IMG/VR virus record: IMGVR_UViG_3300045988_111115 | Location: 1 to 64,000 of that record | Strand: one strand, 5' to 3' | DNA length: 64,000 bases | From: a virus | Part shown: one piece after another, positions 1 through 64,000 of the stretch | How the letters are laid out: each line of letters starts with the position of its first letter | Numbering within the stretch: the first letter of the stretch is position 1 | Notes under the pieces: model-generated | Databases searched by the model: none | Seen by the model: only the letters and a program-made list of their open reading frames with translations | Told to the model about the DNA's origin: nothing | Made by a program: the position numbers and the translations under genes

Positions 1-56
1 TCTTTACTCTTCCCTACTCCCTACTCCCTACTCCCTACTCCCTACTCCCTACTCCT
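1..56. repeat. Tandem heptamer repeat (TCCCTAC/CCCTACT), about 7-8 units at the window edge, possibly a genome terminus
   Basis: Direct reading: tccctac repeated in tandem at 11-55, preceded by a degenerate copy. Confidence 0.8.
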
Positions 57-289
57 GAGGTGGTGGTACAAGTGTTGGTGAGTACACACAGTAGGTGGTG
101 TGGTACTTGGTGAAACCAAGTGTTAGAGGTAATTGGTGAGTAGCAGGAGAGCAGTATTTAGGGTGACAAAAGTACAGTATTCTTAGAGGAGAGGAATAGG
201 TGGTAGTACAGTACTTTTACACTAAGGGTAGGTACAGATTGGTAGGTTAGATTATGTTATACACTACTTTATATATCTCTATTATATGA

Positions 290-1400
290 AAGGTATAAAC
301 TCTGTTTGGAACTTTCAAAAGTACTGTACTTGAGTACTGTAATAGGTACATAAAAAGTACTGTACTTTTACGCCCAAAAGTACTGTATTTTAGGTCGAAA
401 AGTATTAACCACTTTAGAGGGTATTTTGACATCCTGAAAGTACTATGTTATAATTGTGTTATCAAATGATAAAGAAGCGAGGTAACTAAAATGAAGAACG
501 CATTGTATATAGTAAAGACACAAGATAACTGGTATCAATTACGTTGCTACCCTGAGCATATAGTTTTAGGGTGTGGTAAGTGTGTACAAGTACTACTGAA
601 CACTGCTAAAAGGTATGTACTAAGGTACAGAAAAAGCAGTAATTTTAAAAGGGCAGTAAGAAGTATGGAATACAACTATACTCTAAGAGAGGACGTAATG
701 ATTAGGAGACAGTACGAGTATGAACATAGAGATGAGTACTTGGACGGTTTATTACAGGACACTATCTCCTCCGCACTGATTAAAGTGAGGGAAGATACAC
801 CTTTAAAGAGAGTGAAGAAAAGGTTGGTTGGTATTAAACAAAGTACAGTACCTGTAGTAGAAAAGGTAGAACAAGAAGTAAAAAGTACACGTGGTCTAAA
901 GAGTACTATAAAGCTAAAGAGATTAAGTACAAAGTAAAGTACTATGCACTGTAAGAGTGAAGCCGTTTAAGTACTGTATAAGTACTGTATATCTGTTACA
1001 CCTGTAGAAGCATTTACACCCTGTATAAAGACCTATAGCAAGTACAGTACAAAGTACAAGAGTATTCAATCACTGATACAGTCACTAAGCGTTTAAAGCT
1101 AACATAAGTACAGTAGTACTAAAGTACTATAACATAACATAGAATACACTATAACAACACTGTAAGCCATTTTAAGCCGTCAATATTCAAAAGTACTGTA
1201 CATTACAGTACATCAATAATACTATATAACACGTTTTAGACCTGTTTATGACCGTTACAGACCTACTTTGAGCGTGTTACCCTGTAAATTAATACACTGT
1301 ATGCTCTGTATGTGCTACAGTGTATTTTTATTGTACAAGTTGTACAGTAAGTACAGTACTGAAATACTGTTGTATTGTATATAATGCTAAAACATATGAA
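290..1400. repeat. Dispersed array of at least 12 copies of the 9-11-nt motif (A)AAGTACTGTA(C) and its reverse complement
   Basis: Motif seen at about 318, 332, 353, 378, 968, 979, 1038, 1108, 1190, 1215, 1340, and also at 170 and 205. Confidence 0.7.
491..937 (+). CDS. Hypothetical basic (K/R-rich) early protein
   Basis: 148-aa ORF; no recognisable motif. Confidence 0.4.
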   Translation: MKNALYIVKTQDNWYQLRCYPEHIVLGCGKCVQVLLNTAKRYVLRYRKSSNFKRAVRSMEYNYTLREDVMIRRQYEYEHRDEYLDGLLQDTISSALIKVREDTPLKRVKKRLVGIKQSTVPVVEKVEQEVKSTRGLKSTIKLKRLSTK

Positions 1401-1426
1401 AAGCATAAAAAATATCGAAAAAAGTG

Positions 1427-1461
1427 TTGACTATTTCAAAAAATGTGCTATACTATAACCA
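1427..1461 (+). promoter_or_regulatory. Sigma-A-like promoter (TTGACT, 16 nt, TGcTATACT extended -10)
   Basis: gttgactatttcaaaaaatgtgctatactat read directly. Confidence 0.55.
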
Positions 1462-1986
1462 TAGACAACATAGAAACAAAAACATCAACGACAGCAACCA
1501 CTGTTATAGTTACGTCTATAAACAATGCACATTAGAAAACGCATAAGAAGTAGATTTGTTACGTCTACAGTATTAACAATAAGATAAGTTGACTGAGAAA
1601 AGCATTACACAGTTACTACAAGTACCATTAAAAGTGTTGTAGCAATGCTTAGCCGCTTTAAGTGTGCCGTAATAGCATAAACACCAGTAAATGACATACG
1701 GTAGCCAACCTGTAAGATTAGCAACCTGTACCACTACACAAAAGCAAGTACAGGATACGAAAACTCACAAGAAACTTGAAAAAATCTTTGTCACTCACTC
1801 TTAAAAATGAGTACAAAAGTGGCAGAGTGCATAGTGAATATGCACCCTGCACCATTTGTATGCAGTAATTATTGAGTGTATGGCACATTTAATAATTAGT
1901 GCGTACAAGCACTAAACAGTATGGCTATTACTACTAACCTGCTATACTGTATACTATTAAATCTAAGAGTGAGAAAGGAGTTCACT

Positions 1987-2415
1987 ATGAATACAGTAGA
2001 ACTAACACCAAAAACAAAGGCATTGACAGTTAAGAGCAAGGCTTTACTTGAAGTCAGTATGATGAACGGTCAAGTAACATTAGTAAACAATGAAAGTTTA
2101 AGACAGGTACTTCTGTACTGCTTACCTGCTCTAACAAAATTAGATGGCTATAATAGGTATGTAGACAGTGTTATAGATACAGTGTTTCATCGGTATAATC
2201 GCACGAACAAGGATAGAGAAGTTGTAGCAATCAGTTTCAATACTATTCAAGATATGGTGTGCTTGACCTTTATACTCAATGATGAGGAACAACCTTGTAC
2301 ACCTGCTCTATTAGAGAGTGGTACACCTGCATTCTGCTATGTACTTAATATAACAGAGAATTTGTTCTCAGAGTTCGGCTATTGTTACTTTGAACATTTT
2401 AAGCGTATAAGCTAA
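1987..2415 (+). CDS. Hypothetical early protein (ATG directly after the conserved leader motif)
   Basis: In-frame part of ORF 1921..2415. Leader AAGAGTGAGAAAGGAG at 1965-1980, 6 nt before the ATG. Confidence 0.55.
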   Translation: MNTVELTPKTKALTVKSKALLEVSMMNGQVTLVNNESLRQVLLYCLPALTKLDGYNRYVDSVIDTVFHRYNRTNKDREVVAISFNTIQDMVCLTFILNDEEQPCTPALLESGTPAFCYVLNITENLFSEFGYCYFEHFKRIS

Positions 2416-2651
2416 TGAATGAAAGGAAAATAGCAAGCACTATTGCAGATACACTTAATGTATTAGGTGTCAATCCTGCAAAAGTAGCTCAAGAACTAAC
2501 TAAGGAACATAAGTCCTTACAGAATACCTTTATGCAGGTCTGTTGTGAGTACATCAAGCAATGTGCAGGTGATAATTATAGCTTTGATGAACGAAACTAT
2601 TTTAACAAAACAGTAGCCTGTTATATTATTAAACAATGCCCCGAACTTTAA
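2415..2651 (+). CDS. Hypothetical small protein
   Basis: 78-aa ORF whose start overlaps the upstream stop (ATGA overlap). Confidence 0.4.
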   Translation: MNERKIASTIADTLNVLGVNPAKVAQELTKEHKSLQNTFMQVCCEYIKQCAGDNYSFDERNYFNKTVACYIIKQCPEL

Positions 2652-2751
2652 GTACTGAACAATAGGGTATGAGTGTTACTCGTACCCTATATTGAGTACC
2701 TAAGGTACTTAGATTTAAACACATACAAGAGTGAGAAAGGAGTTCATCATT

Positions 2752-3552
2752 ATGAACAAAAAGAACTTAACAAAGGCAGAGTTGAAAACAGTATTAGAGG
2801 GTTACGCAAATGTAGTTAAAGAAAAGTCTTTAAAAGACCGTATCAGCTACACTTTGAAGAAGTACAGCAATAGTACCAAGAAAACGGTACTTGACCTTAT
2901 ATCTGATATTGAAACTACGGTTGCACCACTACCTGTTGAAAATTCGGTAAAGAAGTTGCCTGCTAAAAAGACAAAGACTGAAAAAGCTACTGAACCTGAA
3001 GAAAAACCTGAGGAAAAGACAGCTAAGCCTGCACCTAAGAAGAATACTTCAAAAGGTAAGGCAAAACCAAAGCTATCTGCTCCGAAGAGTACTAAAGGTG
3101 CTACAGATAAGTCTGCTCCAATGGCGGCTATCTTCCCTGAGAAGATTGAAGATGAAAACATTGGCACGCTTGTAGCAGTACCTAACAAGTACCACACCAT
3201 AAAGGAACTTAGAGAAGCGATTGAAAGTGGTGAGAAAACTTTAGTAATCGGTGCGTACTTCCCTGTACCATTGATAAAGAAATATGGCTACTCAAACTTT
3301 AATGAAGCTAATGACCGAGTACCAAAGAAAGGTTTTGCTCACGACTTAGACCTACAGCAAGTTATCTACTGTTGTGAGGGTATAAATGCAGTATATGCTC
3401 TTTCGGACTATACAGAAGCAATGTTCGTGTATAGAGACCAAGAGTTAAAGCCTGAAAAAGTTAAAGACAGTACTACAGGTGATACAGTAGCTACACGCTT
3501 TGCCAACGGTTGTGAATTTGAACTTTATGAAGTCATTACCGAAGCAGAATAA
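2752..3552 (+). CDS. Hypothetical lysine-rich early protein (PAPKK-like basic repeats; possible DNA-binding)
   Basis: Leader motif at 2727-2742; ATG 2752. The ORF-track start at 2731 lies inside the RBS motif. Confidence 0.55.
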   Translation: MNKKNLTKAELKTVLEGYANVVKEKSLKDRISYTLKKYSNSTKKTVLDLISDIETTVAPLPVENSVKKLPAKKTKTEKATEPEEKPEEKTAKPAPKKNTSKGKAKPKLSAPKSTKGATDKSAPMAAIFPEKIEDENIGTLVAVPNKYHTIKELREAIESGEKTLVIGAYFPVPLIKKYGYSNFNEANDRVPKKGFAHDLDLQQVIYCCEGINAVYALSDYTEAMFVYRDQELKPEKVKDSTTGDTVATRFANGCEFELYEVITEAE

Positions 3553-3556
3553 GAGC

Positions 3557-3581
3557 CGAAACACCCCTTTTGGGGTGTCTG
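3557..3581 (+). terminator. Stem-loop aacacccc-tttt-ggggtgt, a terminator-like hairpin
   Basis: Perfect 7-8 bp GC-rich stem read directly; no strong U-run. Confidence 0.45.
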
Positions 3582-3661
3582 TATAAGCTGACTACTTATG
3601 CACTGATGATGGCAAGTCATTAGAACTACTAAAACAAAAGAGTGAGAAAGGAAGATACACT

Positions 3662-4138
3662 ATGACTAAAAAAACAGACACTAAAAGTCCGCTTGTAAGA
3701 CAACACATTGAAAAGGTTGTACTACAGTACAGAAACGGAAAAGTTAAGAACTATAACTTGTATAAGAAAGGTATTGGCTTTCCTGCTTTGACCTGCAAAG
3801 GTACAGTACTTCCATATTGGTACTTTAGTAACACTTTAGGTGCTAAGCTGAAAAGAGTACTTAATGGCATAACAAAAGTTACAGTAGGTAAGATTAATAC
3901 CTCTGTATCTGAATACTATACATTAATTTTTGCAGAGCTTAACAAACTACTTGAACAAGACAAGTGGTGGTATGATAGTTACAGTGAAAGAACAGCAAGA
4001 CTATGGGAAAGAGTAAGTAAGCTGTACAGAGAGGTACAAGAAGAGTACTTAGACGACTTGGAAATACCTGAATTGGTACAACACTTCTACAACCATATGC
4101 GACCTGCAAAACCCTTTTTTGATTGGTCGAAGAATTAA
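3662..4138 (+). CDS. Hypothetical early protein
   Basis: Leader motif 3638-3653; 158-aa ORF. Confidence 0.55.
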   Translation: MTKKTDTKSPLVRQHIEKVVLQYRNGKVKNYNLYKKGIGFPALTCKGTVLPYWYFSNTLGAKLKRVLNGITKVTVGKINTSVSEYYTLIFAELNKLLEQDKWWYDSYSERTARLWERVSKLYREVQEEYLDDLEIPELVQHFYNHMRPAKPFFDWSKN

Positions 4139-4236
4139 GTATTGCAACACAGGGTATAAGTACAGTACTTGTACCTTGTATGGAGTATTTAATACTTCAA
4201 GAAAAACATACACTAAGAGTGAGAAAGGAACATATT

Positions 4237-4662
4237 ATGAGTAAAGATGGAATTAAGCTAAGTAAAAAATACGGAGTAAACCCAACTATACCAATCTGTT
4301 TTTGGTGTGGTGAACACAAGAACGAAATAGCTTTATGCGGTCATATTGGTAACTACAGAAAAGGCGAAGACTTTGAAGCACCAAAGAACTGCATACTTGA
4401 CTATGAGCCTTGTGACAAGTGCAAAGAAACTTGGGATAAAGGCGTCGTATTGATAGAGGTAGACACCAAACCACAAGCGGAGGGTCAGCTCCCTATACAA
4501 GACCCTTACTATCCCACAGGCAGATACGTAGTAATGGAAAAGTCCTCTGCTGAAAAGACTTTTAAACCTGAAGTACTTGAAAAGGGACTACTACTTGTAC
4601 CTCAAGAGGTATTTGAACAGATAGTACCTCAAGAGGATAAAGACACCAAAGACAACGAATAG
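4237..4662 (+). CDS. Hypothetical Cys/His-rich (zinc-finger-like) early protein
   Basis: Leader motif 4215-4230; ATG 4237; CFWCGEHKNEIALCGH and CDKC clusters. Confidence 0.55.
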   Translation: MSKDGIKLSKKYGVNPTIPICFWCGEHKNEIALCGHIGNYRKGEDFEAPKNCILDYEPCDKCKETWDKGVVLIEVDTKPQAEGQLPIQDPYYPTGRYVVMEKSSAEKTFKPEVLEKGLLLVPQEVFEQIVPQEDKDTKDNE

Positions 4663-4857
4663 GTCGTATACTGTTAGAGTGTATTACTGAATAGGTAGTA
4701 CACTTTATAGAGTATAAGACTTTAGTAGTGGGTCTGTACTCAATCCGTTAAATATTTTGAGCAGGGTACTAACGACCTCACTCAGTTAGTACCTTGAACA
4801 AAGTACTTAACGGTACTTTGGAACTACTATACTTAAGAGTGAGAAAGGAGAAACACT

Positions 4858-5178
4858 ATGAAAATTATAAGACCTAAGAAATTGGTACAACCACCTGTAG
4901 AGGAGAAGCCAAAGCAAAGAGTGGTAGATGATGATAGCTACCCTGACTTATTAGAGAAAAAGGAATTAGTACTTGGAGATACTAATAAGTTAGTGTTTAG
5001 TGTAGCAAGGGGAGGAGAATATGGTCTCCCTATGATAGACATTAGGCACTACACCGATACAAGTAAGTATTCAGGTCCTACTAAGAAAGGTATTAGACTA
5101 CCACTTGAAATGCTCTATGACTTCTTGGAAATACTTGAGGAAATTGATACCGAGTGTGACGAAAATGGAATTGAGTGA
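4858..5178 (+). CDS. Hypothetical early protein
   Basis: Leader motif 4835-4850; 106-aa ORF. Confidence 0.55.
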   Translation: MKIIRPKKLVQPPVEEKPKQRVVDDDSYPDLLEKKELVLGDTNKLVFSVARGGEYGLPMIDIRHYTDTSKYSGPTKKGIRLPLEMLYDFLEILEEIDTECDENGIE

Positions 5179-5508
5179 TAAGGAATTTAATGAGTACCCT
5201 CTGACTGTAAAAGGTTGGAGGGTCTTATTTTTTTGTCCTGAGATACTATGGTATTTTAGGTCTACACACTGTACAGTAAGTAACTATGGTTGGTAATGAA
5301 TAGCTACAGTAGTGGTGAGAAGTACATAGGTTTTGGAGGCTTAACACTTGATATAATCAGTATCTTGGCATTATATATGATTTTCATAAAATTCTATAAA
5401 AACTATTGACAAGTAGTATCGTATGTGATACAGTCTATACAGTAAATGAGCGACAACACATTTACAGTCATAACACTACTAACTGAAAAATGAGAAAGTG
5501 AGAAACAA

Positions 5509-5655
5509 ATGAATATTGAAACATTAAACAAGTCCGCACAAGTGTTATGTGGGAACTGTAAGCAGTACCGCATATATGCAAAGTGCAATACAGTTTGCAT
5601 AGATTGCCCCTTACATAGAACGCTTGAAGTCTTGAAAGCCTTGAATAACAAGTAA
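5509..5655 (+). CDS. Small Cys-rich (CxxC...CxxC) zinc-ribbon-like protein, 48 aa
   Basis: Variant leader (gagaaagtgagaaacaa) then ATG 5509; followed by a hairpin terminator. Preferred over the antisense ORF 5403..5672. Confidence 0.45.
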   Translation: MNIETLNKSAQVLCGNCKQYRIYAKCNTVCIDCPLHRTLEVLKALNNK

Positions 5656-5664
5656 TTTAAAAAT

Positions 5665-5698
5665 AAATGCACTGTGAGTTGTCAACAGTGCATTTATA
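5665..5698 (+). terminator. Rho-independent terminator-like hairpin (aaatgcactg...cagtgcattt plus T-rich run)
   Basis: 9-bp perfect stem read directly. Confidence 0.5.
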
Positions 5699-7224
5699 TT
5701 ACTTATAAGTTGGATAGTGACTACTCAGTACATAGAGGTATTGAGGTGTTACTCAGATACTTCTCACTGAGGTTATACTGACTTGGGTAATGGTGGGTAG
5801 TACTTCTGCTCTCTGATATAGTGCTATGGTTTGGCTTTGACAAAAAAGGTTGGTCTTTCTGAAATAGACATAAGCAAGATACCTTAGGGAGGTACACTAC
5901 TGTATTAGTGGCACTATGTAGCTTTTGGTGAGAATAGCGACTAAAGGGAGGTCAAGGCTATTACTAAGGTACTATAGACCTATATAGCTACTGAGGTAAA
6001 GATGATTGGCTCTACCAAAGTTACTGCCCTATTCCGAAAGGTAGAGGTGATTTGATGGGCATTTCAACAAAAGTCCAAATAAACTAATATGCTAAAGACT
6101 TCACAGATTTTCAAGTGACTTTGCTAAAATGCAACTTTTGGGTTAAAATTCCCAAAAAGCCGAAAATTCACAATATTTTAGGTCACATTAGGTCACACAA
6201 TGCTCCTATTTGAGGTCTCAAAAAGTTATATAATCTTAGTATAAGCATTACTAATAGACATATATAGGTCTTTCATAATATAGGGCATTTTAAGTGTTTT
6301 CGCCTTACTAATTCGGAAAATTTTAAGCCTTTTTTCAAGTGTACTATTTTAAGCCCTTAAAAATCAAAATAAGCACTTTTGTTATTGCATTTGCTTTAAA
6401 TACTTCAACTACTTTAAACATCACATAATAAATGCAGTCAAGCATAAATAACAAATTATTCCTTGATTTGTGAATGAAATAACTTAAATATTGCATTGAT
6501 TTTCTTTCTTTTGTATTTGTTCTTTGTGTTCTTCGCTTTCATTCTTTAACTTCTTTCTTTCCTGCTTTTGTTCTTCAAACAAAACTTGAAACTTAAATTC
6601 AATTTTGAAATTTTTATAAACTAAAACTAAGATTTTCAGTGAGTAGTAAAACTACTTTATGTTTGTATACAATTCACATAACAATACTTGATGTTTGCCT
6701 TGCTTTGTACTTGTTCACAACAACTTCAAAATTAAAACTAAAATTTATTTTCTTTGTCGCACTTGCAAACTTCTTATTTTAGGTTATACAATGAATAACT
6801 TATGTAAAAAAATTGCATATAATCAAAACAGACCCCACCCTTAAACCGCCTTACTTTAGTCCGCCTGCTGAGCCACACACCATAATATTGGTGATAAAAT
6901 TGAGGGTAGGAGTGTACCATAAAATACAGTACTGTACAGAGGTTGCGTTGTGCAAAAGGCGAGTAAGCGTGGTGTAAAAATATTCTCGGTGTATAAAAAC
7001 AGAGGTGTAAGTGTACCATAATTAAAAAAGAGTGTATAAAGACCTAAGGAAAGTGCCCTGAGAAGAGCAGAAACAGTTCTAAAAGACGGAATAAGTAAGA
7101 AAAGCTAAATTTACACTACTAAGCACTATGGATAGCATAAAAGACCTGAAAAGACCTAAAGAGAATATACTAAAATGCTAAGAATTTAAGCAGAAAGTTT
7201 TAAGTGCAAGGGTGCTTGCACTAT

Positions 7225-7250
7225 GAGTATATACCTTTAGGTATATACGA
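7225..7250. promoter_or_regulatory. 21-bp perfect palindrome GTATATACC-TTT-GGTATATAC (operator-like), copy 1
   Basis: 26-mer identical to 48438-48463; followed by an AT-rich tract and TGtTATAAT at about 7352-7360. Confidence 0.6.
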
Positions 7251-7392
7251 ATATAATTATATATAATATATTATAATATAGTTAATATTACACATCTAAG
7301 TGAAAAATGGAGGCGGTGTCCAATTTGCAATAGTGCTTTGACAGTGTTATAATGTAGCTACACCAAATGAAGAGAAAGTGAGGTATATAAAA

Positions 7393-7818
7393 ATGAGGTT
7401 TGGAGTACAGTTAATGCAGTTGTTCAAACAAGCCCTTGAAATGAACAAACAGTGGGACGTAAATAAACACCCAATAATACTTATTAAGATAAGAGATACT
7501 ATATTGAGATATACAGGTTGTGAGATACGGTTCAAGTTTAACCCTGTAGACAATTTAGGAGTAGCAATAATGCTTGATGATATATTAGTAGAGGGTTGTA
7601 ATGAGACGTTTACAGAAGTGCTTGAGAGTGTACAAGGTAAGTACATAGGCGGACCACTTGACTTTAATATTACCTCTGCAATGGCAAATGATTTTAATGA
7701 AGCTATGTTGTTAAAGACAAGTGGTAGAGTAAATGCAAAACCTGTAATGACTATATGTTCAGATGAGGAGAAGCTAATAGTAGAAGATTTCATAGTGGAG
7801 GTAGAGTATGATGAATGA
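7393..7818 (+). CDS. Hypothetical protein
   Basis: ORF 7378..7818; ATG 7393 has GTGAGG RBS 9 nt upstream. Confidence 0.5.
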   Translation: MRFGVQLMQLFKQALEMNKQWDVNKHPIILIKIRDTILRYTGCEIRFKFNPVDNLGVAIMLDDILVEGCNETFTEVLESVQGKYIGGPLDFNITSAMANDFNEAMLLKTSGRVNAKPVMTICSDEEKLIVEDFIVEVEYDE

Positions 7819-8233
7819 AGAGTTTAAGAGTTGCTTTTACTGCAAGTACTATAAAGACGGTAAGTGCTTGAGACTGACCGAAGATATAGACTTTGACTAT
7901 GGTTTTGATGTACTGTTTGATAAGTATATCAGCGAAAGTGATATTGATATAAGTGCAGAGGAGCATTTAGTAAATGTACTGTCTATTGAAGAGGTGATAA
8001 AAGGTATTATGAATGTACTTGACCGTAACAGTGTAAGAGTAGGTATCAAGAAAAGAGTACAGATAAAAAAGGACCTTAGTGAGTTGTTGAATGGGTATTA
8101 TGAAAAGTATATACAGGGCAGTGCCGAGTTCGCAAGTGATACAGTACTGAATTTAAAGAATGAGAGAGGGTTAATAAACGAAGTAATGCAGTTAGAGGTC
8201 GAGCCGACTTTCTGCTGTAAATATTGGAGGTAG
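7808..8233 (+). CDS. Hypothetical protein (CxxC...C motif)
   Basis: 141-aa ORF with start/stop overlap to neighbours. Confidence 0.5.
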   Translation: MMNEEFKSCFYCKYYKDGKCLRLTEDIDFDYGFDVLFDKYISESDIDISAEEHLVNVLSIEEVIKGIMNVLDRNSVRVGIKKRVQIKKDLSELLNGYYEKYIQGSAEFASDTVLNLKNERGLINEVMQLEVEPTFCCKYWR

Positions 8234-8415
8234 TAGTAATTAACATAAAGTGTTATAAAGAATTGTGTATGTACTATGGAGTTGCAGAGTTTAAAAACTC
8301 TCTAAATGCTGTTATGGGTGATATTACATTCTATCAGTATATCAAGAGTACTTATACAGAAGAGGAAATAGAAAAGTGTAAAGTAGTTATAAGAAAGAGA
8401 GGTTACATAGTATGA
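8224..8415 (+). CDS. Hypothetical small protein
   Basis: 63-aa ORF, translationally coupled. Confidence 0.4.
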   Translation: MEVVVINIKCYKELCMYYGVAEFKNSLNAVMGDITFYQYIKSTYTEEEIEKCKVVIRKRGYIV

Positions 8416-8618
8416 AAGTTTGGGAGTTAATAGCAGAGTTAAGCAAGTACCCCGCAGGGTATGATATAGAGGTAGAAATGGTAGAGGAGGACTATACAGT
8501 AAACACTATTAAAGAGAAAGGCAGTCCCCAAATATCCGCAGTGAGTGCCGACTTAGAGAGTATAGAGAGTTATTCAGCAGGTGAGAAAATCACCCTTACA
8601 GGTAGTTTTCAGTATTAA
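8412..8618 (+). CDS. Hypothetical small protein
   Basis: 68-aa ORF with ATGA overlap. Confidence 0.4.
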   Translation: MKVWELIAELSKYPAGYDIEVEMVEEDYTVNTIKEKGSPQISAVSADLESIESYSAGEKITLTGSFQY

Positions 8619-8628
8619 GGAGAAATAA

Positions 8629-9063
8629 GTGATGAATAGAGCAGAACGACGTAAAATGAAAAAACAAGGGTATAATGAACAAGGTAAGAAAGTCTATAAA
8701 TTGACACAAGACCAATTAGATGATATAGTAGTAAAAGCAATAGAGTTAAAGCGTGCAGAATTGGTGGAACAAGTAACAAGTACTGTAACTAATACGTTTT
8801 TACTGTTTTGCTTAGACGTACTACACTGTAAGTTTAATTTCGGTAAGATGAGATTGAAAAGATTTAAGTACTTTATGGACGAGCTGAGCGAACTTATCAC
8901 TGATGAAGATTGCAAGACAGAGGAAGTCCGAGAAGCACTTGAAGAGAAAGTAGACTTGGAGTTTATGTACCGTTCAATTAAGCCAAATGAAATATATACT
9001 GAAAAACATTGGGGGGACTATGAGCAAGTTACACCTTACCCACAAGAGAACAAGGAGGAGTAG
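8629..9063 (+). CDS. Hypothetical protein
   Basis: 144-aa ORF; AAGGAG RBS at 8617-8622. Confidence 0.5.
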   Translation: MMNRAERRKMKKQGYNEQGKKVYKLTQDQLDDIVVKAIELKRAELVEQVTSTVTNTFLLFCLDVLHCKFNFGKMRLKRFKYFMDELSELITDEDCKTEEVREALEEKVDLEFMYRSIKPNEIYTEKHWGDYEQVTPYPQENKEE

Positions 9064-9065
9064 TA

Positions 9066-9233
9066 ATGAGTACTTATAAGCATAAGTTACCTAATGTGGA
9101 GATTAAAAGCAAAGACAATAATGTACTTGTAATTAAGGATAATCAGTTGCTGTTTAAGCAAGAGAAAACAAAGCAAACAGTGGCAATAGCAACTGCACTG
9201 TACTTTTATCATAAATACGGAGGATTGCTTTAA
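9066..9233 (+). CDS. Hypothetical small protein (55 aa)
   Basis: Below the ORF-track cutoff; ATG 3 nt after the upstream stop; read manually. Confidence 0.3.
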   Translation: MSTYKHKLPNVEIKSKDNNVLVIKDNQLLFKQEKTKQTVAIATALYFYHKYGGLL

Positions 9234-9244
9234 TAAGTACATTT

Positions 9245-9541
9245 ATGCACCGCAGAATAGGAGAATATGTGATGAATAACAAGAGAATAGCATTGAAAGG
9301 TAGACCTTTTAGCCGATTGACTGATGAAAAGTTAAAAGAGTATCAGGAGATGTTTCAAGATTTTATAGGGTGCTTCAAGTATGAAGATAAGGAAAAAGAG
9401 GAGTTAATGCAAGAAGTTTGGAAGCTACTTTCAGACGAAGAAGTTGACCGTTGGAGTACTCAAAAAGTGATAACAGAAGAGCCGAAAAAGCCTGAGGTAT
9501 TTCCTAAGTTAAAGATAAGACACTTAGTTAAACGTAGGTAG
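9245..9541 (+). CDS. Hypothetical protein
   Basis: 98-aa ORF. Confidence 0.45.
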   Translation: MHRRIGEYVMNNKRIALKGRPFSRLTDEKLKEYQEMFQDFIGCFKYEDKEKEELMQEVWKLLSDEEVDRWSTQKVITEEPKKPEVFPKLKIRHLVKRR

Positions 9542-9570
9542 TTGACAAAAATTCATAAATGTGTTATACT
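9542..9570 (+). promoter_or_regulatory. Sigma-A-like promoter TTGACA-17-TATACT with TGn extended -10
   Basis: gttgacaaaaattcataaatgtgttatact read directly. Confidence 0.6.
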
Positions 9571-9574
9571 TTTA

Positions 9575-9960
9575 ATGCTGATGAAGTGATTTCTACTATT
9601 GCTAATCGCACCATTCCGATTGGTCGGACTTAAAATAGCAAAGTCCGACCCACCTCAAAGCACAAGATACAGGAAAGTTAAGTGACGTGGTAAATATAAC
9701 ATTGAATGTATGTTTCCTTTATATTATTCAATTTCCCCCCCAAGTTTTAAACTGTAGGTTACTACTTTTGGTCTCCCCTATGGACCTACTTAACTTGACA
9801 TTTGACACTTTCTCGGTGTATGTGTTTTAAGTATCTCAAAATGTGTATCTTGTGTTTTGAGGTGGGTAATCCACCATTGGTGTTTTAGTTGTTTTGGTTA
9901 TAGTAGTCACTATCCAAGGGAATACCTCGTAGCTGAAAAGCTATGGGGTATTTTTATTTT
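9575..9960 (+). ncRNA. Candidate structured RNA of about 380 nt (ncRNA or attenuator/riboswitch-like leader) between promoter and intrinsic terminator
   Basis: No ORF. 9-bp hairpin at 9622-9650. 20-nt long-range complementarity 9651-9670 with 9845-9864 (one G.U). 13-bp stem plus U-run terminator at 9921-9960. Confidence 0.45.
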
Positions 9961-9979
9961 ACAATGAGGAGGAATTGAA

Positions 9980-10366
9980 GTGAGTAATGAAAAGTATGCC
10001 GTAGGGCAGAAGATGTACTCTATTGTCAGAAGTGATGAGATAGCAGAGTACCAAATAGTAAGAGTAGGTAGAAAGTACCTTACTGTAGCACAGGTAGATG
10101 AGAAAAGACAAGTAAGTTATGATGTAAGACAATTTTATGTGGAAGACCTTTATGAGAGAGCCGAAATGGGCACACCTCAAATACTGTTTGCAAGTCGTGA
10201 AGAAGCACAAGAGTATTTGGATAGAAAGCGTATAGCATTTAAGCTATTTCACCATTTTGGAGACTACTATGCAAGTCTCACAAGGTACTCTGCTGACGCA
10301 CTTAGAAAGATTGAAAAGATAGTAGATGAAGAAGAGGAGAGACTTGAAAATGCAGATAAGAGTTAA
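9980..10366 (+). CDS. Hypothetical protein
   Basis: GTG start after a GAGGAGG RBS; 128 aa. Confidence 0.5.
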   Translation: MSNEKYAVGQKMYSIVRSDEIAEYQIVRVGRKYLTVAQVDEKRQVSYDVRQFYVEDLYERAEMGTPQILFASREEAQEYLDRKRIAFKLFHHFGDYYASLTRYSADALRKIEKIVDEEEERLENADKS

Positions 10367-10907
10367 TGAGATATACCGTCATTGTTCAGGGTCTTTTTAT
10401 ACAGTACTTGCAGTATCAAGTTTGAGGGTAAGTAACACAGAGAGCAGAGATATAGTGGTACTAAAGAAGTTATCAGCTAAAGGCGAAGTAGTTACATATT
10501 ACATAGAGGACTTCTTAGCAGAGATAAGTGACACTTTAGCAGATATGTTGGGTCAGAAGTTTAAGTTTGTACAAGTAAAGGACGCTTGCTTTAGCCTTGC
10601 AGAGACTACCACAGAAGCACTTGTACAGGAGTTAAAGTCACGCACTGATAACCCTTATGCTAAAGAGGAAGACCCAAAAGTAATTGAAGTACGTTATGAG
10701 ATAGGAGTTTATCGTCCTTACCCTAAAAAACAGAAAGAGCGTAAAGGACAGTATTACTTTGATAGCTTCTTATCCTTTGACACTAAAGAGGAAGCTATTA
10801 CACATATCAAAAACTACTTTCATAATAATGGGCAGATAGTAATTGCAAGAGTAACAAGAGCAGAGGAGACATCTGTTAGGGAGTTAATTGACAGTACTCT
10901 AATGTAG
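10350..10907 (+). CDS. Hypothetical protein
   Basis: ORF 10326..10907. ATG 10350 preferred because of the GAGGAGAG RBS 8 nt upstream. Confidence 0.5.
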   Translation: MQIRVNEIYRHCSGSFYTVLAVSSLRVSNTESRDIVVLKKLSAKGEVVTYYIEDFLAEISDTLADMLGQKFKFVQVKDACFSLAETTTEALVQELKSRTDNPYAKEEDPKVIEVRYEIGVYRPYPKKQKERKGQYYFDSFLSFDTKEEAITHIKNYFHNNGQIVIARVTRAEETSVRELIDSTLM

Positions 10908-10972
10908 TGCTATAATGCAGACAACACATAATGCAATGTATAACTAAAGCGTATTAGAAAGGAGAATTTAAC

Positions 10973-12079
10973 GTGAGAAGAATTAATAGTGTAGGAGGTG
11001 CTGTTCCAAGAGTACCTGAGGGAACTTTAATAATGCCACATAACCCTCAGTGTTTAGACACTCTTTGGGGAGATGCACTTGATATTCAAATGAAGTGTAA
11101 AGATGTTATAATTGAAGACAGTGGCAATTCTAATCGCTTCTGTTTTTCGTGGTATGTAAATTCAAATGGAGACTTTGTAAAGAGTTTAGACTTTGTTCCT
11201 GATGATGTAATTACTTTAGGAACACCTGTAGATGATAATTATTGTGACGAAGTACACAGAGCATACCTAACTAAATGGTCTTTCGGACAGTTATGTAACA
11301 AAGCAGGAGTACCTACGAGATATATGGATAAGTGTATAAATTCAGGTCTACAACACCTTGTACCTGCTAATATCAATGACTTCTTGATATTTCAGAATAA
11401 AAAATTACTTATCCGTTTGTACAATGACGAAGTAAGAGGTATTCTCGGAAGTAAGTATGTAACTCTTGATACACCTGATATAATTCAGGTAGTTGCACAG
11501 TCACAGTTCCTAAGTGGAGCTAATATAAAAGGTTATGTACTTGACCCAACAAGATTGCACTTACGTTTAGTAATGAATGAGCCTTTAACAGTACAGGGAG
11601 AAGATTTATTCCCTGGTGTTGCTATTACAAGTTCAGATGTCGGTAAGAGTAGCTTAAGAGTACAATTTTTTGTGTATAAAGAAGTATGTACTAATGGACT
11701 TATGTTACCTATTTCGCAGTCTTTAGTCTTTGAGCAGAAGCACATAGGTATAGCTATTGATGAGTTTGCAAGGGACTTAAAAGATAATTTGAGCCAATGT
11801 TCTAAGTATGCCTCTAATGTAAGTGAGAGAATAGGTAAGTTAAAATTTGAGCAAGGACTTAGCCGTAAAGAGTTATCACACCTGTTAAAAATGGGTGCAG
11901 ATAAGACCTTGTTTTCTGAACAAGCTATTGAGGAAGTACTTGACTTGTCTTACTGCAACTACTCACCTACACAGTGGGGTCTGATAAATGCTATAACACA
12001 GTATGCTCAAAGGTTTACTATTGAAAGACGTGTACAGTTTGAAGAGTTTGCAGGTAATTTATTGTATCGAGATATTTGA
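10973..12079 (+). CDS. Hypothetical 368-aa protein, no recognisable motif
   Basis: GTG start after an AAAGGAG RBS. Confidence 0.5.
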   Translation: MRRINSVGGAVPRVPEGTLIMPHNPQCLDTLWGDALDIQMKCKDVIIEDSGNSNRFCFSWYVNSNGDFVKSLDFVPDDVITLGTPVDDNYCDEVHRAYLTKWSFGQLCNKAGVPTRYMDKCINSGLQHLVPANINDFLIFQNKKLLIRLYNDEVRGILGSKYVTLDTPDIIQVVAQSQFLSGANIKGYVLDPTRLHLRLVMNEPLTVQGEDLFPGVAITSSDVGKSSLRVQFFVYKEVCTNGLMLPISQSLVFEQKHIGIAIDEFARDLKDNLSQCSKYASNVSERIGKLKFEQGLSRKELSHLLKMGADKTLFSEQAIEEVLDLSYCNYSPTQWGLINAITQYAQRFTIERRVQFEEFAGNLLYRDI

Positions 12080-12136
12080 CGTTTGAGGTAGTCTGTTATA
12101 TAATTAGTACATAAAACGAGTAAAGGAGAAATGCTT

Positions 12137-12490
12137 ATGCAAGAACAACTATATAACAGACTTATTTCAGATTTAAAAAAGTTGGGTATTCCTTTGAACT
12201 TTGAATTAGAAGTAAAGCCATATAGTAAAAGTTACTATGGGAGATATAACCCTAACACAAATAAGATAACGGTTTATGCCTATGAGGACAAGAACTGTAC
12301 AAGAGTATATTCCTATGATAGTCTTTTGGATACAGTGATACACGAATTTACACATTATATACAGTACACTAACCCAAACTATAAGCGTGTTAAAGGCATA
12401 ATGCACGACAGTAACTTTTGGGTGCTGTGCAACTACTTTAAAGACAGAATAAAGAGTATTAAACTATGGGAGGAGTTGAAAGCAAGTTGA
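12137..12490 (+). CDS. Small putative zinc metallopeptidase-like protein (HEFTH = HExxH motif)
   Basis: VIHEFTHY motif. ATG 12137 has AAAGGAG 9 nt upstream; the ORF-track start is 12131. Confidence 0.45.
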   Translation: MQEQLYNRLISDLKKLGIPLNFELEVKPYSKSYYGRYNPNTNKITVYAYEDKNCTRVYSYDSLLDTVIHEFTHYIQYTNPNYKRVKGIMHDSNFWVLCNYFKDRIKSIKLWEELKAS

Positions 12491-12711
12491 GAAGAGAGTT
12501 TGTAGAGGTAAAAGAAAACCGCTTCTTTAAAGTACTAAACTATATACTTAGTATAGTAGTAGCTTTTATAGGGGTGTTCACTTGCATTACTACTTTCGGA
12601 GCAGTAATTTTAGTGCTTATATCACTATGTCAGCAAGATATGGTAGGTGCTTTGATGTATTCTTTAGTAAGTCTATCTGCAAGTATAATAAACAAATTCA
12701 TATATTCATAG
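12466..12711 (+). CDS. Small membrane protein (two hydrophobic segments)
   Basis: 81-aa ORF with hydrophobic stretches. Confidence 0.4.
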   Translation: MGGVESKLRREFVEVKENRFFKVLNYILSIVVAFIGVFTCITTFGAVILVLISLCQQDMVGALMYSLVSLSASIINKFIYS

Positions 12712-12722
12712 GAGGTAAATCA

Positions 12723-13019
12723 ATGAGTGAAAGTAAAAGTAATTTAGGTATCATAATAGATACCGACCTTGATACATTCAAGGAGGATATGATACAAAGA
12801 CCTATAGGACAGCTTATGTCTTTAAAGAACTTGCTAAGTTTAAAGTATAATCAGGTCAAGAGTGCTTCAACTGAATTGACTAACCAAGCTGTTAAGTTAG
12901 GCAAACAAAAAGACCCTGAGTATGTGCAAACACTACAGGGAATGAATATAGCTATGTTTAAGATAGAACAGAAAGTACTGTTTTTAAATGATAGGATAGA
13001 CGATTTAAGGGTAGATTGA
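12723..13019 (+). CDS. Hypothetical protein
   Basis: In-frame within ORF 12582..13019; ATG 12723 after GGAGGT. Confidence 0.45.
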   Translation: MSESKSNLGIIIDTDLDTFKEDMIQRPIGQLMSLKNLLSLKYNQVKSASTELTNQAVKLGKQKDPEYVQTLQGMNIAMFKIEQKVLFLNDRIDDLRVD

Positions 13020-13108
13020 CACTGAAAATACAGTGTGATATAATAGCTTTACAATGCAAAAAAGCATTATAAATACATTTAATACAATAATATAAGGAGG
13101 TACTTAAT

Positions 13109-14200
13109 ATGTACAACAAGATGAGTAAAGAGGGACTATTTAAAATTCGTGAGGGTATTGATTTGATTATCAATGCTATGAATGAAAAAGACACCGCAGA
13201 CGTTACACCTGTCGAGACAAAGAACGTAAACAAGAATGAAACAAAAACGGCTGATGTACCTAAAGCACCTAAGAAGTCAGCACCTGCACCAGAAGAGCCA
13301 ATGGCACACTTTGATAAAGAAGACCTTGACAGTATGGCATACAACGACCTAAAGAAACTTGCAAGAGATTTGGGTGTATCAGGAGCAGGCTCAAGAGATA
13401 AGATTATTGACCGTATTTTGAGTATTGACCTAAATGCTAATGAAGACGGTGAAGTCTCAGTAAGAGAAGAAGCAAAGGAAGAAGCACCTAAGAAGAGTAA
13501 GGTTGCTAAGAAAATTGGGAAGAAGTCTGAACCTGTTGAAGAAGATGAAGAGCCTGAGGAAGAAGAAGTTGACCCATTGTATGCCCAAGTAATTGAGGCC
13601 ACAAAGGAAATGAGCGTTGAAGAACTCGCAGACACACTATCTGATGTCGGTATTTCACCTAAAGGCAAGAGACAGGCACTAATTGATAAAATTTATAAAG
13701 CAGTACAAGACGGTACTCTATCACTTGATGATGAAGAAGAGGACGAAGATGAAGAGCCTACAGATGAAGTCGAAGAAGAAAGTACTGAAACAGTTGAAGA
13801 CAACAGCGACCTTGAAGATGAAGACGGAGACGAAGATGATGATGTAAATGACCCCGCTAATATGACTACTAAGAGAAAGAAAGCCTGTGAGGAGTACGAA
13901 GACAGTATTACAAACGGCTTTAAGAATGGCGAGTTAAGTGTACAAGAACTTAAAGATTTTTGTACCGAGTTTTACGGAGAAGAAAATGCCGAAGTCATTG
14001 ACGACCTTGAAGATGAGGAACTTCTTGAATACTACATTGACGCAGTTAAGAGAATGATTAATGACGACGGAGAACTTATTGAAGACGGAGCATATGAAGT
14101 GAATGGCGAGTACTTCTGCTGTGGTAGACCTCTACAGTATGCCGAAGATACAAACAAGTATATTTGTGAGATATGCGGAGAAGAATACGAAGCTGAATAA
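13109..14200 (+). CDS. Highly acidic protein with two SAP-like helix motifs and a C-terminal CxxC...CxxC zinc ribbon
   Basis: D/E-rich throughout; LKKLARDLGVSGAGSRDKIIDRIL and LADTLSDVGISPKGKRQALIDKI; CCGRP...CEICGEE. Confidence 0.6.
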   Translation: MYNKMSKEGLFKIREGIDLIINAMNEKDTADVTPVETKNVNKNETKTADVPKAPKKSAPAPEEPMAHFDKEDLDSMAYNDLKKLARDLGVSGAGSRDKIIDRILSIDLNANEDGEVSVREEAKEEAPKKSKVAKKIGKKSEPVEEDEEPEEEEVDPLYAQVIEATKEMSVEELADTLSDVGISPKGKRQALIDKIYKAVQDGTLSLDDEEEDEDEEPTDEVEEESTETVEDNSDLEDEDGDEDDDVNDPANMTTKRKKACEEYEDSITNGFKNGELSVQELKDFCTEFYGEENAEVIDDLEDEELLEYYIDAVKRMINDDGELIEDGAYEVNGEYFCCGRPLQYAEDTNKYICEICGEEYEAE

Positions 14201-14221
14201 TGCCGAGTACTTGAATACAGA

Positions 14222-14255
14222 GGGTAATAGTGTAAGTGCTATTACCCTTTAGTAC
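14222..14255 (+). terminator. Rho-independent terminator (gggtaatag...ctattaccc plus T-rich)
   Basis: 9-bp perfect stem read directly. Confidence 0.55.
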
Positions 14256-14275
14256 TTTATAGAGGAGGAATTAAA

Positions 14276-14854
14276 ATGTATACACTGTATGCAAATAATA
14301 ACTTAAGTATTGATGTTATCTCTGTTGCAAAAGACGGTCTTAAACTGCTTGAAGATAACGACACGAAAGCTAAAGAGCAAGGTTATATACCTGTTTATAT
14401 GTCAGTAGCTATACGCAGTACAGACAATAATATAATTGCTTATACAGAGGATATAACCTCTACTCAAAAGATGTTATGTAAGTCTACTAAGATATGTTCA
14501 GAATATCCTAATAAGTTGGATAAACCACTGTTTGATTATGTACTGCTCAATGCACAAAAAGTACTAAGAGAAATAACAGACCTTGACAACTTATCAGGTG
14601 GTGAAGCTAAGTTAGCTTTAAAGACTTTTCCTCAATGCGGGCAAGACAGTTATTTCAAAGTGCAAGATGAGGGAGTACATTTTATGTGCTATGTAATTAT
14701 GGAAGAGAACTACTTTCATAATGAGTATAAGACACAAGAGGGTTATACTAAGATGAGCATTTATGACCTTGATAAAGATACTCTTGACCCTGTATCTAAA
14801 GTGTTTTTAAAGCACTTTACACACGTACAGAAAGGGGGAAGTGCAAATGTCTGA
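14276..14854 (+). CDS. Hypothetical protein
   Basis: 192-aa ORF with GAGGAGG RBS. Confidence 0.5.
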   Translation: MYTLYANNNLSIDVISVAKDGLKLLEDNDTKAKEQGYIPVYMSVAIRSTDNNIIAYTEDITSTQKMLCKSTKICSEYPNKLDKPLFDYVLLNAQKVLREITDLDNLSGGEAKLALKTFPQCGQDSYFKVQDEGVHFMCYVIMEENYFHNEYKTQEGYTKMSIYDLDKDTLDPVSKVFLKHFTHVQKGGSANV

Positions 14855-15230
14855 TAACTATACTACAACAGGCACGTTTACAAACATTGATATAACACAC
14901 AAGCCAAAACGTATGCAGGGAGAAAACTTTAAGAATACACCCTTACATATAGGCTTAAAAGATGAAGACCAACCTATTACAGCAAAGGAGAAAGGTACTG
15001 TACCTACATACATTACACTTGAAAGAGCCATAGCATACTTTGAGGAGCAGTCTAACTCTTTAACCCCTGAGGGTAAGTTCTATAGTGCCACTGCTGATTG
15101 GTTGAAAGAACTCTTAGAGATAAGAGCCAATAAGGTAGTAAATGTTACAAAAGCACTTGTAGCAACAGCAAAGGATAAATTTATAGAAGACCTTGCTACT
15201 ACTAATGAAAGTGGGGGAAGTAAAAGATGA
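14847..15230 (+). CDS. Hypothetical protein
   Basis: ORF 14841..15230; ATG 14847 after a GGGGGAAG RBS. Confidence 0.45.
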   Translation: MSDNYTTTGTFTNIDITHKPKRMQGENFKNTPLHIGLKDEDQPITAKEKGTVPTYITLERAIAYFEEQSNSLTPEGKFYSATADWLKELLEIRANKVVNVTKALVATAKDKFIEDLATTNESGGSKR

Positions 15231-15814
15231 AAGCTGAGATTAAGGTAAATGATAAAGTAATTGAAGTAGAACTAACTACAGAACAAATACAAGAGTTAGG
15301 ACTATTTGATGAGCCAAAGAAAAAGAAAACGGGTTTTGAGCCTACATCAATAGGCGGAGACTATTATATTATAACAACTCATAATGTTGAAAAGCATATT
15401 AATAGAGGGAATGGAAATGATATTCAGAATCGGGCTTCAGATAACTATTTCACAAGTTATGACCTTGCTTCTGATTTAAGAAGAGCCTTTCATCTTAATC
15501 TCCGAATGTTAAAGTGGCAAGCAGAAAATGATGAACCTGCATATGCTTATGACATAGAGGGCTTTGCTTTTGGCCGTTATATTATAACTTACTTCTATAA
15601 TGCTAATACCTATACAGGAGACTTGTGTCCTAAGTGTGTTAAGCCTGAATACAGTTCACCATTTATGGTGTACTTTAGTTCTGAAGAGAAAGCGTGGAAA
15701 GCTATAGAAGAGTTTAGAAGAGATTTAATATGGTATCACGAAGCATTTAAGTGTAGAAGAGATACTATAACCGAAAGTGATATAAGAGTGAAAAATGGAG
15801 GGCAATTATGTTGA
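15227..15814 (+). CDS. Hypothetical protein (CPKC motif)
   Basis: 195-aa ORF with ATGA overlap. Confidence 0.5.
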   Translation: MKAEIKVNDKVIEVELTTEQIQELGLFDEPKKKKTGFEPTSIGGDYYIITTHNVEKHINRGNGNDIQNRASDNYFTSYDLASDLRRAFHLNLRMLKWQAENDEPAYAYDIEGFAFGRYIITYFYNANTYTGDLCPKCVKPEYSSPFMVYFSSEEKAWKAIEEFRRDLIWYHEAFKCRRDTITESDIRVKNGGQLC

Positions 15815-16680
15815 GGAAGATTATACCCTTAGTCAATAACCTAAGTAAGCTTTATATCCTTAATGAAGAGGGTGTACCTTGTTTTGTACACTCTAAGGAA
15901 TACCCTAATGTTGCAACACAACCAATAGTGCCACGCTTCAATGGTTATACCTGTGTTGAAGACTATATGAAAGATGATATAAAATACATAGTACCTATGA
16001 CCGCAAAAGAGATTGAAAGCAAGGAAGAGCAGTTAGAAAAGTTGCAGAGTAAAGACTTCTATGTTGAAGAAAAGTTTGACGGTACAAGAGGTATAATGCA
16101 CTTTTATACTTGTGACCCAAAAACACTTAGAGAAAAGTACTACCCGAACTATAAGGAAGATGAAAAGCAGTATCTAAGTGTATGCCTGTTACAAGGAAGC
16201 TCGATTGTAGACGGTAAACGCAGAATTTATGACTACTTTCTGACACACTCTAAGTCTAAGGATAGAGTAGACTTTTTAAAGCAAGAGTATGGTATAGGAG
16301 GGTATACAGGTTATCCCATATCTTGTAGCTTTAACAGTAAAGGTTTTACTATAGATATGCCAAGTGACAAAGAGATAAATGGACGTTATAGTAAAAGCAT
16401 AACTTACACGTGGAAAACTATTGCCGAAGAGATACAACACCTGATAGATATAAAGCACTACTATGCACAAAAGGGTTATACAAGAGTGTTCAGTAGACGT
16501 GAAAGCAAAAAGACAGGTTGGCTCACTGAGAATACAGATAGTGTACCACAGCTAAGAGATTTAAACCGACCTGAACTTGCAGGTACTATAATTGATGGTG
16601 AGATGTTTATACCTAATCAACCTTTTAAAGCTGTAGCAAGTACCCTAAACTGTAAGTGGGTAACTAAACTGTTACAATAA
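15808..16680 (+). CDS. ATP-dependent DNA ligase, 5' exon or N-terminal fragment (motif I KFDGTRG, motif IV IIDGEM). The frame stops at the insertion boundary
   Basis: EEKFDGTRG is the KxDGxR adenylation motif and DGEMF is motif IV. Motifs V and VI are absent here and found in ORF 19216..20232. Confidence 0.8.
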   Translation: MLRKIIPLVNNLSKLYILNEEGVPCFVHSKEYPNVATQPIVPRFNGYTCVEDYMKDDIKYIVPMTAKEIESKEEQLEKLQSKDFYVEEKFDGTRGIMHFYTCDPKTLREKYYPNYKEDEKQYLSVCLLQGSSIVDGKRRIYDYFLTHSKSKDRVDFLKQEYGIGGYTGYPISCSFNSKGFTIDMPSDKEINGRYSKSITYTWKTIAEEIQHLIDIKHYYAQKGYTRVFSRRESKKTGWLTENTDSVPQLRDLNRPELAGTIIDGEMFIPNQPFKAVASTLNCKWVTKLLQ

Positions 16681-17200
16681 ATATAAACAAATCTGCACAA
16701 ATTTGTGCAGTGGTATAGATTTTATTAAGCAGAAAGCCCTTTGTATCGAGAAATCGGTGCAAACTCAGTGTTAATTGCTTTTAATCCCTAAAGCCTTACA
16801 CCTAAACAGTAATCCGAAAGGATAAACTGAACGGTACGAAAGTAGAAAAAACGTAAGGATGGCATATGGTGAAATAAAAGTACCTCAGTGTTAATGATAG
16901 GACAGATAATTTCTGACGTGACACATTAAAAACGGGTATCCTAAGTGCTTAAGCAATGGGTGTTTAGCAGCGAAAGCCCTAAGTCTTTTTATAAGATATG
17001 GGACACGTTCAACGACTATCTCCTTGAGGGAGAGTAAAACCACAAGCTAATGGTGGAAGAAAAATACTGCCCCACACTACTATGTGGGTGAAGATATAGT
17101 CTACGCTTATGTGAAAGCATAAGAGGTCTGTCGGTAACGATAAGACTGCTATAAGGTTGCGACTTATAGTGAATGAGATAAATATATACATATTTAATTT
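16681..17200 (+). ncRNA. Group I intron catalytic core (P4: aattgctttt 16773-84 with aagcaat 16951-57; R gttcaacgactat 17007-19; P8 hairpin 17071-88; S aagatatagtct 17091-102)
   Basis: Matches R consensus GUUCA.GACUA and S consensus AAGAUAUAGUCY; P7 gacta:tagtc; 18-nt perfect palindrome 16693-16710. Confidence 0.65.
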
Positions 17201-17261
17201 ATTTATATAAATCTATTGACAACAATATAAAATTATGATACCATAGATATATAAAAATAAT

Positions 17262-17897
17262 ATGGTGGTGAATTTTATGGAATTGTTAAGCATAGGTAAA
17301 TTTGCTAAAACTGTAGGAGTAACTACGACAACATTAAGAAGAATGCATCAAAGTGGCGAGTTAATTCCTGCACATATTTCAAATGGTGGAACAAGGTATT
17401 ATTCTACGGAACAATTAAAATTATTCCAATCAAGTAATAATGAAAGAATAGTTATTGGTTATTGTAGAGTAAGTACTCCATCACAAAAAGACGATTTAGA
17501 AACACAAGTACAAAATGTTAAATCATATATGTATGCTAAGGGATATAAATTTGACATTATAAAAGACATTGGTTCGGGTATAAATTATAAAAAGAAAGGT
17601 TTAAAAGAACTCATTAATAGGATAGAAAATAATGAAGTTTCTAAAGTTGTAATTTTATATAAAGATAGGTTGATTCGATTTGGATTTGAATTAATTGAAT
17701 ATTTGTGTGAAATTAATAACGTAGAAATAGAAGTTATAGACAATTCGGAATGTAGTAAAGAGAAAGAATTAACAGATGATTTAATTCAAATTATTACAGT
17801 TTTTGCGAATAGATTGTATGGACAACGTTCAAAGAAAACAAAACGACTTATTAATGAGGTGAGAAACAATGCTGATAACAAAGAAAATCAGACTTAA
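17262..17897 (+). CDS. tnpA: IS607-family TnpA: serine recombinase with an N-terminal MerR-like HTH
   Basis: LSIGKFAKTVGVTTTTLRR HTH; IGYCRVSTPSQKDD catalytic Ser motif; alternative start 17277; upstream TTGACA at 17215. Confidence 0.8.
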   Translation: MVVNFMELLSIGKFAKTVGVTTTTLRRMHQSGELIPAHISNGGTRYYSTEQLKLFQSSNNERIVIGYCRVSTPSQKDDLETQVQNVKSYMYAKGYKFDIIKDIGSGINYKKKGLKELINRIENNEVSKVVILYKDRLIRFGFELIEYLCEINNVEIEVIDNSECSKEKELTDDLIQIITVFANRLYGQRSKKTKRLINEVRNNADNKENQT

Positions 17898-19047
17898 ACC
17901 GACAACTGAACAAGAAATATTATTTCGTAAAAGTGCTGGTGTATCGAGATGGGCATATAATTTCTTTTTAGGTGAGAATGAACGAATATACAGAGAGTAT
18001 ATTGACAATGGAAAAGTTGGTAAGAAAAGCATTAGCGAAGGTGATGTTAGGAAATACATAAATAATATATTAAAACCAACTACTCATTCTTGGCTCAAAG
18101 AAGTTGGAAGTAATGTAATGAAACAAGGTGTTAAAGATGCCAGTCTTGCATTGCAAAGATATTTTAAAGGCTTGTCTGGAAAGCCCAAATTTAAGTCCAA
18201 ACATAAAGACAGACCGAGTTTTTATGTCAATTATGAAAGTCTTTCAAGAAAACAAGGTGGTTTTCAAGGAGAAAAAATAGGCTTTGTAAAAACATCGGAG
18301 GCACTTCCTAAACTAAATAAAAATGAAAAATATTCAAATCCAAGAATAACGTTTGACGGAAAATATTGGTATCTATCTGTTGGCTATGAAGTGCAAGAAA
18401 GCACAGTGGAATTAACAGACGAAAGTTTAGGAATAGATTTAGGAGTTAAAGATTTAGCAATTTGTTCAAACGGAAAGGTTTATAAAAATATAAACAAAAC
18501 TCAAAGAGTTAAAAAGTTAGAGAAGAAACTAAAACGTGAACAGCGAAAATTATCAAGGAAGATTGAAAATAATATTCAATCATATAAATCAAATAGAAAC
18601 CCTATATACAAAAGACCTTTGAAAGAATGTCAAAACATTCAAAAACAAAATCGTCTAATACGAAATATACATAGAAAACTTGCAAATATTCGTCAAAACC
18701 ATTTACATCAAACAACGACAGAGATAGTGAAAACCAAACCATCTCGAATAGTTATGGAAAGTTTAAATGTAAGTGGAATGATGAAAAATAAACATTTATC
18801 AAAAGCAATACAACAACAAAAATTTTATGAATTCAAAAGACAAATTGAATATAAGTCAAAACTAAATGGGATTGAATTCATTCAAGTTGATAAGTTTTAT
18901 CCAAGTAGTAAAACTTGTAGTTGTTGTGGAAATATCAAGAAAGATTTAAAACTTTCGGACAGAATGTATAAATGTGATGTTTGTGGTCTGGTTATTGACC
19001 GAGATTACAATGCAAGTATAAATTTAGCAAATTATGAAGTTATATAA
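17869..19047 (+). CDS. tnpB: TnpB (OrfB) RNA-guided nuclease; RuvC-I/II/III acidic residues and C-terminal zinc finger present
   Basis: GIDLGVKD (D), VMESLN (E), CSCCG...CDVCGLVIDRDYNASINLA (D plus Zn finger); 29-nt overlap with tnpA. Confidence 0.85.
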   Translation: MLITKKIRLKPTTEQEILFRKSAGVSRWAYNFFLGENERIYREYIDNGKVGKKSISEGDVRKYINNILKPTTHSWLKEVGSNVMKQGVKDASLALQRYFKGLSGKPKFKSKHKDRPSFYVNYESLSRKQGGFQGEKIGFVKTSEALPKLNKNEKYSNPRITFDGKYWYLSVGYEVQESTVELTDESLGIDLGVKDLAICSNGKVYKNINKTQRVKKLEKKLKREQRKLSRKIENNIQSYKSNRNPIYKRPLKECQNIQKQNRLIRNIHRKLANIRQNHLHQTTTEIVKTKPSRIVMESLNVSGMMKNKHLSKAIQQQKFYEFKRQIEYKSKLNGIEFIQVDKFYPSSKTCSCCGNIKKDLKLSDRMYKCDVCGLVIDRDYNASINLANYEVI

Positions 19048-19234
19048 ATTCACTTAAAAGAATTATATAACTATGTACCTATCGCTATTAGGGAATTTAC
19101 GTCTATGGAGTGTCATAACAAATGAAAGTAGCTACGGCAAAATCAGACACGTTGAAGTAGAAAGTCTTAATCGTGAGATAAGGCACAGTATAGATTTATA
19201 TAAATTAGTTGTAATTTGTATATGTTTATCATAG
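19048..19234 (+). ncRNA. IStron 3' segment: candidate omega-RNA scaffold and intron 3' end / 3' splice site
   Basis: Non-coding 187 nt after the tnpB stop; stem-loop-prone sequence (cacgttgaag...cttaatcgtg); abuts the ligase exon 2. Confidence 0.4.
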
Positions 19235-20232
19235 CGGATAAAGCTATAACAAGACAGCTTGAATTAGGTGGTGTAGTATTCCACGCTTTTGATATACTTT
19301 TCTTTAAAGGTATTGACTTACGTAAAATGCCTTTGGAAAGACGTAAAGTGTATCTGCATATAGTATGTGATACTTTAAATTCACCTTTTGTGAAAGAGGT
19401 AAAGTACTATGATGAAGACGGAATAGTAGTACCCCTTTTAAGTATGTCTGATAGGGATAGAATATTGAATAACCCTGAACTATATCCGAATTTAGCTGAG
19501 GATATAAAGCACTATATGTCAAATGCACTGTATTATGAGGAAGATGAGAGTAATGACGGTGAGCCTTTACCTTTTAGAATTTCCAAAGCTTCTTACTATG
19601 AGTATATAGTCTTTACAGGAGGAGAGGGAGTAGTAGTAAAGCCTAAGACAGGTAAGTACTATCACAAAAGAGGTAGAGAGTATGAGAAGATAAAGAAGTT
19701 CCTAACAAGAGAATGTATTATCTGTGGTTTTACCCCACCTACACAAGCGTATAAGGGTAAGTTCCCTGATGATAGTTGGTCCTATTGGATAGACAATGAG
19801 ACAGGAGAAAAGCAAGACCCTGAAGAGTGTGCTAATATGTCAGCTAAGAAGTTACAAAAGACTTGCACACCTGTTACAAAGTACTACTTTGAAAATTGGG
19901 TAGGTAATGTAGAGTATGGAGTGCTAATCTCCGAAGATGAGATTAAGAAGTTACCTAAGAACAAAAATCACGATATTAGGACAGTCGAAGTATTGACAGA
20001 CTATAATGACAGAAAGTATCTAAAAGTACTTGTTGTAGGTGAATGTAGTGGTTTTGATGATGATGAGAGAGCGTGGTTTACTGAACATAAAGATGAAGTA
20101 ATCGGTCAAGTAATCGAAGTCAAAGCTAATGAGATATTCAGAGATACAGGTAAACTTAGACACCCTCGCTATTTGAGACTAAGACCTGATAAGTCGGCTG
20201 AACAGTGTACCTTTAAAGAGCATATACTTTAA
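19235..20232 (+). CDS. ATP-dependent DNA ligase, 3' exon or C-terminal fragment (AFDIL...PLERR, motif V EGVVVK, OB-fold region); exact exon start uncertain
   Basis: HAFDILFFKGIDLRKMPLERRKVYL and GGEGVVVKPKTGKYY; the open frame begins after the stop at 19201; the track ORF starts at TTG 19216. Confidence 0.7.
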
Positions 20233-20241
20233 ATTTTAAGC

Positions 20242-20257
20242 AAAGCTATTTACAAAT
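20242..20257 (+). promoter_or_regulatory. 16-mer AAAGCTATTTACAAAT (copy 1), identical to 31685-31700
   Basis: Exact 16-nt identity at two sites, upstream of the terminase and of the tape-measure gene. Confidence 0.45.
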
Positions 20258-20277
20258 TCGGTAAATATGTATATAAT

Positions 20278-20312
20278 AGTCCTGTAATAAATTCATTGCA
20301 GGACTATTTTTT
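20278..20312 (+). terminator. Hairpin agtcctg...caggact plus T6 (terminator after the ligase)
   Basis: 7-bp stem, 14-nt loop, U-run. Confidence 0.45.
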
Positions 20313-20337
20313 ATGCAGTATTTAAGGAGGAGTAACA

Positions 20338-22041
20338 TTGCGTAGACTAAAGATTGAATTTATATTTTTATTTATTTACATTTTAATTTTTGTAGATAGC
20401 CATTTGCAGAGGTTATCTAATTCTATATTTACACTAAAAGCAAATGCAGGTAGAGTAACTACAGCAGAGTTAGTAAACAGAATATATAGTTTTTGTGAAG
20501 TACTTACAGGTAAAGTGCTTTACCCTTATCAAGAGCAGTTCTCAAAGCGTGTTATACGTTCCATTTTAGAGAATGACGGTGAAGAAATAACATCATTATT
20601 CGCCCGACAGTCAGGTAAGTCTGAAACAATATCAGATACAGTATCAGGACTTATGGTTATACTTCCGATACTTGCTAATATGCCAATGTTCGCAGATGAT
20701 AAACGACTTATGATGTTTAAAGAGGGTTTTACAGTAGGTATATTCGCACCTGGACAGCACCAAGCACAAATCACATACAACCGTATCCGTTCAAGGTTGA
20801 CAGGTAAGACTGCACAGAAAGTACTGCACGACCCCGAAATTATGCTTAACTTCACTACTTCAAACGGTACTACTTGCTCATTAAGTAATGGCTCATTCGT
20901 TACAGCTATTTCAGCTTCCGACCAATCAAACATTGAGGGTGAAAGTTTTATGCTAATCATATGTGAAGAGTGTCAGGATATAAGTAACTTTAAGATAACT
21001 AAGTCTATTCACCCTATGGGTGCGGCTTACAATGCTACTATTGTTAAGATAGGTACTGCTACAACCTTTAAAGGAAACTTCTACTTTGCTATACAGAGAA
21101 ATAAAAAGAACGACGCTTTAAAATCTTCACATATCCGCAATCACTTTGAGTATGATTGGAAGATAGCCGCCAAGTACAACCCTAAGTATGCAAGGTATGT
21201 AGAGAAAGAGAAGTTGCGTTTAGGAGAAAACTCAGATGAGTTCAGAATGTCATATTGTCTTGAATGGATTATAGAAAGAGGTATGTTTATAGATATAGAT
21301 ATATTTGAACAGAATAATGGTGAGCCATTACTTGATAGAGTAATGTATGATAAAAAAGCCGTACATTGTGCAGGTATAGATATAGGTGGAGCAAATGATG
21401 ATACCATTATAACTGAATGTGAAGTAGATTGGAGTACACCTGTTATCAGTGAAACACGTACTGACCCTGAAACAGGAGAAGATATGATGTATGAGTGTTA
21501 CAACAGCTACTTAAAAGATTGGTTTTGTATCCATAATGTACCAAACCACGAGGAGCAATATCCTATGATTATAGACTACCTGAGCCACTTTAATAATGCA
21601 AGGGTGGTATGTGACGCTACAAGAGAGCGAAGTGTGTCAGATAGACTACAGGCAAACTTAAAGTGTGAAGTAATACCTTTTGTATTCACCCCAAAGAGTA
21701 AGTCGGAATTATACAAGACTTTAGAGCGTGAAATAAGTTCAGGTAGAGCGAGAGTTTGTATGTCCGAGAAAGCTAAGCAGTCAAAAGAGTATCAAGACTT
21801 TATACATCAGTTAGGAGACCTACAAAAAGGTTGGAGAGGTAGTAACCTTGTAGTAGCACACCCTGATGAAAAGGACGCACACGACGATTACCCTGATAGT
21901 TGGGCTTTAGCAGTATGGGGCTGTACTACTAAAGGGTCTACTACAGTACCTGAAACTTTTGGTAACAGCTTTACACAGAAGACACAAAATCAAATAAAAT
22001 CAAAAAGAAGTGCTAATAGACTTATGGCACGTAGAAGATAG
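20338..22041 (+). CDS. terL: Terminase large subunit (TTG start)
   Basis: Walker A-like ARQSGKSE; 567 aa; nuclease-domain acidic residues toward the C-terminus; position before the portal. Confidence 0.8.
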   Translation: MRRLKIEFIFLFIYILIFVDSHLQRLSNSIFTLKANAGRVTTAELVNRIYSFCEVLTGKVLYPYQEQFSKRVIRSILENDGEEITSLFARQSGKSETISDTVSGLMVILPILANMPMFADDKRLMMFKEGFTVGIFAPGQHQAQITYNRIRSRLTGKTAQKVLHDPEIMLNFTTSNGTTCSLSNGSFVTAISASDQSNIEGESFMLIICEECQDISNFKITKSIHPMGAAYNATIVKIGTATTFKGNFYFAIQRNKKNDALKSSHIRNHFEYDWKIAAKYNPKYARYVEKEKLRLGENSDEFRMSYCLEWIIERGMFIDIDIFEQNNGEPLLDRVMYDKKAVHCAGIDIGGANDDTIITECEVDWSTPVISETRTDPETGEDMMYECYNSYLKDWFCIHNVPNHEEQYPMIIDYLSHFNNARVVCDATRERSVSDRLQANLKCEVIPFVFTPKSKSELYKTLEREISSGRARVCMSEKAKQSKEYQDFIHQLGDLQKGWRGSNLVVAHPDEKDAHDDYPDSWALAVWGCTTKGSTTVPETFGNSFTQKTQNQIKSKRSANRLMARRR

Positions 22042-22055
22042 AGAGGAGAAGTAGT

Positions 22056-23582
22056 ATGTTAGGTTTTGAAAGAACAAGAAGTTTTAATGACCTGTCAAAT
22101 GCTAATTTAGTAGGTTTACAAGGAGAGTTAGACGCTAAGCAATCGGAGCGTTTGTCCAGAATAAGACGTTATTGGAACTTCTATGAGGGTTATCATTGGG
22201 AAGAACTTGCCGAGCAAGAGGGAACAGAAATGACAGTGAATTACTGTAGAGCCTTTGTAAACAAGTATGTGTCCTTTGAGTTAGGAGATAGCTTTACTTA
22301 TGGTGTACATAAGAACGCAGAAAACGCAATAGTAACACCCGACGGTAAAACACTATTTGAGTATATAGAGAGTGTTTGGGTTGATAATAAACAGTACAAC
22401 TTTTCTACAGAGTTCGGTCAAATGAAGTCTGTTACAGGCGAGAGTTGGGTACAAGTAAAATATGTAGCACAAGGTGAAGAGCCTGACCCATTTAACAAGT
22501 ACCCTAACGGTAGAATAAGATTGATATTACTACCTACTCATACGGTATTCCCTGAATATGCCGAACACGACAGAGACAGACTTGTCAAGGTGACTATAAT
22601 GTATATGTATGAAGCTACTGAACAACCGACCTTTTTAAGAGGTAAAGCAAGTAAGAAGCAAGTAATATATAAGCAAGTATGGACAGATAAAGAGTGTGTT
22701 ATTTACGACGGAGATAAAGAGCCACAGCATTTTGTAAACCGCTATGGATTTATACCTTTTGTTAAGACTAATAACCTTGATATAGCAGGTAAGTCAGAGG
22801 GAGTAAGCGACCTTGAAGACCTTATCCCTTTGAACACTGCATACAACTTAAAAGAAAGTAATATGTCAGAGATACTTGACTATCACGCAGCCCCTGTAAC
22901 CTTGGTATTCGGTGCTAAGATAGGTAATCTTGAAAAAGGTGCTAATAAACTATGGGGAGGTATGCCTAAAGACGCTAAAGTACAAAACCTTGAACTAAAT
23001 GGTGACTTAGGTGCAAGTAGACTATTTGCAGAAAACTTAAAGCTTGCTATGTGTGAGATAGGTGGTATGCCTGAAAGTACCTTAGGTGGCTCACAGGCTA
23101 TCAGTAATACAAGTGGTGTTGCACTACAGTATATGAATTTGCCACTTATTGACCGTACAAAGATTAAGAAGAACAATACAGAAGACGGAATAGAGAGAAT
23201 TAATGAGATGATGTTACTTGTATCACTATATGAGGGACTAATCTTTAAGCCTGAAAATCTGCCACTAAGAGAACTACTGTACACTGAGGTAGCTATCCCT
23301 GATACACTACCTAAGGACACTCTTCTTGAACTACAACAGATACAGATTGAAATGCAACTTGGTCTTGAAAACCGTAAAGGTGCTATGAGAAGATTAGGTA
23401 AAGAGAATATAGAAACATATATGATAGAGATAGACAGAGAAAGAGAGGAACACCCTGAATTTTATGGTAGTGAAAGTCCACAACTAAACAGTGGTATGAC
23501 TAACGGAGAAACACCAAAAGAGATGTACAATAAAGAAGTAAATGGTGAAAATAGAGGTCAAGCAAGAGAGACCGAATTATAA
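22056..23582 (+). CDS. Portal protein
   Basis: 508 aa directly after terL; conserved gene order. Confidence 0.7.
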   Translation: MLGFERTRSFNDLSNANLVGLQGELDAKQSERLSRIRRYWNFYEGYHWEELAEQEGTEMTVNYCRAFVNKYVSFELGDSFTYGVHKNAENAIVTPDGKTLFEYIESVWVDNKQYNFSTEFGQMKSVTGESWVQVKYVAQGEEPDPFNKYPNGRIRLILLPTHTVFPEYAEHDRDRLVKVTIMYMYEATEQPTFLRGKASKKQVIYKQVWTDKECVIYDGDKEPQHFVNRYGFIPFVKTNNLDIAGKSEGVSDLEDLIPLNTAYNLKESNMSEILDYHAAPVTLVFGAKIGNLEKGANKLWGGMPKDAKVQNLELNGDLGASRLFAENLKLAMCEIGGMPESTLGGSQAISNTSGVALQYMNLPLIDRTKIKKNNTEDGIERINEMMLLVSLYEGLIFKPENLPLRELLYTEVAIPDTLPKDTLLELQQIQIEMQLGLENRKGAMRRLGKENIETYMIEIDREREEHPEFYGSESPQLNSGMTNGETPKEMYNKEVNGENRGQARETEL

Positions 23583-23660
23583 AAGTTTGTACCAAACCTC
23601 TTGACACAGTAATTTTACTATGCTAAGATAAGTTTGTAAAAAATTTAAGGAGGAATTACA

Positions 23661-24461
23661 ATGAACACTAAAGGTAATTTTAAAGCAGAAGCAAAGGGAG
23701 CAATTAGACGTGTAATGTCAATGGTAGCACTAAGTGTATTTGCAGATGAGGGAGACCCTCAACCACCAACTAATACAGGTGCTACAAGTACTCAGCAAAT
23801 CAACTATGAAGAGTTGATTAAACAGGCAAGACAAGAAGAGAAAGATAAACTCTACGGTCAAATCAATACCCTAAAGGAACGAAACAAAGTATTAGTCGAA
23901 AGCAATAACGAAACACTTATTAAGTGTGCAGAGTTAAAGGCTCAACTTGAAGCAGAAATCGCAAAGCAGAACAATGGGGAAAAGACAGAAGAAGTACTAA
24001 AACTTGAAAAGCGTATCAGTGAGTTGGAAGATGAGAATAAGACTTTAAAGGAAAGTACACCTGATGAAGCTACTCTAAGACAACAAATTGAAGCCGAGTT
24101 TACGGTGAAAAATCACCTAAGCACAGTTAAGGAAAAGAACAAAGACAAAGTACTTGATGTCTTTATGGACGAGATTACAGGTAACACTGTAGAAGAAATT
24201 GATAACTCTTTGGCTAAAGCTATTGAGAAGTCAGACAGTGTACGTAAGCAAGTAATCGGTGATAAGCCTGACGGTAATAAGAAACCACAGATTGGAGAAG
24301 ACCCTAAAGACCCTAAGCAGAGTAAACCTGCAACACCACCTGTAGCAAACCCTAACGGCGGTAGTACAATGCCTAAAGGTTTTGACCCTGAGTATGTACG
24401 TGGCTTGCAACCTGGTACACCTGAGTATGAAGAGTTCAGAAAGTCATTAGGTCTACACTAA
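23661..24461 (+). CDS. Scaffolding protein (coiled-coil, charged)
   Basis: E/K-rich heptad-like sequence between the portal and capsid genes. Confidence 0.6.
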   Translation: MNTKGNFKAEAKGAIRRVMSMVALSVFADEGDPQPPTNTGATSTQQINYEELIKQARQEEKDKLYGQINTLKERNKVLVESNNETLIKCAELKAQLEAEIAKQNNGEKTEEVLKLEKRISELEDENKTLKESTPDEATLRQQIEAEFTVKNHLSTVKEKNKDKVLDVFMDEITGNTVEEIDNSLAKAIEKSDSVRKQVIGDKPDGNKKPQIGEDPKDPKQSKPATPPVANPNGGSTMPKGFDPEYVRGLQPGTPEYEEFRKSLGLH

Positions 24462-24497
24462 AGACCTAACACAAATTGAAAGGAGTTTAACAAAACT

Positions 24498-25529
24498 ATG
24501 AAAAGAAACCTATTAAAGATGATTATTACATTTATGCAGGGTCTGTTCTCAATGTTCAGTACACCTGTATTTGCTGACAGTGCTATGACAACAGCAGTTG
24601 TTGACGGTAGCGGTAATGTAAAGTTTACAGACGCTGTCCGTATGGTTTACTCAAAAGAAATTGAGTACAAGGCACTACCTGTTATGAGATTTATGCAATT
24701 CGCTCAAGTCCGTACTGAGTTGGGTGTAACACCTGGTCTGACGATAACAATGCTCACCTATAATAACCTTAAACTCGGTGGTGCATTGACAGAAATGACG
24801 AAAATGCAGACACAAGCTATGAGTGGCTCAACAAAGCAGATTACCGTACACGAATATGGTAATGCTATCGGCTTCTCAGAACTTCTTGTACGTTCGTCAT
24901 TTGATGATATTATGGCAAGTGCTACCACACTTCTTGGTCGTGACTATGCACAAGTCCTTGATTGTGAACTAAGAGACGTTGCCCTTGAGGGTACTAACAT
25001 AGTTTACTCAAAGGGTACTTCAAGAGCAGAAATTACGGCGGCAGATGTACTTCAAGTTAAGCAAATCAAGGACGCTATCGAAATTCTTGCTACAAACAAC
25101 GCACCAAAAGTTGCAGGTGCTAATTGGATATGCTTTGTTCACCCACACCAAAGCCGTACTCTAAGAGACGACAGTGCTTGGATAAACGCTTCAAATTATG
25201 GTGCACCTGAACAGCTATTTACAGGAGAAATCGGCAGAATTGATGATACACGTTTTATTGAAACAACCCTTATGTGTAATGGTGCTGTTGCTGAGGACGA
25301 CCCTGCATATGTTGCAGAACTTAAAAAGGGTGAGGGCGGAAACCTAACACCTATTTACCAAGCAGTTATTTTCGGAGAAGCTTATTATGGCATTGCTTTC
25401 TCACTTCCTGTTGAGTTGAGAGACAACGGTGTTGATGATTTCGGAAGAGAAAGAGCGTTGGCTTGGTACTCAATCTTTGGTGTAGGTAAGCTACACGACG
25501 AGTACGGTGTAGTTATTGAAACTGCCTAA
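24498..25529 (+). CDS. Major capsid protein (by position and size)
   Basis: 343 aa after the scaffold; strong GGAG RBS. Confidence 0.6.
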   Translation: MKRNLLKMIITFMQGLFSMFSTPVFADSAMTTAVVDGSGNVKFTDAVRMVYSKEIEYKALPVMRFMQFAQVRTELGVTPGLTITMLTYNNLKLGGALTEMTKMQTQAMSGSTKQITVHEYGNAIGFSELLVRSSFDDIMASATTLLGRDYAQVLDCELRDVALEGTNIVYSKGTSRAEITAADVLQVKQIKDAIEILATNNAPKVAGANWICFVHPHQSRTLRDDSAWINASNYGAPEQLFTGEIGRIDDTRFIETTLMCNGAVAEDDPAYVAELKKGEGGNLTPIYQAVIFGEAYYGIAFSLPVELRDNGVDDFGRERALAWYSIFGVGKLHDEYGVVIETA

Positions 25530-25553
25530 GAATTTAATAGGAGGTAAAGAGTA

Positions 25554-25865
25554 ATGGCAAAGATACCAAGTAGTAGAGGTAAGTCCTCTACAAAAGTTAG
25601 TGAAGACACTAACAATGTAACAATGGACGTTGCAGAGGAAGAGACACCCGTACAAGATACAGGTGTTACTATAGAGGGTTTAGAAGAGCAAGAGAAAAAG
25701 ACTGTTGCACCTATTCCCCCTAAAAGCGTTAAGATAAAAATGGCTATGAGCCATAGATGTAACATTGGTGGCACAGTATATAACCTTGAAAAAGGTAAGA
25801 CATATGTTGTACCTGAAAATGTTAAGCACATTCTAAGTAAGTCGGGTCTACTTTTACCTCTGTAA
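25554..25865 (+). CDS. Hypothetical head-associated protein
   Basis: 103-aa ORF in the head module. Confidence 0.45.
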   Translation: MAKIPSSRGKSSTKVSEDTNNVTMDVAEEETPVQDTGVTIEGLEEQEKKTVAPIPPKSVKIKMAMSHRCNIGGTVYNLEKGKTYVVPENVKHILSKSGLLLPL

Positions 25866-25891
25866 TGTGACAGTTAAAGGAGGTTGTCAAT

Positions 25892-26671
25892 GTGACTAAA
25901 GAGAAGCTGATAAAGTTTTTAAAAAGTTCTATTCACATTCAAGACCCCGACATTGGAAACGATAGCAAGTACTTGTCAATGACTGATGAGGACTTAGAGT
26001 TATATTTAACAGTCGCATTATCAAGGGACTTCTCTAAAGTAAGGTCTCTTGACGTTCTACCCGAAGCGTATGTGTACCCCTTAATTCTATTGGCGAAGAA
26101 AGAACTCTACTATACATTAGCAGTTATTGAAGCACCTCTTTATGATATGGGTGCTGATAACAATAACTACTTGAAACGTGAGCAGAGATTTAAACACTAT
26201 ATGGCATTAATAGAACAGGTGGATAAAGAATACAATCAGTATCAAGCTGATAACGAGACAGGCACTAATGGAACTCTAATCACTTATGATGTACTATTAG
26301 GTGATAGGTACTTTACTAAGAGATACCGAAACAAGGGTGTGGTGCCTGTCGTTTCTTTATATGCAGATGAAGTAGCTACAGACTATGTAAAGTTGTCTTG
26401 GGAGCGTGTTATCATAAACTTTGCAGAGTTCAGAATTTATCTATCAGAGAAACCAATTTACAATCCATACGATTTGACAAACCCAATAGATAAGGACGCT
26501 GTTCTTATGTTCAAAGTAATGGAAGATACACACAAAATGTGTCAAATAAACGACTTAAAACCTGATACTGAATACTACATCTGTATAGAATACATTGATA
26601 AGAGCGGTCTAAAAGGCTACAGTCAAATAGTCATAGATACTACCCCCGAAGAGATAACAGGAGGTGAGTAG
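25892..26671 (+). CDS. Hypothetical structural protein (GTG start)
   Basis: 259-aa ORF in the morphogenesis module. Confidence 0.5.
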   Translation: MTKEKLIKFLKSSIHIQDPDIGNDSKYLSMTDEDLELYLTVALSRDFSKVRSLDVLPEAYVYPLILLAKKELYYTLAVIEAPLYDMGADNNNYLKREQRFKHYMALIEQVDKEYNQYQADNETGTNGTLITYDVLLGDRYFTKRYRNKGVVPVVSLYADEVATDYVKLSWERVIINFAEFRIYLSEKPIYNPYDLTNPIDKDAVLMFKVMEDTHKMCQINDLKPDTEYYICIEYIDKSGLKGYSQIVIDTTPEEITGGE

Positions 26672-26673
26672 CT

Positions 26674-27114
26674 ATGGCTCACGACTATTCAGAGATACAA
26701 AACGCTTTCTTAGATGGTACACTTGAAATCTTTACTGAACTATTCACAGATAAAGTACAGCTTTATTTGTTAGATACAGAAAAGACTGTTGTTGACCCCT
26801 TGTATGAGGAGACATCTAAGAAGTGTTATAAAGAGCCTATAGACGTGGTAGCACAAGTAATTCTTTCAAGACAGCAAGGTGATAAAACACCCGAAGCAAT
26901 ACTTACCAATGCCGCGGTTAAGTTACCTGCAAAAGTACTTATAGATTTGAATATCCCCTTTGAGAGTAAAGAGGACCTAAAAGTACTTGAACAAAGTCGT
27001 ATAAAGTACAAAGGTACTACCCTACAAGTGAATGTTGCAGAGCCAAGCACTCTTGTAGGTGACACTTTTATCTTTGTTACTTTATCGTGTACTATGGTAA
27101 AGCAGAGGGGGTAA
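26674..27114 (+). CDS. Head-tail adaptor/completion protein (by position)
   Basis: 146-aa ORF. Confidence 0.45.
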   Translation: MAHDYSEIQNAFLDGTLEIFTELFTDKVQLYLLDTEKTVVDPLYEETSKKCYKEPIDVVAQVILSRQQGDKTPEAILTNAAVKLPAKVLIDLNIPFESKEDLKVLEQSRIKYKGTTLQVNVAEPSTLVGDTFIFVTLSCTMVKQRG

Positions 27115-27119
27115 ATACT

Positions 27120-27599
27120 ATGGGTCAGTACTACTTGAAAATGACAGGTCAATGGAAAGAAGCTAACAATGCTTTAAAAAAACTTGCTACCGAACTTAGA
27201 CCCACCCTTGTTGCCGAAGTTACAAGTGAGGGAGAGTTAGTACTTGATAAGTTACGAGGACATATCTACTCAGGAGACTTAGATTGGTCTCCCCTTTCAC
27301 CTGATACAATCCGTATTAAGAATGGCGATAGCACTATCCTTGTAGAGACAGGCACTTTAGCTAACTCTTTCACAGTACAAAAGTTTGACTTTGGTACAGG
27401 TGTTAATGTATTTGTAGGTATTCCTACAGGTACTTCTCACCCAAGTGGTGTAAGTGCTGATACATTGATGATGTGGATAGAACAAGGTACAAGTCGTATG
27501 CCTGCAAGACCTCTTATTGCACCAACACTTGATGAGGTTGCACAAGAGTTGCCAAGTAAGTGGACAGAAGTGATGAGCAAGTTTATGGGAGGACTGTAG
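27120..27599 (+). CDS. Head closure / neck protein (by position)
   Basis: ORF 27087..27599; ATG 27120 after a GAGGGGG RBS. Confidence 0.45.
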   Translation: MGQYYLKMTGQWKEANNALKKLATELRPTLVAEVTSEGELVLDKLRGHIYSGDLDWSPLSPDTIRIKNGDSTILVETGTLANSFTVQKFDFGTGVNVFVGIPTGTSHPSGVSADTLMMWIEQGTSRMPARPLIAPTLDEVAQELPSKWTEVMSKFMGGL

Positions 27600-27600
27600 T

Positions 27601-28224
27601 ATGAGTGAAAGTATTTGGAGTAGAGAGATTGAAGAGGGACTAAAGAACTTCTTTAATAGCTTTCTAAAGTATATTGATGAAGAGGGAGAAGAGCAACCTA
27701 TTTCAGTAAAAATCAGAAAGCCTGAGGGAGATTTTGACGAAGAAACCTACCCTGTAATTTATCTACAGAGTGAACAACAAAAACTTAGTACTGTAAGGTA
27801 CGACCCTACAAAGACTATCATAAGCAGGAATGAAGAGAATAACACAGTTATAGTAGAGGACGCACCTCTACCTTTTGAATGTGTATATCAAATTGACTTC
27901 TACTCACTGTATCAATCAGAACTTAACGAAATGCTACAGAAATTCTTAGCTTACACTCACGGTGGACGTTACTTTAACTTACCTGTTAAAGACCAGTCGG
28001 GGCATAATTGGAACTTACTTGTTATGAGACGTGGGGGTACAATGACACATAGAGACTATATAGGTAAAGACACAGTGTCTTTTCAGGGTTATACTCAAGG
28101 AGACGCTCGACTTTTTCACGGACTGTTTTATATAACTGTACATACACAGCTAAATGAAAATATCCGAGAGGAAAAGTACTATGTTACCAACAAAGAAGTA
28201 GTCAATACAGGAAATAATGATTAA
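27601..28224 (+). CDS. Tail completion / neck protein (by position)
   Basis: 207-aa ORF. Confidence 0.45.
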   Translation: MSESIWSREIEEGLKNFFNSFLKYIDEEGEEQPISVKIRKPEGDFDEETYPVIYLQSEQQKLSTVRYDPTKTIISRNEENNTVIVEDAPLPFECVYQIDFYSLYQSELNEMLQKFLAYTHGGRYFNLPVKDQSGHNWNLLVMRRGGTMTHRDYIGKDTVSFQGYTQGDARLFHGLFYITVHTQLNENIREEKYYVTNKEVVNTGNND

Positions 28225-28236
28225 GGAGGGTTTAAA

Positions 28237-28506
28237 TTGTTTGTAAAGAATAAACTAAACAGTGGTATTACTGTTGCACTTGCAGATAAAAGTATGTGTT
28301 TACTTCCTGCAAGTACTTCTAAGATAATTAAAGATGAACTCATTACAGATGAGTTTTACAGCCTTGAAAGATTAGGGTTTATATCTTTAATACCAGAAGT
28401 TAAGAAAGAGCCTATGGTTGCTGTAGAGAGTGCTACAGAGCCTGAGAAAGAGGTTACTTCTGAAACTACAAATACAAAGAAGACTAATAAAGGAGGAAAG
28501 AGATAA
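28237..28506 (+). CDS. Hypothetical small protein (TTG start)
   Basis: 89-aa ORF after AAGGAGGG. Confidence 0.4.
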   Translation: MFVKNKLNSGITVALADKSMCLLPASTSKIIKDELITDEFYSLERLGFISLIPEVKKEPMVAVESATEPEKEVTSETTNTKKTNKGGKR

Positions 28507-29981
28507 TGGCAGAGTATAATGCACCAGGTGTATATATGGAAAGTGTAAAGAATACTTCAAAGAGTATCACAGGTAATTCAAGTGATACTTTTGGCTTTGT
28601 AGGTGTTACACCAAGAGGAAGTATTGACGGACCTATCTATGTTACATCTTGGAATAATTTTATTGAAAAATGTGCAGGAGGTATTTCAAGTCCATTTATG
28701 GCAGACCACGACCTATCTTATGCGTTGTATGGCTTCTTCCAAAACGGAGGTACTAAAGCGTACATTTCAAGAGTTGTGAATAAGACTACTGCTAAGAAAG
28801 CAAAGGCAACAAATGAGGGCGAAACACTTTCATTTGAAGCTAAAGATGAGGGAGAATGGGGTAATCAGCTTACAGTCTCAATACGTGCTAATACCCTTGA
28901 AGCAGACCAATTTGATTTGGTTGTAAATCTTGGCAAGAATAATACGGTAGAAGTACTTACAGGTCTTTCAAATGACAGTACTAAGTATAACTATGCTTTT
29001 GATGTTATTAACGGTCAGAGTAGCTATGTAACACTACCTGATGAAGCTAAGAGTACACTTGCAGTTACAGACACACCACTTGAACTTACGGGTGGTAAGT
29101 CAGGTGTGGATAACCTTACAGACCTTGATTATGGTGAGGGTATTACACGCTTGAAGCAAGTTGATGAACTTGGTTTTATCTGTGTACCAGGCATTAACAC
29201 TGATACTACTATCGCTAATCTTAAAGCATTTGTTGAGGGTAAAAATCAATATACATTCGCTCTTATTGATATGCCTAAGAGTGTTATGACTAAAGAGGCG
29301 GCTATAGAGTTTAGAAAGAAAGTACAGTCAGATAGTATGGCTGTTGTTGAGCCTTATGGTTATGTTACAGACCCACTTTCAGCAAGTGGACGTTTGAGAC
29401 TTGTACCACCAACAGGACATTGGTGTGGTTATGAAGCTAAGAATATTCAGACAAACGGTATTCAGAAAGCCCCTGCCGGAACAGAAGCTACAATTTCAGG
29501 TTTTGTAAGTCTTGCAGTAAATTATACTGCTGACGACCTTGAACAGCTAAACCCTGCGGGTATTATTACACTTATTAACAAGAAGAACTATGGTATCGTT
29601 ATTTGGGGTTGCCGTTCCTGCTCTTCTGACCCTGACTATAAGTACGTTACAGATAAACTTGTAGATAACTATATTGACGGTTCTATCTATGACGGTACAC
29701 AATGGGCGGTATTTGAAGAGAATGACGAAGACCTTTGGGATAACCTTACTACTACAGTTACAGAGTTCCTTGAAACTTGTCGTCAAAGAGGTATTATCAA
29801 AGGTAATACATCTGCTACTTCATACTATGTAAACTGTAATGAAGACATCAATACGGAAGCTATGCAAAAAGCAGGTAAAGTTATTTGTGAATACGGTTAT
29901 GCTAAGAAGAAGCCTGCGGAATTTGTTATCCACAGAGTAGACCACCAAATGTCTTCTGGTGATACTTCGACAGAAGCCTAA
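28506..29981 (+). CDS. Contractile tail sheath protein
   Basis: 491 aa immediately upstream of a 164-aa tube-like gene, with the chaperone and tape measure downstream. Confidence 0.65.
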   Translation: MAEYNAPGVYMESVKNTSKSITGNSSDTFGFVGVTPRGSIDGPIYVTSWNNFIEKCAGGISSPFMADHDLSYALYGFFQNGGTKAYISRVVNKTTAKKAKATNEGETLSFEAKDEGEWGNQLTVSIRANTLEADQFDLVVNLGKNNTVEVLTGLSNDSTKYNYAFDVINGQSSYVTLPDEAKSTLAVTDTPLELTGGKSGVDNLTDLDYGEGITRLKQVDELGFICVPGINTDTTIANLKAFVEGKNQYTFALIDMPKSVMTKEAAIEFRKKVQSDSMAVVEPYGYVTDPLSASGRLRLVPPTGHWCGYEAKNIQTNGIQKAPAGTEATISGFVSLAVNYTADDLEQLNPAGIITLINKKNYGIVIWGCRSCSSDPDYKYVTDKLVDNYIDGSIYDGTQWAVFEENDEDLWDNLTTTVTEFLETCRQRGIIKGNTSATSYYVNCNEDINTEAMQKAGKVICEYGYAKKKPAEFVIHRVDHQMSSGDTSTEA

Positions 29982-29999
29982 AGAAAGGAGATTAAGTAA

Positions 30000-30494
30000 A
30001 TGAGCAAGAATACTATGATTAAAAACCTTTTAAGTAAGGTTGCTACACCTGTATCTGCTTCTCGTTCGGTTAAGAGAGACCCTCTACAGAAGTTTATGTT
30101 TGAGGTCTCTATACCAGGTATGCCAACAATGGGTTTTCAAAAAGTTGACGGTCTTGAAAGAGAAATCGCAGTAGTTGAATACTTTGAGGGTATGGCACAA
30201 CACGCTTACAAACTTACAGGACGTGAGAGTGTCGGTGAAGTTACTCTTGAAAGAGGGGTTTATGGTGATAACGTAGACGACGCTATGTTGGACTACTTCA
30301 AAAAGACACTTACTAACCCTGCTTGTAGGTCTACAGTAACTATCCGTTTGAAAGACCGTTTCGGTGCTACTCGTAAGACTTATAAACTTGCTGAATGTTG
30401 GGCAAGTAAATGGGAGGGTACAGACGCTGACGCTTCAAGTGATGATGTTGCTATTGAAACCCTTACCCTACAATTTGAGTACTTCCTTGACTAA
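30000..30494 (+). CDS. Tail tube protein
   Basis: 164 aa after the sheath. Confidence 0.6.
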   Translation: MSKNTMIKNLLSKVATPVSASRSVKRDPLQKFMFEVSIPGMPTMGFQKVDGLEREIAVVEYFEGMAQHAYKLTGRESVGEVTLERGVYGDNVDDAMLDYFKKTLTNPACRSTVTIRLKDRFGATRKTYKLAECWASKWEGTDADASSDDVAIETLTLQFEYFLD

Positions 30495-30514
30495 TAAAAG
30501 TTAAATAGTGTAAT

Positions 30515-30553
30515 AAAACCTCGGAGAAACTATTGATTTTTTCGGGGTTTTAT
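30515..30553 (+). terminator. Imperfect hairpin plus T-run after the tube gene
   Basis: aaaacctcgg...cggggtttt then tattatataa. Confidence 0.3.
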
Positions 30554-30592
30554 TATATAATGTGGGTATATTAATAATAAGGAGGGTCTTAA

Positions 30593-31468
30593 ATGCCTAA
30601 ATTAAAGAGAAATAGCAATTCAACCGAAACTATAACTAAGGGAGATTTTGCTAAAGAAGTAGAAGCACTTGAAGAGGAAAAACTTGAACTTCCGAGATGT
30701 GATGTCAAAGTCAATGAAAAGGGTGAGAGTGAAGAGTTTAAACTTCTTGCAGGTTACATTGATGAAGACGGTACAATGCACGACACCTTTGTTATCCGAG
30801 AAATGAACGGTAAAGACGAAGAAATTATCAATCAAGGTAATACTAAGTTAGTCAATGGTGCTAAAGTAATCAATACTTTGCTTGCACGTTGTGTTGTGCG
30901 TATTGGCAGTCTCTATAAGAAAGACTTTGCGTCTCAGAAAGATTGGGAAAACATCATCAAGAAGTTGTATATTGGAGACCAAGACTATATCCTGCTAAAG
31001 ATAAGGGAGTTGTCTTTAGGTAAGGAAATTGAGTGTAGTCACCAATGTCCTTATTGTAAGTCACAGATAACAACTTACGTAGACACGGACGAATTTGAGA
31101 TTATACCATTCAGTGGTGAACGAACAATTTACTTTGAGTTACCAAGAGGTTATACTGACACTAAAGGCAAAGTGTACTCATCAGGTACACTAAGACTTGC
31201 TAATGGTGTTGACCGAGAAGTTCTTACACCTAAAGCTAAGAAGAATATCGGTGTAGCAAATACCTTAATGCTTGCACGACTTGTCACCTTTGATAACGGT
31301 ATGCCTACAACAGAAGACGTTATACGTAATCTAACAGTTAGAGACAGGGAGTATTTGTTTAAACTAATGAACGAAAACGCATTTGGACCAAAAACGGTTG
31401 TTGAAGTTGAGTGTCCTGAATGTGGCGAAGAATTTTCGGGTAATCTGAACGCAGTTAATTTTATATAA
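30593..31468 (+). CDS. Tail assembly chaperone (G-like), with CxxC...CxxC zinc ribbon
   Basis: Located between the tube and tape-measure genes; CPYCKSQ and CPECGEEF. Confidence 0.55.
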   Translation: MPKLKRNSNSTETITKGDFAKEVEALEEEKLELPRCDVKVNEKGESEEFKLLAGYIDEDGTMHDTFVIREMNGKDEEIINQGNTKLVNGAKVINTLLARCVVRIGSLYKKDFASQKDWENIIKKLYIGDQDYILLKIRELSLGKEIECSHQCPYCKSQITTYVDTDEFEIIPFSGERTIYFELPRGYTDTKGKVYSSGTLRLANGVDREVLTPKAKKNIGVANTLMLARLVTFDNGMPTTEDVIRNLTVRDREYLFKLMNENAFGPKTVVEVECPECGEEFSGNLNAVNFI

Positions 31469-31653
31469 GCACGTTTTATGAGGACGATATACTCCCTGCT
31501 ATTTCATATGAAGTAGCACAGTATGAAATGCACGTATTGGCATACTTCTATCATTGGACAAGAGAAGATGTAAGAAGTGTGCCGAGACGTGAACGTAGAA
31601 CGTGGGTAAATCAGATACGTCGTCAATTAAAGGCAGAAAATAAAGCTAAATAA
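31459..31653 (+). CDS. Start-less ORF overlapping the chaperone stop in the -1 frame: candidate programmed-frameshift extension (G-T-like product)
   Basis: Open frame FYISTFYEDDIL...KAENKAK with no initiator; overlaps the last 3 codons of the chaperone; T-rich aattttatat at the overlap. Confidence 0.4.
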   Translation, partial: FYISTFYEDDILPAISYEVAQYEMHVLAYFYHWTREDVRSVPRRERRTWVNQIRRQLKAENKAK

Positions 31654-31684
31654 ATGAGAATTAAATTACTTCCTTTCTTTTACT

Positions 31685-31700
31685 AAAGCTATTTACAAAT
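31685..31700 (+). promoter_or_regulatory. 16-mer AAAGCTATTTACAAAT (copy 2)
   Basis: Identical to 20242-20257. Confidence 0.45.
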
Positions 31701-31727
31701 ACTTAGTAGAGGGGAGGTTTTTTATTA

Positions 31728-34700
31728 GTGTCACAAGTATTTGGACTTGGTTTAGTACTTAACTTCACTGATAATGCTACCGCAGGTATTAGTGCTACTG
31801 CACAAGCATTTACAGGACTTACTGAAAGTTTAAGTGCGAAGACCACAACACAAGCTATTACAGGAATAGCAAACACAGCAGAGAGTGTCGGCTCAAGTCT
31901 AACTAAGAGTATAACTGCCCCTTTAGGTGGTATGGTTACTATGTTAGCTAAAGCAGGTTTTAGTAGAGCAACTTTTGTACAACAGGCTCAATTCGCTTTC
32001 CAATCACTTATGGGTGGTGCAAAAGAAGCGTCAAGCTATATGCAAGAGTTAATGGACTTTGCTAAAAAGACACCTTTCAGATATGAAACAATTACAAATG
32101 GTGCACAGAGCCTTATTTCTTATGGTGTTGAAGCTAAGAAAGTAATACCTGTAATGACCGCCGTAGGAGACGCTATGGGTGGTATGGGTAAGACCCAAAA
32201 TGATATGGCAGGTGTTATAGATGTACTATCAAGAATTAATGCAGAGGGGTCAGTATCTGCATTACGTTTAAGACAACTTGCTATGAAAGGTATTCAAGCT
32301 GATAAGATTATAGGTAATATGCACGGTATTCAAACAATGGAAAAAGCACAAGAGTATGTAAAGAAGATGGACGCTTCACAGTTTCTTGACGACCTAACTA
32401 AGGGTCTTGAAGAGGGTACTAATGGTGTTTTAGGTATGACCGCCGCTTTTCAAGGTATGATGTCTAATATGAAAAATACTTGGGCGGGTGCAGTAGATAC
32501 CTTTAAATCTTCTATTACTAATGCAGGTCTTGAACTTATGGGTATGTATCAAGATGAGAATGGATTAACACAGTATACAAACCTTGATAAAATGACCCGT
32601 TCACTAAACAATATAGGTACTGCCGCTAAAGCAATAGCTCCATTATTTAAGCCTATGGTAGATACCATATTTTCAGGTATGGAGAAAGCTTCTGAAAAAA
32701 TACGTGACTTTGCACAATCATTACAAGGAATTTATAACACCGCAGTCGCTTGGAAACAGCTTAAAGAGGGTACTATTACCGCTGAACAGTTTGCCAATGC
32801 AACTTGGGGAGCTTCTAACGTTGTGCATAGTATGATAGAGAAGTTTAAAACCTTAAATGAGGAGTTTAATGGTGTACCTGCTAAGATTGCAGAAATGATA
32901 CCTAACATCTTAGGTATTGCTACTGCTTTAGGCCCTGTACTACTCATTGTTGGTAAGTTAGGAGGTATACCTCTTATAGCTAACCTTATTGGCTCAGCAT
33001 TTGATGTACTTACAGGTAAAGTACTATTTGACTTAGTACCTGCTGTAAAAGACTTTGGTACTACTTTAGTACAAGCAAAAGGTGATTTTGCCAAATCTAT
33101 TCAAGGTTTTAAACAAGCCGCACAAGGTTTTATGGAAATAGGTAGTGTAGCAGGTAGTGGAATGAAGTTAGTAGGTAGTGCAGTATCTTCTTTAAGTAGT
33201 AGTACACTAAAACCTGCTTTGAGTGCCACAGTACAGTTTGGTAAGAATGTAGGTAAAGCTTTAAAGACCACTTTTACAAGTGTAATACCTGAGTTAGCAA
33301 GTGGTGCTTGGAATAATGTACTTAATATCTTTGATACAATCGCACCTAAAGTGTCAAATAAGCTAAGTGCCTTAGGTACTGTTATTAAGACAGGTATGTC
33401 AAACGCATTTAAGGGTCTAAGGCAGAAGTCAGCAGGCTTTAATGCTATGATAGATTTCTTTAGCGAAACGAAAACAGCCGTACCTGTTATATTTGACGCT
33501 CTCAAGACCATAATAAGTTATAAAATGCAAAGTATAGGCGAAGCTATATCCAATGTCGTCAATGGAATAAAATCAAAGATTTCGCCTATTTTTAGTACTA
33601 TAGGAAGCACAGTATCAAAAGCCTTTAGTACTGTAGTAAATATAATGTCTACAGTAGGAGATAAGATAGGAAGTGCTGTTGGTAATATAGTACCTAAAAT
33701 ATCAAATACCACTTCTAAGATAGGAGAAGTATTTAGAGTTCTTGGGTCTGCGGTAGCTAATAGTTCTTTCGTAACCTCTGCAAAGGGTGTATTCGCTAAG
33801 ATAGGAGAGACTATCTCCTCAGGTGCTTCAAAGATAGGTAGTGCAGTAAGTACTGTAAAAGAAGCTACTACTACTCAGTTTGACGGTTTTGGTGGAGAGA
33901 TAAAGTCTAAGTTTGCAAGTGCCTTTAGTGGTGTTACTTCGGGTGTTGCAGAAAGGTTATCACCTATAAAAGATAAAGTAGGAACTGCACTTAGTGGTAT
34001 GGTTAGTAGGGTATCAAGTAATATGTCCGTATTTAATAGTGTACTTTCTTCTAAGTTTAATCAAGCTAAAGAGCCACCTTATGAATGGGCTGAGGGAGTA
34101 TCAGAGTACGTACAAAAATCTTTTGATTTAACCAAAGGTACAGATATAGCTACGGCAGTAGAGAGAGGTTGGTTAAAGTTAAAGGATACTACGTCTGAGA
34201 CTACAGAAGATATGTCAAGCAAGTTTACAGGTGCTTCTGGTAAAATTATGAGTGCCTTATTGAAAGCAGGTAGTGGAGGAGCAAAAGCACTTTCAGGTTT
34301 AGCTAAGGGTGCAGTATTCGCTACTAAAGGTTTGGCTACAGTAGCTAAGGGTGTAGGTAAACTTACTGTTGCCACTGCGAAAGTCGGTGCTAAAATGGCA
34401 GTAGGCTCACTTGCAATAGCAGGCTTCTTTGGGGCAGTAGCTATGGGTAGAAAAGATGTCGGAGAAATGACTAACGATATATCAAATAAAATGACTGCTT
34501 TCACTAATGGTATTACTAATGTAATGCCACAGCTAACCTCTATGATAACGAGTTTAACAACTCAATTTGCTTCACAGGCACCTCAAATGATTGCAGGAAT
34601 TAGTACTGCTGTTTCACAGTTATGCAGTGCTTTACCACAGGTATTTAACCAATTAGTTAGCTTGATACCTACAATACTACCACAGATAACACAAGTAGCT

Positions 34701-36719
34701 GTACAGTTAGTACAGGGACTTGCAGATTGCTTTGTAAATAATGCACCTATGATTATAACAGGTATTGCCACTGCTTTTACTGCGGTAACACAAAGTATTG
34801 ATACTTTATTGCCTACTCTGATGTCAGCAGGTGCTCAAATTATCGCCGCTTTGGTAAATGGCTTAGCACAAAACTCATCTGCATTAATATCAGGAGCAGT
34901 ACAAGTAATTCAAGCATTGATACAAGGACTTTCTACTTCCGCACCTATACTTTTAAGTGCAGGACTAAATCTTATCTTGCAACTTGGTAATGGTATTATG
35001 AGCAATCTACCGTTATTGTTAAATATGGCTATGCAGTTAGTATTGATGTTTGTAGAGGGTATTATGTCGGCACTACCTCAACTACTTGCAGTAGGTTTAA
35101 GTCTACTAATGCAATTAGTACAAGGTATTGTATCTGCTTTACCTCAACTAATTACAACCGCTATGCAGTTGATACCTGTAATTATAAACGGAATACTACA
35201 AGTACTTCCGCAGTTAATTATGGCAGGTGTACAGATAATTATGTACTTAATTATGGGTATAGTACAATGCCTACCTCAAATTATGGCACAAGCTATGGCT
35301 CTTATACCTATCATAGTGAACTCTATTATTTCTATGCTTCCACAGCTTGTTGATGCAGGTATTCAGATACTTCTTATGTTAATAAAGGGTATTATTGAAA
35401 TGTTACCTATTATGTATCGAACCACAGGTGAGATGTTTAAAGGTCTCTTTAATGCCATACGACATATTAATTGGTTAAAGTTAGGCATAAATATCATAAA
35501 GAATATCATAAATGGTATTCTAAGTATGGGTAAAGGTTTAGTAGATATAATCAAAGGTCTTATCACAGGTAAAGGTATAGATTTTTCTTCTGAGGGTCAA
35601 CAAGCAGGTAATTCTTATACCTCGGGTATTGAGAGTAGTGTATTTAACTTTGAAATGCCACAAATGGACGCACCTGGTTTAGACACAACAGGAGCAAAGA
35701 ATACCTTAGCAAGTTTCACTACTGATGTAGAAAGTACTGCACAATACGCAAATGAGACTTTAGGTGGAATACAAGTACCTAATTTTGAGACAGACGTAGA
35801 AGTAAACGGTACTGATAATGCTTCTGGGGTTATGGATAATATAGAACAGAAAGCAGGTACACTAAATGGTGTACAATGCAACCTTGAATTTAAAGCGGTA
35901 GACAGTGCTACACCTGTTATGGATAATGTAACGGCTACTGCAAATGCTGTTTCAGGTACTTCTACAAATGTAAATGTAAATGCCAATGACAACGCTTCGG
36001 GAGTTGTAACAGGAGTACAAAGTGCAGTATCAGGAGTTCCTGCTGAGCATACTACAGACCTAAAAGCCACAGATAATGCAAGCGGAGCGTGCAGTAATGT
36101 TACAGCTAAGGTAAATGCCATACCGAGAACACATACTACTATTTTAAGGGCTACAGATAGGGCTTCAACCTCTATTAATAAAGTTAAGTCGTTACTTAAC
36201 AACTTACCAAAAACTAAGACTATTACTTTAAATGTACAACAGAATGGTACAATTCCTCATAATGCTACAGGTACTAACAACTTTGTCGGAGGTATGACTT
36301 GGGTAAATGAACAAGGTGGTGAGTTGATTGACCTACCTAAAGGTACTACAATCATTCCGCACGACAAGAGTATCACTGAAGCAATGAACAGAGGTATGCA
36401 AATGGGGGCAGACGCACTTAAAGGATATATTGCTAATGACAATAACACAGAGCCTATAGTTCCTGCCACTATTGCAGTTAATCAATCACAGGATATAAGA
36501 CAACTTGCAAGAGCAATGGCTTCTGATAACAGTAATGCAAACGCAAGTCAAGGCAGTCCATCAAATACATATGATTACAGTGTTACTTTTGCACAAGGTA
36601 GCATAGTAATTCAAGCACCACAAGGTGGTAATGTAGCTGACTACAAAGAGATTGCGGAATACATTATGAAGTATGCAGAGCGTACACAGCAGAAGAAAGC
36701 TATGGCAATGAGAAGCTAA
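31728..36719 (+). CDS. Tail tape measure protein (GTG start)
   Basis: 1663 aa, Ala/Gly/Ser/Ile-rich helical repeats; lies between the chaperone and baseplate genes. Confidence 0.85.
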   Translation: MSQVFGLGLVLNFTDNATAGISATAQAFTGLTESLSAKTTTQAITGIANTAESVGSSLTKSITAPLGGMVTMLAKAGFSRATFVQQAQFAFQSLMGGAKEASSYMQELMDFAKKTPFRYETITNGAQSLISYGVEAKKVIPVMTAVGDAMGGMGKTQNDMAGVIDVLSRINAEGSVSALRLRQLAMKGIQADKIIGNMHGIQTMEKAQEYVKKMDASQFLDDLTKGLEEGTNGVLGMTAAFQGMMSNMKNTWAGAVDTFKSSITNAGLELMGMYQDENGLTQYTNLDKMTRSLNNIGTAAKAIAPLFKPMVDTIFSGMEKASEKIRDFAQSLQGIYNTAVAWKQLKEGTITAEQFANATWGASNVVHSMIEKFKTLNEEFNGVPAKIAEMIPNILGIATALGPVLLIVGKLGGIPLIANLIGSAFDVLTGKVLFDLVPAVKDFGTTLVQAKGDFAKSIQGFKQAAQGFMEIGSVAGSGMKLVGSAVSSLSSSTLKPALSATVQFGKNVGKALKTTFTSVIPELASGAWNNVLNIFDTIAPKVSNKLSALGTVIKTGMSNAFKGLRQKSAGFNAMIDFFSETKTAVPVIFDALKTIISYKMQSIGEAISNVVNGIKSKISPIFSTIGSTVSKAFSTVVNIMSTVGDKIGSAVGNIVPKISNTTSKIGEVFRVLGSAVANSSFVTSAKGVFAKIGETISSGASKIGSAVSTVKEATTTQFDGFGGEIKSKFASAFSGVTSGVAERLSPIKDKVGTALSGMVSRVSSNMSVFNSVLSSKFNQAKEPPYEWAEGVSEYVQKSFDLTKGTDIATAVERGWLKLKDTTSETTEDMSSKFTGASGKIMSALLKAGSGGAKALSGLAKGAVFATKGLATVAKGVGKLTVATAKVGAKMAVGSLAIAGFFGAVAMGRKDVGEMTNDISNKMTAFTNGITNVMPQLTSMITSLTTQFASQAPQMIAGISTAVSQLCSALPQVFNQLVSLIPTILPQITQVAVQLVQGLADCFVNNAPMIITGIATAFTAVTQSIDTLLPTLMSAGAQIIAALVNGLAQNSSALISGAVQVIQALIQGLSTSAPILLSAGLNLILQLGNGIMSNLPLLLNMAMQLVLMFVEGIMSALPQLLAVGLSLLMQLVQGIVSALPQLITTAMQLIPVIINGILQVLPQLIMAGVQIIMYLIMGIVQCLPQIMAQAMALIPIIVNSIISMLPQLVDAGIQILLMLIKGIIEMLPIMYRTTGEMFKGLFNAIRHINWLKLGINIIKNIINGILSMGKGLVDIIKGLITGKGIDFSSEGQQAGNSYTSGIESSVFNFEMPQMDAPGLDTTGAKNTLASFTTDVESTAQYANETLGGIQVPNFETDVEVNGTDNASGVMDNIEQKAGTLNGVQCNLEFKAVDSATPVMDNVTATANAVSGTSTNVNVNANDNASGVVTGVQSAVSGVPAEHTTDLKATDNASGACSNVTAKVNAIPRTHTTILRATDRASTSINKVKSLLNNLPKTKTITLNVQQNGTIPHNATGTNNFVGGMTWVNEQGGELIDLPKGTTIIPHDKSITEAMNRGMQMGADALKGYIANDNNTEPIVPATIAVNQSQDIRQLARAMASDNSNANASQGSPSNTYDYSVTFAQGSIVIQAPQGGNVADYKEIAEYIMKYAERTQQKKAMAMRS

Positions 36720-36739
36720 TCTAAGAAAGGAGAGATACT

Positions 36740-37441
36740 ATGGCTGAGATACCTTATTTACAACGTAGTGATGTTTGGACCTTTCGTAGTGATATTCCTG
36801 ATAGCATTTGGAACAAAATGCAAGAGTTACGCAATCAAGTGGGTTTAGACCCTCTTGAAGTAGGTGTAGGTGGTTGTGTTATTGTAGATAAACCCTCTAC
36901 TGTTTCTTGGAACTCGGAAGTATGGGAAAATGCCTATGCTAATCAGGAGACTAACTATAATAACTTTTGGAACGAAGCACGTAAAACAGACCCTTTACAG
37001 TTCAGTAAAGCACAGTATCACGGTTTTATTAAAAACCTTAATACACAAGAGATACGCAGATTTCAATTTAACCCCGAAAAACTTGAATATTCAAGAGGGG
37101 TTACTTACTCTGACAGTATATCACCTGGTATGGCTTACCCTGAAACACAGTTTAGTCACGGCAATATCCGAGAGTTTGAAACTGAGTTATTTATGTATGA
37201 CCCTTATTGTACAGGTCTTATTAAAGAGTATATGTGCTTCTTAGGTACTTTGCTTACACCTGAAACCAATGTTCCGAACTATTCAAGACCCCCTGAACTA
37301 CTGTTCTACTTTGGTTACTTTATAAGAAGATGTGTACTTACTAAGCTAAACATCTCTAATGAGTGGTTAGACGAGCAAGGTACACCTCTTATGACCCGTT
37401 TTCAGTTGACACTCAGACAAGTAGGAGTTGATGAATTATGA
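36740..37441 (+). CDS. Tail protein following the tape measure (distal tail / U-like)
   Basis: 233-aa ORF; synteny. Confidence 0.45.
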   Translation: MAEIPYLQRSDVWTFRSDIPDSIWNKMQELRNQVGLDPLEVGVGGCVIVDKPSTVSWNSEVWENAYANQETNYNNFWNEARKTDPLQFSKAQYHGFIKNLNTQEIRRFQFNPEKLEYSRGVTYSDSISPGMAYPETQFSHGNIREFETELFMYDPYCTGLIKEYMCFLGTLLTPETNVPNYSRPPELLFYFGYFIRRCVLTKLNISNEWLDEQGTPLMTRFQLTLRQVGVDEL

Positions 37442-37731
37442 GTATATATAAACACAGTAGGTACACAGAGACCTCCGCTTTTTATAGCGGAGGTACTGTA
37501 CTTACTTTCAACAGAAGAAAGAGACTTAACTTTAGTAATGCTAAAGGAGTATATTATACTTGGGGAGAGTATGATACTACAGATACTATTGCGTACAATA
37601 ACTATGGCAGTTCCAAGCTATGGTGGGTTATCTTAGACGCTAACCCTCAGTACCAAACAGAACTTGATATAAAAGTCGGGGATACGGTATTTATCCCTGA
37701 CAGAATGGAGGTATCAAACGTCTATGGCTGA
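37438..37731 (+). CDS. LysM-like tail protein (P2 gpX-like)
   Basis: YYTWGEYDTTDTIAYNNYG...VGDTVFIPD resembles a LysM fold; position. Confidence 0.5.
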   Translation: MSIYKHSRYTETSAFYSGGTVLTFNRRKRLNFSNAKGVYYTWGEYDTTDTIAYNNYGSSKLWWVILDANPQYQTELDIKVGDTVFIPDRMEVSNVYG

Positions 37732-39133
37732 GGAATTTGACAATAGAGAAACCTTTAATGCTTGGATAGCCTTTAGTATAAACGGTCAAGATGTAGGTTT
37801 TGAACGTAAGAAAGCCATAAAGAGCATAGAAATAGATGAAGTTGTAGACGGTTTTGATACTTGTACTATTAACATTGAAGACCCCGATATGCTTTATATT
37901 TCCGACGACTTGTACTTAGAAGACGTGCCAATGGGAATTGACTTAGGTTTTCATAACGGAACACCTTATAAAGTCAATTTCTATGGTTATATCTCTTCTA
38001 TAGACATAGAGTTTGGGGAGGACGGTATACCTAAGATTGAGTTGTACTGTATAGATAAGTCACACTTGATGAATAGAGTTAAAAACTCTCGTTCTTGGGA
38101 GAATAAGACCTCTAAGCAGTTAGTGGAGTACTTTGCTAATGAATATGGCTTTAAGTGCATAGTAGAGGAAGATTACCCTTTTAATGTTAAAGAGACACTA
38201 AGCCAAAGTAACCAAACTGATATTGAATTTTTACAGAACTTGGCGAAAGACGAAGTACAACCCTTTGTATGTAAGCTAATCGGAGACACTCTGTATTACG
38301 TCAAAAAAGGACTTTTGTCTACCCCTGTACGTTCTTTAAGCTACAAGCAATATCCTTATGAGATACGGAGTTTTAAACCTCAAATAAACAAAGAGACAAA
38401 AGAGTTAGAGACTAAGTATGCAAATTTAACCTCTAACAAGACTATAGACATAGGACTTGCAGATAACATAAACACTTCAAGAGATGTGCAGGGTTATCCT
38501 GTTAGTACTTCTGATGTACCTTTTGGAGCAGTTGCCTACAATGAAGACAGAAGAAACCCAAAGTCTAAGGATAAGAACTCAGATAGTCAACAGCAAGCGG
38601 ATAAACAAATGATTGAACTTGAACTTACTACCCTTACAGGTGAAGTACAGTTAAGAGCCTTTCCGAACTTACTACAACTTAAACCCTTTCAGACTGTGAT
38701 TATCAATGGTATAGGAAAGTACCTATCAGGACTATACTTTATAACCAATGTAAAGCGTTCTTTAAACAGTGAGGGTTTTAGTGAAAGCATAAGTGTACTA
38801 AAGAATGGTTTTGGAGATAGCTTGAAGTTAGCAGATAGCCAACTAAAATTACAATCTCCCGAAGATGAGCCACTACAGGTTTCAGCTTCACAACCTATTC
38901 AATTAGGTACTACAGTTCGTGTTTGTGACCTAACTGCAAAATGGGGAGGAGATGAAGACGGAGTTATAGTTCCTGCTTGGGTAAAGACAGAGACTATGAC
39001 TGTACAAGAGATGAACGGTGACTTGTGTTTGTTAATGCCAATAGATAAATGGATACACATAAGTTATCTTGTTTATGAGCCTGACAGTCCTTATAAAGTT
39101 TTAGACGAATGGACTGAAACATCATCAAATTAG
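37724..39133 (+). CDS. Tail/baseplate hub protein (P2 gpD-like, by size and synteny)
   Basis: 469-aa ORF between the X-like and V-like genes. Confidence 0.45.
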   Translation: MAEEFDNRETFNAWIAFSINGQDVGFERKKAIKSIEIDEVVDGFDTCTINIEDPDMLYISDDLYLEDVPMGIDLGFHNGTPYKVNFYGYISSIDIEFGEDGIPKIELYCIDKSHLMNRVKNSRSWENKTSKQLVEYFANEYGFKCIVEEDYPFNVKETLSQSNQTDIEFLQNLAKDEVQPFVCKLIGDTLYYVKKGLLSTPVRSLSYKQYPYEIRSFKPQINKETKELETKYANLTSNKTIDIGLADNINTSRDVQGYPVSTSDVPFGAVAYNEDRRNPKSKDKNSDSQQQADKQMIELELTTLTGEVQLRAFPNLLQLKPFQTVIINGIGKYLSGLYFITNVKRSLNSEGFSESISVLKNGFGDSLKLADSQLKLQSPEDEPLQVSASQPIQLGTTVRVCDLTAKWGGDEDGVIVPAWVKTETMTVQEMNGDLCLLMPIDKWIHISYLVYEPDSPYKVLDEWTETSSN

Positions 39134-39143
39134 GAGGTAAAGA

Positions 39144-39602
39144 ATGAAGAATACAGATTTAATGGGTAAGTTTCGTGCTAAGGTAGTAAATATAAATGAC
39201 CCAAATAGACAAGGCAGAATTAAAGTGTCTTGTCCTCGTGTTTTATTTGAAGCTACAAGTGCTTGGTGCTTACCTTGTATTCCTTGTGCTACTGACGGTG
39301 TAGGAGATTACTTTCTCCCGAAAGTCGGAGATAGTGTATGGATTGAATTTGAAGAGGGGGACATCTCTAAGCCTATTTGGAGTGGAGGTTGGTACTCTGA
39401 AAATCAAATTCCTATTTCAGCACAAGAAAGGGTTGACCTGAAAAGAGTAATAACGTATAATGGAAGTACCATAGAACTATCAGAGGGAGCAGTGAGTATT
39501 AGTAGTACTTCTACTGTCAATCTAAAAGTAGGTAGTAGTACTCTTTCTTTAGATAGTGGTAGACTATCCAAACTTAAACGCTTGATAGATAGAGCTGATT
39601 AG
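39144..39602 (+). CDS. Baseplate spike/assembly protein, gpV-like OB fold
   Basis: GKFRAKVVNINDPNRQGRIKV is a gpV/gp5 N-terminal-like motif. Confidence 0.6.
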   Translation: MKNTDLMGKFRAKVVNINDPNRQGRIKVSCPRVLFEATSAWCLPCIPCATDGVGDYFLPKVGDSVWIEFEEGDISKPIWSGGWYSENQIPISAQERVDLKRVITYNGSTIELSEGAVSISSTSTVNLKVGSSTLSLDSGRLSKLKRLIDRAD

Positions 39603-39604
39603 AG

Positions 39605-40015
39605 GTGATTTATATGCAAGCTACATCTTCTCTAATGGGAATTAGCTTTCCCTTTAGAATATCCAACTCAGGTGGTGTTGCAACGTCTACTGTAAGTACT
39701 GTAGATATTTCGCACATCATAGAGAAAATTAAAATAGTCCTTACTACATATGTAGGAGACAGAACTATGGAACAAGGTTACTGTTCACAAGTAGATACAC
39801 TTGTATTTAAGGACAATGAAACTGCAACGCATACTTTACTTGAATACCACGTTGAAAATGCTTTAAGGCAGTTACAGGACGTTATATCTGTATCTTCTGT
39901 AAGGGCACACGGAGAGGGAGAGTATATGTATGTTGACATCAAATTTAAACTCTTAGAATACGACAGAGTTTATTCTCTAAGTAATGTAAAGGTAGGTGAA
40001 ATAACGAATGAGTAA
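39605..40015 (+). CDS. Baseplate wedge protein, gpW/gp25-like
   Basis: 136 aa between the V-like and J-like genes. Confidence 0.5.
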   Translation: MIYMQATSSLMGISFPFRISNSGGVATSTVSTVDISHIIEKIKIVLTTYVGDRTMEQGYCSQVDTLVFKDNETATHTLLEYHVENALRQLQDVISVSSVRAHGEGEYMYVDIKFKLLEYDRVYSLSNVKVGEITNE

Positions 40016-41708
40016 ACCTGTAATTGATTATACTAATGTAGACTATGACGGATTTAAAAAAATGATGATAGAGGGTCTTAAGGACACAATGCCTGAGTAT
40101 ACAGACACCTCTGAAACCGACCCTGGCATTATTATCATTGAATTACTTGCAAGAGGTCTTGATATTATTAATCATTATCAAAATGTACAAGCTAATGAGT
40201 GTTACTTATCCACCGCCGAAAGAAGAGAAAACGTAAATACTTGGTGTGATATGCTTGGCTATATCCCTAAAGTTCCGACCCCTGCAATACATACAGAGGT
40301 CATTGCTATTTCCGACTTAAACACACAGATTGAAAAGTTTACATCTGTACAAACCAAAGCGGCAGATAGCATAACACAACCTATTTACTTTTCTACTTTG
40401 GACGACCTAATTCAAAAGAACAGTGAGGGTAAGTACACTAACCTTTTAGGATATGAACTTTCTGATGGCAGTATTGTAGATACCCTAAAAGACTTACCAG
40501 AGGACGACACTCGAACAGTTAAGAACTACTTGTTTTTAGTGCCCGTAGTAGAGGGAAGCAGAATAAATGATGAGCAGTTAGGGTTAAGTGACGGTACTGA
40601 AAATCAAGAATTTGTTTTGAATAACTCACCTGCTTACATTGATGAGTATGACGATAACTTAAATAGTATCGGAGGTAACTTACTTGAAGTATCAGTCTCA
40701 AATAGTGATGGTAGTGCCGAATATTGGTTTAGAGTAGACAACTTTATGAACAGTGGTAGTGATGATAAACACTATATAGCAAGAGTACTTGAAAATAACA
40801 GTGTTCAAATTATATTCGGTGATAATAAGTTTGGTAAGATACCACCTGCAAACAGTGTTATAAGAGCGTCTTACATCAATGGTGGAGGTACTAAAGGTAA
40901 TGTAGGTAAGTTTACTATTACTGAAATGACTTCGGCAGTAAGTACTGTATCTTATCTGTACAACCTTGAACAAGGTTCTGAACATAGCTTTTATAAGGGC
41001 AGAAGTACTAAGTATGCCGATAGATTAGGTACTAATACCGAGACTATACAAAGCATACGCAGAAATGCACCAACACACTTTAGAACTTTGTGGGGTTGTA
41101 TCTCTGTAGAGGACTATTCAGCAAAGCTATTAGAGTTATTTACTCAGGTAGAATTTGCAGATAGTATAAAAACACCTTTAACAGATACAGAAGATGATAA
41201 CCCTATTGACGGAGTTGACGTTTACTTTGTGGTAAGAAACACCGAGACACAACTACTTGAAGAGGGTCTTACTGCTTTATCTGCTACTGCACTTCAACAG
41301 GTAAGAAGTATGTATGAAGAGCGACAGCTTGTAGGTACTCACGTAAACCTTAAGAAGACTACTTTCTTACCTCTTAACATCACCGCCGAAATGTATACCT
41401 TTGAGGGAATGGCAGATACAGAGGAAGACAAAGCAATATTCCAACAAACCGTCACAGAGGTTAAAGAATACCTGAACTACTACTTTAACAAAGCAGGTAA
41501 GTTTGATTATACAACCACAGCTTCAATTATTGATATAGAAGCGGACGTAGTAAAGAATATTGATAACGTAAGGTCTTTCCGTATAAGGTCTGTAACACTG
41601 CCAAATGACCTTAAAGCACTACAAACGTGGGAGACTGATGATGTAATCATACCTTGTAAACACGGACAGATTATAAGCCTAAGTGATGTTTCAGTATCGA
41701 GGAGGTAA
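40008..41708 (+). CDS. Baseplate protein J-like
   Basis: 566 aa; synteny V-W-J-I. Confidence 0.55.
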   Translation: MSKPVIDYTNVDYDGFKKMMIEGLKDTMPEYTDTSETDPGIIIIELLARGLDIINHYQNVQANECYLSTAERRENVNTWCDMLGYIPKVPTPAIHTEVIAISDLNTQIEKFTSVQTKAADSITQPIYFSTLDDLIQKNSEGKYTNLLGYELSDGSIVDTLKDLPEDDTRTVKNYLFLVPVVEGSRINDEQLGLSDGTENQEFVLNNSPAYIDEYDDNLNSIGGNLLEVSVSNSDGSAEYWFRVDNFMNSGSDDKHYIARVLENNSVQIIFGDNKFGKIPPANSVIRASYINGGGTKGNVGKFTITEMTSAVSTVSYLYNLEQGSEHSFYKGRSTKYADRLGTNTETIQSIRRNAPTHFRTLWGCISVEDYSAKLLELFTQVEFADSIKTPLTDTEDDNPIDGVDVYFVVRNTETQLLEEGLTALSATALQQVRSMYEERQLVGTHVNLKKTTFLPLNITAEMYTFEGMADTEEDKAIFQQTVTEVKEYLNYYFNKAGKFDYTTTASIIDIEADVVKNIDNVRSFRIRSVTLPNDLKALQTWETDDVIIPCKHGQIISLSDVSVSRR

Positions 41709-41714
41709 TGAGTA

Positions 41715-42443
41715 ATGATAACTGCTAAACAGTTTATAGATTATTTGTATTACAAGTGCTTACCTACTGAATGGACGTCACAAGATATGAATATCTACCC
41801 TGTAGCACCTTTCTATAGGTACTTACAGGCTCTTGTTGGTTATAGCTACAAAGACCCTTACACTGATGAAGAGGGTAATCTTATAACTCAACACATAGGA
41901 GGTTTTGAGCAAGTAATCAATAAGGCAAATGAATTTAATAGCTTGATAGACCCTGATACTTGCCCTTATGAATTTTTTCCTTACCTTTATCAAAGTTTTG
42001 GATTGAACTATGATAAAGTCATAGAGACAAAGACAACAGACGATGGAGAGACAATACCTATCTACTATCACCGAAAGTTCTTAAAGAACATAGGTGAATT
42101 GATGAAACGTAGAGGTACTATGTCAGGACTGAGATACCTTGTAAGAGTACTTACAGGGTTAGACTTTGTTTATACCTATGAACGTAAAGAAAACGGAAGA
42201 TTTCTACATATAAACCTACAGTTAAAGTCCATACAAGATAAAGCACTTAGTGAAGAGTACCTAAAGGTACTTGAACACTTTTTAACTTTGGTACTTCCGC
42301 ACTATATACACTTTGAAATAGGGTCAAGTATCGCTTACAGTGGTATCTTTATTAACAAGCTATTAAGACCAACAACAACTTACACAGTAGAATATAACTT
42401 AAAGTCTGTAGATATGGACGCAGACATAGAAAAGGAGGAATAA
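41715..42443 (+). CDS. Baseplate/tail protein I-like
   Basis: 242 aa after the J-like gene. Confidence 0.5.
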   Translation: MITAKQFIDYLYYKCLPTEWTSQDMNIYPVAPFYRYLQALVGYSYKDPYTDEEGNLITQHIGGFEQVINKANEFNSLIDPDTCPYEFFPYLYQSFGLNYDKVIETKTTDDGETIPIYYHRKFLKNIGELMKRRGTMSGLRYLVRVLTGLDFVYTYERKENGRFLHINLQLKSIQDKALSEEYLKVLEHFLTLVLPHYIHFEIGSSIAYSGIFINKLLRPTTTYTVEYNLKSVDMDADIEKEE

Positions 42444-42445
42444 CT

Positions 42446-45400
42446 TTGGCTACTTGGGAGAACAGATACATAACATTACAAGGACAAGAAATAATCAATA
42501 AAGTTGCTACAGGTAAAGGTAAGATTAAGATTACTCGTGTAACAACAAGTAGTGAGTGGTTTCCGTCAGGTACTGACCTTATCACTGTCACCAAACTTAA
42601 ACACGAAATGCAAGACTTTGGTGGTATCGGAGGTGTTAGTTGGAAGAAAGCACCTGTCAACGAAGACAACCCTAACAATACCGCTTATGTTATTGAAGCA
42701 CAACTTGACAACACAGTCCCACTTAAAGAGACCAACAGCAAAGGTAATGTTTTAGACAATACGGAGGGTTATAGTCTAAGACAAATCGGTGTGTTCTGTA
42801 AGTACATCAATGACGAAAATGTAGAGGGTGATGAAGTACTTATGTTATTTGTTGAGCCTTTGCATACAGACGCTAATACTGACTATGTACCACCGGATAG
42901 CTACCCAATACTTATGACCTATTCTTTGCAGTTTAACCTGTTCCAAGAGTTAGGTGATGGTGACGTATTTGTCCAAATGGAAAACTCAGGTGTAGTTACA
43001 AAGACCGAAAGAGACAAAGACCTTGCTAACCTAAAGACGAATAACAAGAATAGCTATTCCGAAGCTATTAATGAAGTTCACAAGGAAAGAGACGACTTAG
43101 AAGAAAAGACTAATGGTCTTATAGGAACTATAAACAAAGCGTTTAAGTGGAGAGGTAACTGTACAAGCACAGATGATTTAAACACATTTATAACATCTGA
43201 ACACATAGGTTTTTGGGGTGTACCAAGTAAAAATACTGCCCCTCAAAACTTGCCTGATATTACAGAGGGTACAAACCTTAACTTAACACTTCTAATTTGG
43301 GGCAATTCTGATGATGAAAGTAGCAACATTGTACAAGAGGTGTACTCTACAAATACAAGTGCTGTATATCGTAGGTATTATAAACGTACCTCAAGTACAT
43401 TTACGTCTTGGAATAGACATAAAGGATTGTTACTCGACCAATTTGCTTTATGGGCTGATAAGGCTACTGCTCTTTCAGAAGACCATATTCCGACTTTTAC
43501 ACCTGACGGTGAATTAAGAAGTACAGATATAGAGTTCTCCTCTTTAACTTCAAGATTTAGAGGAGTATGGAACAGCAACAGAAAACTCGAAGAAGCTACC
43601 ATAGCAGACTTAGGTACTTGGATAATAAGTGATGAAAGTGGTCCTACTGATATGCCTTTGAGTAAACATAACACAGAAGATTGCATACTTATCATACGAG
43701 GTGACACCACAAGTAAAAATGGTATGATACAAGAGGTGTTTAACACTTATGATGAGCATAGGTGTTATAGAACTTATGATAGAAACAACGGTTGGAGTTT
43801 TTGGAGATATGCTATTACTTCTTATGTAACAGACGAAGAAACAAGTGGTATACTAAAAGGCTATACCCTTACTCATACGGGAGATACTGCGGACGTAGAA
43901 TGGCAAGCCCCACCTTTTGCAGTATGTACTACTGAGGGTAATGTTGCAGAAAAAACAGTCTCTGTTCCAGGCTTTAAATTAGTTGACGGAGCAAGAATAG
44001 TAGTCCGATTTAGGTATAAACACCTAATAAATTCAAGAGCCTACTTAAATGTATCAAATACGGGAAGTAAATCTATATTTCTTTCAAGCACTTGGAGTAC
44101 TGCTTACGCTGTAGACAGTACAAATACTTGGGACGAGGGAGAAATGGTAGAGTTAGTATTTTATGATGGCTTTTGGTATGCAGTTGCTTCAAGTTTAAGC
44201 TTTACCCTAAATAATACACTACCTAAAATTACCCCTACAACTACCCTTGCTACTATATCTCAGGGAGAAGGACATCACACTATGTTAGGTAAAATACAAA
44301 AGGCTATAAGTAGCCTTATATCCCACCTAAGAGACACAACTAATCCCCATAGTGTTACAAAAGAACAAGTGGGATTGAGGTATGTACCAAATGTAGCAAC
44401 AAACGACCAACAACCAACATTTACAGAGGAAAGCACACGAACCAATATAGTAAGCGGAGAAAAGCTGAGTGTATTGTTCGGAAAGATTAAAAAGTGGTTT
44501 TCTGATTTAAAGACGGTAGCATTTACAGGTTCATATACTGACTTATCAAACAAACCAACGTCAATGCAAAATCCTTATTCTTTAACACTAACAATGAATA
44601 GTTCAGGAGCAACTTATAATGGTGGGTCTTCTGCAAGTTTTGCGTGGTATGCACCAACGAGTGGGGGAACAGCAGGGTATAATTTGATTAGTAATGGTAG
44701 TGGTGCTCCTGTATGGCAACAACCACCTTATGCGGTATGTAGCACATCATCAGGAACAGGTGCAAAAACTGTTTCTATAACAAATTTTAAATTAGTTACA
44801 GGCACAAGAGTTTCTGTGAAATTTTCAAATAAAACAAGTACAACACCTACACTCAACGTAAGCAGTACAGGAGCAAAAGAAATAAAATTAGTACAAACGA
44901 ATGGTACATATGTAAGTGTTAATAGCTATAATTCGTGGTCGGCAGGAGAAATTGTAGAGCTTATTTATGACGGTACTTACTGGGTGGCAGTTTCATCAAA
45001 TATGCGTTTTGTTTCAGGTGCTCAATCTGCAACAGTAATTGTAGGTACAACTTATTCTTCGGGATATTGTGATTATAGATGTGACGGTTCTAATGATGTA
45101 TCGATAATAAACACTGCTATACAGGACGCATATAGTCGTTTGTACAAAAATGACAGCGATTATACAGGTGTAGCGTATCCTAATCTTGGTGTAAAGGTAT
45201 TTTTTAAAGCCGGAGTATATAAGGTGAATGGTAATATATACACAGGTAATACCGCTTGGGTTTCAAATAATAATTATATAACGTTGGAAGGTGAAAGTGA
45301 AAATGCAGTAACTTTTGTAAAGACAACAGATAATAGTCATAGCCTTATAGATGCGACTGATATAAGTTTTGTATTTAAAAATATTAACTTTCATTTTGCT

Positions 45401-46192
45401 CAAGTAGCATCAACTGAAATTAAATGTTCAGGAGTTTCTTTTTATGATTGCAACATAACTCTTAGAACGGCAGGTTATTCGGGCGCTAGTTTCACATTTA
45501 TAGTAGCTCACAATTCAGACAATGGTGTCGTAAGAATGAATGGTGGTTCGTTTACTTTCATAACAGTATCCGGTTGGACGCCATGTATAACAGGTATCGA
45601 TTGCTATGGGGTTGATATACACAACTGTAATATACAACTTAAGAACGGGGCAAATTCAAACAATGTACCAAGTGGTGACAGTTTGGAATTGAATTTTATA
45701 TATCAAACACAATCAAATGCTATAAGGGGTACATATCCTAATATAATGAGCCATTGCACTTTTAAATGTTCGGGAAATACATCAATTATTGCGAGTACGG
45801 AAATAAGTATAACCGAAAGTGAAATTACGTTGGCGGACAAGAGTAGTAAAATCTCTCATTACGCCACAAGCAGTTCGCAGACGTTAAGAAATATATTCGC
45901 AAATAACAGAGTTCATTCAACCGGTTCATATGTGTATATGCGATTTGGAGTGATAACATGTAATTCATTCGGCAGGGCAGATACTTACGGTTTTGTTAGC
46001 TCGTCTTACTCTTATTATTTATACAATGAAGTTTGTTGCTCTATTACTGGTAATTTCTTTGTTGGTAGTTGGAGTTTATATTTAGGTTCAAGAAATGCTA
46101 CTGTAACAGGTAATATGTACAAGGGTTCACTGTCAAAGTCAAGTACATCAACAGGTACGGTTACTATGGCTAATAATGTTGCGGCAAATTAG
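42446..46192 (+). CDS. Tail fibre / receptor-binding protein with a conserved fibre motif, two duplicated roughly 100-aa domains and a C-terminal beta-helix-like region
   Basis: TNPHSVTKEQVGL fibre motif; WQAPPFAVCTTEG...ELVFYDGFWYAVAS repeated as WQQPPYAVCSTSSG...ELIYDGTYWVAVSS; Asn/Gly/Ser-rich C-terminal repeats. Confidence 0.7.
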   Translation: MATWENRYITLQGQEIINKVATGKGKIKITRVTTSSEWFPSGTDLITVTKLKHEMQDFGGIGGVSWKKAPVNEDNPNNTAYVIEAQLDNTVPLKETNSKGNVLDNTEGYSLRQIGVFCKYINDENVEGDEVLMLFVEPLHTDANTDYVPPDSYPILMTYSLQFNLFQELGDGDVFVQMENSGVVTKTERDKDLANLKTNNKNSYSEAINEVHKERDDLEEKTNGLIGTINKAFKWRGNCTSTDDLNTFITSEHIGFWGVPSKNTAPQNLPDITEGTNLNLTLLIWGNSDDESSNIVQEVYSTNTSAVYRRYYKRTSSTFTSWNRHKGLLLDQFALWADKATALSEDHIPTFTPDGELRSTDIEFSSLTSRFRGVWNSNRKLEEATIADLGTWIISDESGPTDMPLSKHNTEDCILIIRGDTTSKNGMIQEVFNTYDEHRCYRTYDRNNGWSFWRYAITSYVTDEETSGILKGYTLTHTGDTADVEWQAPPFAVCTTEGNVAEKTVSVPGFKLVDGARIVVRFRYKHLINSRAYLNVSNTGSKSIFLSSTWSTAYAVDSTNTWDEGEMVELVFYDGFWYAVASSLSFTLNNTLPKITPTTTLATISQGEGHHTMLGKIQKAISSLISHLRDTTNPHSVTKEQVGLRYVPNVATNDQQPTFTEESTRTNIVSGEKLSVLFGKIKKWFSDLKTVAFTGSYTDLSNKPTSMQNPYSLTLTMNSSGATYNGGSSASFAWYAPTSGGTAGYNLISNGSGAPVWQQPPYAVCSTSSGTGAKTVSITNFKLVTGTRVSVKFSNKTSTTPTLNVSSTGAKEIKLVQTNGTYVSVNSYNSWSAGEIVELIYDGTYWVAVSSNMRFVSGAQSATVIVGTTYSSGYCDYRCDGSNDVSIINTAIQDAYSRLYKNDSDYTGVAYPNLGVKVFFKAGVYKVNGNIYTGNTAWVSNNNYITLEGESENAVTFVKTTDNSHSLIDATDISFVFKNINFHFAQVASTEIKCSGVSFYDCNITLRTAGYSGASFTFIVAHNSDNGVVRMNGGSFTFITVSGWTPCITGIDCYGVDIHNCNIQLKNGANSNNVPSGDSLELNFIYQTQSNAIRGTYPNIMSHCTFKCSGNTSIIASTEISITESEITLADKSSKISHYATSSSQTLRNIFANNRVHSTGSYVYMRFGVITCNSFGRADTYGFVSSSYSYYLYNEVCCSITGNFFVGSWSLYLGSRNATVTGNMYKGSLSKSSTSTGTVTMANNVAAN

Positions 46193-46204
46193 GGGGTGAT
46201 TTGA

Positions 46205-46597
46205 ATGTTTGATATTAATAATTTCTATGATTTAGACGGTGTATTACATCTAAACAAGTATAAAATTGTAGTGAGATACTACGATAGTGTAGAAAAACAG
46301 ACATATGAAGATGTAACGATGTTTTTGAATGATGAAGGCTTGAAAGATATGAAAGAACAACATATTGCTAAACATCAACTATTAGAGTTAATCTCGGAGG
46401 AAGTTATAGATACATCCGACTATGAGTGGATGGAAGGATTGCCACTTCAAAGCGATAATCCGATTAAAGAGATTGAGGAGATTTATAACTATGGCAGTAA
46501 AGAGGCTTATGAAGCGTCTTTGCCTGAATATGCGGACGAGTTTATGCTTGACGTAGATGTAAGGGTAGCAATGTTAGAAATGGGAATAACAGAATAG
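46205..46597 (+). CDS. Hypothetical acidic protein (possible fibre assembly factor)
   Basis: 130-aa ORF after the fibre gene. Confidence 0.4.
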   Translation: MFDINNFYDLDGVLHLNKYKIVVRYYDSVEKQTYEDVTMFLNDEGLKDMKEQHIAKHQLLELISEEVIDTSDYEWMEGLPLQSDNPIKEIEEIYNYGSKEAYEASLPEYADEFMLDVDVRVAMLEMGITE

Positions 46598-46603
46598 GAG
46601 GTG

Positions 46604-46768
46604 ATGATTGTGAAACACGGGCGCTCTTATGGGTTGTGTAAGAAGATTGTAGCTGTTGGAAAAATGGGCAAAGAACAAATGCTTGAAAAATTTGATGTGC
46701 TTGTCTTGTCTGGTGGATTAACAGAAGATGATTACACAGAGTTGGTTGCAGAAATCAATAAAAATTAG
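46604..46768 (+). CDS. Hypothetical small protein (54 aa)
   Basis: Manual ORF after AGGAGG; below the track cutoff. Confidence 0.3.
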   Translation: MIVKHGRSYGLCKKIVAVGKMGKEQMLEKFDVLVLSGGLTEDDYTELVAEINKN

Positions 46769-46780
46769 GAGGACATTATA

Positions 46781-47065
46781 GTGGAAACAGAAAATGAAAA
46801 AGAGTTATGGGAGAGACTGACTGCGGTAGAACAGTCCACAAAGTCGGCGCACCACCGCTTAGACAGCTTGGACAAACTAACCGAGAGCGTCCACATCATA
46901 GCTACAGAAACTAAAGCAATGCGTGGGGACGTAAATGATATAACCGAACGTGTGGACGAAATCGAAAAACGTCCTACAAAGCGGTACGAAACAGTAGTTA
47001 CCGCCATTATTACTGCAATAGTAGGCGGATTGATAGGTTATTTTATTAAAATGTTGGGTTTTTAG
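46781..47065 (+). CDS. XhlA-like membrane protein (coiled-coil plus C-terminal TM), lysis-associated; GTG start
   Basis: Coiled-coil N-terminus and TVVTAIITAIVGGLIGYFIKMLGF transmembrane segment. Confidence 0.55.
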   Translation: METENEKELWERLTAVEQSTKSAHHRLDSLDKLTESVHIIATETKAMRGDVNDITERVDEIEKRPTKRYETVVTAIITAIVGGLIGYFIKMLGF

Positions 47066-47092
47066 CATTTTAAAATTAGGAGGTATGTAAAA

Positions 47093-47314
47093 ATGAAAGA
47101 TTGGTTTAAAGCGGCAGGAATAAGAGCAATCAAGACGATTGCACAGACAGCGATAGCAACAGTAGGTACTGCTGTTGCTATGGGAGACGTAAATTGGGTA
47201 TTAGTAGGTAGTGCCTCTGCACTTGCAGGAATACTTTCCCTACTAACATCTATTGCAGGTCTTCCTGAACTTGATAGCCCCAAAGAAGAAAACAAAGAAG
47301 AAAACAAAGAATGA
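47093..47314 (+). CDS. Holin
   Basis: 73 aa, two hydrophobic segments, charged C-terminus ([10 protein letters not shown]); precedes the endolysin. Confidence 0.6.
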
Positions 47315-47324
47315 GGTGTTTAGT

Positions 47325-48164
47325 ATGACTGCAATAGAAAAAGTAATACGAGTTGCAGAGAATGAGGTGGGTTATTTAGAGAAAGCGAGTAACTCACAGC
47401 TTGACAGCAAAACCGCTAATGCAGGTACAGCTAACTACACTAAGTATTGGAGAGACATCAAGCCTGACTATCAAGGTCAGCCTTGGTGTGCGTGTTTTGT
47501 CACTTGGTGTTTTGTAAATGCCTTTGGTGTTAGCAATGCACTTAAGCTATTAAAGCACTATCCATATGTTTACTGCCCGACTATGGCTTCTCTTTTTACC
47601 CTTAATTCCAACCCAAAAGTTGGAGACATAGTAATCTTTAAGCATAACGGTGAATTTACTCATACGGGTATTGTAACCGTAGTAGATGGAGACTACTTTG
47701 AAACAGTAGAGGGTAATACAAGTGGCGGTAGTACTATTATAGCTAATGGTGGTGGAGTATGTAAAAAGAGCTACTACAACAGTAACTTACCTGGAACTAA
47801 GTTTTGCACTCCTGAATGGAGTATTGTATCTAATGAAAGTGAGGGACTAACAGTGACACAGTATGAAGAGTTAAAAGACCTTATAACAAAACAAGGTACT
47901 ATTATTGCACAGCTTAAAGCTGAAAATGCAGTACTTAAAGAGGAAAACGTCAAGATAATGAATGTATTGGAGAGTACTTTTGTCTTTGACTATGTAGACG
48001 AAAATATGCCTGATTGGGCAAAACCTGCTGTTCTTGCCGCAGTAAAGAGCGGTGCTATTCAAGGTAAAGATGAGAGTGGCAGACTTGGTTTGAGTTATAA
48101 GGACCTAAGACAAATTGTAAGAGAGTACAGACAAGGTATTTATGACAAACCGTCAGTACATTAA
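47325..48164 (+). CDS. Endolysin with N-terminal CHAP domain
   Basis: GQPWCACFVTWCF CHAP Cys motif with downstream His; ATG 47325 after GAGGTG; the track ORF 47253 overlaps the holin. Confidence 0.7.
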   Translation: MTAIEKVIRVAENEVGYLEKASNSQLDSKTANAGTANYTKYWRDIKPDYQGQPWCACFVTWCFVNAFGVSNALKLLKHYPYVYCPTMASLFTLNSNPKVGDIVIFKHNGEFTHTGIVTVVDGDYFETVEGNTSGGSTIIANGGGVCKKSYYNSNLPGTKFCTPEWSIVSNESEGLTVTQYEELKDLITKQGTIIAQLKAENAVLKEENVKIMNVLESTFVFDYVDENMPDWAKPAVLAAVKSGAIQGKDESGRLGLSYKDLRQIVREYRQGIYDKPSVH

Positions 48165-48206
48165 TTATCAAAAATTCTAAAAGTAAAATGTATATCTATA
48201 TCTCAA

Positions 48207-48250
48207 TACCCCTAATAAGTCCAAAAAATGACCTTAGGGGTATTTTATTT
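48207..48250 (+). terminator. Rho-independent terminator (tacccctaa...ttaggggta plus TTTTATTTT)
   Basis: 9-bp stem read directly after the endolysin. Confidence 0.55.
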
Positions 48251-48437
48251 TGCTTCCCTTTAATTTATACCCCTAAAGAGGAATTTGTGTTTTAGAACTG
48301 ATTTTGAGTGTTTAAAGTCAATTTATTAAATTTTGCTGATTTTAATAAATTAGCCAAGAGAAATGACGGTGTTTAGAAGTTTTGAACAGTTTTAGTGAAA
48401 GTGCGGTGACGAACGAAGTGAGGAGTTCGCACTACAA

Positions 48438-48463
48438 GAGTATATACCTTTAGGTATATACGA
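48438..48463. promoter_or_regulatory. 21-bp perfect palindrome GTATATACC-TTT-GGTATATAC (copy 2)
   Basis: Identical 26-mer to 7225-7250; followed by an AT-rich tract. Confidence 0.6.
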
Positions 48464-48558
48464 TTGAATATTATATAATATAATAAATATATATATATAA
48501 TTAATATTAAATGTGTAATTCAAGATTACGCACACACGAGTATTAAGAAAGGAGAGTT

Positions 48559-48587
48559 TTGACAGAACTTTTGACGTATGATATACT
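48559..48587 (+). promoter_or_regulatory. Sigma-A-like promoter TTGACA-17-TATACT
   Basis: ttgacagaacttttgacgtatgatatact read directly. Confidence 0.55.
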
Positions 48588-48622
48588 TACATAGTATTTT
48601 AAAGTGTGAAAGGAGAATGCTT

Positions 48623-50185
48623 ATGAAGTTGAGTAGGCACATAAACCGTAATGTAACACTTACAGGTGTACAGACTTTGAATAACCCTACTCGTGAGGAA
48701 AGAGCAAAAATCAAAGAAGCATTGACTTTTGATAACCCTGCATATGCAAAAGCTAAAAGGTATAGTGCTTACGTGAGCAGAATTAGTCCTTATTTGCATT
48801 ATTTTGAGGAAGACAAGAAAAGTATCACTGTACCTCTTGGCTTTGATTTAAGACCCTTTTTAGAGACGAGAGACCTAACCTCTTATGACAAGAGGGTAGT
48901 TAAAAATGTTGTATACCCTCCGTTTCTGTTGAAGCTGAGAGAGACGCAAGAGGAAGCCTTTCATTCATATTATGCAACAGCAGGGTATAAAAATGCTCCG
49001 AGAAACATTATACAGTTACCTACAGGAAAGGGGAAGACTATTTTAGGACTACAAATAGCTTATGCACTTAGTCAAAGAACTTTGATTATAGTACACAAAG
49101 TAGACCTTTTGAATGGTTGGAAGAAAGATATACAGAAAGCCTTTGGGGGTAAAGTACAACCTCACATATTACAAGGAACTAAAAATGTAAGTTATGGAGA
49201 ACATATAACTATTACTACTATACAGACACTGAACAGACTATCGGAAAAAGACCTTGAAATGCTATCTACTAAGTTTGGGTTGATAATACAAGATGAAATG
49301 CACCATTGCCCCGCAAGTAGTTATTCAATTTCTTTGGCATTCCAAGCAAAGTACCGTTTAGGACTTACTGCAACACCCGAAAGAAGTGATGGTTTAGGTC
49401 ACGTAATGACACTATACTATGGAGATTTTGCTTATAAGTACAAGAACAAGGTCAACGACAAAGATATATTACCTGTTAAGGTTATATCTGTAACTGCACC
49501 TGTTTATTTTGACCCTATCTGTACTCAACAGACCAATGGTAAGTGGTTAATAGCAACAGATGAAGATTTAAAAGCAGGTGAAAGTACAGTACTAAAGAAA
49601 AATCAATCAAGAATATCAAATATTAACCCAAATTATAAACCTGACTTGGCATACGCTAATATAGATAATGCAGTAATACAGAATGAGGACTTACAGAGAG
49701 ACGTTGTAAAGAGAATTACAGAGGAACATAAGCAGGGACATAGTGTTGTTGTATTCTTTTCTCAAAAGGCACACGTTAAGCTATTTTATGACCTTTTAAA
49801 GCCTGTACTAAAAGATAAAGTGTTCACTTACTATGGTGATAATTCCGAAAAAGAAAACGAAAGAGTACTTGAAACAGCCGAAAAGATAAGAGACACAGTA
49901 ACTCTAACCACCTATGCAAAAGCTACAGAGGGAACTAATGTAAAACAGTGGGAAGTAGAGTTTTTAGTATCGTCCATAAACAATGGCAAGAATGTAGAAC
50001 AAGCTATAGGACGTATAAGACGTGTAGCAGATAATAAAATAAGTCCTGTAAGAGTTTATGACTATCAGTACTTATATTGTTATATACTTAGAGGTCATAC
50101 TTACAGCCGAAAAGAACGCTATAGAAAAATGAACTGTTTAGGTGAACAAAGTACAGTATCTAAGTCGATATTTAAGAGGGGATAA
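48623..50185 (+). CDS. SF2 DEAD/DEAH-box family helicase
   Basis: Walker A LPTGKGKT; DExH box QDEMHH; C-terminal QAIGRIRR motif VI-like. Confidence 0.75.
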   Translation: MKLSRHINRNVTLTGVQTLNNPTREERAKIKEALTFDNPAYAKAKRYSAYVSRISPYLHYFEEDKKSITVPLGFDLRPFLETRDLTSYDKRVVKNVVYPPFLLKLRETQEEAFHSYYATAGYKNAPRNIIQLPTGKGKTILGLQIAYALSQRTLIIVHKVDLLNGWKKDIQKAFGGKVQPHILQGTKNVSYGEHITITTIQTLNRLSEKDLEMLSTKFGLIIQDEMHHCPASSYSISLAFQAKYRLGLTATPERSDGLGHVMTLYYGDFAYKYKNKVNDKDILPVKVISVTAPVYFDPICTQQTNGKWLIATDEDLKAGESTVLKKNQSRISNINPNYKPDLAYANIDNAVIQNEDLQRDVVKRITEEHKQGHSVVVFFSQKAHVKLFYDLLKPVLKDKVFTYYGDNSEKENERVLETAEKIRDTVTLTTYAKATEGTNVKQWEVEFLVSSINNGKNVEQAIGRIRRVADNKISPVRVYDYQYLYCYILRGHTYSRKERYRKMNCLGEQSTVSKSIFKRG

Positions 50186-50250
50186 AGAATTTGACATTGT
50201 AAGTATTATATGCTATAATTACTGCATAACTAAATGAGAGGAGAAAAGAT

Positions 50251-50742
50251 ATGCCAATATCACAAGTAAAAACTATTGAGCAAAAGGTTAAGGAGTATGA
50301 CAATCTTCGTAAGAAGAAAAAACAACTTGAAGACCAAATGAAATTGCTTTCACAGGAGATTAAAGATTATTCTTCTATCTATGGTACTAAAGATGATAAG
50401 GGTAGTTGCTACGTTGATAGCCCTACATACACTTTTGGTACACAGTGTAAGAAGTCAATCAAGTTGAATGGCGAGAAAGCATTGGACTTCTTTAAGACAC
50501 ATAACCTTGAAAAGTACATTAAGACACAGGAGTATGTTGATGAAACTACTGTTGAAGCTTTAAGTCAAGACGGTACTATTTCATATGACGACCTTGAAAG
50601 TATGTGTAATATAAAAACTACATACTCTGTACTTGTAACCAAAAAAGAAGAAGTAACGGCAGAAGTAGAAGAACACGAAGTGGCTTCTATGCCTATTGCG
50701 GCTTCTAAAAAACCTAAGCTAAAGCTATCAAGGAAGAAGTGA
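50251..50742 (+). CDS. Hypothetical protein
   Basis: 163-aa ORF. Confidence 0.5.
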   Translation: MPISQVKTIEQKVKEYDNLRKKKKQLEDQMKLLSQEIKDYSSIYGTKDDKGSCYVDSPTYTFGTQCKKSIKLNGEKALDFFKTHNLEKYIKTQEYVDETTVEALSQDGTISYDDLESMCNIKTTYSVLVTKKEEVTAEVEEHEVASMPIAASKKPKLKLSRKK

Positions 50743-50749
50743 TTTAGCT

Positions 50750-51106
50750 ATGCCAAAGGTAAAGACCTCAGTAAAGCTACCTACAGGAGAAGTACTTGAA
50801 TTATACTATGTAAAGACTTTTGCTGACATTATAGGTAGAAGTACACAGACTATCAAGAAGTGGCATAGAGAAAACATTATACCTGATACATTTTTTCACG
50901 ACAAAGACGGTAGTAAACTTTATTCACGAGAGATGATGAATGTGGTAAAAAAAGCTATGGGAATATCCAAAGCTACAAGAGGAAGACGTTTAGACCTATC
51001 TCCGTTTAGTCCTACAGTCTACAGAGAGTGGGAGAAGTTAAAGCTAAAATACACAGGTAAGTACAATCCACAAGTACCTAAGAATTTTCAGAAAAGGAGA
51101 AGTTAA
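50750..51106 (+). CDS. Putative HTH DNA-binding protein
   Basis: YVKTFADIIGRSTQTIKKWHREN helix-turn-helix-like. Confidence 0.45.
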   Translation: MPKVKTSVKLPTGEVLELYYVKTFADIIGRSTQTIKKWHRENIIPDTFFHDKDGSKLYSREMMNVVKKAMGISKATRGRRLDLSPFSPTVYREWEKLKLKYTGKYNPQVPKNFQKRRS

Positions 51107-51108
51107 AA

Positions 51109-51447
51109 ATGCCAAAGTTGAAGAAAAAGAAGACAGAAGAAGTTACAGAGGAAGTTGTACAAGAAGAAACAACTACACCTGCTGAACAAGAGGAACAAAA
51201 GCAAGAGAACATAAACGAGGAAGAAGCACTTGCTCTTGCTAAGCAAGTTGAAGAGGACGAAAATAACACAGTACACACTGATAAGCTGAATAAAGCACTT
51301 AAAGTAGTACACGATAAGTTCGGTTTGGACGGATACAGTGTTATGTCTTTTAAAGACGGTGGCTCTAAAGTTGAGGTATCTGTAACAAACGGTGACTTTG
51401 ACCTTAAAATCACTATAAGGGATTGTGAGAATGAGGGAATATATTAA
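51109..51447 (+). CDS. Hypothetical acidic protein
   Basis: 112-aa ORF. Confidence 0.45.
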   Translation: MPKLKKKKTEEVTEEVVQEETTTPAEQEEQKQENINEEEALALAKQVEEDENNTVHTDKLNKALKVVHDKFGLDGYSVMSFKDGGSKVEVSVTNGDFDLKITIRDCENEGIY

Positions 51448-51460
51448 GGAGTGATATTGA

Positions 51461-51781
51461 ATGAAAAAGCTGAAAGCTAAGGCAGTAGAAAACGCAACAG
51501 TAACCAAAGGTAATAATAGAAAAGGTTTTGAAACTCTCAAAGAGGGAGTACCTTTAGACCACAGTGTAAAAAGTGAAGTAAATGCAGGACAGAAATTTGG
51601 CTTGTCAAAAGGTATCACCAAGAATATGGGTGACTACGAAAGTCTAAGAGTTGAGTGTTGGTTGTGTGATGAAGTACAACCGAATGAGACACCAAAAGAA
51701 GCCTTTAAGAGAGTTGATGAAACACTTAATGAGGTAATCGAAGAAATAGTATTCACCACTGTAGAGGACTACACAGAATAA
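51461..51781 (+). CDS. Hypothetical protein
   Basis: 106-aa ORF followed by a terminator. Confidence 0.45.
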   Translation: MKKLKAKAVENATVTKGNNRKGFETLKEGVPLDHSVKSEVNAGQKFGLSKGITKNMGDYESLRVECWLCDEVQPNETPKEAFKRVDETLNEVIEEIVFTTVEDYTE

Positions 51782-51782
51782 G

Positions 51783-51809
51783 GAGAGCGGTAATGCTCTC
51801 TTTTATTTT
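51783..51809 (+). terminator. Rho-independent terminator (gagagc-ggtaat-gctctc plus TTTTATTTT)
   Basis: Read directly. Confidence 0.6.
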
Positions 51810-51866
51810 GACTAAAATTTTAGTATGTGCTATAATTTATGAAAAGCATAAAAGAGGTGAGATACT

Positions 51867-52403
51867 ATGAAACGTAATATAGCTAAAACACAAGACCTAT
51901 TAAAAGGTTTTCGTAATTTGAGAAATCAAGTAGTAGAGCCTGAGGGTAAGAAATCAAAGAAAAAGCAGGGTAGAAGAAGTAATAAGCTGACTGCATATGA
52001 AAAATTTTTAAAGAAATATGTAGATTTAGAAAATACAATAGATACCTTTAGACCGATTGACTTGCTATTCTTCTTTCGTGAAAAAGCAGGTGAAGCAGAT
52101 GTAAGGTATGTAATAAGCAATCAAGCAAGAGACTGCGGAGTATTTAAGCTACTATTAGACAGATATGACCCTGAGGAAATCTGTTTAATGATTGAGTTTT
52201 TATTCCTGAGTGAGCAAGACTACTTAGACAAGTCAAGACTACAACCCACAGTACTTGCAAGCAGGTGGTGTAATACTATTTATCAAGACAGTCTTTTGTG
52301 GGTTGATGATAAGTATGTAAACCGAAAGAAAGGTTATAGCAAACCTGAAAGAGAATTTAATGCAAACAATAAAGATACAACACAGTTAGGGGGTTGGAAT
52401 TAG
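51867..52403 (+). CDS. Hypothetical replication-associated protein
   Basis: 178-aa ORF upstream of the DnaC-like gene. Confidence 0.45.
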   Translation: MKRNIAKTQDLLKGFRNLRNQVVEPEGKKSKKKQGRRSNKLTAYEKFLKKYVDLENTIDTFRPIDLLFFFREKAGEADVRYVISNQARDCGVFKLLLDRYDPEEICLMIEFLFLSEQDYLDKSRLQPTVLASRWCNTIYQDSLLWVDDKYVNRKKGYSKPEREFNANNKDTTQLGGWN

Positions 52404-53044
52404 TGAGACCACTAAGAACACACATTAACTATACAAGTCTTGATATTATAGGTATTCCTAAGAAGTTTCAGTCTATGACTTTAGAGGACTTCAATACCTA
52501 TGATACAGAAGAGTTAGAAGAAGTAAAAGACTATATGCAAGAGTACATCAATAAGTTTGATACCCATAAACTATATGAGATAAACGGAATACTCTTTTAT
52601 GGCTCAAATGGTGTAGGAAAGACTATGCTTGCAAGTTTAATACTAAAGCAAGCATATATACACAGATATTCTTGTAAGCGTATGACTTTTGTGGACTATA
52701 TCAGTATGTATACAAAAGCGTGGGGGTCAAAGTCTCCACAAGAGAGAGAAGACTTAACTTATGACTTGTTTGTTCAAGCAAAGGGCATTGAGTTTCTTGT
52801 GCTTGAAGAAGTCGGAAAAGAGATAGATAGTAAAGTAGCTATACCTATTTTGGAAGACTTGCTTAGATACAGAGAAGATAAAGGGTTAGTTACTATAATG
52901 TGCACTAATGTCCGACCATCTGTACTTGAAGAGAAGTACGGAGCAAGTATAATGTCTTTAATGAAAGGTAATATGTTCCCTATAACTATTGTAGGTAAAG
53001 ACAGAAGAGTAGCTAATACAGGAGGTAGAGATGAAATTAGTTAA
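52394..53044 (+). CDS. DnaC/IstB-like AAA+ helicase loader (TTG start)
   Basis: Walker A FYGSNGVGKT; Walker B-like FLVLEEVG. Confidence 0.65.
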   Translation: MELVRPLRTHINYTSLDIIGIPKKFQSMTLEDFNTYDTEELEEVKDYMQEYINKFDTHKLYEINGILFYGSNGVGKTMLASLILKQAYIHRYSCKRMTFVDYISMYTKAWGSKSPQEREDLTYDLFVQAKGIEFLVLEEVGKEIDSKVAIPILEDLLRYREDKGLVTIMCTNVRPSVLEEKYGASIMSLMKGNMFPITIVGKDRRVANTGGRDEIS

Positions 53045-53388
53045 AAGTGGCTTTAAGCTGAATAAAATTTATAATGAGGATTGCTTTAGAACAACCAAAA
53101 AGTTAAAAGTATACGTAAGGATAATCCTAATCAAAAGTATTATGAGAATATTTTTAATTTCATTGAAGCCAAGAATAATGACGGTAGCTGTCCTTATAAG
53201 GCGACGTATTCTACAGAATTATGTACCAAATTACTTGATATTTATGCACCTATCGGGTCAGTTGTTTATGACCCATTTATAGGTACAGGTCTACTGCTGT
53301 ATCTTGTATGAGGGAGGGTCTTGACTTTATAGGTAGTGAGTTATCTAAAAATCAGTGTGAATGGTCTGAAAACGACTTAAAGATATAA
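53031..53388 (+). pseudogene. Degraded DNA methyltransferase: N-terminal motif (LNKIYNEDC), internal deletion, frame change, C-terminal FxGxG-like motif (VYDPFIGTG) and a 1-nt frameshift before TAVSCMREGLDFIGSELS
   Basis: Three reading frames each carry methyltransferase-like segments. Total length is about 360 nt against about 800 expected. Confidence 0.5.
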
Positions 53389-53403
53389 GAATGAGGTGAT
53401 AAA

Positions 53404-53841
53404 ATGTTACACGGAGATATATCAAATATTATAGGTGCTACTATAGCTTTTAGATGTGAAGACAGCTTGTTTAAACCCAAAGAGGGTAAGTTAGTTGACT
53501 TCCTACAAAAAATCGCCCCAAGTACCAAGCAACGTTTTCTAATGGATAGTCTTAGTGAAGAGTACCTAAAAGCTATGGAGTACATCTATAGAAATACTGA
53601 ATATACAGTAGATTTGGTAATCAATGAAGATAATTATACACCGCACGTCGCAAGTGTACTTGAAGACCTGCCTTTTAACCGTATTATCAAAGTTAGAAAT
53701 GAGGGTAATATCAGTGCACGTTTGTTAATAGGTGATATAACTATTTATGTAGATGAGAGTACACAGCGTAGAGGTTATGTAAATAGTAAATATGCAGTAC
53801 CTCTGAAAGAACTAAGTAACTTAATAAAAAGGAGAGCCTAA
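53404..53841 (+). CDS. Hypothetical protein
   Basis: 145-aa ORF. Confidence 0.45.
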   Translation: MLHGDISNIIGATIAFRCEDSLFKPKEGKLVDFLQKIAPSTKQRFLMDSLSEEYLKAMEYIYRNTEYTVDLVINEDNYTPHVASVLEDLPFNRIIKVRNEGNISARLLIGDITIYVDESTQRRGYVNSKYAVPLKELSNLIKRRA

Positions 53842-53847
53842 AGAACT

Positions 53848-55170
53848 ATGAGTGAGAATTATGATATAGACAGAGGGTTTATATCTAAGTTGATAGAGAC
53901 TAAGGATATTAAATTAGTCAAAGAACAACAGATTAGACCCTCTTTCTTTACAGGAGACAGCAAGCGAGTTTTTGAGTACATAGAGCGAGTGTTCCGAGAG
54001 ACAGGAAGTATTCCTACTGAAAGGGTTATAGCACATCAATTTCCAAAGTTTAAGTTAGACCACTTAGACAATAAAGTCGGTAATGAAGAAGACTTAATAT
54101 TTTGGTGTAATGAACTTCGTACACGTACCCGACATAACCATTTAGTTGATACAGTACAGAGTATGGCTGATGAGTTAGACAACGGTGATAGTGAAGAAGC
54201 ATACAAAGTGATGAAGAAGTCTATAGCCTTTATAGAAAATGAAGTAGTAGGAAGTACTGCCGTAGATATTACACAAGATACCAAAGAGCGTAAACAAGTA
54301 TATTTAGAGCGTAAGAAGAATAAAGGTATAGTTGGTATTCCAACAGGCTTAGACCACCTTGACTATGTAGTTAAAGGTCTTAAAGGTGGTACTCTAACTA
54401 CTATACTTGCTAACACGGGTGTTGGTAAGACGTGGCTTGAAGTAATTATTGGTGTAAACTGTATGCTTAATAACTATACTGTATTACAGTTCGTAACAGA
54501 AATGAGTACTGAATTAATGAGGGACAGATATGAAGCCCTGCTCTATGCTAAGTGTTATGGAGAGATAAGTTATAATCAGTTTAAGAGTGGTGCTTTAACT
54601 GCCGAAGTAGAAAAGCAGTACTTTCAATTCTTAGATGAGGACTTGCCAAACTTAGAGCCTTTGTATGTTGAGACCGCTACAAGTGTTTCAGCTATGGAAG
54701 CTACCATAGAGAAGTTAAAACCTGATGTAGTACTTGTTGATGGTGTTTACTTAATGGAAGACGACCAACAAGCGAAAGATGATTGGCTTAGAGTAACACA
54801 CATCACAAGAGACACAAAGAAGTTAGCTAAGAGGTTAGACAAGCCGATTATTATAAATACACAAGCTGATAAGACTACAAGTAAAAAAGGACCAAAACTT
54901 GATAGCATTATGTATACACAGGCTATTGGACAAGATAGTGATGATGTTTGGGGATTGTTTAGAGATGAAGTAATGATAAATGAAAAGGAAATGAGACTTG
55001 ACGTACTAAAGCAACGTGAGGGTGTATTAGCTAAAATAATGATGAATTGGAATTTTGATGTAATGGACTTTACAGAGATTTATTCCGAGAACTCAAAAGC
55101 ACCAGACAACACACAAGACGTTGAAAGTAATGTCATAGGTATCGACAATTTAGAAGATGAGGAGGAATAG
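53848..55170 (+). CDS. Replicative DNA helicase, DnaB-like
   Basis: GIPTGLDHLDYVVKGLKGGTLTTILANTGVGKTW (Walker A in a DnaB context); 440 aa. Confidence 0.75.
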   Translation: MSENYDIDRGFISKLIETKDIKLVKEQQIRPSFFTGDSKRVFEYIERVFRETGSIPTERVIAHQFPKFKLDHLDNKVGNEEDLIFWCNELRTRTRHNHLVDTVQSMADELDNGDSEEAYKVMKKSIAFIENEVVGSTAVDITQDTKERKQVYLERKKNKGIVGIPTGLDHLDYVVKGLKGGTLTTILANTGVGKTWLEVIIGVNCMLNNYTVLQFVTEMSTELMRDRYEALLYAKCYGEISYNQFKSGALTAEVEKQYFQFLDEDLPNLEPLYVETATSVSAMEATIEKLKPDVVLVDGVYLMEDDQQAKDDWLRVTHITRDTKKLAKRLDKPIIINTQADKTTSKKGPKLDSIMYTQAIGQDSDDVWGLFRDEVMINEKEMRLDVLKQREGVLAKIMMNWNFDVMDFTEIYSENSKAPDNTQDVESNVIGIDNLEDEEE

Positions 55171-55172
55171 CA

Positions 55173-55367
55173 GTGAATATAAGTAGACCTTGTAAATGTG
55201 GTTTTGAGCCACATACTACAGAAAGTTGTTATCAAACTGACTGCAAAGGTTATAAAGAAAGAGAGTTAAGGTGCGCTATACTTGAATTTAATAATGAATT
55301 TAGCAAACTACAGCATAAGTATGATGAAAGGGTACGCAAGCTACTTAATTTGAACAAGAGAGGTTAA
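55173..55367 (+). CDS. Hypothetical small protein (GTG start)
   Basis: 64-aa ORF. Confidence 0.35.
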   Translation: MNISRPCKCGFEPHTTESCYQTDCKGYKERELRCAILEFNNEFSKLQHKYDERVRKLLNLNKRG

Positions 55368-55373
55368 AAGAAA

Positions 55374-56384
55374 ATGGGTAATCTATTTACTAAAGACCAA
55401 GTAGAAGACTTATTGAACTATATAGGTGTAGACAAGATACAACAGTGGAAAGGTGATAAGATAAACTTCTGTTGTCCTATTCACGGAGAGACACACCCGT
55501 CTTGTGGTATCAATATTGATTACACTAATGAAGATAGAGATATTAGTCACGGGCAAGTGTTTAACTGTTTTGCTTGTAATAAGAGTGGTAATTTAGCGTG
55601 GTTTACTTTTCTGTCTATGCCCGATAAGTTTAAAAACTATTCTGAAGCAGTAAAGTTCTTAGAGCAGAGATATGGTGTAAACGTAGACCAAGTACCTAAA
55701 CATAAAGGTAAAATACACTTGTTAAAGCGTTATGGTGAACTTACAGAGAGTACTGCAAGAAAAGCACTACCTTACTATAAGTTAGCACCTTTCAGAAGTG
55801 GTAAAGAAACTTATGAATACTTTTATAGTAGAGGGTTTAGTAAAGCTGAACTCATAGAGTATGAAATAGGCAGAGATATTGAGAAAGAGACAGTAACTAT
55901 ACCTGTATTTTGGGAAGACCATACTCTTGCAGGCATAATAGGCAGATATATTGACCCGAACAGACCTAAAAATTACAGGTACGAAATTTACAATGAATTT
56001 AGTAAGAGCAGTGTATTATTTCCTTTAGATAAGGTAGAGCCTGAGAATAATACAGTAATTCTTGTAGAGGGTCAGTTTGACTGTATGATGATGAGAAAGT
56101 GGGGTTATAAGAATACTGTATCGTCTTTAGGCAATAAGCTGTCTTATGCTCAAAAAGAACAGCTTAAAAGCATATGCAGTACAGTTATAGTATTGTATGA
56201 TAATGACGAAAGAGGAATAGCCGCTATAGACAGAGCAAGGAAAATGCTCAAAGACAGTTTTAAGGTAAAAGTATGTGATTATACAGGTGTTGTAGGTAAA
56301 GACCCTATAGAGTGGGGAGAAGAACAGACTAAGCACATACTAAGTACAGCGACATTAATTAAGGCAAAACTGTATAAGATTTGA
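55374..56384 (+). CDS. DNA primase (zinc-binding domain plus TOPRIM)
   Basis: CCPIHGETHPSC...CFAC zinc finger; ILVEGQFDCMMM TOPRIM acidic motif; YDNDERG. Confidence 0.7.
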   Translation: MGNLFTKDQVEDLLNYIGVDKIQQWKGDKINFCCPIHGETHPSCGINIDYTNEDRDISHGQVFNCFACNKSGNLAWFTFLSMPDKFKNYSEAVKFLEQRYGVNVDQVPKHKGKIHLLKRYGELTESTARKALPYYKLAPFRSGKETYEYFYSRGFSKAELIEYEIGRDIEKETVTIPVFWEDHTLAGIIGRYIDPNRPKNYRYEIYNEFSKSSVLFPLDKVEPENNTVILVEGQFDCMMMRKWGYKNTVSSLGNKLSYAQKEQLKSICSTVIVLYDNDERGIAAIDRARKMLKDSFKVKVCDYTGVVGKDPIEWGEEQTKHILSTATLIKAKLYKI

Positions 56385-56467
56385 CAGTATGCCTATTTAA
56401 TGATATAATATAAGCAACCCATTCTTGAAATAGTAAGGTTAATAAGATTAATAAGGAGGTAATAACA

Positions 56468-57229
56468 ATGGGTTTATTTAAGTCAGGCTATAAAGCCGTA
56501 GAAGATGAAAAGAAGAGACAAGAGAACAGAAGAAGTTTATACCGCTTCTTTGTAACAGGTGACGGAGCAGAAGCAGACATTCGCTTCTTGACAGACATAC
56601 CTATTACTTTCTCGGAACACAGCATTAAGACAGTGAGAAATGGCAAAGAGTATTATGATAATGCTATTTGTACGGCAGACGAAAGTCCTTGTCCTCATTG
56701 TGCTAACGGTGAGAGACCGTCATTCAAAGGTGCTTATCTAATTTGGGATAACAGAGAATTTGAAGCTAAAGACACGAATGGTAAGAAGAAGAAAGTACAC
56801 GGCTCTCTTAAGTTGTACGTAGCAGGTACTAAAATACTGTCGCAGATACAGCGTTTATACTCAAAGTATGGACTACTTGACAGAGAGTACACAGTAGTCC
56901 GTTTAGGAGAGGGAACAAGTACTACATATACTTTTGAAAGAGGAGATAAGTTAGAGCCTTTAAGCACTAAGGAAATAACAGAAATGCTCCCTGAAAATCT
57001 AAGAAAGATATATGACGGTACAGAGGACAGTCTTTTAAAAGTTGTTGAAAAAGTCCTTGAAAGTGAAATATCAAACAATGCCAACAATAATTCACCTGAC
57101 AAAGATAGAGACGAAGAAGAGGACGAGAGAACTTATAATAAAAATCTTGTAAGTGCAGATGAAGACGAAGAAGAGGAAGAGAGACCTAAGAGAACGTCTG
57201 CAAAGAGCATTTTAAAGAGAAGAAAGTAA
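56468..57229 (+). CDS. Hypothetical protein with Cys cluster and acidic C-terminal tail (possible gp32-like ssDNA-binding protein)
   Basis: CTADESPCPHC and a DEEEDE...DEDEEEEE tail; position in the replication module. Confidence 0.4.
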   Translation: MGLFKSGYKAVEDEKKRQENRRSLYRFFVTGDGAEADIRFLTDIPITFSEHSIKTVRNGKEYYDNAICTADESPCPHCANGERPSFKGAYLIWDNREFEAKDTNGKKKKVHGSLKLYVAGTKILSQIQRLYSKYGLLDREYTVVRLGEGTSTTYTFERGDKLEPLSTKEITEMLPENLRKIYDGTEDSLLKVVEKVLESEISNNANNNSPDKDRDEEEDERTYNKNLVSADEDEEEEERPKRTSAKSILKRRK

Positions 57230-57247
57230 TTTGATAAAATAAGGCAT

Positions 57248-59434
57248 ATGTGTTATTATAATGATAGCACATATGCTTTTATTAATTATGAGAGAAAGGA
57301 GATAAAGCATTTGAGTTTTTATTATAAACCTGTAATGACTTCCTCTATGATAGTAGATGAGTTATGGAAGTTGAAGTCTTTAGCCAAAAAGATGAACTCT
57401 ATAGAGGAGTTTGCATTTGATACAGAAACAAATACTAAAGATTGGGTAGTAGCAGATAATGATGTGTTTAGAATAGTAGGCATATCTATTTCGTGGGGTT
57501 TTAACAACAACTACTACATTCCTTTAGGTCATAGACGTGATGAAGATTACTATAATCAACTCGAAGAAGAGGTAGTAGTGAAGTACTTAAAGCCTTGCTT
57601 TGAGAGAACAGATGTAAGAGTAATTGGACACAATTTAAAGTTTGATATGCACGTTATGAGCCGTATTGGTATTCACATTCAGACAGCCGATTTATTTGAT
57701 ACAATGATAGCAGAATGGCTTTGTGATGAGAATACACCAAACGGACTTAAAGGCTGTTCTATGAGACGATTAGAGATAGCACAGACACACTTTGCAGAGG
57801 TTACGAATACAGTACCTAATGAAGTTAAAAAGCAGTTCGGACTAAAAGCAAGTAATAAAGCTACTATGGACTTAACCCTGATTGAAGATTGTGCACCTTA
57901 TGCTTTAGCCGATAGTTTTTATACGTGGTGTTTGTATGTAGGCTATCTTGATGAACTGCACAAAGAGAAAATGGATAAAATCTATAGTAAAGTGTACAGA
58001 AAGTTTATAAGAGTACTGTACACTATGGAGGAACAAGGTGCTAATGTAGCTGTAGACCGACTTGAAGAAATGGACGTTGAGATAACTAAAGACCTTGAAG
58101 AAATGCTCGCAAAGATGTTTGATTTAGTAGGTATGGAATTTAACCCGAATAGTAATAAGCAGTTACAAGAGTTACTGTTTGGGTATGTTAAAGACGGAGG
58201 TACACCTACTAAGTTAAGTGATGTTTCTTTCGGTTTCAGACAAATAAGTGCTACTAAAAGTGGTGCACCTCAATGTAACTCAGATACCATTTGGACACTC
58301 TCTAACTTAGAGTTTAAGAATAAGCGAAAAAAGCAAGGTGTAGAATTTTGCAAGCTACTTAATGACTATAAGAGGTTAGGAAAGTTAGCAAGTGCCTTTG
58401 TGAGAGGTTTGAAGAAACAGTTATATAGTGACGGTAAAGCACACCCTACCTTTAATATCATAGGTACTGATAGTGGTAGAATTTCTTGTTCACGTCCTAA
58501 TCTACAACAGTTACCAAAAGCAGGTGATGATGATAAGTACCAAATTCGTAGCTTGTTTATCGGAAGTGACTATGTATCAGATAGTGAGGGAAATTGGGTA
58601 AGTGATGATGTCGAAGAAGCATATAACCATAGGAATTTAGAGATAAAGCGTAAGAAGATAGTAGCACTTGACTTTGCTAACCTTGAAATGCGAATACTAA
58701 CCCACTTTAGTCAGGACCAAAACCTACTTGATATGTTTAATAACGGTGATGATACTCACGGTAGTACTGCTGTCAATATGTTTGAGTTAGATTGTAACCC
58801 TGATGAGGTAAAGAAGAAGTACCCACATTTGAGACAAGCCGCAAAGGTAATTAACTTCTTGTTAATGTATGGAGGCTCTGCTCCGACTTTGTATAATAAC
58901 TTAAAGGGAGACCATTATAACCCGATAGATTTAGGAGATAAGAAGTATTTAGAGATGTACCACGTAAAGAATGGTAAAGATGTCGCACAAATCTATATTG
59001 ATAAGTACTTTACCTCTTATGCAGGTGTAAGCACCTTTATTAAAAACCAAAGACGATATGCACACCGCCACGAGTATGTATATACCCTTTTAAAGAGGAA
59101 AAGAAGACTGCCGAATATAAATTCATACAGTCCAAAGGACGTGTCCTATTGTGAGCGTTTAGCCGTTAATGCGTGTATTCAAGGTAGTGCCGCAGATTTA
59201 ACAATGTCTGCTCAAAATCGAGTTTTTGCAGACCATTGGTACGAAGAACACGGAGTACATATGATACTTCAAGTACACGACGAATTGGTGTTTGACTGTC
59301 CTGAAAAGTATGTAGATGAGTGCATAGAGAGGACTAAGCACTATATGGAACACGCTTTTGGAGATAACGTAAGTCTTAATCTACCTATGAGGGCAGACGC
59401 AGACTTTGGAGACAGTTATCAAGAAGCAAAGTAA
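57248..59434 (+). CDS. DNA polymerase I (family A) with 3'-5' exonuclease domain; true start may be TTG at about 57309
   Basis: FDTETN exo I; RQAAKVINFLLMYGGS (K...YG motif B); VHDELVFD motif C. Confidence 0.85.
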   Translation: MCYYNDSTYAFINYERKEIKHLSFYYKPVMTSSMIVDELWKLKSLAKKMNSIEEFAFDTETNTKDWVVADNDVFRIVGISISWGFNNNYYIPLGHRRDEDYYNQLEEEVVVKYLKPCFERTDVRVIGHNLKFDMHVMSRIGIHIQTADLFDTMIAEWLCDENTPNGLKGCSMRRLEIAQTHFAEVTNTVPNEVKKQFGLKASNKATMDLTLIEDCAPYALADSFYTWCLYVGYLDELHKEKMDKIYSKVYRKFIRVLYTMEEQGANVAVDRLEEMDVEITKDLEEMLAKMFDLVGMEFNPNSNKQLQELLFGYVKDGGTPTKLSDVSFGFRQISATKSGAPQCNSDTIWTLSNLEFKNKRKKQGVEFCKLLNDYKRLGKLASAFVRGLKKQLYSDGKAHPTFNIIGTDSGRISCSRPNLQQLPKAGDDDKYQIRSLFIGSDYVSDSEGNWVSDDVEEAYNHRNLEIKRKKIVALDFANLEMRILTHFSQDQNLLDMFNNGDDTHGSTAVNMFELDCNPDEVKKKYPHLRQAAKVINFLLMYGGSAPTLYNNLKGDHYNPIDLGDKKYLEMYHVKNGKDVAQIYIDKYFTSYAGVSTFIKNQRRYAHRHEYVYTLLKRKRRLPNINSYSPKDVSYCERLAVNACIQGSAADLTMSAQNRVFADHWYEEHGVHMILQVHDELVFDCPEKYVDECIERTKHYMEHAFGDNVSLNLPMRADADFGDSYQEAK

Positions 59435-59445
59435 GAGGTGATACT

Positions 59446-59595
59446 ATGAAGAAGTTATTGAAGAAGATAGGTAAACTATTTTGCGTACACGAATTTGTTA
59501 CAAGAAGATATGCACCAAAGACAGCAGGGTATACAATGACCGAAGTAAGAAAGTGTGCAAAGTGCGGTAAAGTACTTTGGAAAGCATATTATTAA
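59446..59595 (+). CDS. Small Cys-containing protein (49 aa)
   Basis: Manual ORF after GAGGTG; followed by a terminator. Confidence 0.35.
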   Translation: MKKLLKKIGKLFCVHEFVTRRYAPKTAGYTMTEVRKCAKCGKVLWKAYY

Positions 59596-59600
59596 TACTT

Positions 59601-59629
59601 AGGGTAGCTAATGCTACCCTTTTTATTTT
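59601..59629 (+). terminator. Rho-independent terminator (agggtagc-taat-gctaccct plus TTTTTATTTT)
   Basis: Read directly. Confidence 0.65.
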
Positions 59630-59712
59630 GCAATTTGACAGATATATTAAAGTGTGTTATGATAATCATACAATTTGAAAAGATATGATTGTAGAAAGGA
59701 GTTGAAAGCCAA

Positions 59713-59931
59713 GTGAAAACGGCAAGAACGACTATTGAGACCAGTGTTACACTTATGGAAGAAGTCAAGAAGAAAGCTAATTCTAATAGTGAAAACATTG
59801 GAGACTTTATCACAAGAGCCTTGCTTAATCAACTTGAAGCTGAGGGTGATTTTGAAATTAGAGAAGAAGTGGAGGAAGAACTAAATGGCAGTTGTGAAAA
59901 GAAAATCAGTAACCAAAAAAGCAGAGCCTAA
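59713..59931 (+). CDS. Ribbon-helix-helix (CopG/Arc-like) DNA-binding protein (GTG start)
   Basis: N-terminal beta-strand TTIETSVTLMEEVKKKA followed by two helices. Confidence 0.45.
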   Translation: MKTARTTIETSVTLMEEVKKKANSNSENIGDFITRALLNQLEAEGDFEIREEVEEELNGSCEKKISNQKSRA

Positions 59932-60994
59932 AAAGGCTACTACACCAAAGAAGAGCAATCCTGATTTGAATAAGATTGTGGAGGGACTGAATAAGAAGTT
60001 CGGAGACAATGTAGTAGCAGTAGGTTTTAGCAAGACCTATGCACAAAGTAACAAAGTACAAAGAATACCTACAGGTAGCTTTACACTTGATATTGCTTTA
60101 GGTGGGGGACTTCCTTTAGGTAGGTACATTGAAATATCTGGTGCTTATTCTTCTACAAAAACCTCACAAGTACTTGATATTATAAGAGAAGCACAAAAAG
60201 CAGGACTTATATGTGCTCTACTTGATGTAGAGGGCACTACTGATGAGGTGTATTTGAAGCGTAAAGGGGTAGATGTAGATAACTTACTTTATTCAAGACC
60301 CGCAGGAATGGAGGAAGCCTGTGACTTGATGTTAGAGTTACAGAAGAGCGGAGAAGTACATTTAGGTGTAATAGATAGTATCGCCGCTATGTCTCCAAAT
60401 AAGGAACAAGAGACCGCAATAGCCGATAGTGTTCGTATGGGTATCCCTCAACAAATACTCGGAGAGTTTTTCCGTAAGTTTCAAGCAAACAATAATAAAC
60501 TTGATAGAGAGGGAAAGACACCTTTTACACTTATTGGACTTAATCAGCTAAGAGAAAAGATTGGTGCTTATGGTGACCCTGAATATACACCGGGGGGTAG
60601 AGCAAAAGGTTTTACCTGTAGTGTAGATATTCGTCTCCGTAGAGGAGATTGGATAGTACAAGGTACAGGTGTTGACAAAGAAATGGTGGGTCAAGTAGTG
60701 AAGTTCAAGATTGAAAAGAACAAGACCTATAAGCGTATGCAGTCAGGAGAGTTTGATTTTTATTTCAGTGAAAACAATGCAGGAGTACCTGTTTCATACA
60801 ATGATACAGAAAAAGAAGTTGTTGTATGTGCCGTTGAGTATGGTGTTATTGAAAGAGCAGGTGCTTGGTTTAAGTATGAAGACAAGAAGTTTCAAGGACT
60901 TGCTAATCTTGTTGATGAACTTAAAACCAATCCTGAACTACTTGCGGAACTGAAAGAAAAAGTAATGTACTTGAGTACAAGGGAGAACACATAA
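59885..60994 (+). CDS. RecA-family recombinase
   Basis: RIPTGSFTLDIALGGGLPLGRYIEISGAYSSTKT resembles the RecA P-loop region; 369 aa. Confidence 0.75.
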   Translation: MAVVKRKSVTKKAEPKKATTPKKSNPDLNKIVEGLNKKFGDNVVAVGFSKTYAQSNKVQRIPTGSFTLDIALGGGLPLGRYIEISGAYSSTKTSQVLDIIREAQKAGLICALLDVEGTTDEVYLKRKGVDVDNLLYSRPAGMEEACDLMLELQKSGEVHLGVIDSIAAMSPNKEQETAIADSVRMGIPQQILGEFFRKFQANNNKLDREGKTPFTLIGLNQLREKIGAYGDPEYTPGGRAKGFTCSVDIRLRRGDWIVQGTGVDKEMVGQVVKFKIEKNKTYKRMQSGEFDFYFSENNAGVPVSYNDTEKEVVVCAVEYGVIERAGAWFKYEDKKFQGLANLVDELKTNPELLAELKEKVMYLSTRENT

Positions 60995-60995
60995 A

Positions 60996-61268
60996 ATGTC
61001 ATTCGGAAGAGGTTATGCAGAGTTAAATACTCGCTTAGAAAAACGGTCAAGATTTACTATGTCGTGTTATAATTGTGACTATTTTTATCAGACCGCAGAA
61101 GATGAAGAAGAGGTGTGCCAAAACCCCAATGTATTACAGTATGATATGGTTGTATCAGAGAATAATATATACTGTAACCTTTGGACTAACTGCAAGGATA
61201 AGCAAGACCAAAAGTTACGCAGGGAGAAAGCAGTACCTACTGTAAAATCAATATTTAAGAAGAGGTGA
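60996..61268 (+). CDS. Hypothetical Cys-rich protein
   Basis: CYNCDYF...C...C...C; 90 aa. Confidence 0.4.
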   Translation: MSFGRGYAELNTRLEKRSRFTMSCYNCDYFYQTAEDEEEVCQNPNVLQYDMVVSENNIYCNLWTNCKDKQDQKLRREKAVPTVKSIFKKR

Positions 61269-61307
61269 GTACTTTGAATATAACTTAGACCACAAGGAGG
61301 TTAGCAG

Positions 61308-61784
61308 ATGAGTACTGTTAAGAAGATTTCCCAAAAGCAAGAAGCAAAGGTAGCTAAAGACCTTAATGCTAAGACAGTAGTAGCAAGTGGTGCTTTATGG
61401 GGAGCAAAAGGTGATGTCAGAAGTGATAAGTACCTTGTAGAGTGTAAAACCACAAGCAAGTCCTTTTATTCCCTTACATCAAATGTATGGGGTAAAATAA
61501 AACGCGAAGCTATTAAAGACGGATTGAGAGTACCTGCTATGTGTATTGAAGTAAAAGGGCAGTCTGTAGCTATAGTTGAGCAAGGGTTAGTTCAGGACTA
61601 TTTGACAGAACATTGTATAAAGATATATAGTGTAGATGTGCTTGCAAAGTCCTTTAGAGTTAGGGCAGATTATGATAAGCCTGTAGCTTATACCTGTATA
61701 GATAAGAGTTGGGGCAAACACCCTGAAAAACTTGTACAGATGGGTTGGGAAAACTTTGTAGCAATCGCAGATGATTTAATATAA
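61308..61784 (+). CDS. PD-(D/E)xK family nuclease (possible Holliday junction resolvase)
   Basis: GDVRSDKYLVECKTT resembles the D...ExK active-site arrangement. Confidence 0.45.
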   Translation: MSTVKKISQKQEAKVAKDLNAKTVVASGALWGAKGDVRSDKYLVECKTTSKSFYSLTSNVWGKIKREAIKDGLRVPAMCIEVKGQSVAIVEQGLVQDYLTEHCIKIYSVDVLAKSFRVRADYDKPVAYTCIDKSWGKHPEKLVQMGWENFVAIADDLI

Positions 61785-61805
61785 AGAATATGAGGTGAGT
61801 ACATA

Positions 61806-62702
61806 ATGGCTTTAAAATCAGTGTTTAGTAGTATGAAGAGAGAGGGTTATGTGATAAAGCCTTTGGACTACTACTTACTAACACTTAACAAAGAAGACAA
61901 TGACAGGGCGATTAATGTAAATGCTCCGTCACAGATAGGTAGCTGTTTACGTTCACGCTACTATGCACGAATAGGAGCAGAAGCAGACCCTAATACTGTT
62001 GACGGAAGACAGAGAAGAATATTTGATAATGGTACAGGAGTTCACGAGAGACTTCAAGCATACTTGAAGAAGCAAGGTATGTTACTTGCTGATGAAATAC
62101 CTGTTATTAATACAGAGTACAGCATTCAGGGTCATACTGACGGACTTCTAAAGTTATCAAGTGCTGAAATAGGAGTACTTGAAATTAAGTCCATAAACAG
62201 TAAGGGTTTCAGTAGCTTAAAAGGTGCAAAAGAAAATCATAAGTTACAAGGAATATCTTATATCTACTGCTTAGAGGAACGCAGAAAAGCACTTCACGAA
62301 AAGTATAAAAATATGCAAGCGTTCCTATTGGATAAGAAAGCGAGATATAAGTACTATGAACAGTTTTATCAACATTTAAAAGGCGGTACTAAGCATAGCC
62401 GAGATGAGAAAATTAAGTTTCAGTGTGACCTGCATAATCAGTCGGATAAAATACTTATGCAAACGAACATTCCTATAACTAAGGCAGTATTTCTTTATGA
62501 GAACAAAGATACACAAGAACTTAAAGAGTACCTTATAACTACCAAGTCTGAAGAGGGGGCAAGCTATTTGGACAGTATCTTAAATGAGTGTGCTCTTTTA
62601 AATAACTATGTGGATAAGAAGAAAGCACCACCAAGAGAGGGTACTAACCGTTCCTGTACACAGTGCCGTTGGTGTAACTATAAAATTGAATGTTGGAATT
62701 GA
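61806..62702 (+). CDS. Cas4/RecB-like PD-(D/E)xK exonuclease with a four-Cys Fe-S signature
   Basis: N-terminal CLRSRYY; GHTDGLL...LEIKS; C-terminal CTQCRWCNYKIEC. Confidence 0.6.
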   Translation: MALKSVFSSMKREGYVIKPLDYYLLTLNKEDNDRAINVNAPSQIGSCLRSRYYARIGAEADPNTVDGRQRRIFDNGTGVHERLQAYLKKQGMLLADEIPVINTEYSIQGHTDGLLKLSSAEIGVLEIKSINSKGFSSLKGAKENHKLQGISYIYCLEERRKALHEKYKNMQAFLLDKKARYKYYEQFYQHLKGGTKHSRDEKIKFQCDLHNQSDKILMQTNIPITKAVFLYENKDTQELKEYLITTKSEEGASYLDSILNECALLNNYVDKKKAPPREGTNRSCTQCRWCNYKIECWN

Positions 62703-62712
62703 GGTGCAAACT

Positions 62713-63252
62713 ATGCCAAACAAACTACCTAAAAAGCAGAAAATCAACCCACGTAAGATACAAGAGGACTATGCTTCACGCATAGAAAACTCATTACAGA
62801 AAGACGGAGTAGCCTTATTTGATGAGAAGTACTTAGATATAAATGAGGAGTATTTAAGACTACCAAGAGGGATTACAGAAGTAACATCTAAAGAGTTGGG
62901 AGAGTACCTAAATGCTTTCACGCAACAAAAGATGTACCTAAGAACAGTTGCAGGACGTGTCCTATTGTATATCGAAGAGTGCAGACGTAAATACTATGAG
63001 GTAAGTGCTGAGAAGTACAGACGTTTGTCAACGGATAAGATGTCAGAGACTGCAAAAGAGAGAATTATTTTAAGTTCCCCTGAGGTAAGACCCACTTACG
63101 AAGAGTATATGGACTTTAAGAATAAAGGAAAGATACTTGAAAATACAATCGCAAACATAGAAGATACAATCTTTTTGTTAAGTCGTGAAATATCACGAAG
63201 AACAGGAGATTTCGCAGAAGACAGACGAGAATATAATGTGTCAAGGAGGTAA
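62713..63252 (+). CDS. Hypothetical protein
   Basis: ORF 62608..63252; ATG 62713 after GAGGTG. Confidence 0.45.
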   Translation: MPNKLPKKQKINPRKIQEDYASRIENSLQKDGVALFDEKYLDINEEYLRLPRGITEVTSKELGEYLNAFTQQKMYLRTVAGRVLLYIEECRRKYYEVSAEKYRRLSTDKMSETAKERIILSSPEVRPTYEEYMDFKNKGKILENTIANIEDTIFLLSREISRRTGDFAEDRREYNVSRR

Positions 63253-63258
63253 AATTAA

Positions 63259-64000
63259 ATGCCAATCTTTAATAGGGGTGCTAAAGGAGTAACACCTAAA
63301 ATAGACACATCACCTATCACTTTAGATGATGTTCAAAAAGAAGCAGTTGAAACAACTTTTCACAAAGTACTTGTAGTAGCAGGTGCAGGTTCAGGCAAAA
63401 CAAGAGTACTTACTGAACGTGTTAAGTACTTACTAAGCCAGGGTGTAAATCCTTGTAACATAATTGCTATCACTTTTACAAATATGGCGGCAGAGGAAAT
63501 GAAAGAGCGTTTAAAGACAGTAGAGGGTATAGGAGACACTTTCATAGGAACTATACATAGTTTTGCTAATAAAGTTATGAGTTTGTCAGGAGAGACCTAT
63601 ACTATATTTAATGACAGTGTAGACCTTGACTTTCATAAGGAACTCATTGAGAAGTACTGTAAATTCTTAACGCTAAAGAAGTACTTGAAGTACAGAGACT
63701 TAAGAGAAGCAGTAGAACGAGGAGAACAAAGAGAAAGTACTTTAAACAACTTTTTAACACCAAGTGAAGTGGCAGAACTGCACTATATCGAAAGACCTGA
63801 TGTAGATAGGTGTGCAGACCCTAATATAATCAAGAACTACCCTGAAACAATAAAGACACTTTGTCTTGACAGAGGAGTGATTGACTTTAATCAGCTGTTA
63901 AAAAAGGCTACTGAGTACTTTAACTCAATTAAGGCTTTTCCTGAACACGTACTTGTAGATGAGTTTCAGGATATAGATAGCCTTGAAGCAAAGTTTCTAA
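63259..64000 (+). CDS. UvrD/PcrA-family SF1 helicase, N-terminal part (truncated by the window end)
   Basis: VVAGAGSGKTRVLTERV Walker A; FTNMAAEEMKERL; AAGGAGG RBS. Confidence 0.7.
   Translation, partial: MPIFNRGAKGVTPKIDTSPITLDDVQKEAVETTFHKVLVVAGAGSGKTRVLTERVKYLLSQGVNPCNIIAITFTNMAAEEMKERLKTVEGIGDTFIGTIHSFANKVMSLSGETYTIFNDSVDLDFHKELIEKYCKFLTLKKYLKYRDLREAVERGEQRESTLNNFLTPSEVAELHYIERPDVDRCADPNIIKNYPETIKTLCLDRGVIDFNQLLKKATEYFNSIKAFPEHVLVDEFQDIDSLEAKFL

What the first reader, a model, noticed from the sequence alone, without database searches (positions are those of the whole stretch)
7225..7250. Identical 21-bp perfect palindrome at two module boundaries (7225-7250 and 48438-48463)
GAGTATATACCTTTAGGTATATACGA occurs twice, exactly identical. 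Its core GTATATACC-TTT-GGTATATAC is a perfect 9-bp-arm palindrome. Each copy is followed by a 60-80-nt AT-rich tract and then a promoter and the first gene of a rightward module (middle genes at 7393; replication module at 48623). Each copy is also preceded by a GC-rich hairpin. This is the signature of a dimeric repressor or activator operator that coordinately switches two transcription units. Which protein binds it is unknown; the RHH protein (59713..59931) and the HTH protein (50750..51106) are candidates.
Basis: seen in the sequence. Interest (0 to 1): 0.6.

Follow-up and report, generated by a model that had tools for sequence, protein, structure and literature searches.

The report
Twin hairpin-plus-AT-tract boundary elements
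The repeated 26-mer is real, but relatives show it is the conserved core of a hairpin-forming DNA element next to the two easiest-to-melt stretches of this phage genome, so it looks more like an unwinding or priming signal than a repressor-binding site.

Summary
GAGTATATACCTTTAGGTATATACGA occurs exactly twice, at 7225-7250 and 48438-48463. The core is 9-bp arms plus a 4-nt TTTA loop, so 22 bp rather than 21. It is not part of a longer duplication.

Each copy belongs to the same layout: a GC hairpin, then this AT-rich hairpin, then a 44-59 nt almost pure A/T tract, then a sigma-70-type promoter. The promoters head the middle-gene block and the replication block.

Relatives carry the same layout at both positions, but with different palindromes whose changes are always compensated.
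- Loop length varies from 3 to 5 nt.
- Stem bodies are A/T only, and the loop-closing pairs are always C-G.
- The closer relatives keep direct (non-symmetric) GA..GA flanks. These form a tandem G.A internal loop above a co-varying lower helix.
- Hairpin 1 usually carries a GNA or GNNA mini-hairpin motif.
- The two A/T tracts are the least stable duplexes in the 64 kb window.

In the two relatives where both sites could be read, the palindromes at the two sites differ. The A=B identity is therefore specific to this phage lineage and is probably gene conversion.

Best reading: extrudable DNA hairpins flanking an unwinding element, acting as an origin or priming-type signal (confidence 0.38). A symmetric operator, an RNA element and a PeSL-like terminator-promoter cassette remain as rivals.

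The parts
7180..7198 (+). Conserved block AAGAATTTAAGCAGAAAGT just upstream of hairpin 1 at site A
   Evidence: Aligned and conserved in the window, R74 (L147) and R68 (L149). It lies inside the only strongly conserved island of the 2.2-kb noncoding region. On the minus strand it reads as a U-rich tail after hairpin 1; this was flagged terminator-like only in R68.
7203..7222 (+). Hairpin 1 at site A: AGTGCAAG-GGTG-CTTGCACT
   Evidence: Predicted with both RNA and DNA parameters. The stem base AGTGC/GCACT is conserved in R74 and R68, while the interior varies (AAG/CTT, AA/TT, or a 12-nt loop with GCGGAGCGAAGC).
7225..7250 (+). Copy A of the 26-mer. Hairpin 2 core is 7227-7248 (GTATATACC-TTTA-GGTATATAC), with direct GA flanks at 7225-7226 and 7249-7250
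   Evidence: The 26-mer is identical in relative R74 at 74% helicase identity (L147), and identical apart from one extra loop base in R68 (L149). Covariation was counted.
7249..7292 (.). A/T tract A (at least 95% A+T)
   Evidence: It is the second least stable 40-bp and 60-bp duplex in the whole window (z 5.7 and 5.2).
7325..7353 (+). Sigma-70-type promoter of the middle-gene block: TTGCAA-17-TATAAT with TG (extended -10)
   Evidence: It is conserved in R74, R68 and L026. The first gene starts at 7393 (ATG) or 7378 (GTG).
48206..48251 (+). Canonical terminator of the late operon after the endolysin gene: ATACCCCTAA...TTAGGGGTAT followed by a T-run
   Evidence: Read directly from the sequence. 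The scan tool does not list it because the loop is 18 nt. Endolysin is at 47253-48164. It shows the palindrome is not needed to end the late operon.
48401..48433 (+). Hairpin 1 at site B: outer stem GTGC../..GCAC, inner stem GAAC/GTTC, purine-rich loop GAAGTGAGGA containing ACGAAGT
   Evidence: The loop sequence GAACGAAGTGAGG is conserved in R74 inside a different stem (GCAGAG/CTCTGC).
48438..48463 (+). Copy B of the 26-mer. Hairpin 2 core is 48440-48461. The lower helix pairs 48435-48437 (CAA) with 48464-48466 (TTG) across the GA/GA internal loop
   Evidence: The orthologous hairpin differs in R74, R68 and R62, with fully compensated changes.
48462..48520 (.). A/T tract B (at least 95% A+T), with a (TA)n run that is polymorphic between strains
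   Evidence: It is the least stable 40-bp and 60-bp duplex in the window (z 6.1 and 5.6). L054 has one more TA unit.
48512..48535 (.). Conserved inverted repeat TGTGTAATTCAAGATTACGCACAC between the A/T tract and the -35 hexamer. This is a better-placed candidate operator for the replication-block promoter
   Evidence: TGTAATTCAAGATTACGC is conserved in the window and R74, and in R62 with one base fewer in the spacer. The operator function is inferred only.
48559..48587 (+). Sigma-70-type promoter of the replication block: TTGACA-17-TATACT with TG
   Evidence: The SF2 helicase gene is at 48623-50185.

Best explanation
The 26-mer is the core of hairpin 2 in a conserved composite DNA element. The order is hairpin 1 (GC stem, usually with a C-GNA-G or GNNA apex), hairpin 2 (A/T-only stem, C-G loop clamp, tandem G.A internal loop, short lower helix), a 44-59 nt almost pure A/T tract, and then a strong host-type promoter reading away from the tract.

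Proposed mechanism (inferred):
- The A/T tract is a DNA-unwinding element.
- It opens under negative supercoiling, which the adjacent promoter would generate behind RNA polymerase, and/or through an initiator protein.
- Once it opens, the neighbouring inverted repeats fold into stable single-strand hairpins.
- These hairpins serve as a loading or priming signal for the phage's own DnaB, DnaC-like and DnaG-type proteins and its SSB.
- On this reading there are two origin-type sites, one at the head of the middle/late block and one at the head of the replication block.

Shown: the anatomy, its conservation, the compensatory evolution, the strand asymmetry and the extreme meltability.
Inferred: hairpin extrusion in vivo and any role in replication.

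The exact A=B identity in this phage most likely reflects gene conversion of site B by site A, not a requirement for one shared operator.
For: 1. The same layout occurs upstream of the helicase gene in every relative down to 45% helicase identity except the GC-richer L046, and upstream of the middle block in L026 and L030. L028 keeps the A/T tract without a palindrome. Each phage has its own palindrome.
2. Eleven distinct hairpin-2 sequences were collected. Both loop-proximal pairs are C-G (one A-T exception at position 2), and positions 3-8 are A/T in 62 of 66 pairs. This design is easy to melt as a duplex yet nucleates a hairpin, which is the opposite of an intrinsic terminator.
3. RNAalifold finds compensatory double changes in 8 of 11 pairs. 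Direct GA..GA flanks are conserved at 7 sites with 5 different stems. The lower helix co-varies (AT/AT, CAA/TTG, and 7 bp in R68_B).
4. GNA/GNNA mini-hairpin motifs (GCGAAGC, GCGGAGC, GCGTAGC, GCGAAAGC, ACGAAGT, GCGTTAGC twice) recur next to the A/T tract. Exact GCGAAGC or GCGAAAGC occurs at 4 sites within about 60 nt upstream of hairpin 2, against a rough expectation of about 0.04 from the background rate in 302 kb. Such DNA mini-hairpins are described at the primase origins of G4, St-1 and alpha3, at RSF1010 ssiA and at N4 promoters (PMC13037366).
5. The two A/T tracts are the two least stable 40-bp and 60-bp duplexes of the window.
6. The element keeps its layout whether it lies before the late-operon terminator (subclade 2) or after it (the window subclade). 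No conserved promoter lies upstream of it. Its function therefore does not obviously depend on being transcribed.
7. At site A the hairpin block is the only strongly conserved island in 2.2 kb of noncoding DNA: 89% over 74 nt against R74 and 86% over 105 nt against R68.
8. The phage encodes a DnaC-like loader, a DnaB-like helicase, a DnaG-like primase, an SSB-like protein, a family-A polymerase and a UvsX-like recombinase.
Against: - There is no experimental evidence of origin activity.
- GC skew is uninformative because all genes share one strand.
- Iteron-like direct repeats occur in only some relatives (L020 four copies, L030 three copies) and not in the window.
- There are no DnaA boxes nearby.
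- The window's site A hairpin 1 has a GGTG loop, not a GNA apex.
- Most hairpin-2 loops are TTTA, which is not a mini-hairpin loop.
- GUAA and GAAA loops and one G.T pair in R68_B hairpin 1 would also suit RNA.
- A/T-only stems could partly reflect local mutational bias.
- The relatives are phylogenetically related, so the counts are not independent.
- A/T-rich DNA upstream of strong promoters can also act simply as an UP or curvature element.
Confidence: 0.38

Rival explanations
1. The dyad is a duplex operator bound by a dimeric phage (or host) regulator that represses or activates the two downstream promoters together.
For: The core has perfect dyad symmetry and is exactly identical at two promoter-upstream positions in this phage and its 99% strain. 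Compensated changes in both arms are also what an operator co-evolving with its dimer would show. The two dyad centres differ in distance to the inferred starts by about 22 bp, roughly two helical turns.
Against: A and B palindromes differ within R74. Within R68 they share arms but with spacings 4 bp apart. Palindromes are single-copy in their contig in three IMG/VR relative lineages. Loop length varies from 3 to 5 nt. The centre (CC-loop-GG) is the conserved part while the arms vary, which is the reverse of typical operators. The flanks are direct GA..GA, not symmetric. The site lies 76-97 nt upstream of the -35 hexamer in the window and further in several relatives; in subclade 2 a terminator sits in between. 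A (TA)n polymorphism alters the phasing. No DNA-binding family was detected for the proposed binders.
Confidence: 0.18
2. The element acts as RNA on the + strand. The tandem hairpins would be a 3'-end, stability or processing signal for upstream transcripts, or an insulating terminator paired with the downstream promoter (a PeSL-like terminator-promoter cassette). Alternatively they are a nut/put-like antitermination signal at the head of two long operons.
For: The features are strand-specific: the TTTA loop is never TAAA, the purine-rich loops lie on the + strand, and there is a tandem G.A motif. Some loops are GUAA or GAAA, and R68_B hairpin 1 has one G.U-compatible pair. In subclade 2 the hairpins start 3-25 nt after the stop codon of the last late gene. 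The order stem-loop, A/T-rich region, sigma-70 promoter, SD matches the PeSL description (PMC4122927). The RNA folds have z-scores of -3.7 to -4.9.
Against: Neither window site, nor the hairpins in R74_A or L015, is flagged as a terminator on the + strand. The stem base is A/T and the tail has only 4-6 U in 10 nt, whereas this phage's real terminators have GC stems and T-runs. In the window subclade the element lies about 190 nt downstream of a canonical terminator. No conserved promoter lies upstream of it. Stem changes are mostly AT to TA flips rather than transitions via G.U, and the maximal perfect stems contain no G.U pair. No Rfam family matches.
Confidence: 0.2
3. A tiny RNA is made on the minus strand. 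A leftward promoter inside the A/T tract would start at the dyad, and the transcript (hairpin 2, then hairpin 1) would end at the U-rich complement of the conserved upstream block.
For: A minus-strand promoter-like site TTAACT-18-TATAAT (7285..7256) would start transcription at the edge of copy A. In R68_A the minus-strand hairpin 1 followed by CTTTTCTGCT is flagged terminator-like. The block upstream of hairpin 1 is conserved at A sites.
Against: No comparable minus-strand promoter is listed at copy B or in R74_A. -10-like hexamers are unavoidable in pure A/T DNA. The minus-strand tails are U-poor at W_B, R62_B and L015_B (read directly). In subclade 2 the tail would run into the upstream gene.
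Confidence: 0.07
4. The exact A=B identity has no function of its own. Two anciently paralogous hairpins were homogenised by a short gene-conversion or recombination event in this lineage. This view is compatible with any function for the hairpins themselves.
For: The site A sequence is conserved in the window, R74 and R68, whereas site B differs in R74, R68 and R62. A single A-to-B conversion in the window lineage is the most parsimonious account. Site B in the window is mosaic: the hairpin-1 interior is B-type (GAACGAAGTGAGG, as in R74_B), but its outer stem (GTGC/GCAC, then ACTA) and hairpin 2 are A-type. The phage encodes a UvsX-like recombinase and a Holliday-junction resolvase.
Against: Both copies and their identity are kept in the 99% strain, though that divergence is too small to be informative. 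An ancestral identity retained only in this phage cannot be excluded with three genomes.
Confidence: 0.5

Closest known systems
PeSL (promoter-early stem-loop) composite terminator-promoter cassettes of T4-like phages (PMC4122927, PMC2839356)
   Same: The order of parts is the same: a stem-loop, a generally A/T-rich region, a sigma-70-type promoter, then the Shine-Dalgarno sequence and start of the next gene. Both are repeated within a genome at gene or module boundaries.
   Different: PeSLs are compact and occur in many copies in hyperplastic regions. Their stems are GC-rich and terminator-like. Here there are two copies and two tandem hairpins. The A/T-only stem has a C-G clamp at the loop, followed by a 44-59 nt pure A/T tract. 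There are no terminator features on the + strand.
Single-strand initiation signals and origins built on DNA mini-hairpins: the complementary-strand origins of G4, St-1 and alpha3, and RSF1010 oriV with ssiA/ssiB beside an A/T-rich region and iterons (PMC13037366; RSF1010 oriV layout from established knowledge)
   Same: Both have hairpins with GNA or GNNA loops closed by C-G, including exact GCGAAGC, GCGAAAGC and GCGTTAGC, next to an easily melted A/T tract. The genome encodes its own primase, helicase and SSB, and some relatives have iteron-like repeats.
   Different: No initiator, priming or origin activity has been shown. The window's hairpin 2 has a TTTA loop, and its site A hairpin 1 has a GGTG loop. 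G4-type signals act on ssDNA genomes, whereas this is a dsDNA myophage.
Phage genomes with two or more related origins or promoter-coupled unwinding elements: SPP1 oriL/oriR, T4 oriF/oriG, the T7 primary origin (established knowledge, not tested here)
   Same: More than one origin-type site per genome shares sequence elements. An A/T-rich unwinding element is coupled to a nearby promoter.
   Different: In T4 and T7 the promoter fires into the A/T-rich element, whereas here it fires away from it. SPP1 origins are defined by initiator boxes, and none has been identified here.
Lambda nutL/nutR boxB and HK022 putL/putR RNA hairpins (established knowledge)
   Same: Both are near-identical hairpin elements present twice per genome, each at the head of a long operon. 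The put sites are two-hairpin elements. The loops are recognised in a strand-specific way.
   Different: nut and put sites lie downstream of their promoters, inside the transcript. Here the hairpins lie 76-97 nt upstream of the only clear promoter, and no conserved promoter lies upstream of them.
Palindromic operators of dimeric phage repressors or activators
   Same: The core is a perfect dyad located upstream of promoters.
   Different: The spacer is variable, the flanks are asymmetric, the centre is conserved while the arms vary, the distance to the promoter is large and variable, and A differs from B within relatives.

Membership tests
Duplex operator of a dimeric regulator | Dyad-symmetric half-sites | tested here: met
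   The 9-bp arms are perfectly complementary.
Duplex operator of a dimeric regulator | Constant half-site spacing and symmetric flanks at all sites bound by the same protein | tested here: not met
   Loops are 3, 4 or 5 nt. R68 sites A and B share arms but differ in spacing by 4 bp. The flanks are direct GA..GA.
Duplex operator of a dimeric regulator | Overlap with, or fixed phasing to, the regulated promoter | tested here: not met
   The dyad centre lies about 122 and 144 bp upstream of the inferred starts. The distance to the -35 hexamer is variable and longer in several relatives, with a terminator in between in subclade 2. A (TA)n polymorphism changes the spacing.
Duplex operator of a dimeric regulator | An identifiable cognate DNA-binding protein | tested here: inconclusive
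   The ORF at 59713-59931 has only a sub-threshold DUF6290 hit (20.4 bits against a cut-off of 27). The ORF at 50750-51106 has no Pfam hit. Many small ORFs lack any family.
Intrinsic (rho-independent) terminator | GC-rich stem base immediately followed by a U-tract | tested here: not met
   The scans do not list the hairpins on the + strand at the window sites, in R74_A or in L015. The stem base is A/T and the tails have 4-6 U in 10 nt (read).
PeSL-type stem-loop/promoter cassette | Stem-loop, then an A/T-rich region, then a sigma-70 promoter and SD of the next gene | tested here: met
   compared with the description in PMC4122927.
PeSL-type stem-loop/promoter cassette | Many conserved copies per genome, clustered in plastic regions and associated with indels | tested here: not met
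   There are only two copies in the 64 kb window and no third palindrome-plus-A/T-tract site.
ssDNA initiation signal or origin with DNA mini-hairpins | Hairpin with a GNA/GNNA loop closed by C-G | tested here: inconclusive
   Present at most sites across the clade, and at window site B as ACGAAGT. Absent from the window's site A hairpin 1 (GGTG loop) and from hairpin 2 (TTTA loop).
ssDNA initiation signal or origin with DNA mini-hairpins | Adjacent DNA-unwinding element | tested here: met
   The two tracts are the least stable 40-bp and 60-bp duplexes of the window.
ssDNA initiation signal or origin with DNA mini-hairpins | Initiator-binding repeats (iterons) or DnaA boxes | tested here: inconclusive
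   Direct repeats occur in L020 (four copies of 18 bp) and L030 (three copies of 15 bp) but not in the window. There are no DnaA boxes near either site.
ssDNA initiation signal or origin with DNA mini-hairpins | Demonstrated priming or origin activity | not testable with these tools
   This needs marker-frequency analysis, 2D gels or in vitro primase assays.
nut/put-type antitermination RNA | Located within the transcript, downstream of the promoter it modifies | tested here: not met
   The hairpins lie upstream of the only clear promoters. There is no conserved upstream promoter in the window, R74 or R68.
Any curated RNA family (Rfam 15) | Match to a covariance model | tested here: not met
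   There is no hit at either site at gathering threshold or at E up to 5.
Serine-invertase crossover site (hix/gix-like 26-bp dyad) | Fixed 12+2+12 geometry and a cognate recombinase | tested here: not met
   The centre is 4 nt and varies from 3 to 5 nt in relatives. The only serine recombinase-like gene lies in an IS that is absent from the sister strain, which still has both copies.

The most novel reading that the evidence does not exclude
An uncultured clade of low-GC myophages, distantly related to Bacillus phage BCD7, uses two transcription-activated origin-type sites. Each would be built from extrudable DNA hairpins (a GNA/GNNA mini-hairpin apex and a tandem G.A internal loop) abutting the most meltable tract of the genome. 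If so, primase or helicase-loading signals of the kind known from ssDNA phages and RSF1010 have been adopted by a large dsDNA phage. The hairpin sequences evolve quickly by compensated changes and are occasionally homogenised between the two sites.
Probability: 0.28. Interest if true: 0.6.

Novelty: new variant of a known kind. Interest (0 to 1): 0.45.

Why it matters
Origins and regulatory boundary elements are almost unknown for uncultured phages, because they carry no protein homology. This case gives a concrete sequence signature that can be searched for: tandem hairpins, a C-G loop clamp, an A/T-only stem, GA/GA flanks, and a pure A/T tract followed by a promoter. The signature is conserved down to 45% helicase identity at two genome positions.

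If it marks origins, it would allow origin prediction in this clade. It would also link DNA mini-hairpin priming signals to large dsDNA phages. If instead it is regulatory, it defines the switch points between the early, middle/late and replication blocks.

The comparison also cautions against a common inference. Exact repetition of a palindrome within one genome need not mean a shared operator. Here the relatives show the identity is lineage-specific.

Tried and rejected
- **Segmental duplication:** rejected. The flanks are not significantly similar.
- **Close cultured relatives:** none in INPHARED. BCD7 shares the endolysin-holin-helicase synteny but has only a 175-bp gap with no such element.
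- **Second copies in relatives:** exact searches for each relative's own palindrome found single copies only.
- **Degenerate pattern CCTTTAGG..ATTATATAATAT:** it mostly returned unrelated terminator/promoter pairs.
- **The same 22-mer in other contigs:** L004, L050-L052 and a hit inside a coding region of a MAG (L150) show no protein or DNA relatedness to the window. I treated them as chance or convergent A/T-rich palindromes.
- **Rfam:** nothing, at either gathering or relaxed thresholds.
- **DnaA boxes:** not enriched and none nearby.
- **A GACCT/AGGTC motif** seen upstream of several sites is common throughout coding DNA, so I dropped it.
- **tRNAs:** none.
- **Candidate binders:** Pfam and PHROGs gave no DNA-binding family.
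- **Protein-alignment search to pair A and B sites in IMG/VR contigs:** it returned essentially the same loci. Pairing succeeded only for R74 and R68, through exact-protein look-ups.
- **Not done:** no covariance model was built, because a simple palindrome-plus-A/T scan already showed no third site in the window.
Full report
**1. Observation**

The 26-mer GAGTATATACCTTTAGGTATATACGA is present at 7225-7250 and 48438-48463. A search allowing up to 3 mismatches finds nothing else in the window, and 100 dinucleotide shuffles gave none. The dyad is GTATATACC-TTTA-GGTATATAC: 9-bp arms and a 4-nt loop, so 22 bp rather than 21.

Each copy is preceded by a GC-rich hairpin (7203-7222; 48401-48433). Each is followed by a tract of at least 95% A+T (7249-7292; 48462-48520) and then a sigma-70-type promoter with an extended -10. 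These promoters are TTGCAA-17-TATAAT at 7325-7353 and TTGACA-17-TATACT at 48559-48587.

The flanks outside the 26-mer are not significantly similar. Upstream, 43 of 300 composition-preserving shuffles reach the observed score; downstream, 7 of 300 do.

**2. Context**

All genes run on the + strand.
- 426-5223 is a block of small genes behind a perfect-consensus promoter, ending at a strong terminator.
- 5700-7200 is noncoding. Copy A lies at its right edge, in front of the block that runs through the virion and lysis genes.
- Copy B lies between the endolysin gene (47253-48164) and an SF2 helicase gene (48623-50185). The endolysin gene has its own canonical terminator at 48206-48251.
- The helicase gene opens a replication block: a DnaC-like loader, a DnaB-like helicase, a DnaG-like primase, an SSB-like protein, a family-A polymerase, a UvsX-like recombinase and a resolvase.

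The phage has no close relative in the phage collection. Its best cultured relative is Bacillus phage BCD7, at 35% helicase identity. BCD7 shares the synteny but lacks the element.

**3. Relatives**

Helicase relatives at 45-49% identity from IMG/VR (L013-L020, L045) and from public assemblies (L151, L152, L153) all carry the same layout upstream of the helicase promoter. The GC-richer L046 is the one exception. The layout is one or more hairpins, an A/T-rich dyad topped by CC-loop-GG, and a long pure A/T tract that often contains ATATTATATAATAT. Each phage has its own dyad:
- ATAAAAATCC-TTTA-GGATTTTTAT
- TAAATACCC-TTTA-GGGTATTTA
- ATTATCCC-GTA-GGGATAAT
- ATTATTCC-TAT-GGAATAAT
- ATTCCC-TAT-GGGAAT
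- ATTACC-TTTA-GGTAAT
- CTAAAGGC-GTTA-GCCTTTAG

.

The same layout precedes the middle block in other relatives. L026 has ACATACC-TTTA-GGTATGT, and L030 has a GC hairpin plus an A/T tract. L028 keeps only the A/T tract, without a palindrome. The right-hand motifs differ between the two positions: TAGTTACAGAAC-type at A and ATTAGGT../TGTAATTCAAGATTACGC-type at B. A and B are therefore old, distinct modules that share an architecture.

**4. Paired sites in closer relatives**

Three closer relatives were recovered through exact-protein look-ups. I call them R74, R68 and R62 after their helicase identity to the window.

| Phage | Site A | Site B |
|---|---|---|
| Window | GAGTATATACC-TTTA-GGTATATACGA | identical to A |
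| R74 (one 79-kb contig) | identical to the window 26-mer | GAGTATTATCC-TTTA-GGATAATACGA (three fully compensated pair changes) |
| R68 | GAGTATATACC-TTTAT-GGTATATACGA (one extra loop base) | CTTTATATAC-GTA-GTATATAAAG |
| R62 | not recovered | GAGTAATACC-GTAA-GGTATTACGA |

In R68 the two sites share the arms TATATAC/GTATATA, but with 7 nt between them at A and 3 nt at B.

Site A is therefore conserved across three phages. It is the only strongly conserved island in 2.2 kb of noncoding DNA, at 89% over 74 nt and 86% over 105 nt. Site B evolves quickly.

The A=B identity is special to the window phage and its 99% strain. Site B in the window is a mosaic: a B-type hairpin-1 interior (GAACGAAGTGAGG, as in R74) inside A-type outer sequences. 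Gene conversion of B by A is the most economical account. This is an inference.

**5. Duplex operator or folded strand?**

Several features argue for selection on a folded single strand rather than on a symmetric protein site.
- *Geometry varies.* Arms are 6-10 bp and loops 3-5 nt. The conserved part is the centre: both loop-proximal pairs are C-G, with a single A-T exception at the second pair. The arms vary.
- *Stem composition.* The stem body is A/T in 62 of 66 pairs. Changes are mainly AT-to-TA flips. This keeps the duplex easy to melt while keeping the hairpin.
- *Asymmetric flanks.* In the window subclade the flanks are direct GA..GA at 7 sites with 5 different stems. Beyond them a lower helix continues and co-varies: AT/AT at A, CAA/TTG at B, and seven pairs ATTAAAA/TTTTAAT in R68_B. 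RNAalifold and the DNA folds both recover this 2x2 internal loop. A GA/GA interruption means nothing in duplex DNA, but it is a classical tandem G.A motif in a folded strand.
- *Hairpin 1.* Its stems differ between sites, while its purine-rich apex is conserved. That apex repeatedly contains GNA or GNNA loops closed by C-G: GCGAAGC, GCGGAGC, GCGTAGC, GCGAAAGC, ACGAAGT, and GCGTTAGC twice in L153. Exact GCGAAGC or GCGAAAGC occurs at 4 sites within about 60 nt upstream of hairpin 2, against a rough expectation of about 0.04 from the background rate in 302 kb.
- *Distance to the promoter.* It is 76-97 nt in the window and clearly longer in several relatives. In subclade 2 a canonical terminator lies between the element and the promoter. 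A (TA)n polymorphism exists between strains.

**6. DNA or RNA?**

The evidence favours DNA, though not decisively.

For DNA:
- The element keeps its layout whether it lies upstream of the late-operon terminator (subclade 2) or about 190 nt downstream of it (the window subclade).
- No conserved promoter lies upstream of it.
- It lacks terminator features on the + strand. The scans do not list it at the window sites, in R74_A or in L015. The stem base is A/T and the tails are U-poor.
- The two A/T tracts are the two least stable 40-bp and 60-bp duplexes of the entire window (z 6.1 and 5.7).
- GCGNAGC and GCGNNAGC are the 'mini-hairpin DNA' motifs. They are reported at the primase-dependent origins of G4, St-1 and alpha3, in RSF1010 ssiA, and in N4 hairpin promoters (PMC13037366).
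- A/T-rich flanks are known to promote cruciform extrusion. This last point rests on established knowledge and was not tested here.

For RNA:
- Some loops are GUAA or GAAA.
- Hairpin 1 of R68_B has one G.U-compatible pair.
- In subclade 2 the hairpins sit immediately after a stop codon.
- The part order matches T4-type PeSL cassettes (PMC4122927).

No Rfam family matches.

**7. Mechanism**

I commit to the following reading at 0.38 confidence. The element is an unwinding site whose opening lets the adjacent inverted repeats fold into stable hairpins, which then act as a loading or priming signal for the phage replication proteins. The opening would be driven by negative supercoiling behind the strong promoter that fires away from the tract, and/or by an unidentified initiator. 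On this reading the phage has two origin-type sites.

Shown: the anatomy, conservation, covariation, asymmetry and meltability. Inferred: extrusion in vivo and any replication role.

Rivals:
- a duplex operator (0.18);
- a + strand RNA element or PeSL-like insulator (0.20);
- a tiny minus-strand RNA (0.07).

Independently, I put 0.5 on the A=B identity being a by-product of gene conversion.

**8. Verdict**

It is a new variant of known kinds of element (composite hairpin/promoter boundary cassettes, or hairpin-plus-unwinding-element origins) in an uncultured phage clade. Interest is moderate, at 0.45.

Noticed in passing
window 16661-19235: A 2.6-kb IS607-family-like insertion splits the phage DNA ligase gene. 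It carries a MerR-like/serine-recombinase-like ORF (17262-17897), a TnpB-like ORF (17869-19047) and a RAGATH-18 RNA hit (19102-19163; 73.5 bits). Its GC content is 0.295. The 99% sister strain L053 has an uninterrupted ORF (10639-12513) across the empty site ...ctgtaagtgg|gataaagc..., and R74 has an intact 591-aa ligase.
   Followed up: partly
window 11-59: There is a tandem heptamer repeat (TCCCTAC), about 7 copies, at the very start of the window. It lies about 370 nt upstream of a perfect-consensus promoter at 426-454. It may be a genome-end or terminal-repeat feature.
   Followed up: no
window 5700-7200: This roughly 1.5-kb stretch has no convincing ORF and lies between the early block and copy A. 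Relatives have a comparable noncoding stretch (L026 2960-3860; L147 2702-4407; L149 5826-7182), but only the hairpin block and window 6833-6903 (CCCCACCCTTAAA region, 76% to R68) are alignable. There is also a cluster of AGGTC motifs at 5949-6266.
   Followed up: partly
window 48512-48535: The inverted repeat TGTGTAATTCAAGATTACGCACAC lies about 25-45 nt upstream of the -35 hexamer of the helicase promoter. It is conserved in R74 and R62. It is better placed than the 26-mer to be the operator of that promoter.
   Followed up: no
window 1963-1996, 2725-2758, 3620-3652, 4213-4246: The leader AAGAGTGAGAAAGGA(G), which includes the Shine-Dalgarno sequence, is repeated in front of several early genes. 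The same GTGAGAAAGGAG leader is seen in relative L026.
   Followed up: no
L004 8025-8046; L051 (four hits, two per strand, in an inverted duplication); L050; L052 3632-3653: The identical 22-mer GTATATACCTTTAGGTATATAC occurs in contigs unrelated to the window. In L050 and L051 it lies inside arrays of hairpins with CC-TTTA-GG tops. In L052 it is the centre of a dyad with arms of about 27 bp. There is no protein or DNA similarity to the window beyond the motif.
   Followed up: partly
window 48486-48500 versus L054: There is a (TA)n length polymorphism in the A/T tract after copy B between the window and the 99% strain: L054 has one more TA unit.
   Followed up: no
window 57241-57279: An 18-pair A/T-rich hairpin (AAGGCATATGTGTTATTATAATGATAGCACATATGCTTT) spans the start codon of the DNA polymerase gene (57248). 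The scan flagged it as terminator-like.
   Followed up: no
L020 about 5790-5870; L030 about 4520-4565: Iteron-like direct repeats lie between the A/T tract and the promoter in some relatives: four copies of an 18-bp unit (CACATAATTTCAATTAGG) in L020 and three copies of a 15-bp unit (TTACAGAACTAATGA) in L030. They are absent from the window.
   Followed up: no

Follow-up and report, generated by a model that had tools for sequence, protein, structure and literature searches.

Positions 9542-9979 of a 64,000-nt stretch of phage DNA (the whole stretch is hereafter referred to as the window) very probably contain a real RNA gene whose product is under selection as a + strand RNA. On balance, it appears rather likely that this locus is the gene for a previously undescribed, highly structured phage noncoding RNA (ncRNA), for which a new family among the structured ncRNAs of phages is the most fitting description. 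The RNA was predicted by folding and by its conserved promoter and terminator to be ~384 nt long (9577-9960, + strand), with the 5' end inferred to lie 7 nt past the -10 element and the 3' end placed in the U tract. Its conserved architecture consists of a closing helix (P1), a hairpin (H1) stacked on a long perfect helix (P2), and a fast-evolving apical domain atop P2. An independent structured ncRNA was among the readings offered by a first-pass annotation of the window, and it is strengthened by the conservation of promoter, fold and terminator in five lineages, by compensatory changes and by G.U pairs on the + strand. With regard to its main role, we lean towards a stand-alone, trans-acting RNA over a cis-acting leader.

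Genomic context and occurrence of the RNA in related phages

The window belongs to an uncultured tailed phage with ~36% GC, and all genes in it are on the + strand. The large terminase, which is of the Terminase_6 type, shares 49% identity with its counterpart in Bacillus phage BCD7; a cultured relative nearer than BCD7 could not be found in INPHARED. Judged from these sequences, the phage clade is an uncultured, distant kin of BCD7. The RNA locus occupies a 438-nt gap (9542-9979) between genes for a 98-aa protein (9245-9541) and a 128-aa protein (9980-10366). Its surroundings are small genes without an assigned role, arranged in clusters that are each headed by a consensus promoter (at 426, 9542, 10888, 12076 and 13016). 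Neighbouring proteins include PC4-like, DUF932 and SAP-domain proteins and an ATP-dependent ligase, the remainder being without a Pfam match, and the locus looks like part of an apparent host-takeover, or early, replication-type, gene region.

Exact-protein look-ups identified at least 14 independent assemblies with the same locus at 96-100% identity. Homologues of the DUF932 protein with 45-51% aa identity led to four further lineages, and one more member of the window clade (L074) was obtained from a metagenome pattern scan. The five lineages are the window clade (L001-L013 and L074), L113, L014/L015/L116, L016 and L017, and the RNA unit was found at the same genomic position in all of them. 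Flanking genes share 60-70% DNA identity between lineages and the RNA region about as much; the lineages are therefore distant enough for informative covariation.

Searches further afield returned little. Neither the RNA region nor positions 7000-13000 had a DNA match among 50,697 phage records, and IMG/VR gave no match when scanned with the two small proteins encoded on either side as anchors. None of the 34 IMG/VR loci with distant DUF932 homologues (30-43% aa identity) carried such an RNA when checked by nhmmer, a long-stem scan and covariance model R1, which recovers only members with short apical domains. Pattern scans for the two P2 arms gave chance matches only, and of the 52 stretches that matched a promoter-plus-5'-arm pattern in JGI metagenomes, GTDB genomes and IMG/VR, L074 alone was real. 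The RNA was also absent from the cultured phages of INPHARED. On present sequences, the RNA family is real yet narrow, being confined to one phage clade.

Promoter, terminator and coding potential

The promoter (9542-9570, + strand) is of the sigma-70/sigma-A type recognised by host housekeeping sigma factors, with an extended -10 element (TTGACA, N14, TG, N, TATACT) and starts 1 base past the stop codon of the upstream gene. Its elements are TTGACA at 9542-9547, a 17-nt spacer, TATACT at 9565-9570 and TG at 9562-9563, which agree with the consensus at 11 of 12 positions, plus the extended -10. The pattern TTGACA-N14-TGNTATAMT was kept in 16 of the 17 member loci examined, with constant hexamers and TG and varying spacer sequences; the L009 promoter has a 1-nt insertion in the spacer. 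Thus, the near-consensus TTGACA-17-TATACT promoter with a TG that had been noticed at first pass is present and is kept across lineages.

At the other end of the unit is an intrinsic terminator (9918-9960, + strand) with a 14-17-bp stem and a GAAA loop, followed by TTTTTATTTT. The core stem has 14 bp (9921-9934 with 9939-9952) and can be extended to 17 pairs from 9918; the hairpin spans 9918-9955 and TTTTTATTTT runs up to 9960. It was overlooked by a simple terminator scan and detected by folding. The strong terminator previously placed at 9921-9960 is therefore present, with a core stem one pair longer than the 13 bp assigned to it. Terminators were found in all lineages, with the U tract 3-20 nt ahead of the next ribosome-binding site (RBS). 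In the window, the RBS (GAGGAGG, 9966-9972, + strand) starts 6 nt past the U tract and precedes a GTG start at 9980.

The earlier observation that the ~380 nt behind the promoter contain no ORF also held. The longest + strand ORF in 9542-9979 has 47 codons' worth of peptide (47 aa) from a GTG start and spans a C tract of variable length, and its peptide is not conserved between lineages. Among 40 ORFs of at least 15 aa on both strands of the five RNAs, no cross-lineage peptide similarity could be observed (best E = 0.13), and no homologue in the five lineages encodes a conserved protein there. A small protein or type I toxin was ruled out on the same grounds, namely the lack of a conserved peptide and the position of the sole longer ORF across the variable C tract.

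Predicted architecture of the RNA

The segment 9577-9962 folds with a minimum free energy of -128.1 kcal/mol (z = -7.4 against dinucleotide shuffles), compared with -104.8 kcal/mol (z = -5.7) for its reverse complement. Homologous RNAs of the four other lineages gave z-scores of -6.6 to -8.3, and in all five lineages the + strand fold was stabler than that of the - strand. The length of ~384 nt in the window compares with a predicted range of about 255-440 nt in relatives, and the order of parts is the same throughout: promoter, leader/P1, H1, P2, apical domain, H3, linker and terminator. Conservation of the RNA is highest in its 3' part, both within the window clade and between lineages.

The molecule is closed by a helix (P0/P1) whose 5' strand (9585-9613, + strand) pairs with a G/U-rich 3' strand (9878-9915, + strand) in both the minimum free energy and the centroid structure, so that the 5' and 3' parts of the RNA come together. 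This pairing, which had been overlooked at first pass, consists of four blocks that include G.U pairs. P1 is formed by the 3' part of the leader and extends to ~23 bp in the window clade, where 9585-9613 is invariant. In the other lineages, a closing helix of 5-9 bp could be found at the same place by inspection of the sequences (GGTGG/CCACC, TATAGTGGG/CCCACTATA and GAGGT/ACCTC).

Next follows hairpin H1 (9622-9650, + strand; 9622-9631 with 9641-9650), with a 9-nt loop and a stem of 10 bp, not 9 bp as annotated before at this position. H1 adjoins P2 without a spacer, and its last 2 bp are interchangeable with the base of P2. A hairpin of 7-10 bp ends at most 1 nt from P2 in five of five lineages, even though the hairpin sequences of different lineages bear no relation to one another. 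Such an arrangement appeared in only 0-6% of shuffled sequences in each lineage, and the joint probability of H1 abutting P2 in all of them is thus negligible.

P2 is built from a 5' arm (9649-9671, + strand) with the motif AAAG-Y-A-Y-A-N-GATA and a 3' arm (9844-9866, + strand), identified by inverted-repeat and pair analysis. The underlying inverted repeat (9648-9671 with 9844-9867) is 24 nt long and 96% complementary, with 172 nt between its arms. Its sole non-Watson-Crick pair is G9660.U9855, a wobble on the + strand only. The long-range complementarity with a single G.U described in the first-pass annotation is therefore real, and it covers 24 nt instead of 20. In all lineages P2 is 21-25 bp long and free of bulges. 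Its upper half is conserved in sequence too (AAAG-Y-A-Y-A-N-GAUA and complement), and the motif AAAGYAYANGATA is conserved in both arms.

P2 encloses a variable apical domain (9672-9843, + strand), which includes a hairpin with a CCCC loop (9770-9786) and the previously noted C7 tract, confirmed at 9735-9741. With 4 nt more trimmed per side, the domain measures 168 nt in the window and 62-141 nt elsewhere, and it could not be aligned between lineages. Within the window clade, most substitutions and indels fall in this domain and ignore the predicted local pairs. The length of the C tract ranges between C7 and C5 among near-identical genomes, and in L012 the tract is broken up (CCTC). Runs of C3-C7 were predicted to be unpaired in four of the five lineages, with none in L017, and C-rich motifs were no more frequent than expected from composition.

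Behind P2 lies hairpin H3 (GGTGG GTAAT CCACC; 9861-9875, + strand), a site that had been flagged as terminator-like. The final bases of the P2 3' arm are used again in this hairpin, which is in competition with the basal 5 bp of P2. Counterparts of H3 were recognised in L014 (TAGTGGG TTAT CCCACTA), L113 and L017; like P1, H3 was assigned by inspection.

Covariation and strand-specific selection

We examined P2 in an alignment of eight distinct sequences from which the apical domain had been excised (A2). Paired states were found in 97.8% of the cells of its 23 pairs, and 13 of these pairs had changed on both sides. Not one of 500 shuffles matched any of these measures, and sliding one strand by 1-3 columns lowered the paired fraction to 33-53%. 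In a longer alignment (A3), RNAalifold recovered P2 and the terminator unaided, with double changes in 22 of 39 pairs. The covariation check on homologues proposed at first pass was thus positive for P2 and the terminator across five lineages. It should be noted that formal covariation is limited to these two helices because the family is small (five lineages).

Within the window clade, all five substitutions in H1 (L011 and L012), P2 (L074) and the terminator (L011 and L012) preserve pairing, and all are transitions that create or resolve a G.U. Those in H1 of L011 and L012 give G.U pairs, and the terminator substitutions of L011, L012 and L116 turn G.U into A-U. Within the L014 lineage, L116 has four changes in P2 and the terminator; three of them likewise create or resolve a G.U and keep or improve pairing, and the fourth opens the loop-closing pair of the terminator.

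The type of non-Watson-Crick pair could further distinguish RNA from DNA, an A.C cell being a G.U of the opposite strand. Allowed cells of this kind in P2 comprised 12 G.U/U.G on the + strand and no A.C, which points to selection on the + strand RNA. This result bears directly on a DNA-level element, in which the repeat would provide paired binding sites for a protein, act as a cruciform or origin, or constitute the terminal inverted repeats of a MITE. Such an element would account for a 23-24-bp repeat around a segment of variable length, for the conservation of AAAGYAYANGATA in both arms and for the location among early and replication-type genes, and terminal inverted repeats of the MITE kind are indeed present (24-nt arms, 96% complementary). 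However, DNA symmetry would not place 12 of 12 non-Watson-Crick cells as G.U on the + strand, nor would it be expected to come with a + strand fold that is always the stabler one. The element is also single-copy in the 64-kb window, and INPHARED, IMG/VR, JGI metagenomes and GTDB genomes yielded no other copies. Neither an empty site nor a target duplication at the flanks is seen, and the promoter and terminator around the repeat are conserved as well. All five lineages carry the arm-enclosed segment at the same locus, so the comparison for its presence or absence gave no sign of insertion; the arms diverge in step with their flanks and keep RNA-type pairing. The MITE-like insertion suggested earlier was consequently abandoned, and we regard any DNA-level element as highly improbable. 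The pairing of P2 together with its one-strand G.U pairs argues for a + strand RNA, not for a DNA cruciform, a pair of protein sites or MITE ends.

Comparison with known RNAs and search for targets

When the whole window was searched with Rfam 15 at gathering thresholds, the only match was RAGATH-18 at 19102-19163. A permissive scan of the region (E<=10) gave matches at chance level only, the best being trpB (23 bits versus a threshold of 59), which rested on the terminator, and there was no match at the homologous loci of the four other lineages. The Rfam/Infernal comparison envisaged at first pass therefore provided no known identity, as no family reached threshold (6S, pRNA, GOLLD, ROOL, Y RNA, T-box, riboswitches and introns included). 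No tRNA or tmRNA was found, and a literature search gave nothing relevant to the element. A retron msr/msd was rejected, since the neighbours have no RT domain (they are ProQ_C_like, DUF932, SAP or ligase proteins or have no match). Positions 9591-9603 (ATTTCTACTATTG) resemble a Cas12a repeat; this likeness was also dismissed, as the hairpin typical of the repeat does not form and the other lineages do not conserve the segment.

As a class, the RNA belongs with orphan phage ncRNAs such as GOLLD and ROOL, which are likewise phage-borne, several hundred nt long, noncoding and supported by covariation, and with which it shares the form of a discrete promoter-to-terminator unit. It differs from them in that there is no match in sequence or structure, in being smaller, simpler and dominated by one long helix, and in its restriction to one narrow phage clade. 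Similar to the pRNA of phi29, it is predicted to be an early ncRNA encoded by the phage, with a three-way junction at its centre and 5' and 3' ends that pair; however, there is no Rfam match, the size and helices differ, and the large terminase is of the Terminase_6 type and not part of a phi29-type motor. To our knowledge, few phage structured ncRNAs of several hundred nt have been reported, and fewer still with clear covariation support. The RNA described here offers a defined promoter and terminator and a simple, testable architecture.

Long-range closing helices, predicted unpaired C-rich stretches (C7 and the CCCC loop) that could pair with Shine-Dalgarno sequences, and a strong terminator recall the multi-hairpin regulatory RNAs of Firmicutes with C-rich loops, S. 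aureus RNAIII and RsaE/RoxS. In contrast, the C-rich motifs here are missing from L017 and not enriched, and neither a target, a specific match to the neighbouring RBS nor homology could be detected. In the window, pairing of the C-tract region with the RBS that follows the RNA would involve 11 of 12 positions. Anti-Shine-Dalgarno pairing with this RBS was nevertheless rejected, because it lacks lineage specificity (106 of 120 permutations gave an equally good result). The sole notable trans complement inside the phage is a perfect 16-nt match of 9902-9917 to 5710-5725, which was not reproduced in other lineages. Given that this match is found in the window only and that energy scans were noisy, a phage-internal target was not accepted as evidence.

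Relationship between the RNA and adjacent genes

No + strand terminator could be found between the promoter at 7324 and position 9918. The upstream operon (7378-9541) lacks its own terminator, and its transcripts would therefore run into the element and end there. This raises the possibility that the locus is mainly the 3' end of that operon, an RNA processing or insulator element in which P2 is an RNase III site and the terminator hairpin shields the 3' end, so that the stabilities of upstream and downstream messages are uncoupled, as at sites in T7 or SP82 early mRNAs. Perfect duplexes of at least 20 bp are established RNase III substrates, and P2 is perfect and without a bulge in every lineage; an uninterrupted helix of ~20 bp or more, as RNase III substrates have, is thus predicted in all of them (21-25 bp). 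On the other hand, neither a 3' end nor a cleavage site needs its own fully conserved near-consensus promoter, and H1, P1 and ~100 nt of conserved 3' linker would be superfluous for cleavage. We therefore consider it improbable that processing is the main purpose of the locus. The resemblance of P2 itself to RNase III stalks (stems of rRNA precursors, T7 R1.1, SP82 and tracrRNA:crRNA) lies in a 21-25-bp duplex of distant segments that encloses another RNA domain. Unlike these, P2 belongs to a conserved scaffold that is larger than the duplex and has a separate promoter; the upper half of P2 also shows sequence conservation, and cleavage is putative.

On the downstream side, the 128-aa gene (9980-10366, + strand; Pfam PF24203 Phage_ProQ_C_like, E = 3e-12) is followed by a gene for a 193-aa protein, and these two genes fill the interval from the terminator to the promoter at 10888-10916. 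Since the genes at 9980-10907 have no promoter until 10888-10916, they are expected to be transcribed only by read-through. A strong terminator directly ahead of promoter-less genes has the look of a regulated leader and, as such, counts against a stand-alone role.

In the cis-acting alternative, a leader or attenuator, the folded RNA would serve the ProQ_C-like and 193-aa genes as their 5' untranslated region. A phage or host factor, either a protein or processive antitermination established at the promoter-proximal RNA in the style of lambda Q or HK022 put, would decide whether RNA polymerase passes the terminator, and the short RNA would be a by-product, like the '6S' transcript of lambda PR'-tR'. 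We regard this alternative as unlikely, albeit the least unlikely of those considered, and it is retained because neither of the two genes that follow has its own promoter. The spacing of 3-20 nt between terminator and RBS leaves no room for a promoter in any of the five lineages, and the next consensus promoter is ~900 nt further on. In addition, H3 and P1 are alternative pairings for the base of P2, and the start of the terminator 5' strand repeats the base of the P2 5' arm in the window (CACCTC/TACCTC), L016 (CACTCT/CACTCT) and L017 (TACCCTA/CACCCTA), so that the P2 3' arm could pair there in an antiterminator-like manner. Such pairing is possible in 3-4 lineages, but L014 is without it, and the own-lineage energy was only marginally better than the cross-lineage one (-12.3 versus -10.3 kcal/mol; 11 of 120 permutations did as well). 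A perfect P2 of 21-25 bp is also far too stable to be displaced by a competitor of 6-10 nt. Furthermore, the invariant columns are inside P2 and no unpaired nucleotide is invariant, so that nothing points to a ligand pocket. Nor is the complementarity to the downstream RBS lineage-specific, and the downstream gene itself varies: L016 keeps the RNA and lacks the ProQ_C-like gene, its terminator being followed directly by the homologue of the 193-aa protein. Accordingly, of the riboswitch/attenuator leader put forward at first pass, the terminator-by-RBS layout and the promoter-less genes stand, a possible antiterminator pairing is without clear lineage specificity, and a pocket and a constant downstream gene were not found.

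The lambda PR'-tR' region is a parallel to this layout, with a strong constitutive promoter, a short noncoding transcript, a strong terminator and, behind it, promoter-less genes that depend on read-through. Here, however, two small early genes take the place of a late operon, a new promoter follows after ~900 nt, and the RNA fold is under strong selection, which is not known for the lambda transcript. No Q- or N-like antiterminator family was found among the neighbouring genes.

Possible function of the RNA

For the stand-alone RNA that we favour, host RNA polymerase would transcribe the locus early in infection and yield a discrete, abundant and stable product of ~380 nt that acts on its own and not as a sensor. 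The scaffold of P1, H1 and the upper half of P2 might serve as a platform for protein recognition or RNase III processing; a perfect 21-25-bp duplex with a sequence-conserved upper half is what would be expected of a protein-recognised or RNase III-cleaved helix, and not of a ligand switch. The variable apical domain, with its unpaired C-rich stretches in four of five lineages, may be the lineage-specific effector part. The same terminator would keep transcription into the ProQ_C-like and 193-aa genes low, with read-through being needed for their expression.

In a more elaborate version, to which we assign little probability, the stand-alone RNA would be a modular effector of host takeover, a 'scaffold plus cassette' that combines a built-in processing stalk with an exchangeable effector domain. 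In such a case, a phage or host protein, possibly the ProQ_C-like neighbour, would bind P1-H1-P2, and RNase III would cut P2 and free the apical domain as a separate small RNA. The latter could then target lineage-specific host transcripts or act as a decoy for a host defence sensor.

If the RNA acts in trans, it would add an RNA player to the early phage-host conflict; if it is a leader, it would represent a new type of long, rigid attenuator. Either reading provides a new family for Rfam-style annotation.

The structure model of the ProQ_C-like protein shows an SH3/Tudor-like barrel followed by helices, at moderate confidence (pLDDT 74). Its fold matches were weak and SH3/Tudor/PWWP-like, and none to solved structures was significant. 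That this protein might be a partner of the RNA is speculation, to be read against the pLDDT of 74, the weak fold matches and the absence of the gene from L016. The ProQ_C-like protein is fast-evolving, and the element thereby draws attention to a promoter-less gene pair, one member of which diversifies rapidly, whose expression would be gated by the RNA locus.

Sequence differences in the ncRNA and its neighbouring genes

The ProQ_C-like gene lying directly behind the terminator of the ncRNA (9980-10366) differed strongly between relatives. In L012, a locus of the window clade, its counterpart (L012 2484-2885) was only 59% identical to it at the protein level, although the rest of the L012 genome shared ∼95% DNA identity with the window and the adjoining ncRNA 96%. 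Among the other diverged lineages that carry the same ncRNA, L016 lacks the gene, and the version in L017 shows only 28% identity. The gene is thus either evolving fast or exchangeable. The DUF932 gene (10973-12079, 368 aa) was called as two overlapping ORFs of either 153 and 220 aa or 122 and 251 aa in five members of the clade (L001, L003, L007, L008 and L010), whose assemblies were otherwise near-identical; these split calls reflect either a frameshift that recurs or errors in sequencing. Within the ncRNA itself, the C tract (9735-9741) differed among members of the clade: it had seven residues in the window and L013, six in L002, L006, L007, L009 and L010, and five in L001, L003, L004, L005, L008 and L074, and was broken (CCTC) in L012. 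Such differences represent either true variation in homopolymer length or assembly errors.

Segments resembling or complementary to the ncRNA

Two segments at the 3' end of the gene upstream of the ncRNA were related to its terminator. Positions 9494-9505 could pair with the 5' strand of the terminator (9917-9928) at all 12 positions, including one G.U pair, and 9480-9502 was a 74% copy of its 3' half (9931-9953). In transcripts initiated at upstream promoters, the end of this gene could compete with the terminator; these terminator-like and complementary segments were not seen in the other lineages. A more distant match involved the 3' closing strand of the ncRNA, in which 9902-9917 was perfectly complementary over 16 nt to 5710-5725 (E about 0.005-0.02), a site located downstream of a promoter-like site at 5406 within an ORF-free region. 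No equivalent of this match was found in L014, L016 or L017.

The ORF-free region

This AT-rich region (5297-7377) extends over 2 kb and has no plus-strand ORF of at least 60 aa. It is retained as a gap of 1.3-1.7 kb in L014, L016 and L017, and a block of ∼100 nt within it (7182-7280) was 86-89% identical to L014 and L017, the identity of genes being ∼65%. The block contains a perfect palindrome, AGTATATACC-TTTA-GGTATATAC, which is followed by (AT)n and lies ∼100 nt upstream of a promoter at 7324. Possible roles are those of an operator, an origin or a region of the injection-stop type.

Other RNA-like elements and an apparently split ligase gene

In the cultured Bacillus phage BCD7 (L118, NC_019515), a distant relative, a 475-nt gap (4349-4823) is present upstream of the DUF932 gene, with a fold z-score of -5.0. 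It contains three units in tandem, and in each of them a terminator-like hairpin comes after a small hairpin of the GGGTGG-CGAAAG-CCATACTAAAA type. The sequence of this gap could not be aligned with that of the window ncRNA. Near the start of the L017 locus, positions 248-318 matched the type II hammerhead ribozyme below threshold (32.3 bits; gathering score, 37; E = 0.008).

The ATP-dependent DNA ligase gene of the window (15808-20232) appears to be split by a 2.5-kb insertion at about 16681-19215, which separates the adenylation domain (15808-16680) from the OB/C-terminal part (19216-20232); relatives L014, L016 and L017 have an uninterrupted ligase in a single ORF of 591-596 aa. A search of the 581-nt ORF-free 5' end of the insertion against Rfam gave no match, including none to group I introns. 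Further downstream, the insertion has two genes, one for a serine recombinase with a MerR-HTH (17262-17897) and the other for TnpB/OrfB_IS605 (17869-19047). The pair looks like an IS607-type element, and a RAGATH-18 RNA (19102-19163, 73.5 bits) follows shortly after tnpB.

Follow-up and report, generated by a model that had tools for sequence, protein, structure and literature searches.

A probable group B IStron interrupting the DNA ligase gene of an uncultured tailed phage

In the window, by which we mean the whole 64,000-nt stretch of viral DNA analysed here, an ATP-dependent DNA ligase gene lies in two parts on either side of a 2,577-nt insert, which raises the question of whether the gene has been destroyed or can be restored by splicing. 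The ORFs 15808-16680 (KFDGTRG and DGEM) and 19216-20232 (AFDIL, PLERR and EGVVVK) carry the motifs described in the first-pass annotation, share one frame as it stated, and both match Pfam DNA_ligase_A_M. KFDGTRG is motif I; DGEM and EGVVVK, previously numbered IV and V, are nucleotidyltransferase motifs III and IV in the ligase numbering. Very probably, the insert (16661-19237) is a group B (IS607-family) IStron, intact and autonomous, whose transposition into this ligase gene is recent; the carrier is a tailed phage that has not been cultured. It is a single mobile unit with TGGG on its left and CGG as its right end, in which a conserved group I ribozyme is combined with tnpA, tnpB and an omega-RNA of the RAGATH-18 type, and its precise removal recreates the ligase gene that sibling phages have uninterrupted. 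All features given below lie on the plus strand.

The ends of the insert were set from an empty-site allele on the phage contig L003 and from independent copies of the element at other sites. Over 22 kb, L003 matches the window at 99.1-99.6% identity, except that precisely the 2,577 nt of the insert (3 x 859) are absent, bearing out the earlier claim of a length divisible by 3. Its empty junction reads AAGTGGG/ATAAAGC, the full form AAGTGGG/ATAAAGCTATAACAAGACAG; no target base is lost or gained, there is no target-site duplication, and ribozyme and IS are missing together, with no intron-only intermediate. Since GG stands at both junctions, the placement of the ends is uncertain by up to 2 nt. 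The insert begins with U at 16661, directly after TGGG and 20 nt before the stop codon where its start had been placed, and ends in CGG. TGGG (16657-16660), made up of the codon for Trp284 and the first base of Asp285, reads as target and transposon-adjacent motif (TAM) and doubles as 5' strand of P1. Among independent copies with a readable left flank, the flanks are unrelated but all end in TGGG, and the copies resemble one another from exactly the first base of the ribozyme as far as CGG and no further. The insert is indeed AT-rich, as first remarked (30.2% GC versus 36.3% for the window), owing to its ORF part (28.4%) and not its ribozyme part (37.0%).

Exon 1 of the ligase (15808-16660) comprises 284 codons and the first base of Asp285, and includes KFDGTRG and DGEM. 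Exon 2 (19238-20232) runs from the last two bases of Asp285 to the stop codon and encodes AFDIL, EGVVVK and the OB-fold C-terminal region; it begins downstream of 19216, the earlier estimate for the second part. The exon boundary comes from L003, whose uninterrupted 615-aa ligase (P0001) is identical to the fused window protein at 612 of 615 positions, and 16 more homologues run without a gap through the conserved ..STLNCKWDKAI.RQ.. junction. Split and unsplit alleles differ by 7 synonymous and 3 non-synonymous changes, which points to a ligase under constraint.

The first 510 nt of the insert (16661-17170) form a predicted group I ribozyme, a fold supported by covariation. Across 18 relatives (RNAalifold), its 119 pairs are 96.7% paired, against 34-43% in slid controls, with 61 compensatory pairs against 7-21 and a covariation score of 0.348 against about 0.05; in the window copy none of the 119 is non-standard or broken. 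The fold comprises P1 (16658-61/16736-39), P2 (16740-63), P3 (16766-72/17063-69), P4 (16776-79/16966-69), P5 (16783-88/16958-64, with a ~155-nt extension at 16794-16949), P6 (16970-17008), P7 (17014-18/17097-101), P7.1 (17019-33) and P7.2 (17040-56), an IA2 hallmark, P8 (17071-88), P9 (17106-23), P9.1 (17126-46) and P9.2 (17148-70). Relatives have been typed IA2 (PMC4227781). The elements initially recognised as P (16773-84), R (17007-19), P8 (17071-88) and S (17091-102) are real parts of the core, whereas Q had been misplaced at aagcaat (16951-57): covariation pairs the P element with 16966-69 (P4) and 16958-64 (P5). P1 is only 4 bp long and, because three of its pairs never vary among relatives, lies beyond the reach of the covariation test; some covariation is also seen for a local hairpin that would compete with it (16660-64 with 16671-75). 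In covariance-model searches of the kind suggested, Rfam RAGATH-18 scored 73.5 bits; Rfam Intron_gpI gave 47.0 bits (E 8e-11) with 16640-17260 searched alone, below its gathering score of 50, and no match in whole-window or 2.9-kb searches. This model misaligns P3-P5 of the window ribozyme and reached its gathering score at none of fourteen related loci scanned, c-st CbISt3 included. Viral contigs often contain group I introns that have a related core and no ORF.

The two genes of the insert agree with their first description. tnpA (17262-17897, true start likely the ATG at 17277) encodes a serine recombinase of the IS607 type whose N-terminus carries a MerR HTH (Pfam Resolvase 9e-20, MerR 4e-9), matches the IS607-family TnpA catalytic domains 6dgc and 6dgb in the PDB, and has its catalytic Ser in CRVSTPSQ (S71 of the 211-aa ORF). 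tnpB (17869-19047, 392 aa) matches Pfam OrfB_IS605 and Cas12f1-like_TNB, with 8iaz as the best PDB match (3e-78). We take 8iaz to be ISFba1 TnpB because PMC11061315 cites 8IAZ; reading its alignment against the published D194/E290/D371 (PMC11061315) assigns an intact RuvC triad, D190/E297/D377, accompanied by a zinc finger (C350, C353, C369, C372). Upstream of tnpA, a promoter-like site (17216-17244; TTGACA, 17 nt, TACCAT with TG) is called purely from its match to the consensus; TTGACA also occurs in the c-st and L010 copies.

A long AU-rich inverted repeat surrounds the IS genes. RNAduplex pairs 17176-17249 with 19163-19231 (-39.5 kcal/mol), and the long uninterrupted part of this duplex is a predicted stem with arms at 17177-17216 and 19188-19230; an AU-rich stem enclosing the genes is a published feature of group B IStrons. 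Its 3' arm shares bases with the 3' portion of the omega-RNA (reRNA) scaffold (19069-19237), so that the two folds compete; the RAGATH-18 match in this scaffold is well above the gathering score of 44.9. The omega-RNA fold built on 10 relatives has 47 pairs, 97% paired, 20 of them compensatory. It consists of a closing stem (19069-77/19219-27), a nexus stem-loop (19078-92), the RAGATH-18 part (19102-19163), a stem-loop (19164-84) and a pseudoknot (19083-88 with 19231-36) that covaries and overlaps the predicted 3' splice site. The scaffold ends with the element at CGG (19235-19237), which holds the terminal (omega) G at the predicted 3' splice site and the GG recombination core; all 10 relatives finish ...TCRTAKCGG, where similarity ends, and the published scaffold end is ...UCGG. 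Placed by the published omega-RNA architecture, the predicted 20-nt guide (19238-19257) coincides with the start of exon 2, ATAAAGCTATAACAAGACAG, and TGGG followed by this guide matches the empty allele exactly.

The same unit is found elsewhere. Copies 99.8-100% identical, running from TGGG/TAAC to GCGG/, sit at a different site in ten large, probably bacterial contigs (L066-L075), and a 97-98% identical copy (L028+L005) splits a phage Amidase_2 endolysin gene whose exons rejoin in frame. Three different insertion sites are thus seen for the element, one of them apparently non-coding, and these near-identical copies mean that it has been mobile recently. Related elements occur at 17 species-genome loci and on about 16 viral contigs, and their ends agree wherever both can be read.

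The closest named relative is CbISt3 (= ISCbt4), a group B IStron of Clostridium botulinum phage c-st (Tourasse et al. 2014, PMC4227781). Both elements reside in phages and share the order ribozyme, tnpA, tnpB, RAGATH-18 RNA and the TGGG and CGG ends; CbISt3 measures 2,559 nt against 2,577 nt, with 72-74% nucleotide identity over 16657-19164, and its OrfB and OrfA are 69% and 78% identical to the window TnpB and TnpA. They differ at the right end, whose final 74 nt have diverged with a 15-nt indel, in the catalytic Ser of TnpA, which is Asn in c-st and retained here, and in their site, between CST134 and a YomI-like tail gene for CbISt3 and in the ligase gene here. The initial proposal of an IStron, a group I intron joined to IS607-type TnpA/TnpB and in frame in the ligase, is supported by the empty allele, the covariation, the two IS607 genes, the omega-RNA at the 3' end, the group B termini and this ~73% identity, with splicing as a prediction.

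That proposal named two types, of which the C. botulinum/BcISt1 type (group B) fits and the CdISt1 type (group A, IS200/IS605) does not. CdISt1 of Clostridioides difficile likewise joins a group IA2 intron to an IS that encodes TnpB, and is spliced out of host mRNAs. Group A elements, however, have an IS200/IS605 tyrosine (HUH) TnpA, a TTGAT target, a TCAG 3' end, subterminal palindromes and the canonical U at the 5' splice site, none of which the window element has. Group B ends are TGGG and CGG (10.1101/2023.11.20.567912; PMC13565253). BcISt1 (Bacillus cereus group) splices after G instead of U and, like the window element, has U as first intron base, an ORF A of IS607 type and a long AU-rich stem that encloses the ORFs; ORF A is usually degenerate in BcISt1, whereas both ORFs are intact here. 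The plasmid or chromosomal CboIStron and CseIStron (C. botulinum and C. senegalense; Zedaveinyte et al., 10.1101/2023.11.20.567912; PMC13521648) have had their activities measured, and the window element, known from its sequence, is likened to them by features: an IS607 TnpA with GG core, a TGGG that serves TnpA and TnpB as TAM and pairs for 5' splice-site recognition, and a scaffold ending in CGG with a pseudoknot over the 3' splice site. The RAGATH-18-derived reRNA of ISFba1 TnpB (PMC11061315) similarly consists of a 5' flank, RAGATH-18, a 60-74-nt 3' flank and the guide, but ISFba1, a plain IS607 element, has no intron and uses AGGAG as TAM. Unlike the phage group I introns T4 td and nrdB and Twort orf142, which carry homing endonucleases, the window element encodes an RNA-guided TnpB whose predicted guide is the flanking exon, and its own transposase, so that it is not bound to one site.

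Could the insertion nevertheless be a dead end, an IStron by descent that does not splice usefully here and has knocked out the ligase, the phage surviving via a host ligase or the variant being transient? Its 100% identity to copies elsewhere, chromosomal ones included, marks an extremely recent event, with little time for selection since; even a disabled ligase would show no decay so soon, and the intact exons are therefore weak evidence. The interrupted allele is also rare (3 contigs versus about 14 with the unbroken gene), and published work has TnpB and the omega-RNA pseudoknot repressing splicing. Yet that minority allele recurs on contigs of different sources, the 119 ribozyme pairs, P7, the terminal G, the inverted-repeat stem and the TGGG/P1 pairing are all intact, the 98% identical copy lies in frame in an endolysin gene, and homologous group B IStrons have been seen to splice experimentally. 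We consider this reading unlikely.

A chance nesting, in which a separate IS607 copy invaded a resident group I intron of the ligase, would draw on the frequency of ORF-less introns with a related core in viral contigs and on the higher AT content of the IS genes relative to the ribozyme. It is highly improbable in view of the empty allele, which lacks both parts alike, and of the identical full unit, ribozyme included, at unrelated sites, one apparently non-coding, with similarity spanning exactly from the ribozyme's first base to CGG. Just as improbable is an assembly artefact that stitched an abundant repeat into a phage contig. The exact TnpB is present on at least 114 contigs, 100% identical copies abound in gut metagenomes, and such repeats can break or confuse assemblies; but the flanks continue one gene in one orientation with no base gained or lost, the junctions bear the canonical TGGG and CGG, and each ligase fragment is on record on 3 contigs (JGI/IMG, Logan and ENA).

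For the recently transposed IStron that we favour, we infer splicing, TnpB cleavage and homing, drawing the steps from experiments on the homologous BcISt1 and CboIStron. TnpA, a serine recombinase with a GG core, would have put the element in at TGGG. In the ligase pre-mRNA, the 5' ribozyme would fold and form P1, exon GGG and the first intron U pairing with GCCC at 16736-39, while the AU-rich stem (17177-17216 with 19188-19230) would draw the remote 3' end close to the ribozyme core. With cuts after G16660 and G19237, splicing would yield ...NCKW-DKAITRQ... and the full 615-aa ligase. Within that same transcript, the 3' 170 nt may instead fold into the omega-RNA scaffold, its pseudoknot (19083-88 with 19231-36) sequestering the 3' splice site. 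TnpB could then bind the scaffold, with the next 20 nt, exon 2, as guide, and cut any ligase allele in which TGGG and the guide sequence are uninterrupted, be it the excised donor site or that of a co-infecting sibling phage without the element, whereupon recombinational repair would copy the element back. IStrons became known as a class in 2000-2014, their experimental dissection followed in 2023-2026, and the architecture of the window element, its occurrence in a phage included, is already described; in this ligase gene, one transcript would have two mutually exclusive fates, splicing or guide-RNA formation.

The DNA ligase gene of this phage is interrupted by an insert that is, with near certainty, a group B IStron, a chimera of a group I ribozyme and IS607-type tnpA/tnpB genes. 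The observation made in the first-pass annotation is thus confirmed, and its IStron interpretation is supported, with minor corrections, by the RNA fold, the ends of the element, its TnpA and TnpB proteins, a RAGATH-18 motif and an empty allele. The window has the look of a tailed-phage genome, with terminase, portal, capsid and sheath genes downstream of the ligase; among ORFs of 200 aa or more, only one is not on the plus strand. No tRNA genes were found within it, and searches of phage databases returned distant relatives only, the best portal match being Bacillus phage BCD7 (46% amino-acid identity) and the ligase match reaching 29%. Two plus-strand ORFs in the same frame, 15808-16680 (290 aa) and 19216-20232 (338 aa), both match Pfam DNA_ligase_A_M, and between them lie ORFs of 211 aa (MerR-HTH and Resolvase domains) and 392 aa (HTH_OrfB_IS605, OrfB_IS605 and Cas12f1-like_TNB domains). 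Existing annotation labels one half "hypothetical protein" and the other "ATP-dependent DNA ligase". Directly 3' of the ligase stop codon, a strong promoter-like site (TTTACA, 17 nt, TATAAT; 20249-20308, plus strand) overlaps a terminator-like hairpin with a 14-bp stem followed by a T-run, just upstream of the terminase gene.

Using the predicted join of 15808-16660 and 19238-20232 as a query (615 aa), we retrieved an uninterrupted 615-aa ligase that differs by 3 residues. The phage contig encoding it (L003, 50.5 kb) is 99.1-99.6% identical to positions 5797-30231 of the window and lacks exactly 16661-19237, its junction reading AAGTGGG/ATAAAGC. The insert therefore measures 2,577 nt (3 x 859) and caused no target duplication; its ends can be moved by at most 2 nt, because GG is present at both junctions. 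Both the shared frame of the ligase halves and an insert length divisible by three had been proposed from the sequence, and both hold. Sixteen further ligase homologues (45-68% identical) show no gap across the junction, which falls within the conserved block ..STLNCKW/DKAI.RQ.., between DGEM and FHAFDIL. In the 90%-identity cluster of this ligase, split fragments occur on 3 contigs and uninterrupted forms on about 14. When window positions 15808-20232 are compared with L003 10001-11848, exon 1 and the roughly 1.5 kb preceding it are free of differences; the 10 differences between the split and unsplit alleles (7 synonymous, 3 non-synonymous) all lie in exon 2, the first of them 205 nt beyond the junction. 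The supposed AT-richness of the insert is true of the interval between the ligase halves as a whole (30.2% GC versus 36.3% for the window) but not of its first 530 nt (37.0%), as expected for a structured RNA.

The group I ribozyme is poorly captured by Rfam. No group I match was obtained in the whole window at the gathering threshold, or in 16500-19400 (2.9 kb) at E<=10. When 16640-17260 (621 nt) was searched alone, Intron_gpI (RF00028) scored 47.0 bits over 16886-17123 (E 8e-11), below its gathering score of 50 bits, so that the group I covariance search suggested as a check gave a sub-threshold match in the short segment and none in the larger ones. Since none of fourteen related loci, including CbISt3 of the Clostridium botulinum phage c-st, gave a group I match at the gathering score either, the shortfall is due to the model and not to the window copy. 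An extension of about 155 nt in P5 leads the model to misplace P3-P5, and its alignment of this region (16934-16970) was replaced by covariation-supported P3, P4 and P5.

Applying RNAalifold to an alignment of 18 relatives yielded a fold of 104 pairs, of which 56 show compensatory changes; P1, P7 and P8 were then added by hand, giving 119 pairs. As a control, the 3' partners were slid by 1-3 columns, and 500 shuffles were made. Standard pairs occupy 96.7% of the cells for the 119 pairs in the structure as given versus 34-43% after sliding, 61 pairs are changed on both sides versus 7-21, and the covariation score is 0.348 versus about 0.05. On four of the five measures, no shuffle reached the observed value, the exception being the count of further pair types (reached by 293 of 500). 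The window copy contains no non-standard pair. Its helices are P1 (16658-61 with 16736-39), P2 (16740-63), P3 (16766-72 with 17063-69), P4 (16776-79 with 16966-69), P5 (16783-88 with 16958-64, enclosing the long extension), P6 (16970-17008), P7 (17014-18 with 17097-101), P7.1 (17019-33), P7.2 (17040-56), P8 (17071-88), P9 (17106-23), P9.1 (17126-46) and P9.2 (17148-70). P7, the guanosine-binding helix, is invariant in 15 of 15 sequences. The presence of P7.1 and P7.2, both supported by covariation, is the hallmark of subgroup IA2, to which all IStron introns are assigned in the literature (PMC4227781). The P, R, P8 and S elements of the first-pass annotation were correctly placed in this fold, but Q (16951-57) was not: conservation of this segment does not extend to c-st and the alignment favors other partners, and the pairing of 16774-80 with 16951-57 was accordingly rejected. 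A one-mismatch copy of the S element, GAAGATATAGACT (7880-7892, plus strand), lies inside the ORF 7808-8233, has no covariance-model support and was discarded as a chance match.

At the 3' splice site, the intron ends in G19237, the terminal G of group I introns. The 5' exon ends in G16660 and not in the canonical U, the U.G pair (U16661 with G16736) being located one position into the intron, which is a published peculiarity of all group B IStrons. Being short and nearly invariant, P1 is beyond the reach of the covariation test, and a local hairpin (16660-64 with 16671-75) competes with it for the same two bases. We also considered a frame-keeping splice after U16657 and G19234, which would produce ...CKS-DKA...; it was rejected, as the empty allele and every homologue encode ...CKWDKA... 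and there is no G at the c-st position corresponding to G19234.

Both proteins agree with their earlier assignment as a MerR-HTH, IS607-type TnpA and a TnpB with three RuvC acidic residues and a zinc finger. TnpA is a serine recombinase with Pfam Resolvase and MerR domains; its PDB matches are catalytic domains of the IS607 family, and the Ser of CRVSTPSQ is retained. Translation likely starts at ATG 17277, judging from a GGTGGTG Shine-Dalgarno-like stretch and the alignment with c-st OrfA. TnpB, besides its Pfam domains, matches PDB 8iaz (3e-78), a chain that we take as ISFba1 TnpB because the ISFba1 paper (PMC11061315) cites entry 8IAZ. Reading the alignment against the D194/E290/D371 of that paper places the RuvC triad at D190/E297/D377, and the CxxC...CxxC zinc finger has its four Cys.

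The 3' end of the element carries a predicted omega-RNA, the guide RNA of TnpB. RAGATH-18, described as the core of the IS607 TnpB guide RNA, in which a short 5' segment and a 60-64-nt 3' segment are followed by the guide (PMC11061315), is found at 19102-19163 on the plus strand (Rfam, 73.5 bits; gathering score 44.9). As blastn-short did not find the RAGATH region in relatives, the Rfam search was used instead. The tnpB stop codon is followed by 55 nt, the 62-nt RAGATH-18 and 74 nt to the CGG end at 19237. In ten relatives, the scaffold folds with 47 pairs (97% paired versus 28-50% when slid, 20 compensatory), and the nexus loop (19083-88) forms a pseudoknot with 19231-36 that covaries at two positions. 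Since the guide directly follows the 3' segment in the published layout, here ending at CGG 19237, the predicted guide is ATAAAGCTATAACAAGACAG (19238-57), which together with TGGG matches the empty allele of L003 perfectly. The occupied site presents GCGG, which differs from TGGG at -3, the most discriminating position of the transposon-adjacent motif (TAM) in the CboIStron study (10.1101/2023.11.20.567912); cleavage of the occupied site by its own TnpB should thus be avoided. A 53-aa ORF (19073-19234, plus strand) lies wholly on the omega-RNA scaffold; gene calls on several metagenome contigs (such as L067 5205-5366) include it, but it is almost certainly not a gene.

Relative to the empty site, the element is inserted without target duplication at AAGTGGG/TAAC..., the 5' exon ending in G and the intron starting with U. 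The TGGG left junction recurs in independent copies with a readable left flank, in keeping with group B insertion sites, which end in GG (TGGG, AGGG or GAGG). The CGG at the 3' terminus (...CATAGCGG) is conserved in 10 relatives. An AU-rich inverted-repeat duplex of about 40 bp (17177-17216 with 19188-19230; -39.5 kcal/mol for the whole predicted duplex) encloses the ORFs. All features that define group B at the sequence level are therefore present, and those of group A (IS200/IS605) are absent: TnpA is a serine and not a tyrosine/HUH recombinase, the target is TGGG and not of the TTGAT type, and the element ends in CGG and not TCAG. On the same three points, the suggested likeness to the group A element CdISt1 does not hold. 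The closest named relative is CbISt3 (ISCbt4) of phage c-st, a 2,559-nt IA2/IS607 IStron (Tourasse et al. 2014, PMC4227781), with identities of 72-74% for the nucleotide sequence, 69% for TnpB and 78% for TnpA. The c-st TnpA (CST133; locus L001 3091-3690) reads CRVNTPSQ where the window element and other IS607 TnpAs have CRVSTPSQ with the catalytic Ser, and the c-st copy may therefore be non-autonomous.

Copies of the element elsewhere point to recent movement. Over all 2,577 nt, it is 99.8-100% identical in ten large ENA contigs (L066-L075, 55-442 kb; locus positions 2793-5369), at a site other than the ligase (...CCTTGGG/TAAC...GCGG/ARACC...). This site is apparently non-coding, with no ORF spanning the junction; it is preceded, at a distance of about 385 nt, by a PhageMin_Tail gene and followed by a DUF6514 gene, in surroundings that look like a prophage or conjugative island. 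These large contigs are probably bacterial. The exact TnpB protein occurs on at least 114 contigs, the longest of 3.04 Mb, so that this lineage is probably the donor of the phage copy and points to the host. In the viral contig IMGVR_UViG_3300029114_000038 (L028 and L005), a 97-98% identical copy bounded by TGGG/ and GCGG/ splits an Amidase_2 endolysin gene, whose exons rejoin in frame as one ORF (...TDHW/GRNC...). Since its flank has no DNA similarity to the window, this copy belongs to another phage or another region. Some 10 kb from it, the contig carries a second IS607-like tnpA/tnpB unit, about 68% identical. Full-length identical or near-identical copies at three different sites show that the element moves as one unit. 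Both coding insertions lie where a codon beginning with G follows a Trp codon, W/D in the ligase (16657-16660) and W/G in the endolysin (left junction in L028). Encoded by TGG and the following G, the TGGG TAM is proof against synonymous loss. More distant ligase homologues (P0002-P0004, P0008) replace this W by A, P or Y, and their genes would lack the TAM.

Less similar relatives of the element (66-83% identity) are present in 17 species genomes, mostly of Clostridia, where the best matches reach only 71-83%, and in about 16 viral contigs. Where the left flank is readable, flanks are unrelated up to TGGG; similarity starts at TAAC(T/A)AAACTG and stops at ..TC(A/G)TA(G/T)CGG. Beside one copy, in a metagenome-assembled Bacillota genome (L012, locus positions 5-1423, minus strand), an array of at least 9 tRNA genes lies immediately adjacent. 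ORF-less group I introns without the IS part were also seen in L025, L029, L031, L033, L041, L045, L047, L053, L057, L058 and other IMG/VR loci, with L047, L057 and L058 among those holding two or three. In P3-P5 and P6-P9 they share 73-88% identity with the IStron ribozyme, and they could be related to the ancestral intron or derive from IStrons by loss of the IS part. Within the window, no further IStron copies, other group I introns or repeats of at least 40 nt were found.

From experiments on homologous elements, we infer how this IStron, whose gene content, boundaries and mobile unit are established here, would operate. TnpA would insert it at TGGG through the GG core, and the AU-rich duplex would loop out the genes and carry the 3' end to the ribozyme core. 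The ligase pre-mRNA would then have one of two fates. Splicing would yield the 615-aa ligase, with the predicted exon junction CTGTAAGTGGG/ATAAAGCTATAAC; otherwise, the 3' end would fold as omega-RNA, bind TnpB and be cut off. The two outcomes would be mutually exclusive, because both the pseudoknot and bound TnpB would block access to the 3' splice site. TnpB with its omega-RNA would cut empty sites, recombination restoring the element, and precise excision by TnpA would leave the donor joint AAGTGGGATAAAG. The intact fold and the two in-frame insertions of the same element into phage genes lend indirect support to splicing. The 7 synonymous versus 3 non-synonymous allele differences may add a little, a weak indication given how recent the insertion is and that each change may have arisen in either lineage. 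Altogether, we consider the full mechanism, productive splicing included, very likely.

More tentatively, and with some doubt, the IStron could mediate RNA-guided intron homing or marker exclusion between phages that infect the same cell. Directed by the exon-2 guide, TnpB would cleave the ligase gene of siblings lacking the element, which would be converted or excluded. A natural sibling with a perfect TGGG and 20-nt match exists (L003), and the TAM would be locked by the invariant Trp codon and the G of the next codon. Homing of transposons into co-infecting phages is listed as a concept in a 2026 review (PMC13565253), and no demonstration of it was found in the literature searched. If this proposal is true, the 100% identity to the probably bacterial contigs records a very recent jump of the IStron into the phage.

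The element introduces no new principle. Its class, occurrence in phages and mechanism are published, and the work on CboIStron, extended in 2026, covers the TAM, the GG core, the CGG end, the pseudoknot at the 3' splice site and the antagonism between splicing and guide RNA (10.1101/2023.11.20.567912); what is new is the ligase as host gene. Useful, if not new, are the matched occupied and empty phage genomes, the likely donor copy at 100% identity and a TAM immune to synonymous loss. As a practical lesson, the Rfam group I model and routine gene callers overlook such elements, here leaving a ligase split in two and a spurious 53-aa ORF over the omega-RNA. The phage offers an unusually clean natural system for a class whose study has so far relied mainly on heterologous assays in E. 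coli. A 98-100% identical element is present in three places, namely a non-coding site in probably bacterial contigs, a phage ligase and a phage endolysin, and is accompanied by a 99% identical phage with an empty site, so that the exact ends of the IStron are fixed without modelling. In gut-type metagenomes, TnpA evidently continues to drive transposition into coding genes of phages, and the occupied/empty pair could be used to test TnpB-driven homing between co-infecting phages and to gauge how the trade-off between splicing and guide RNA affects phage fitness.
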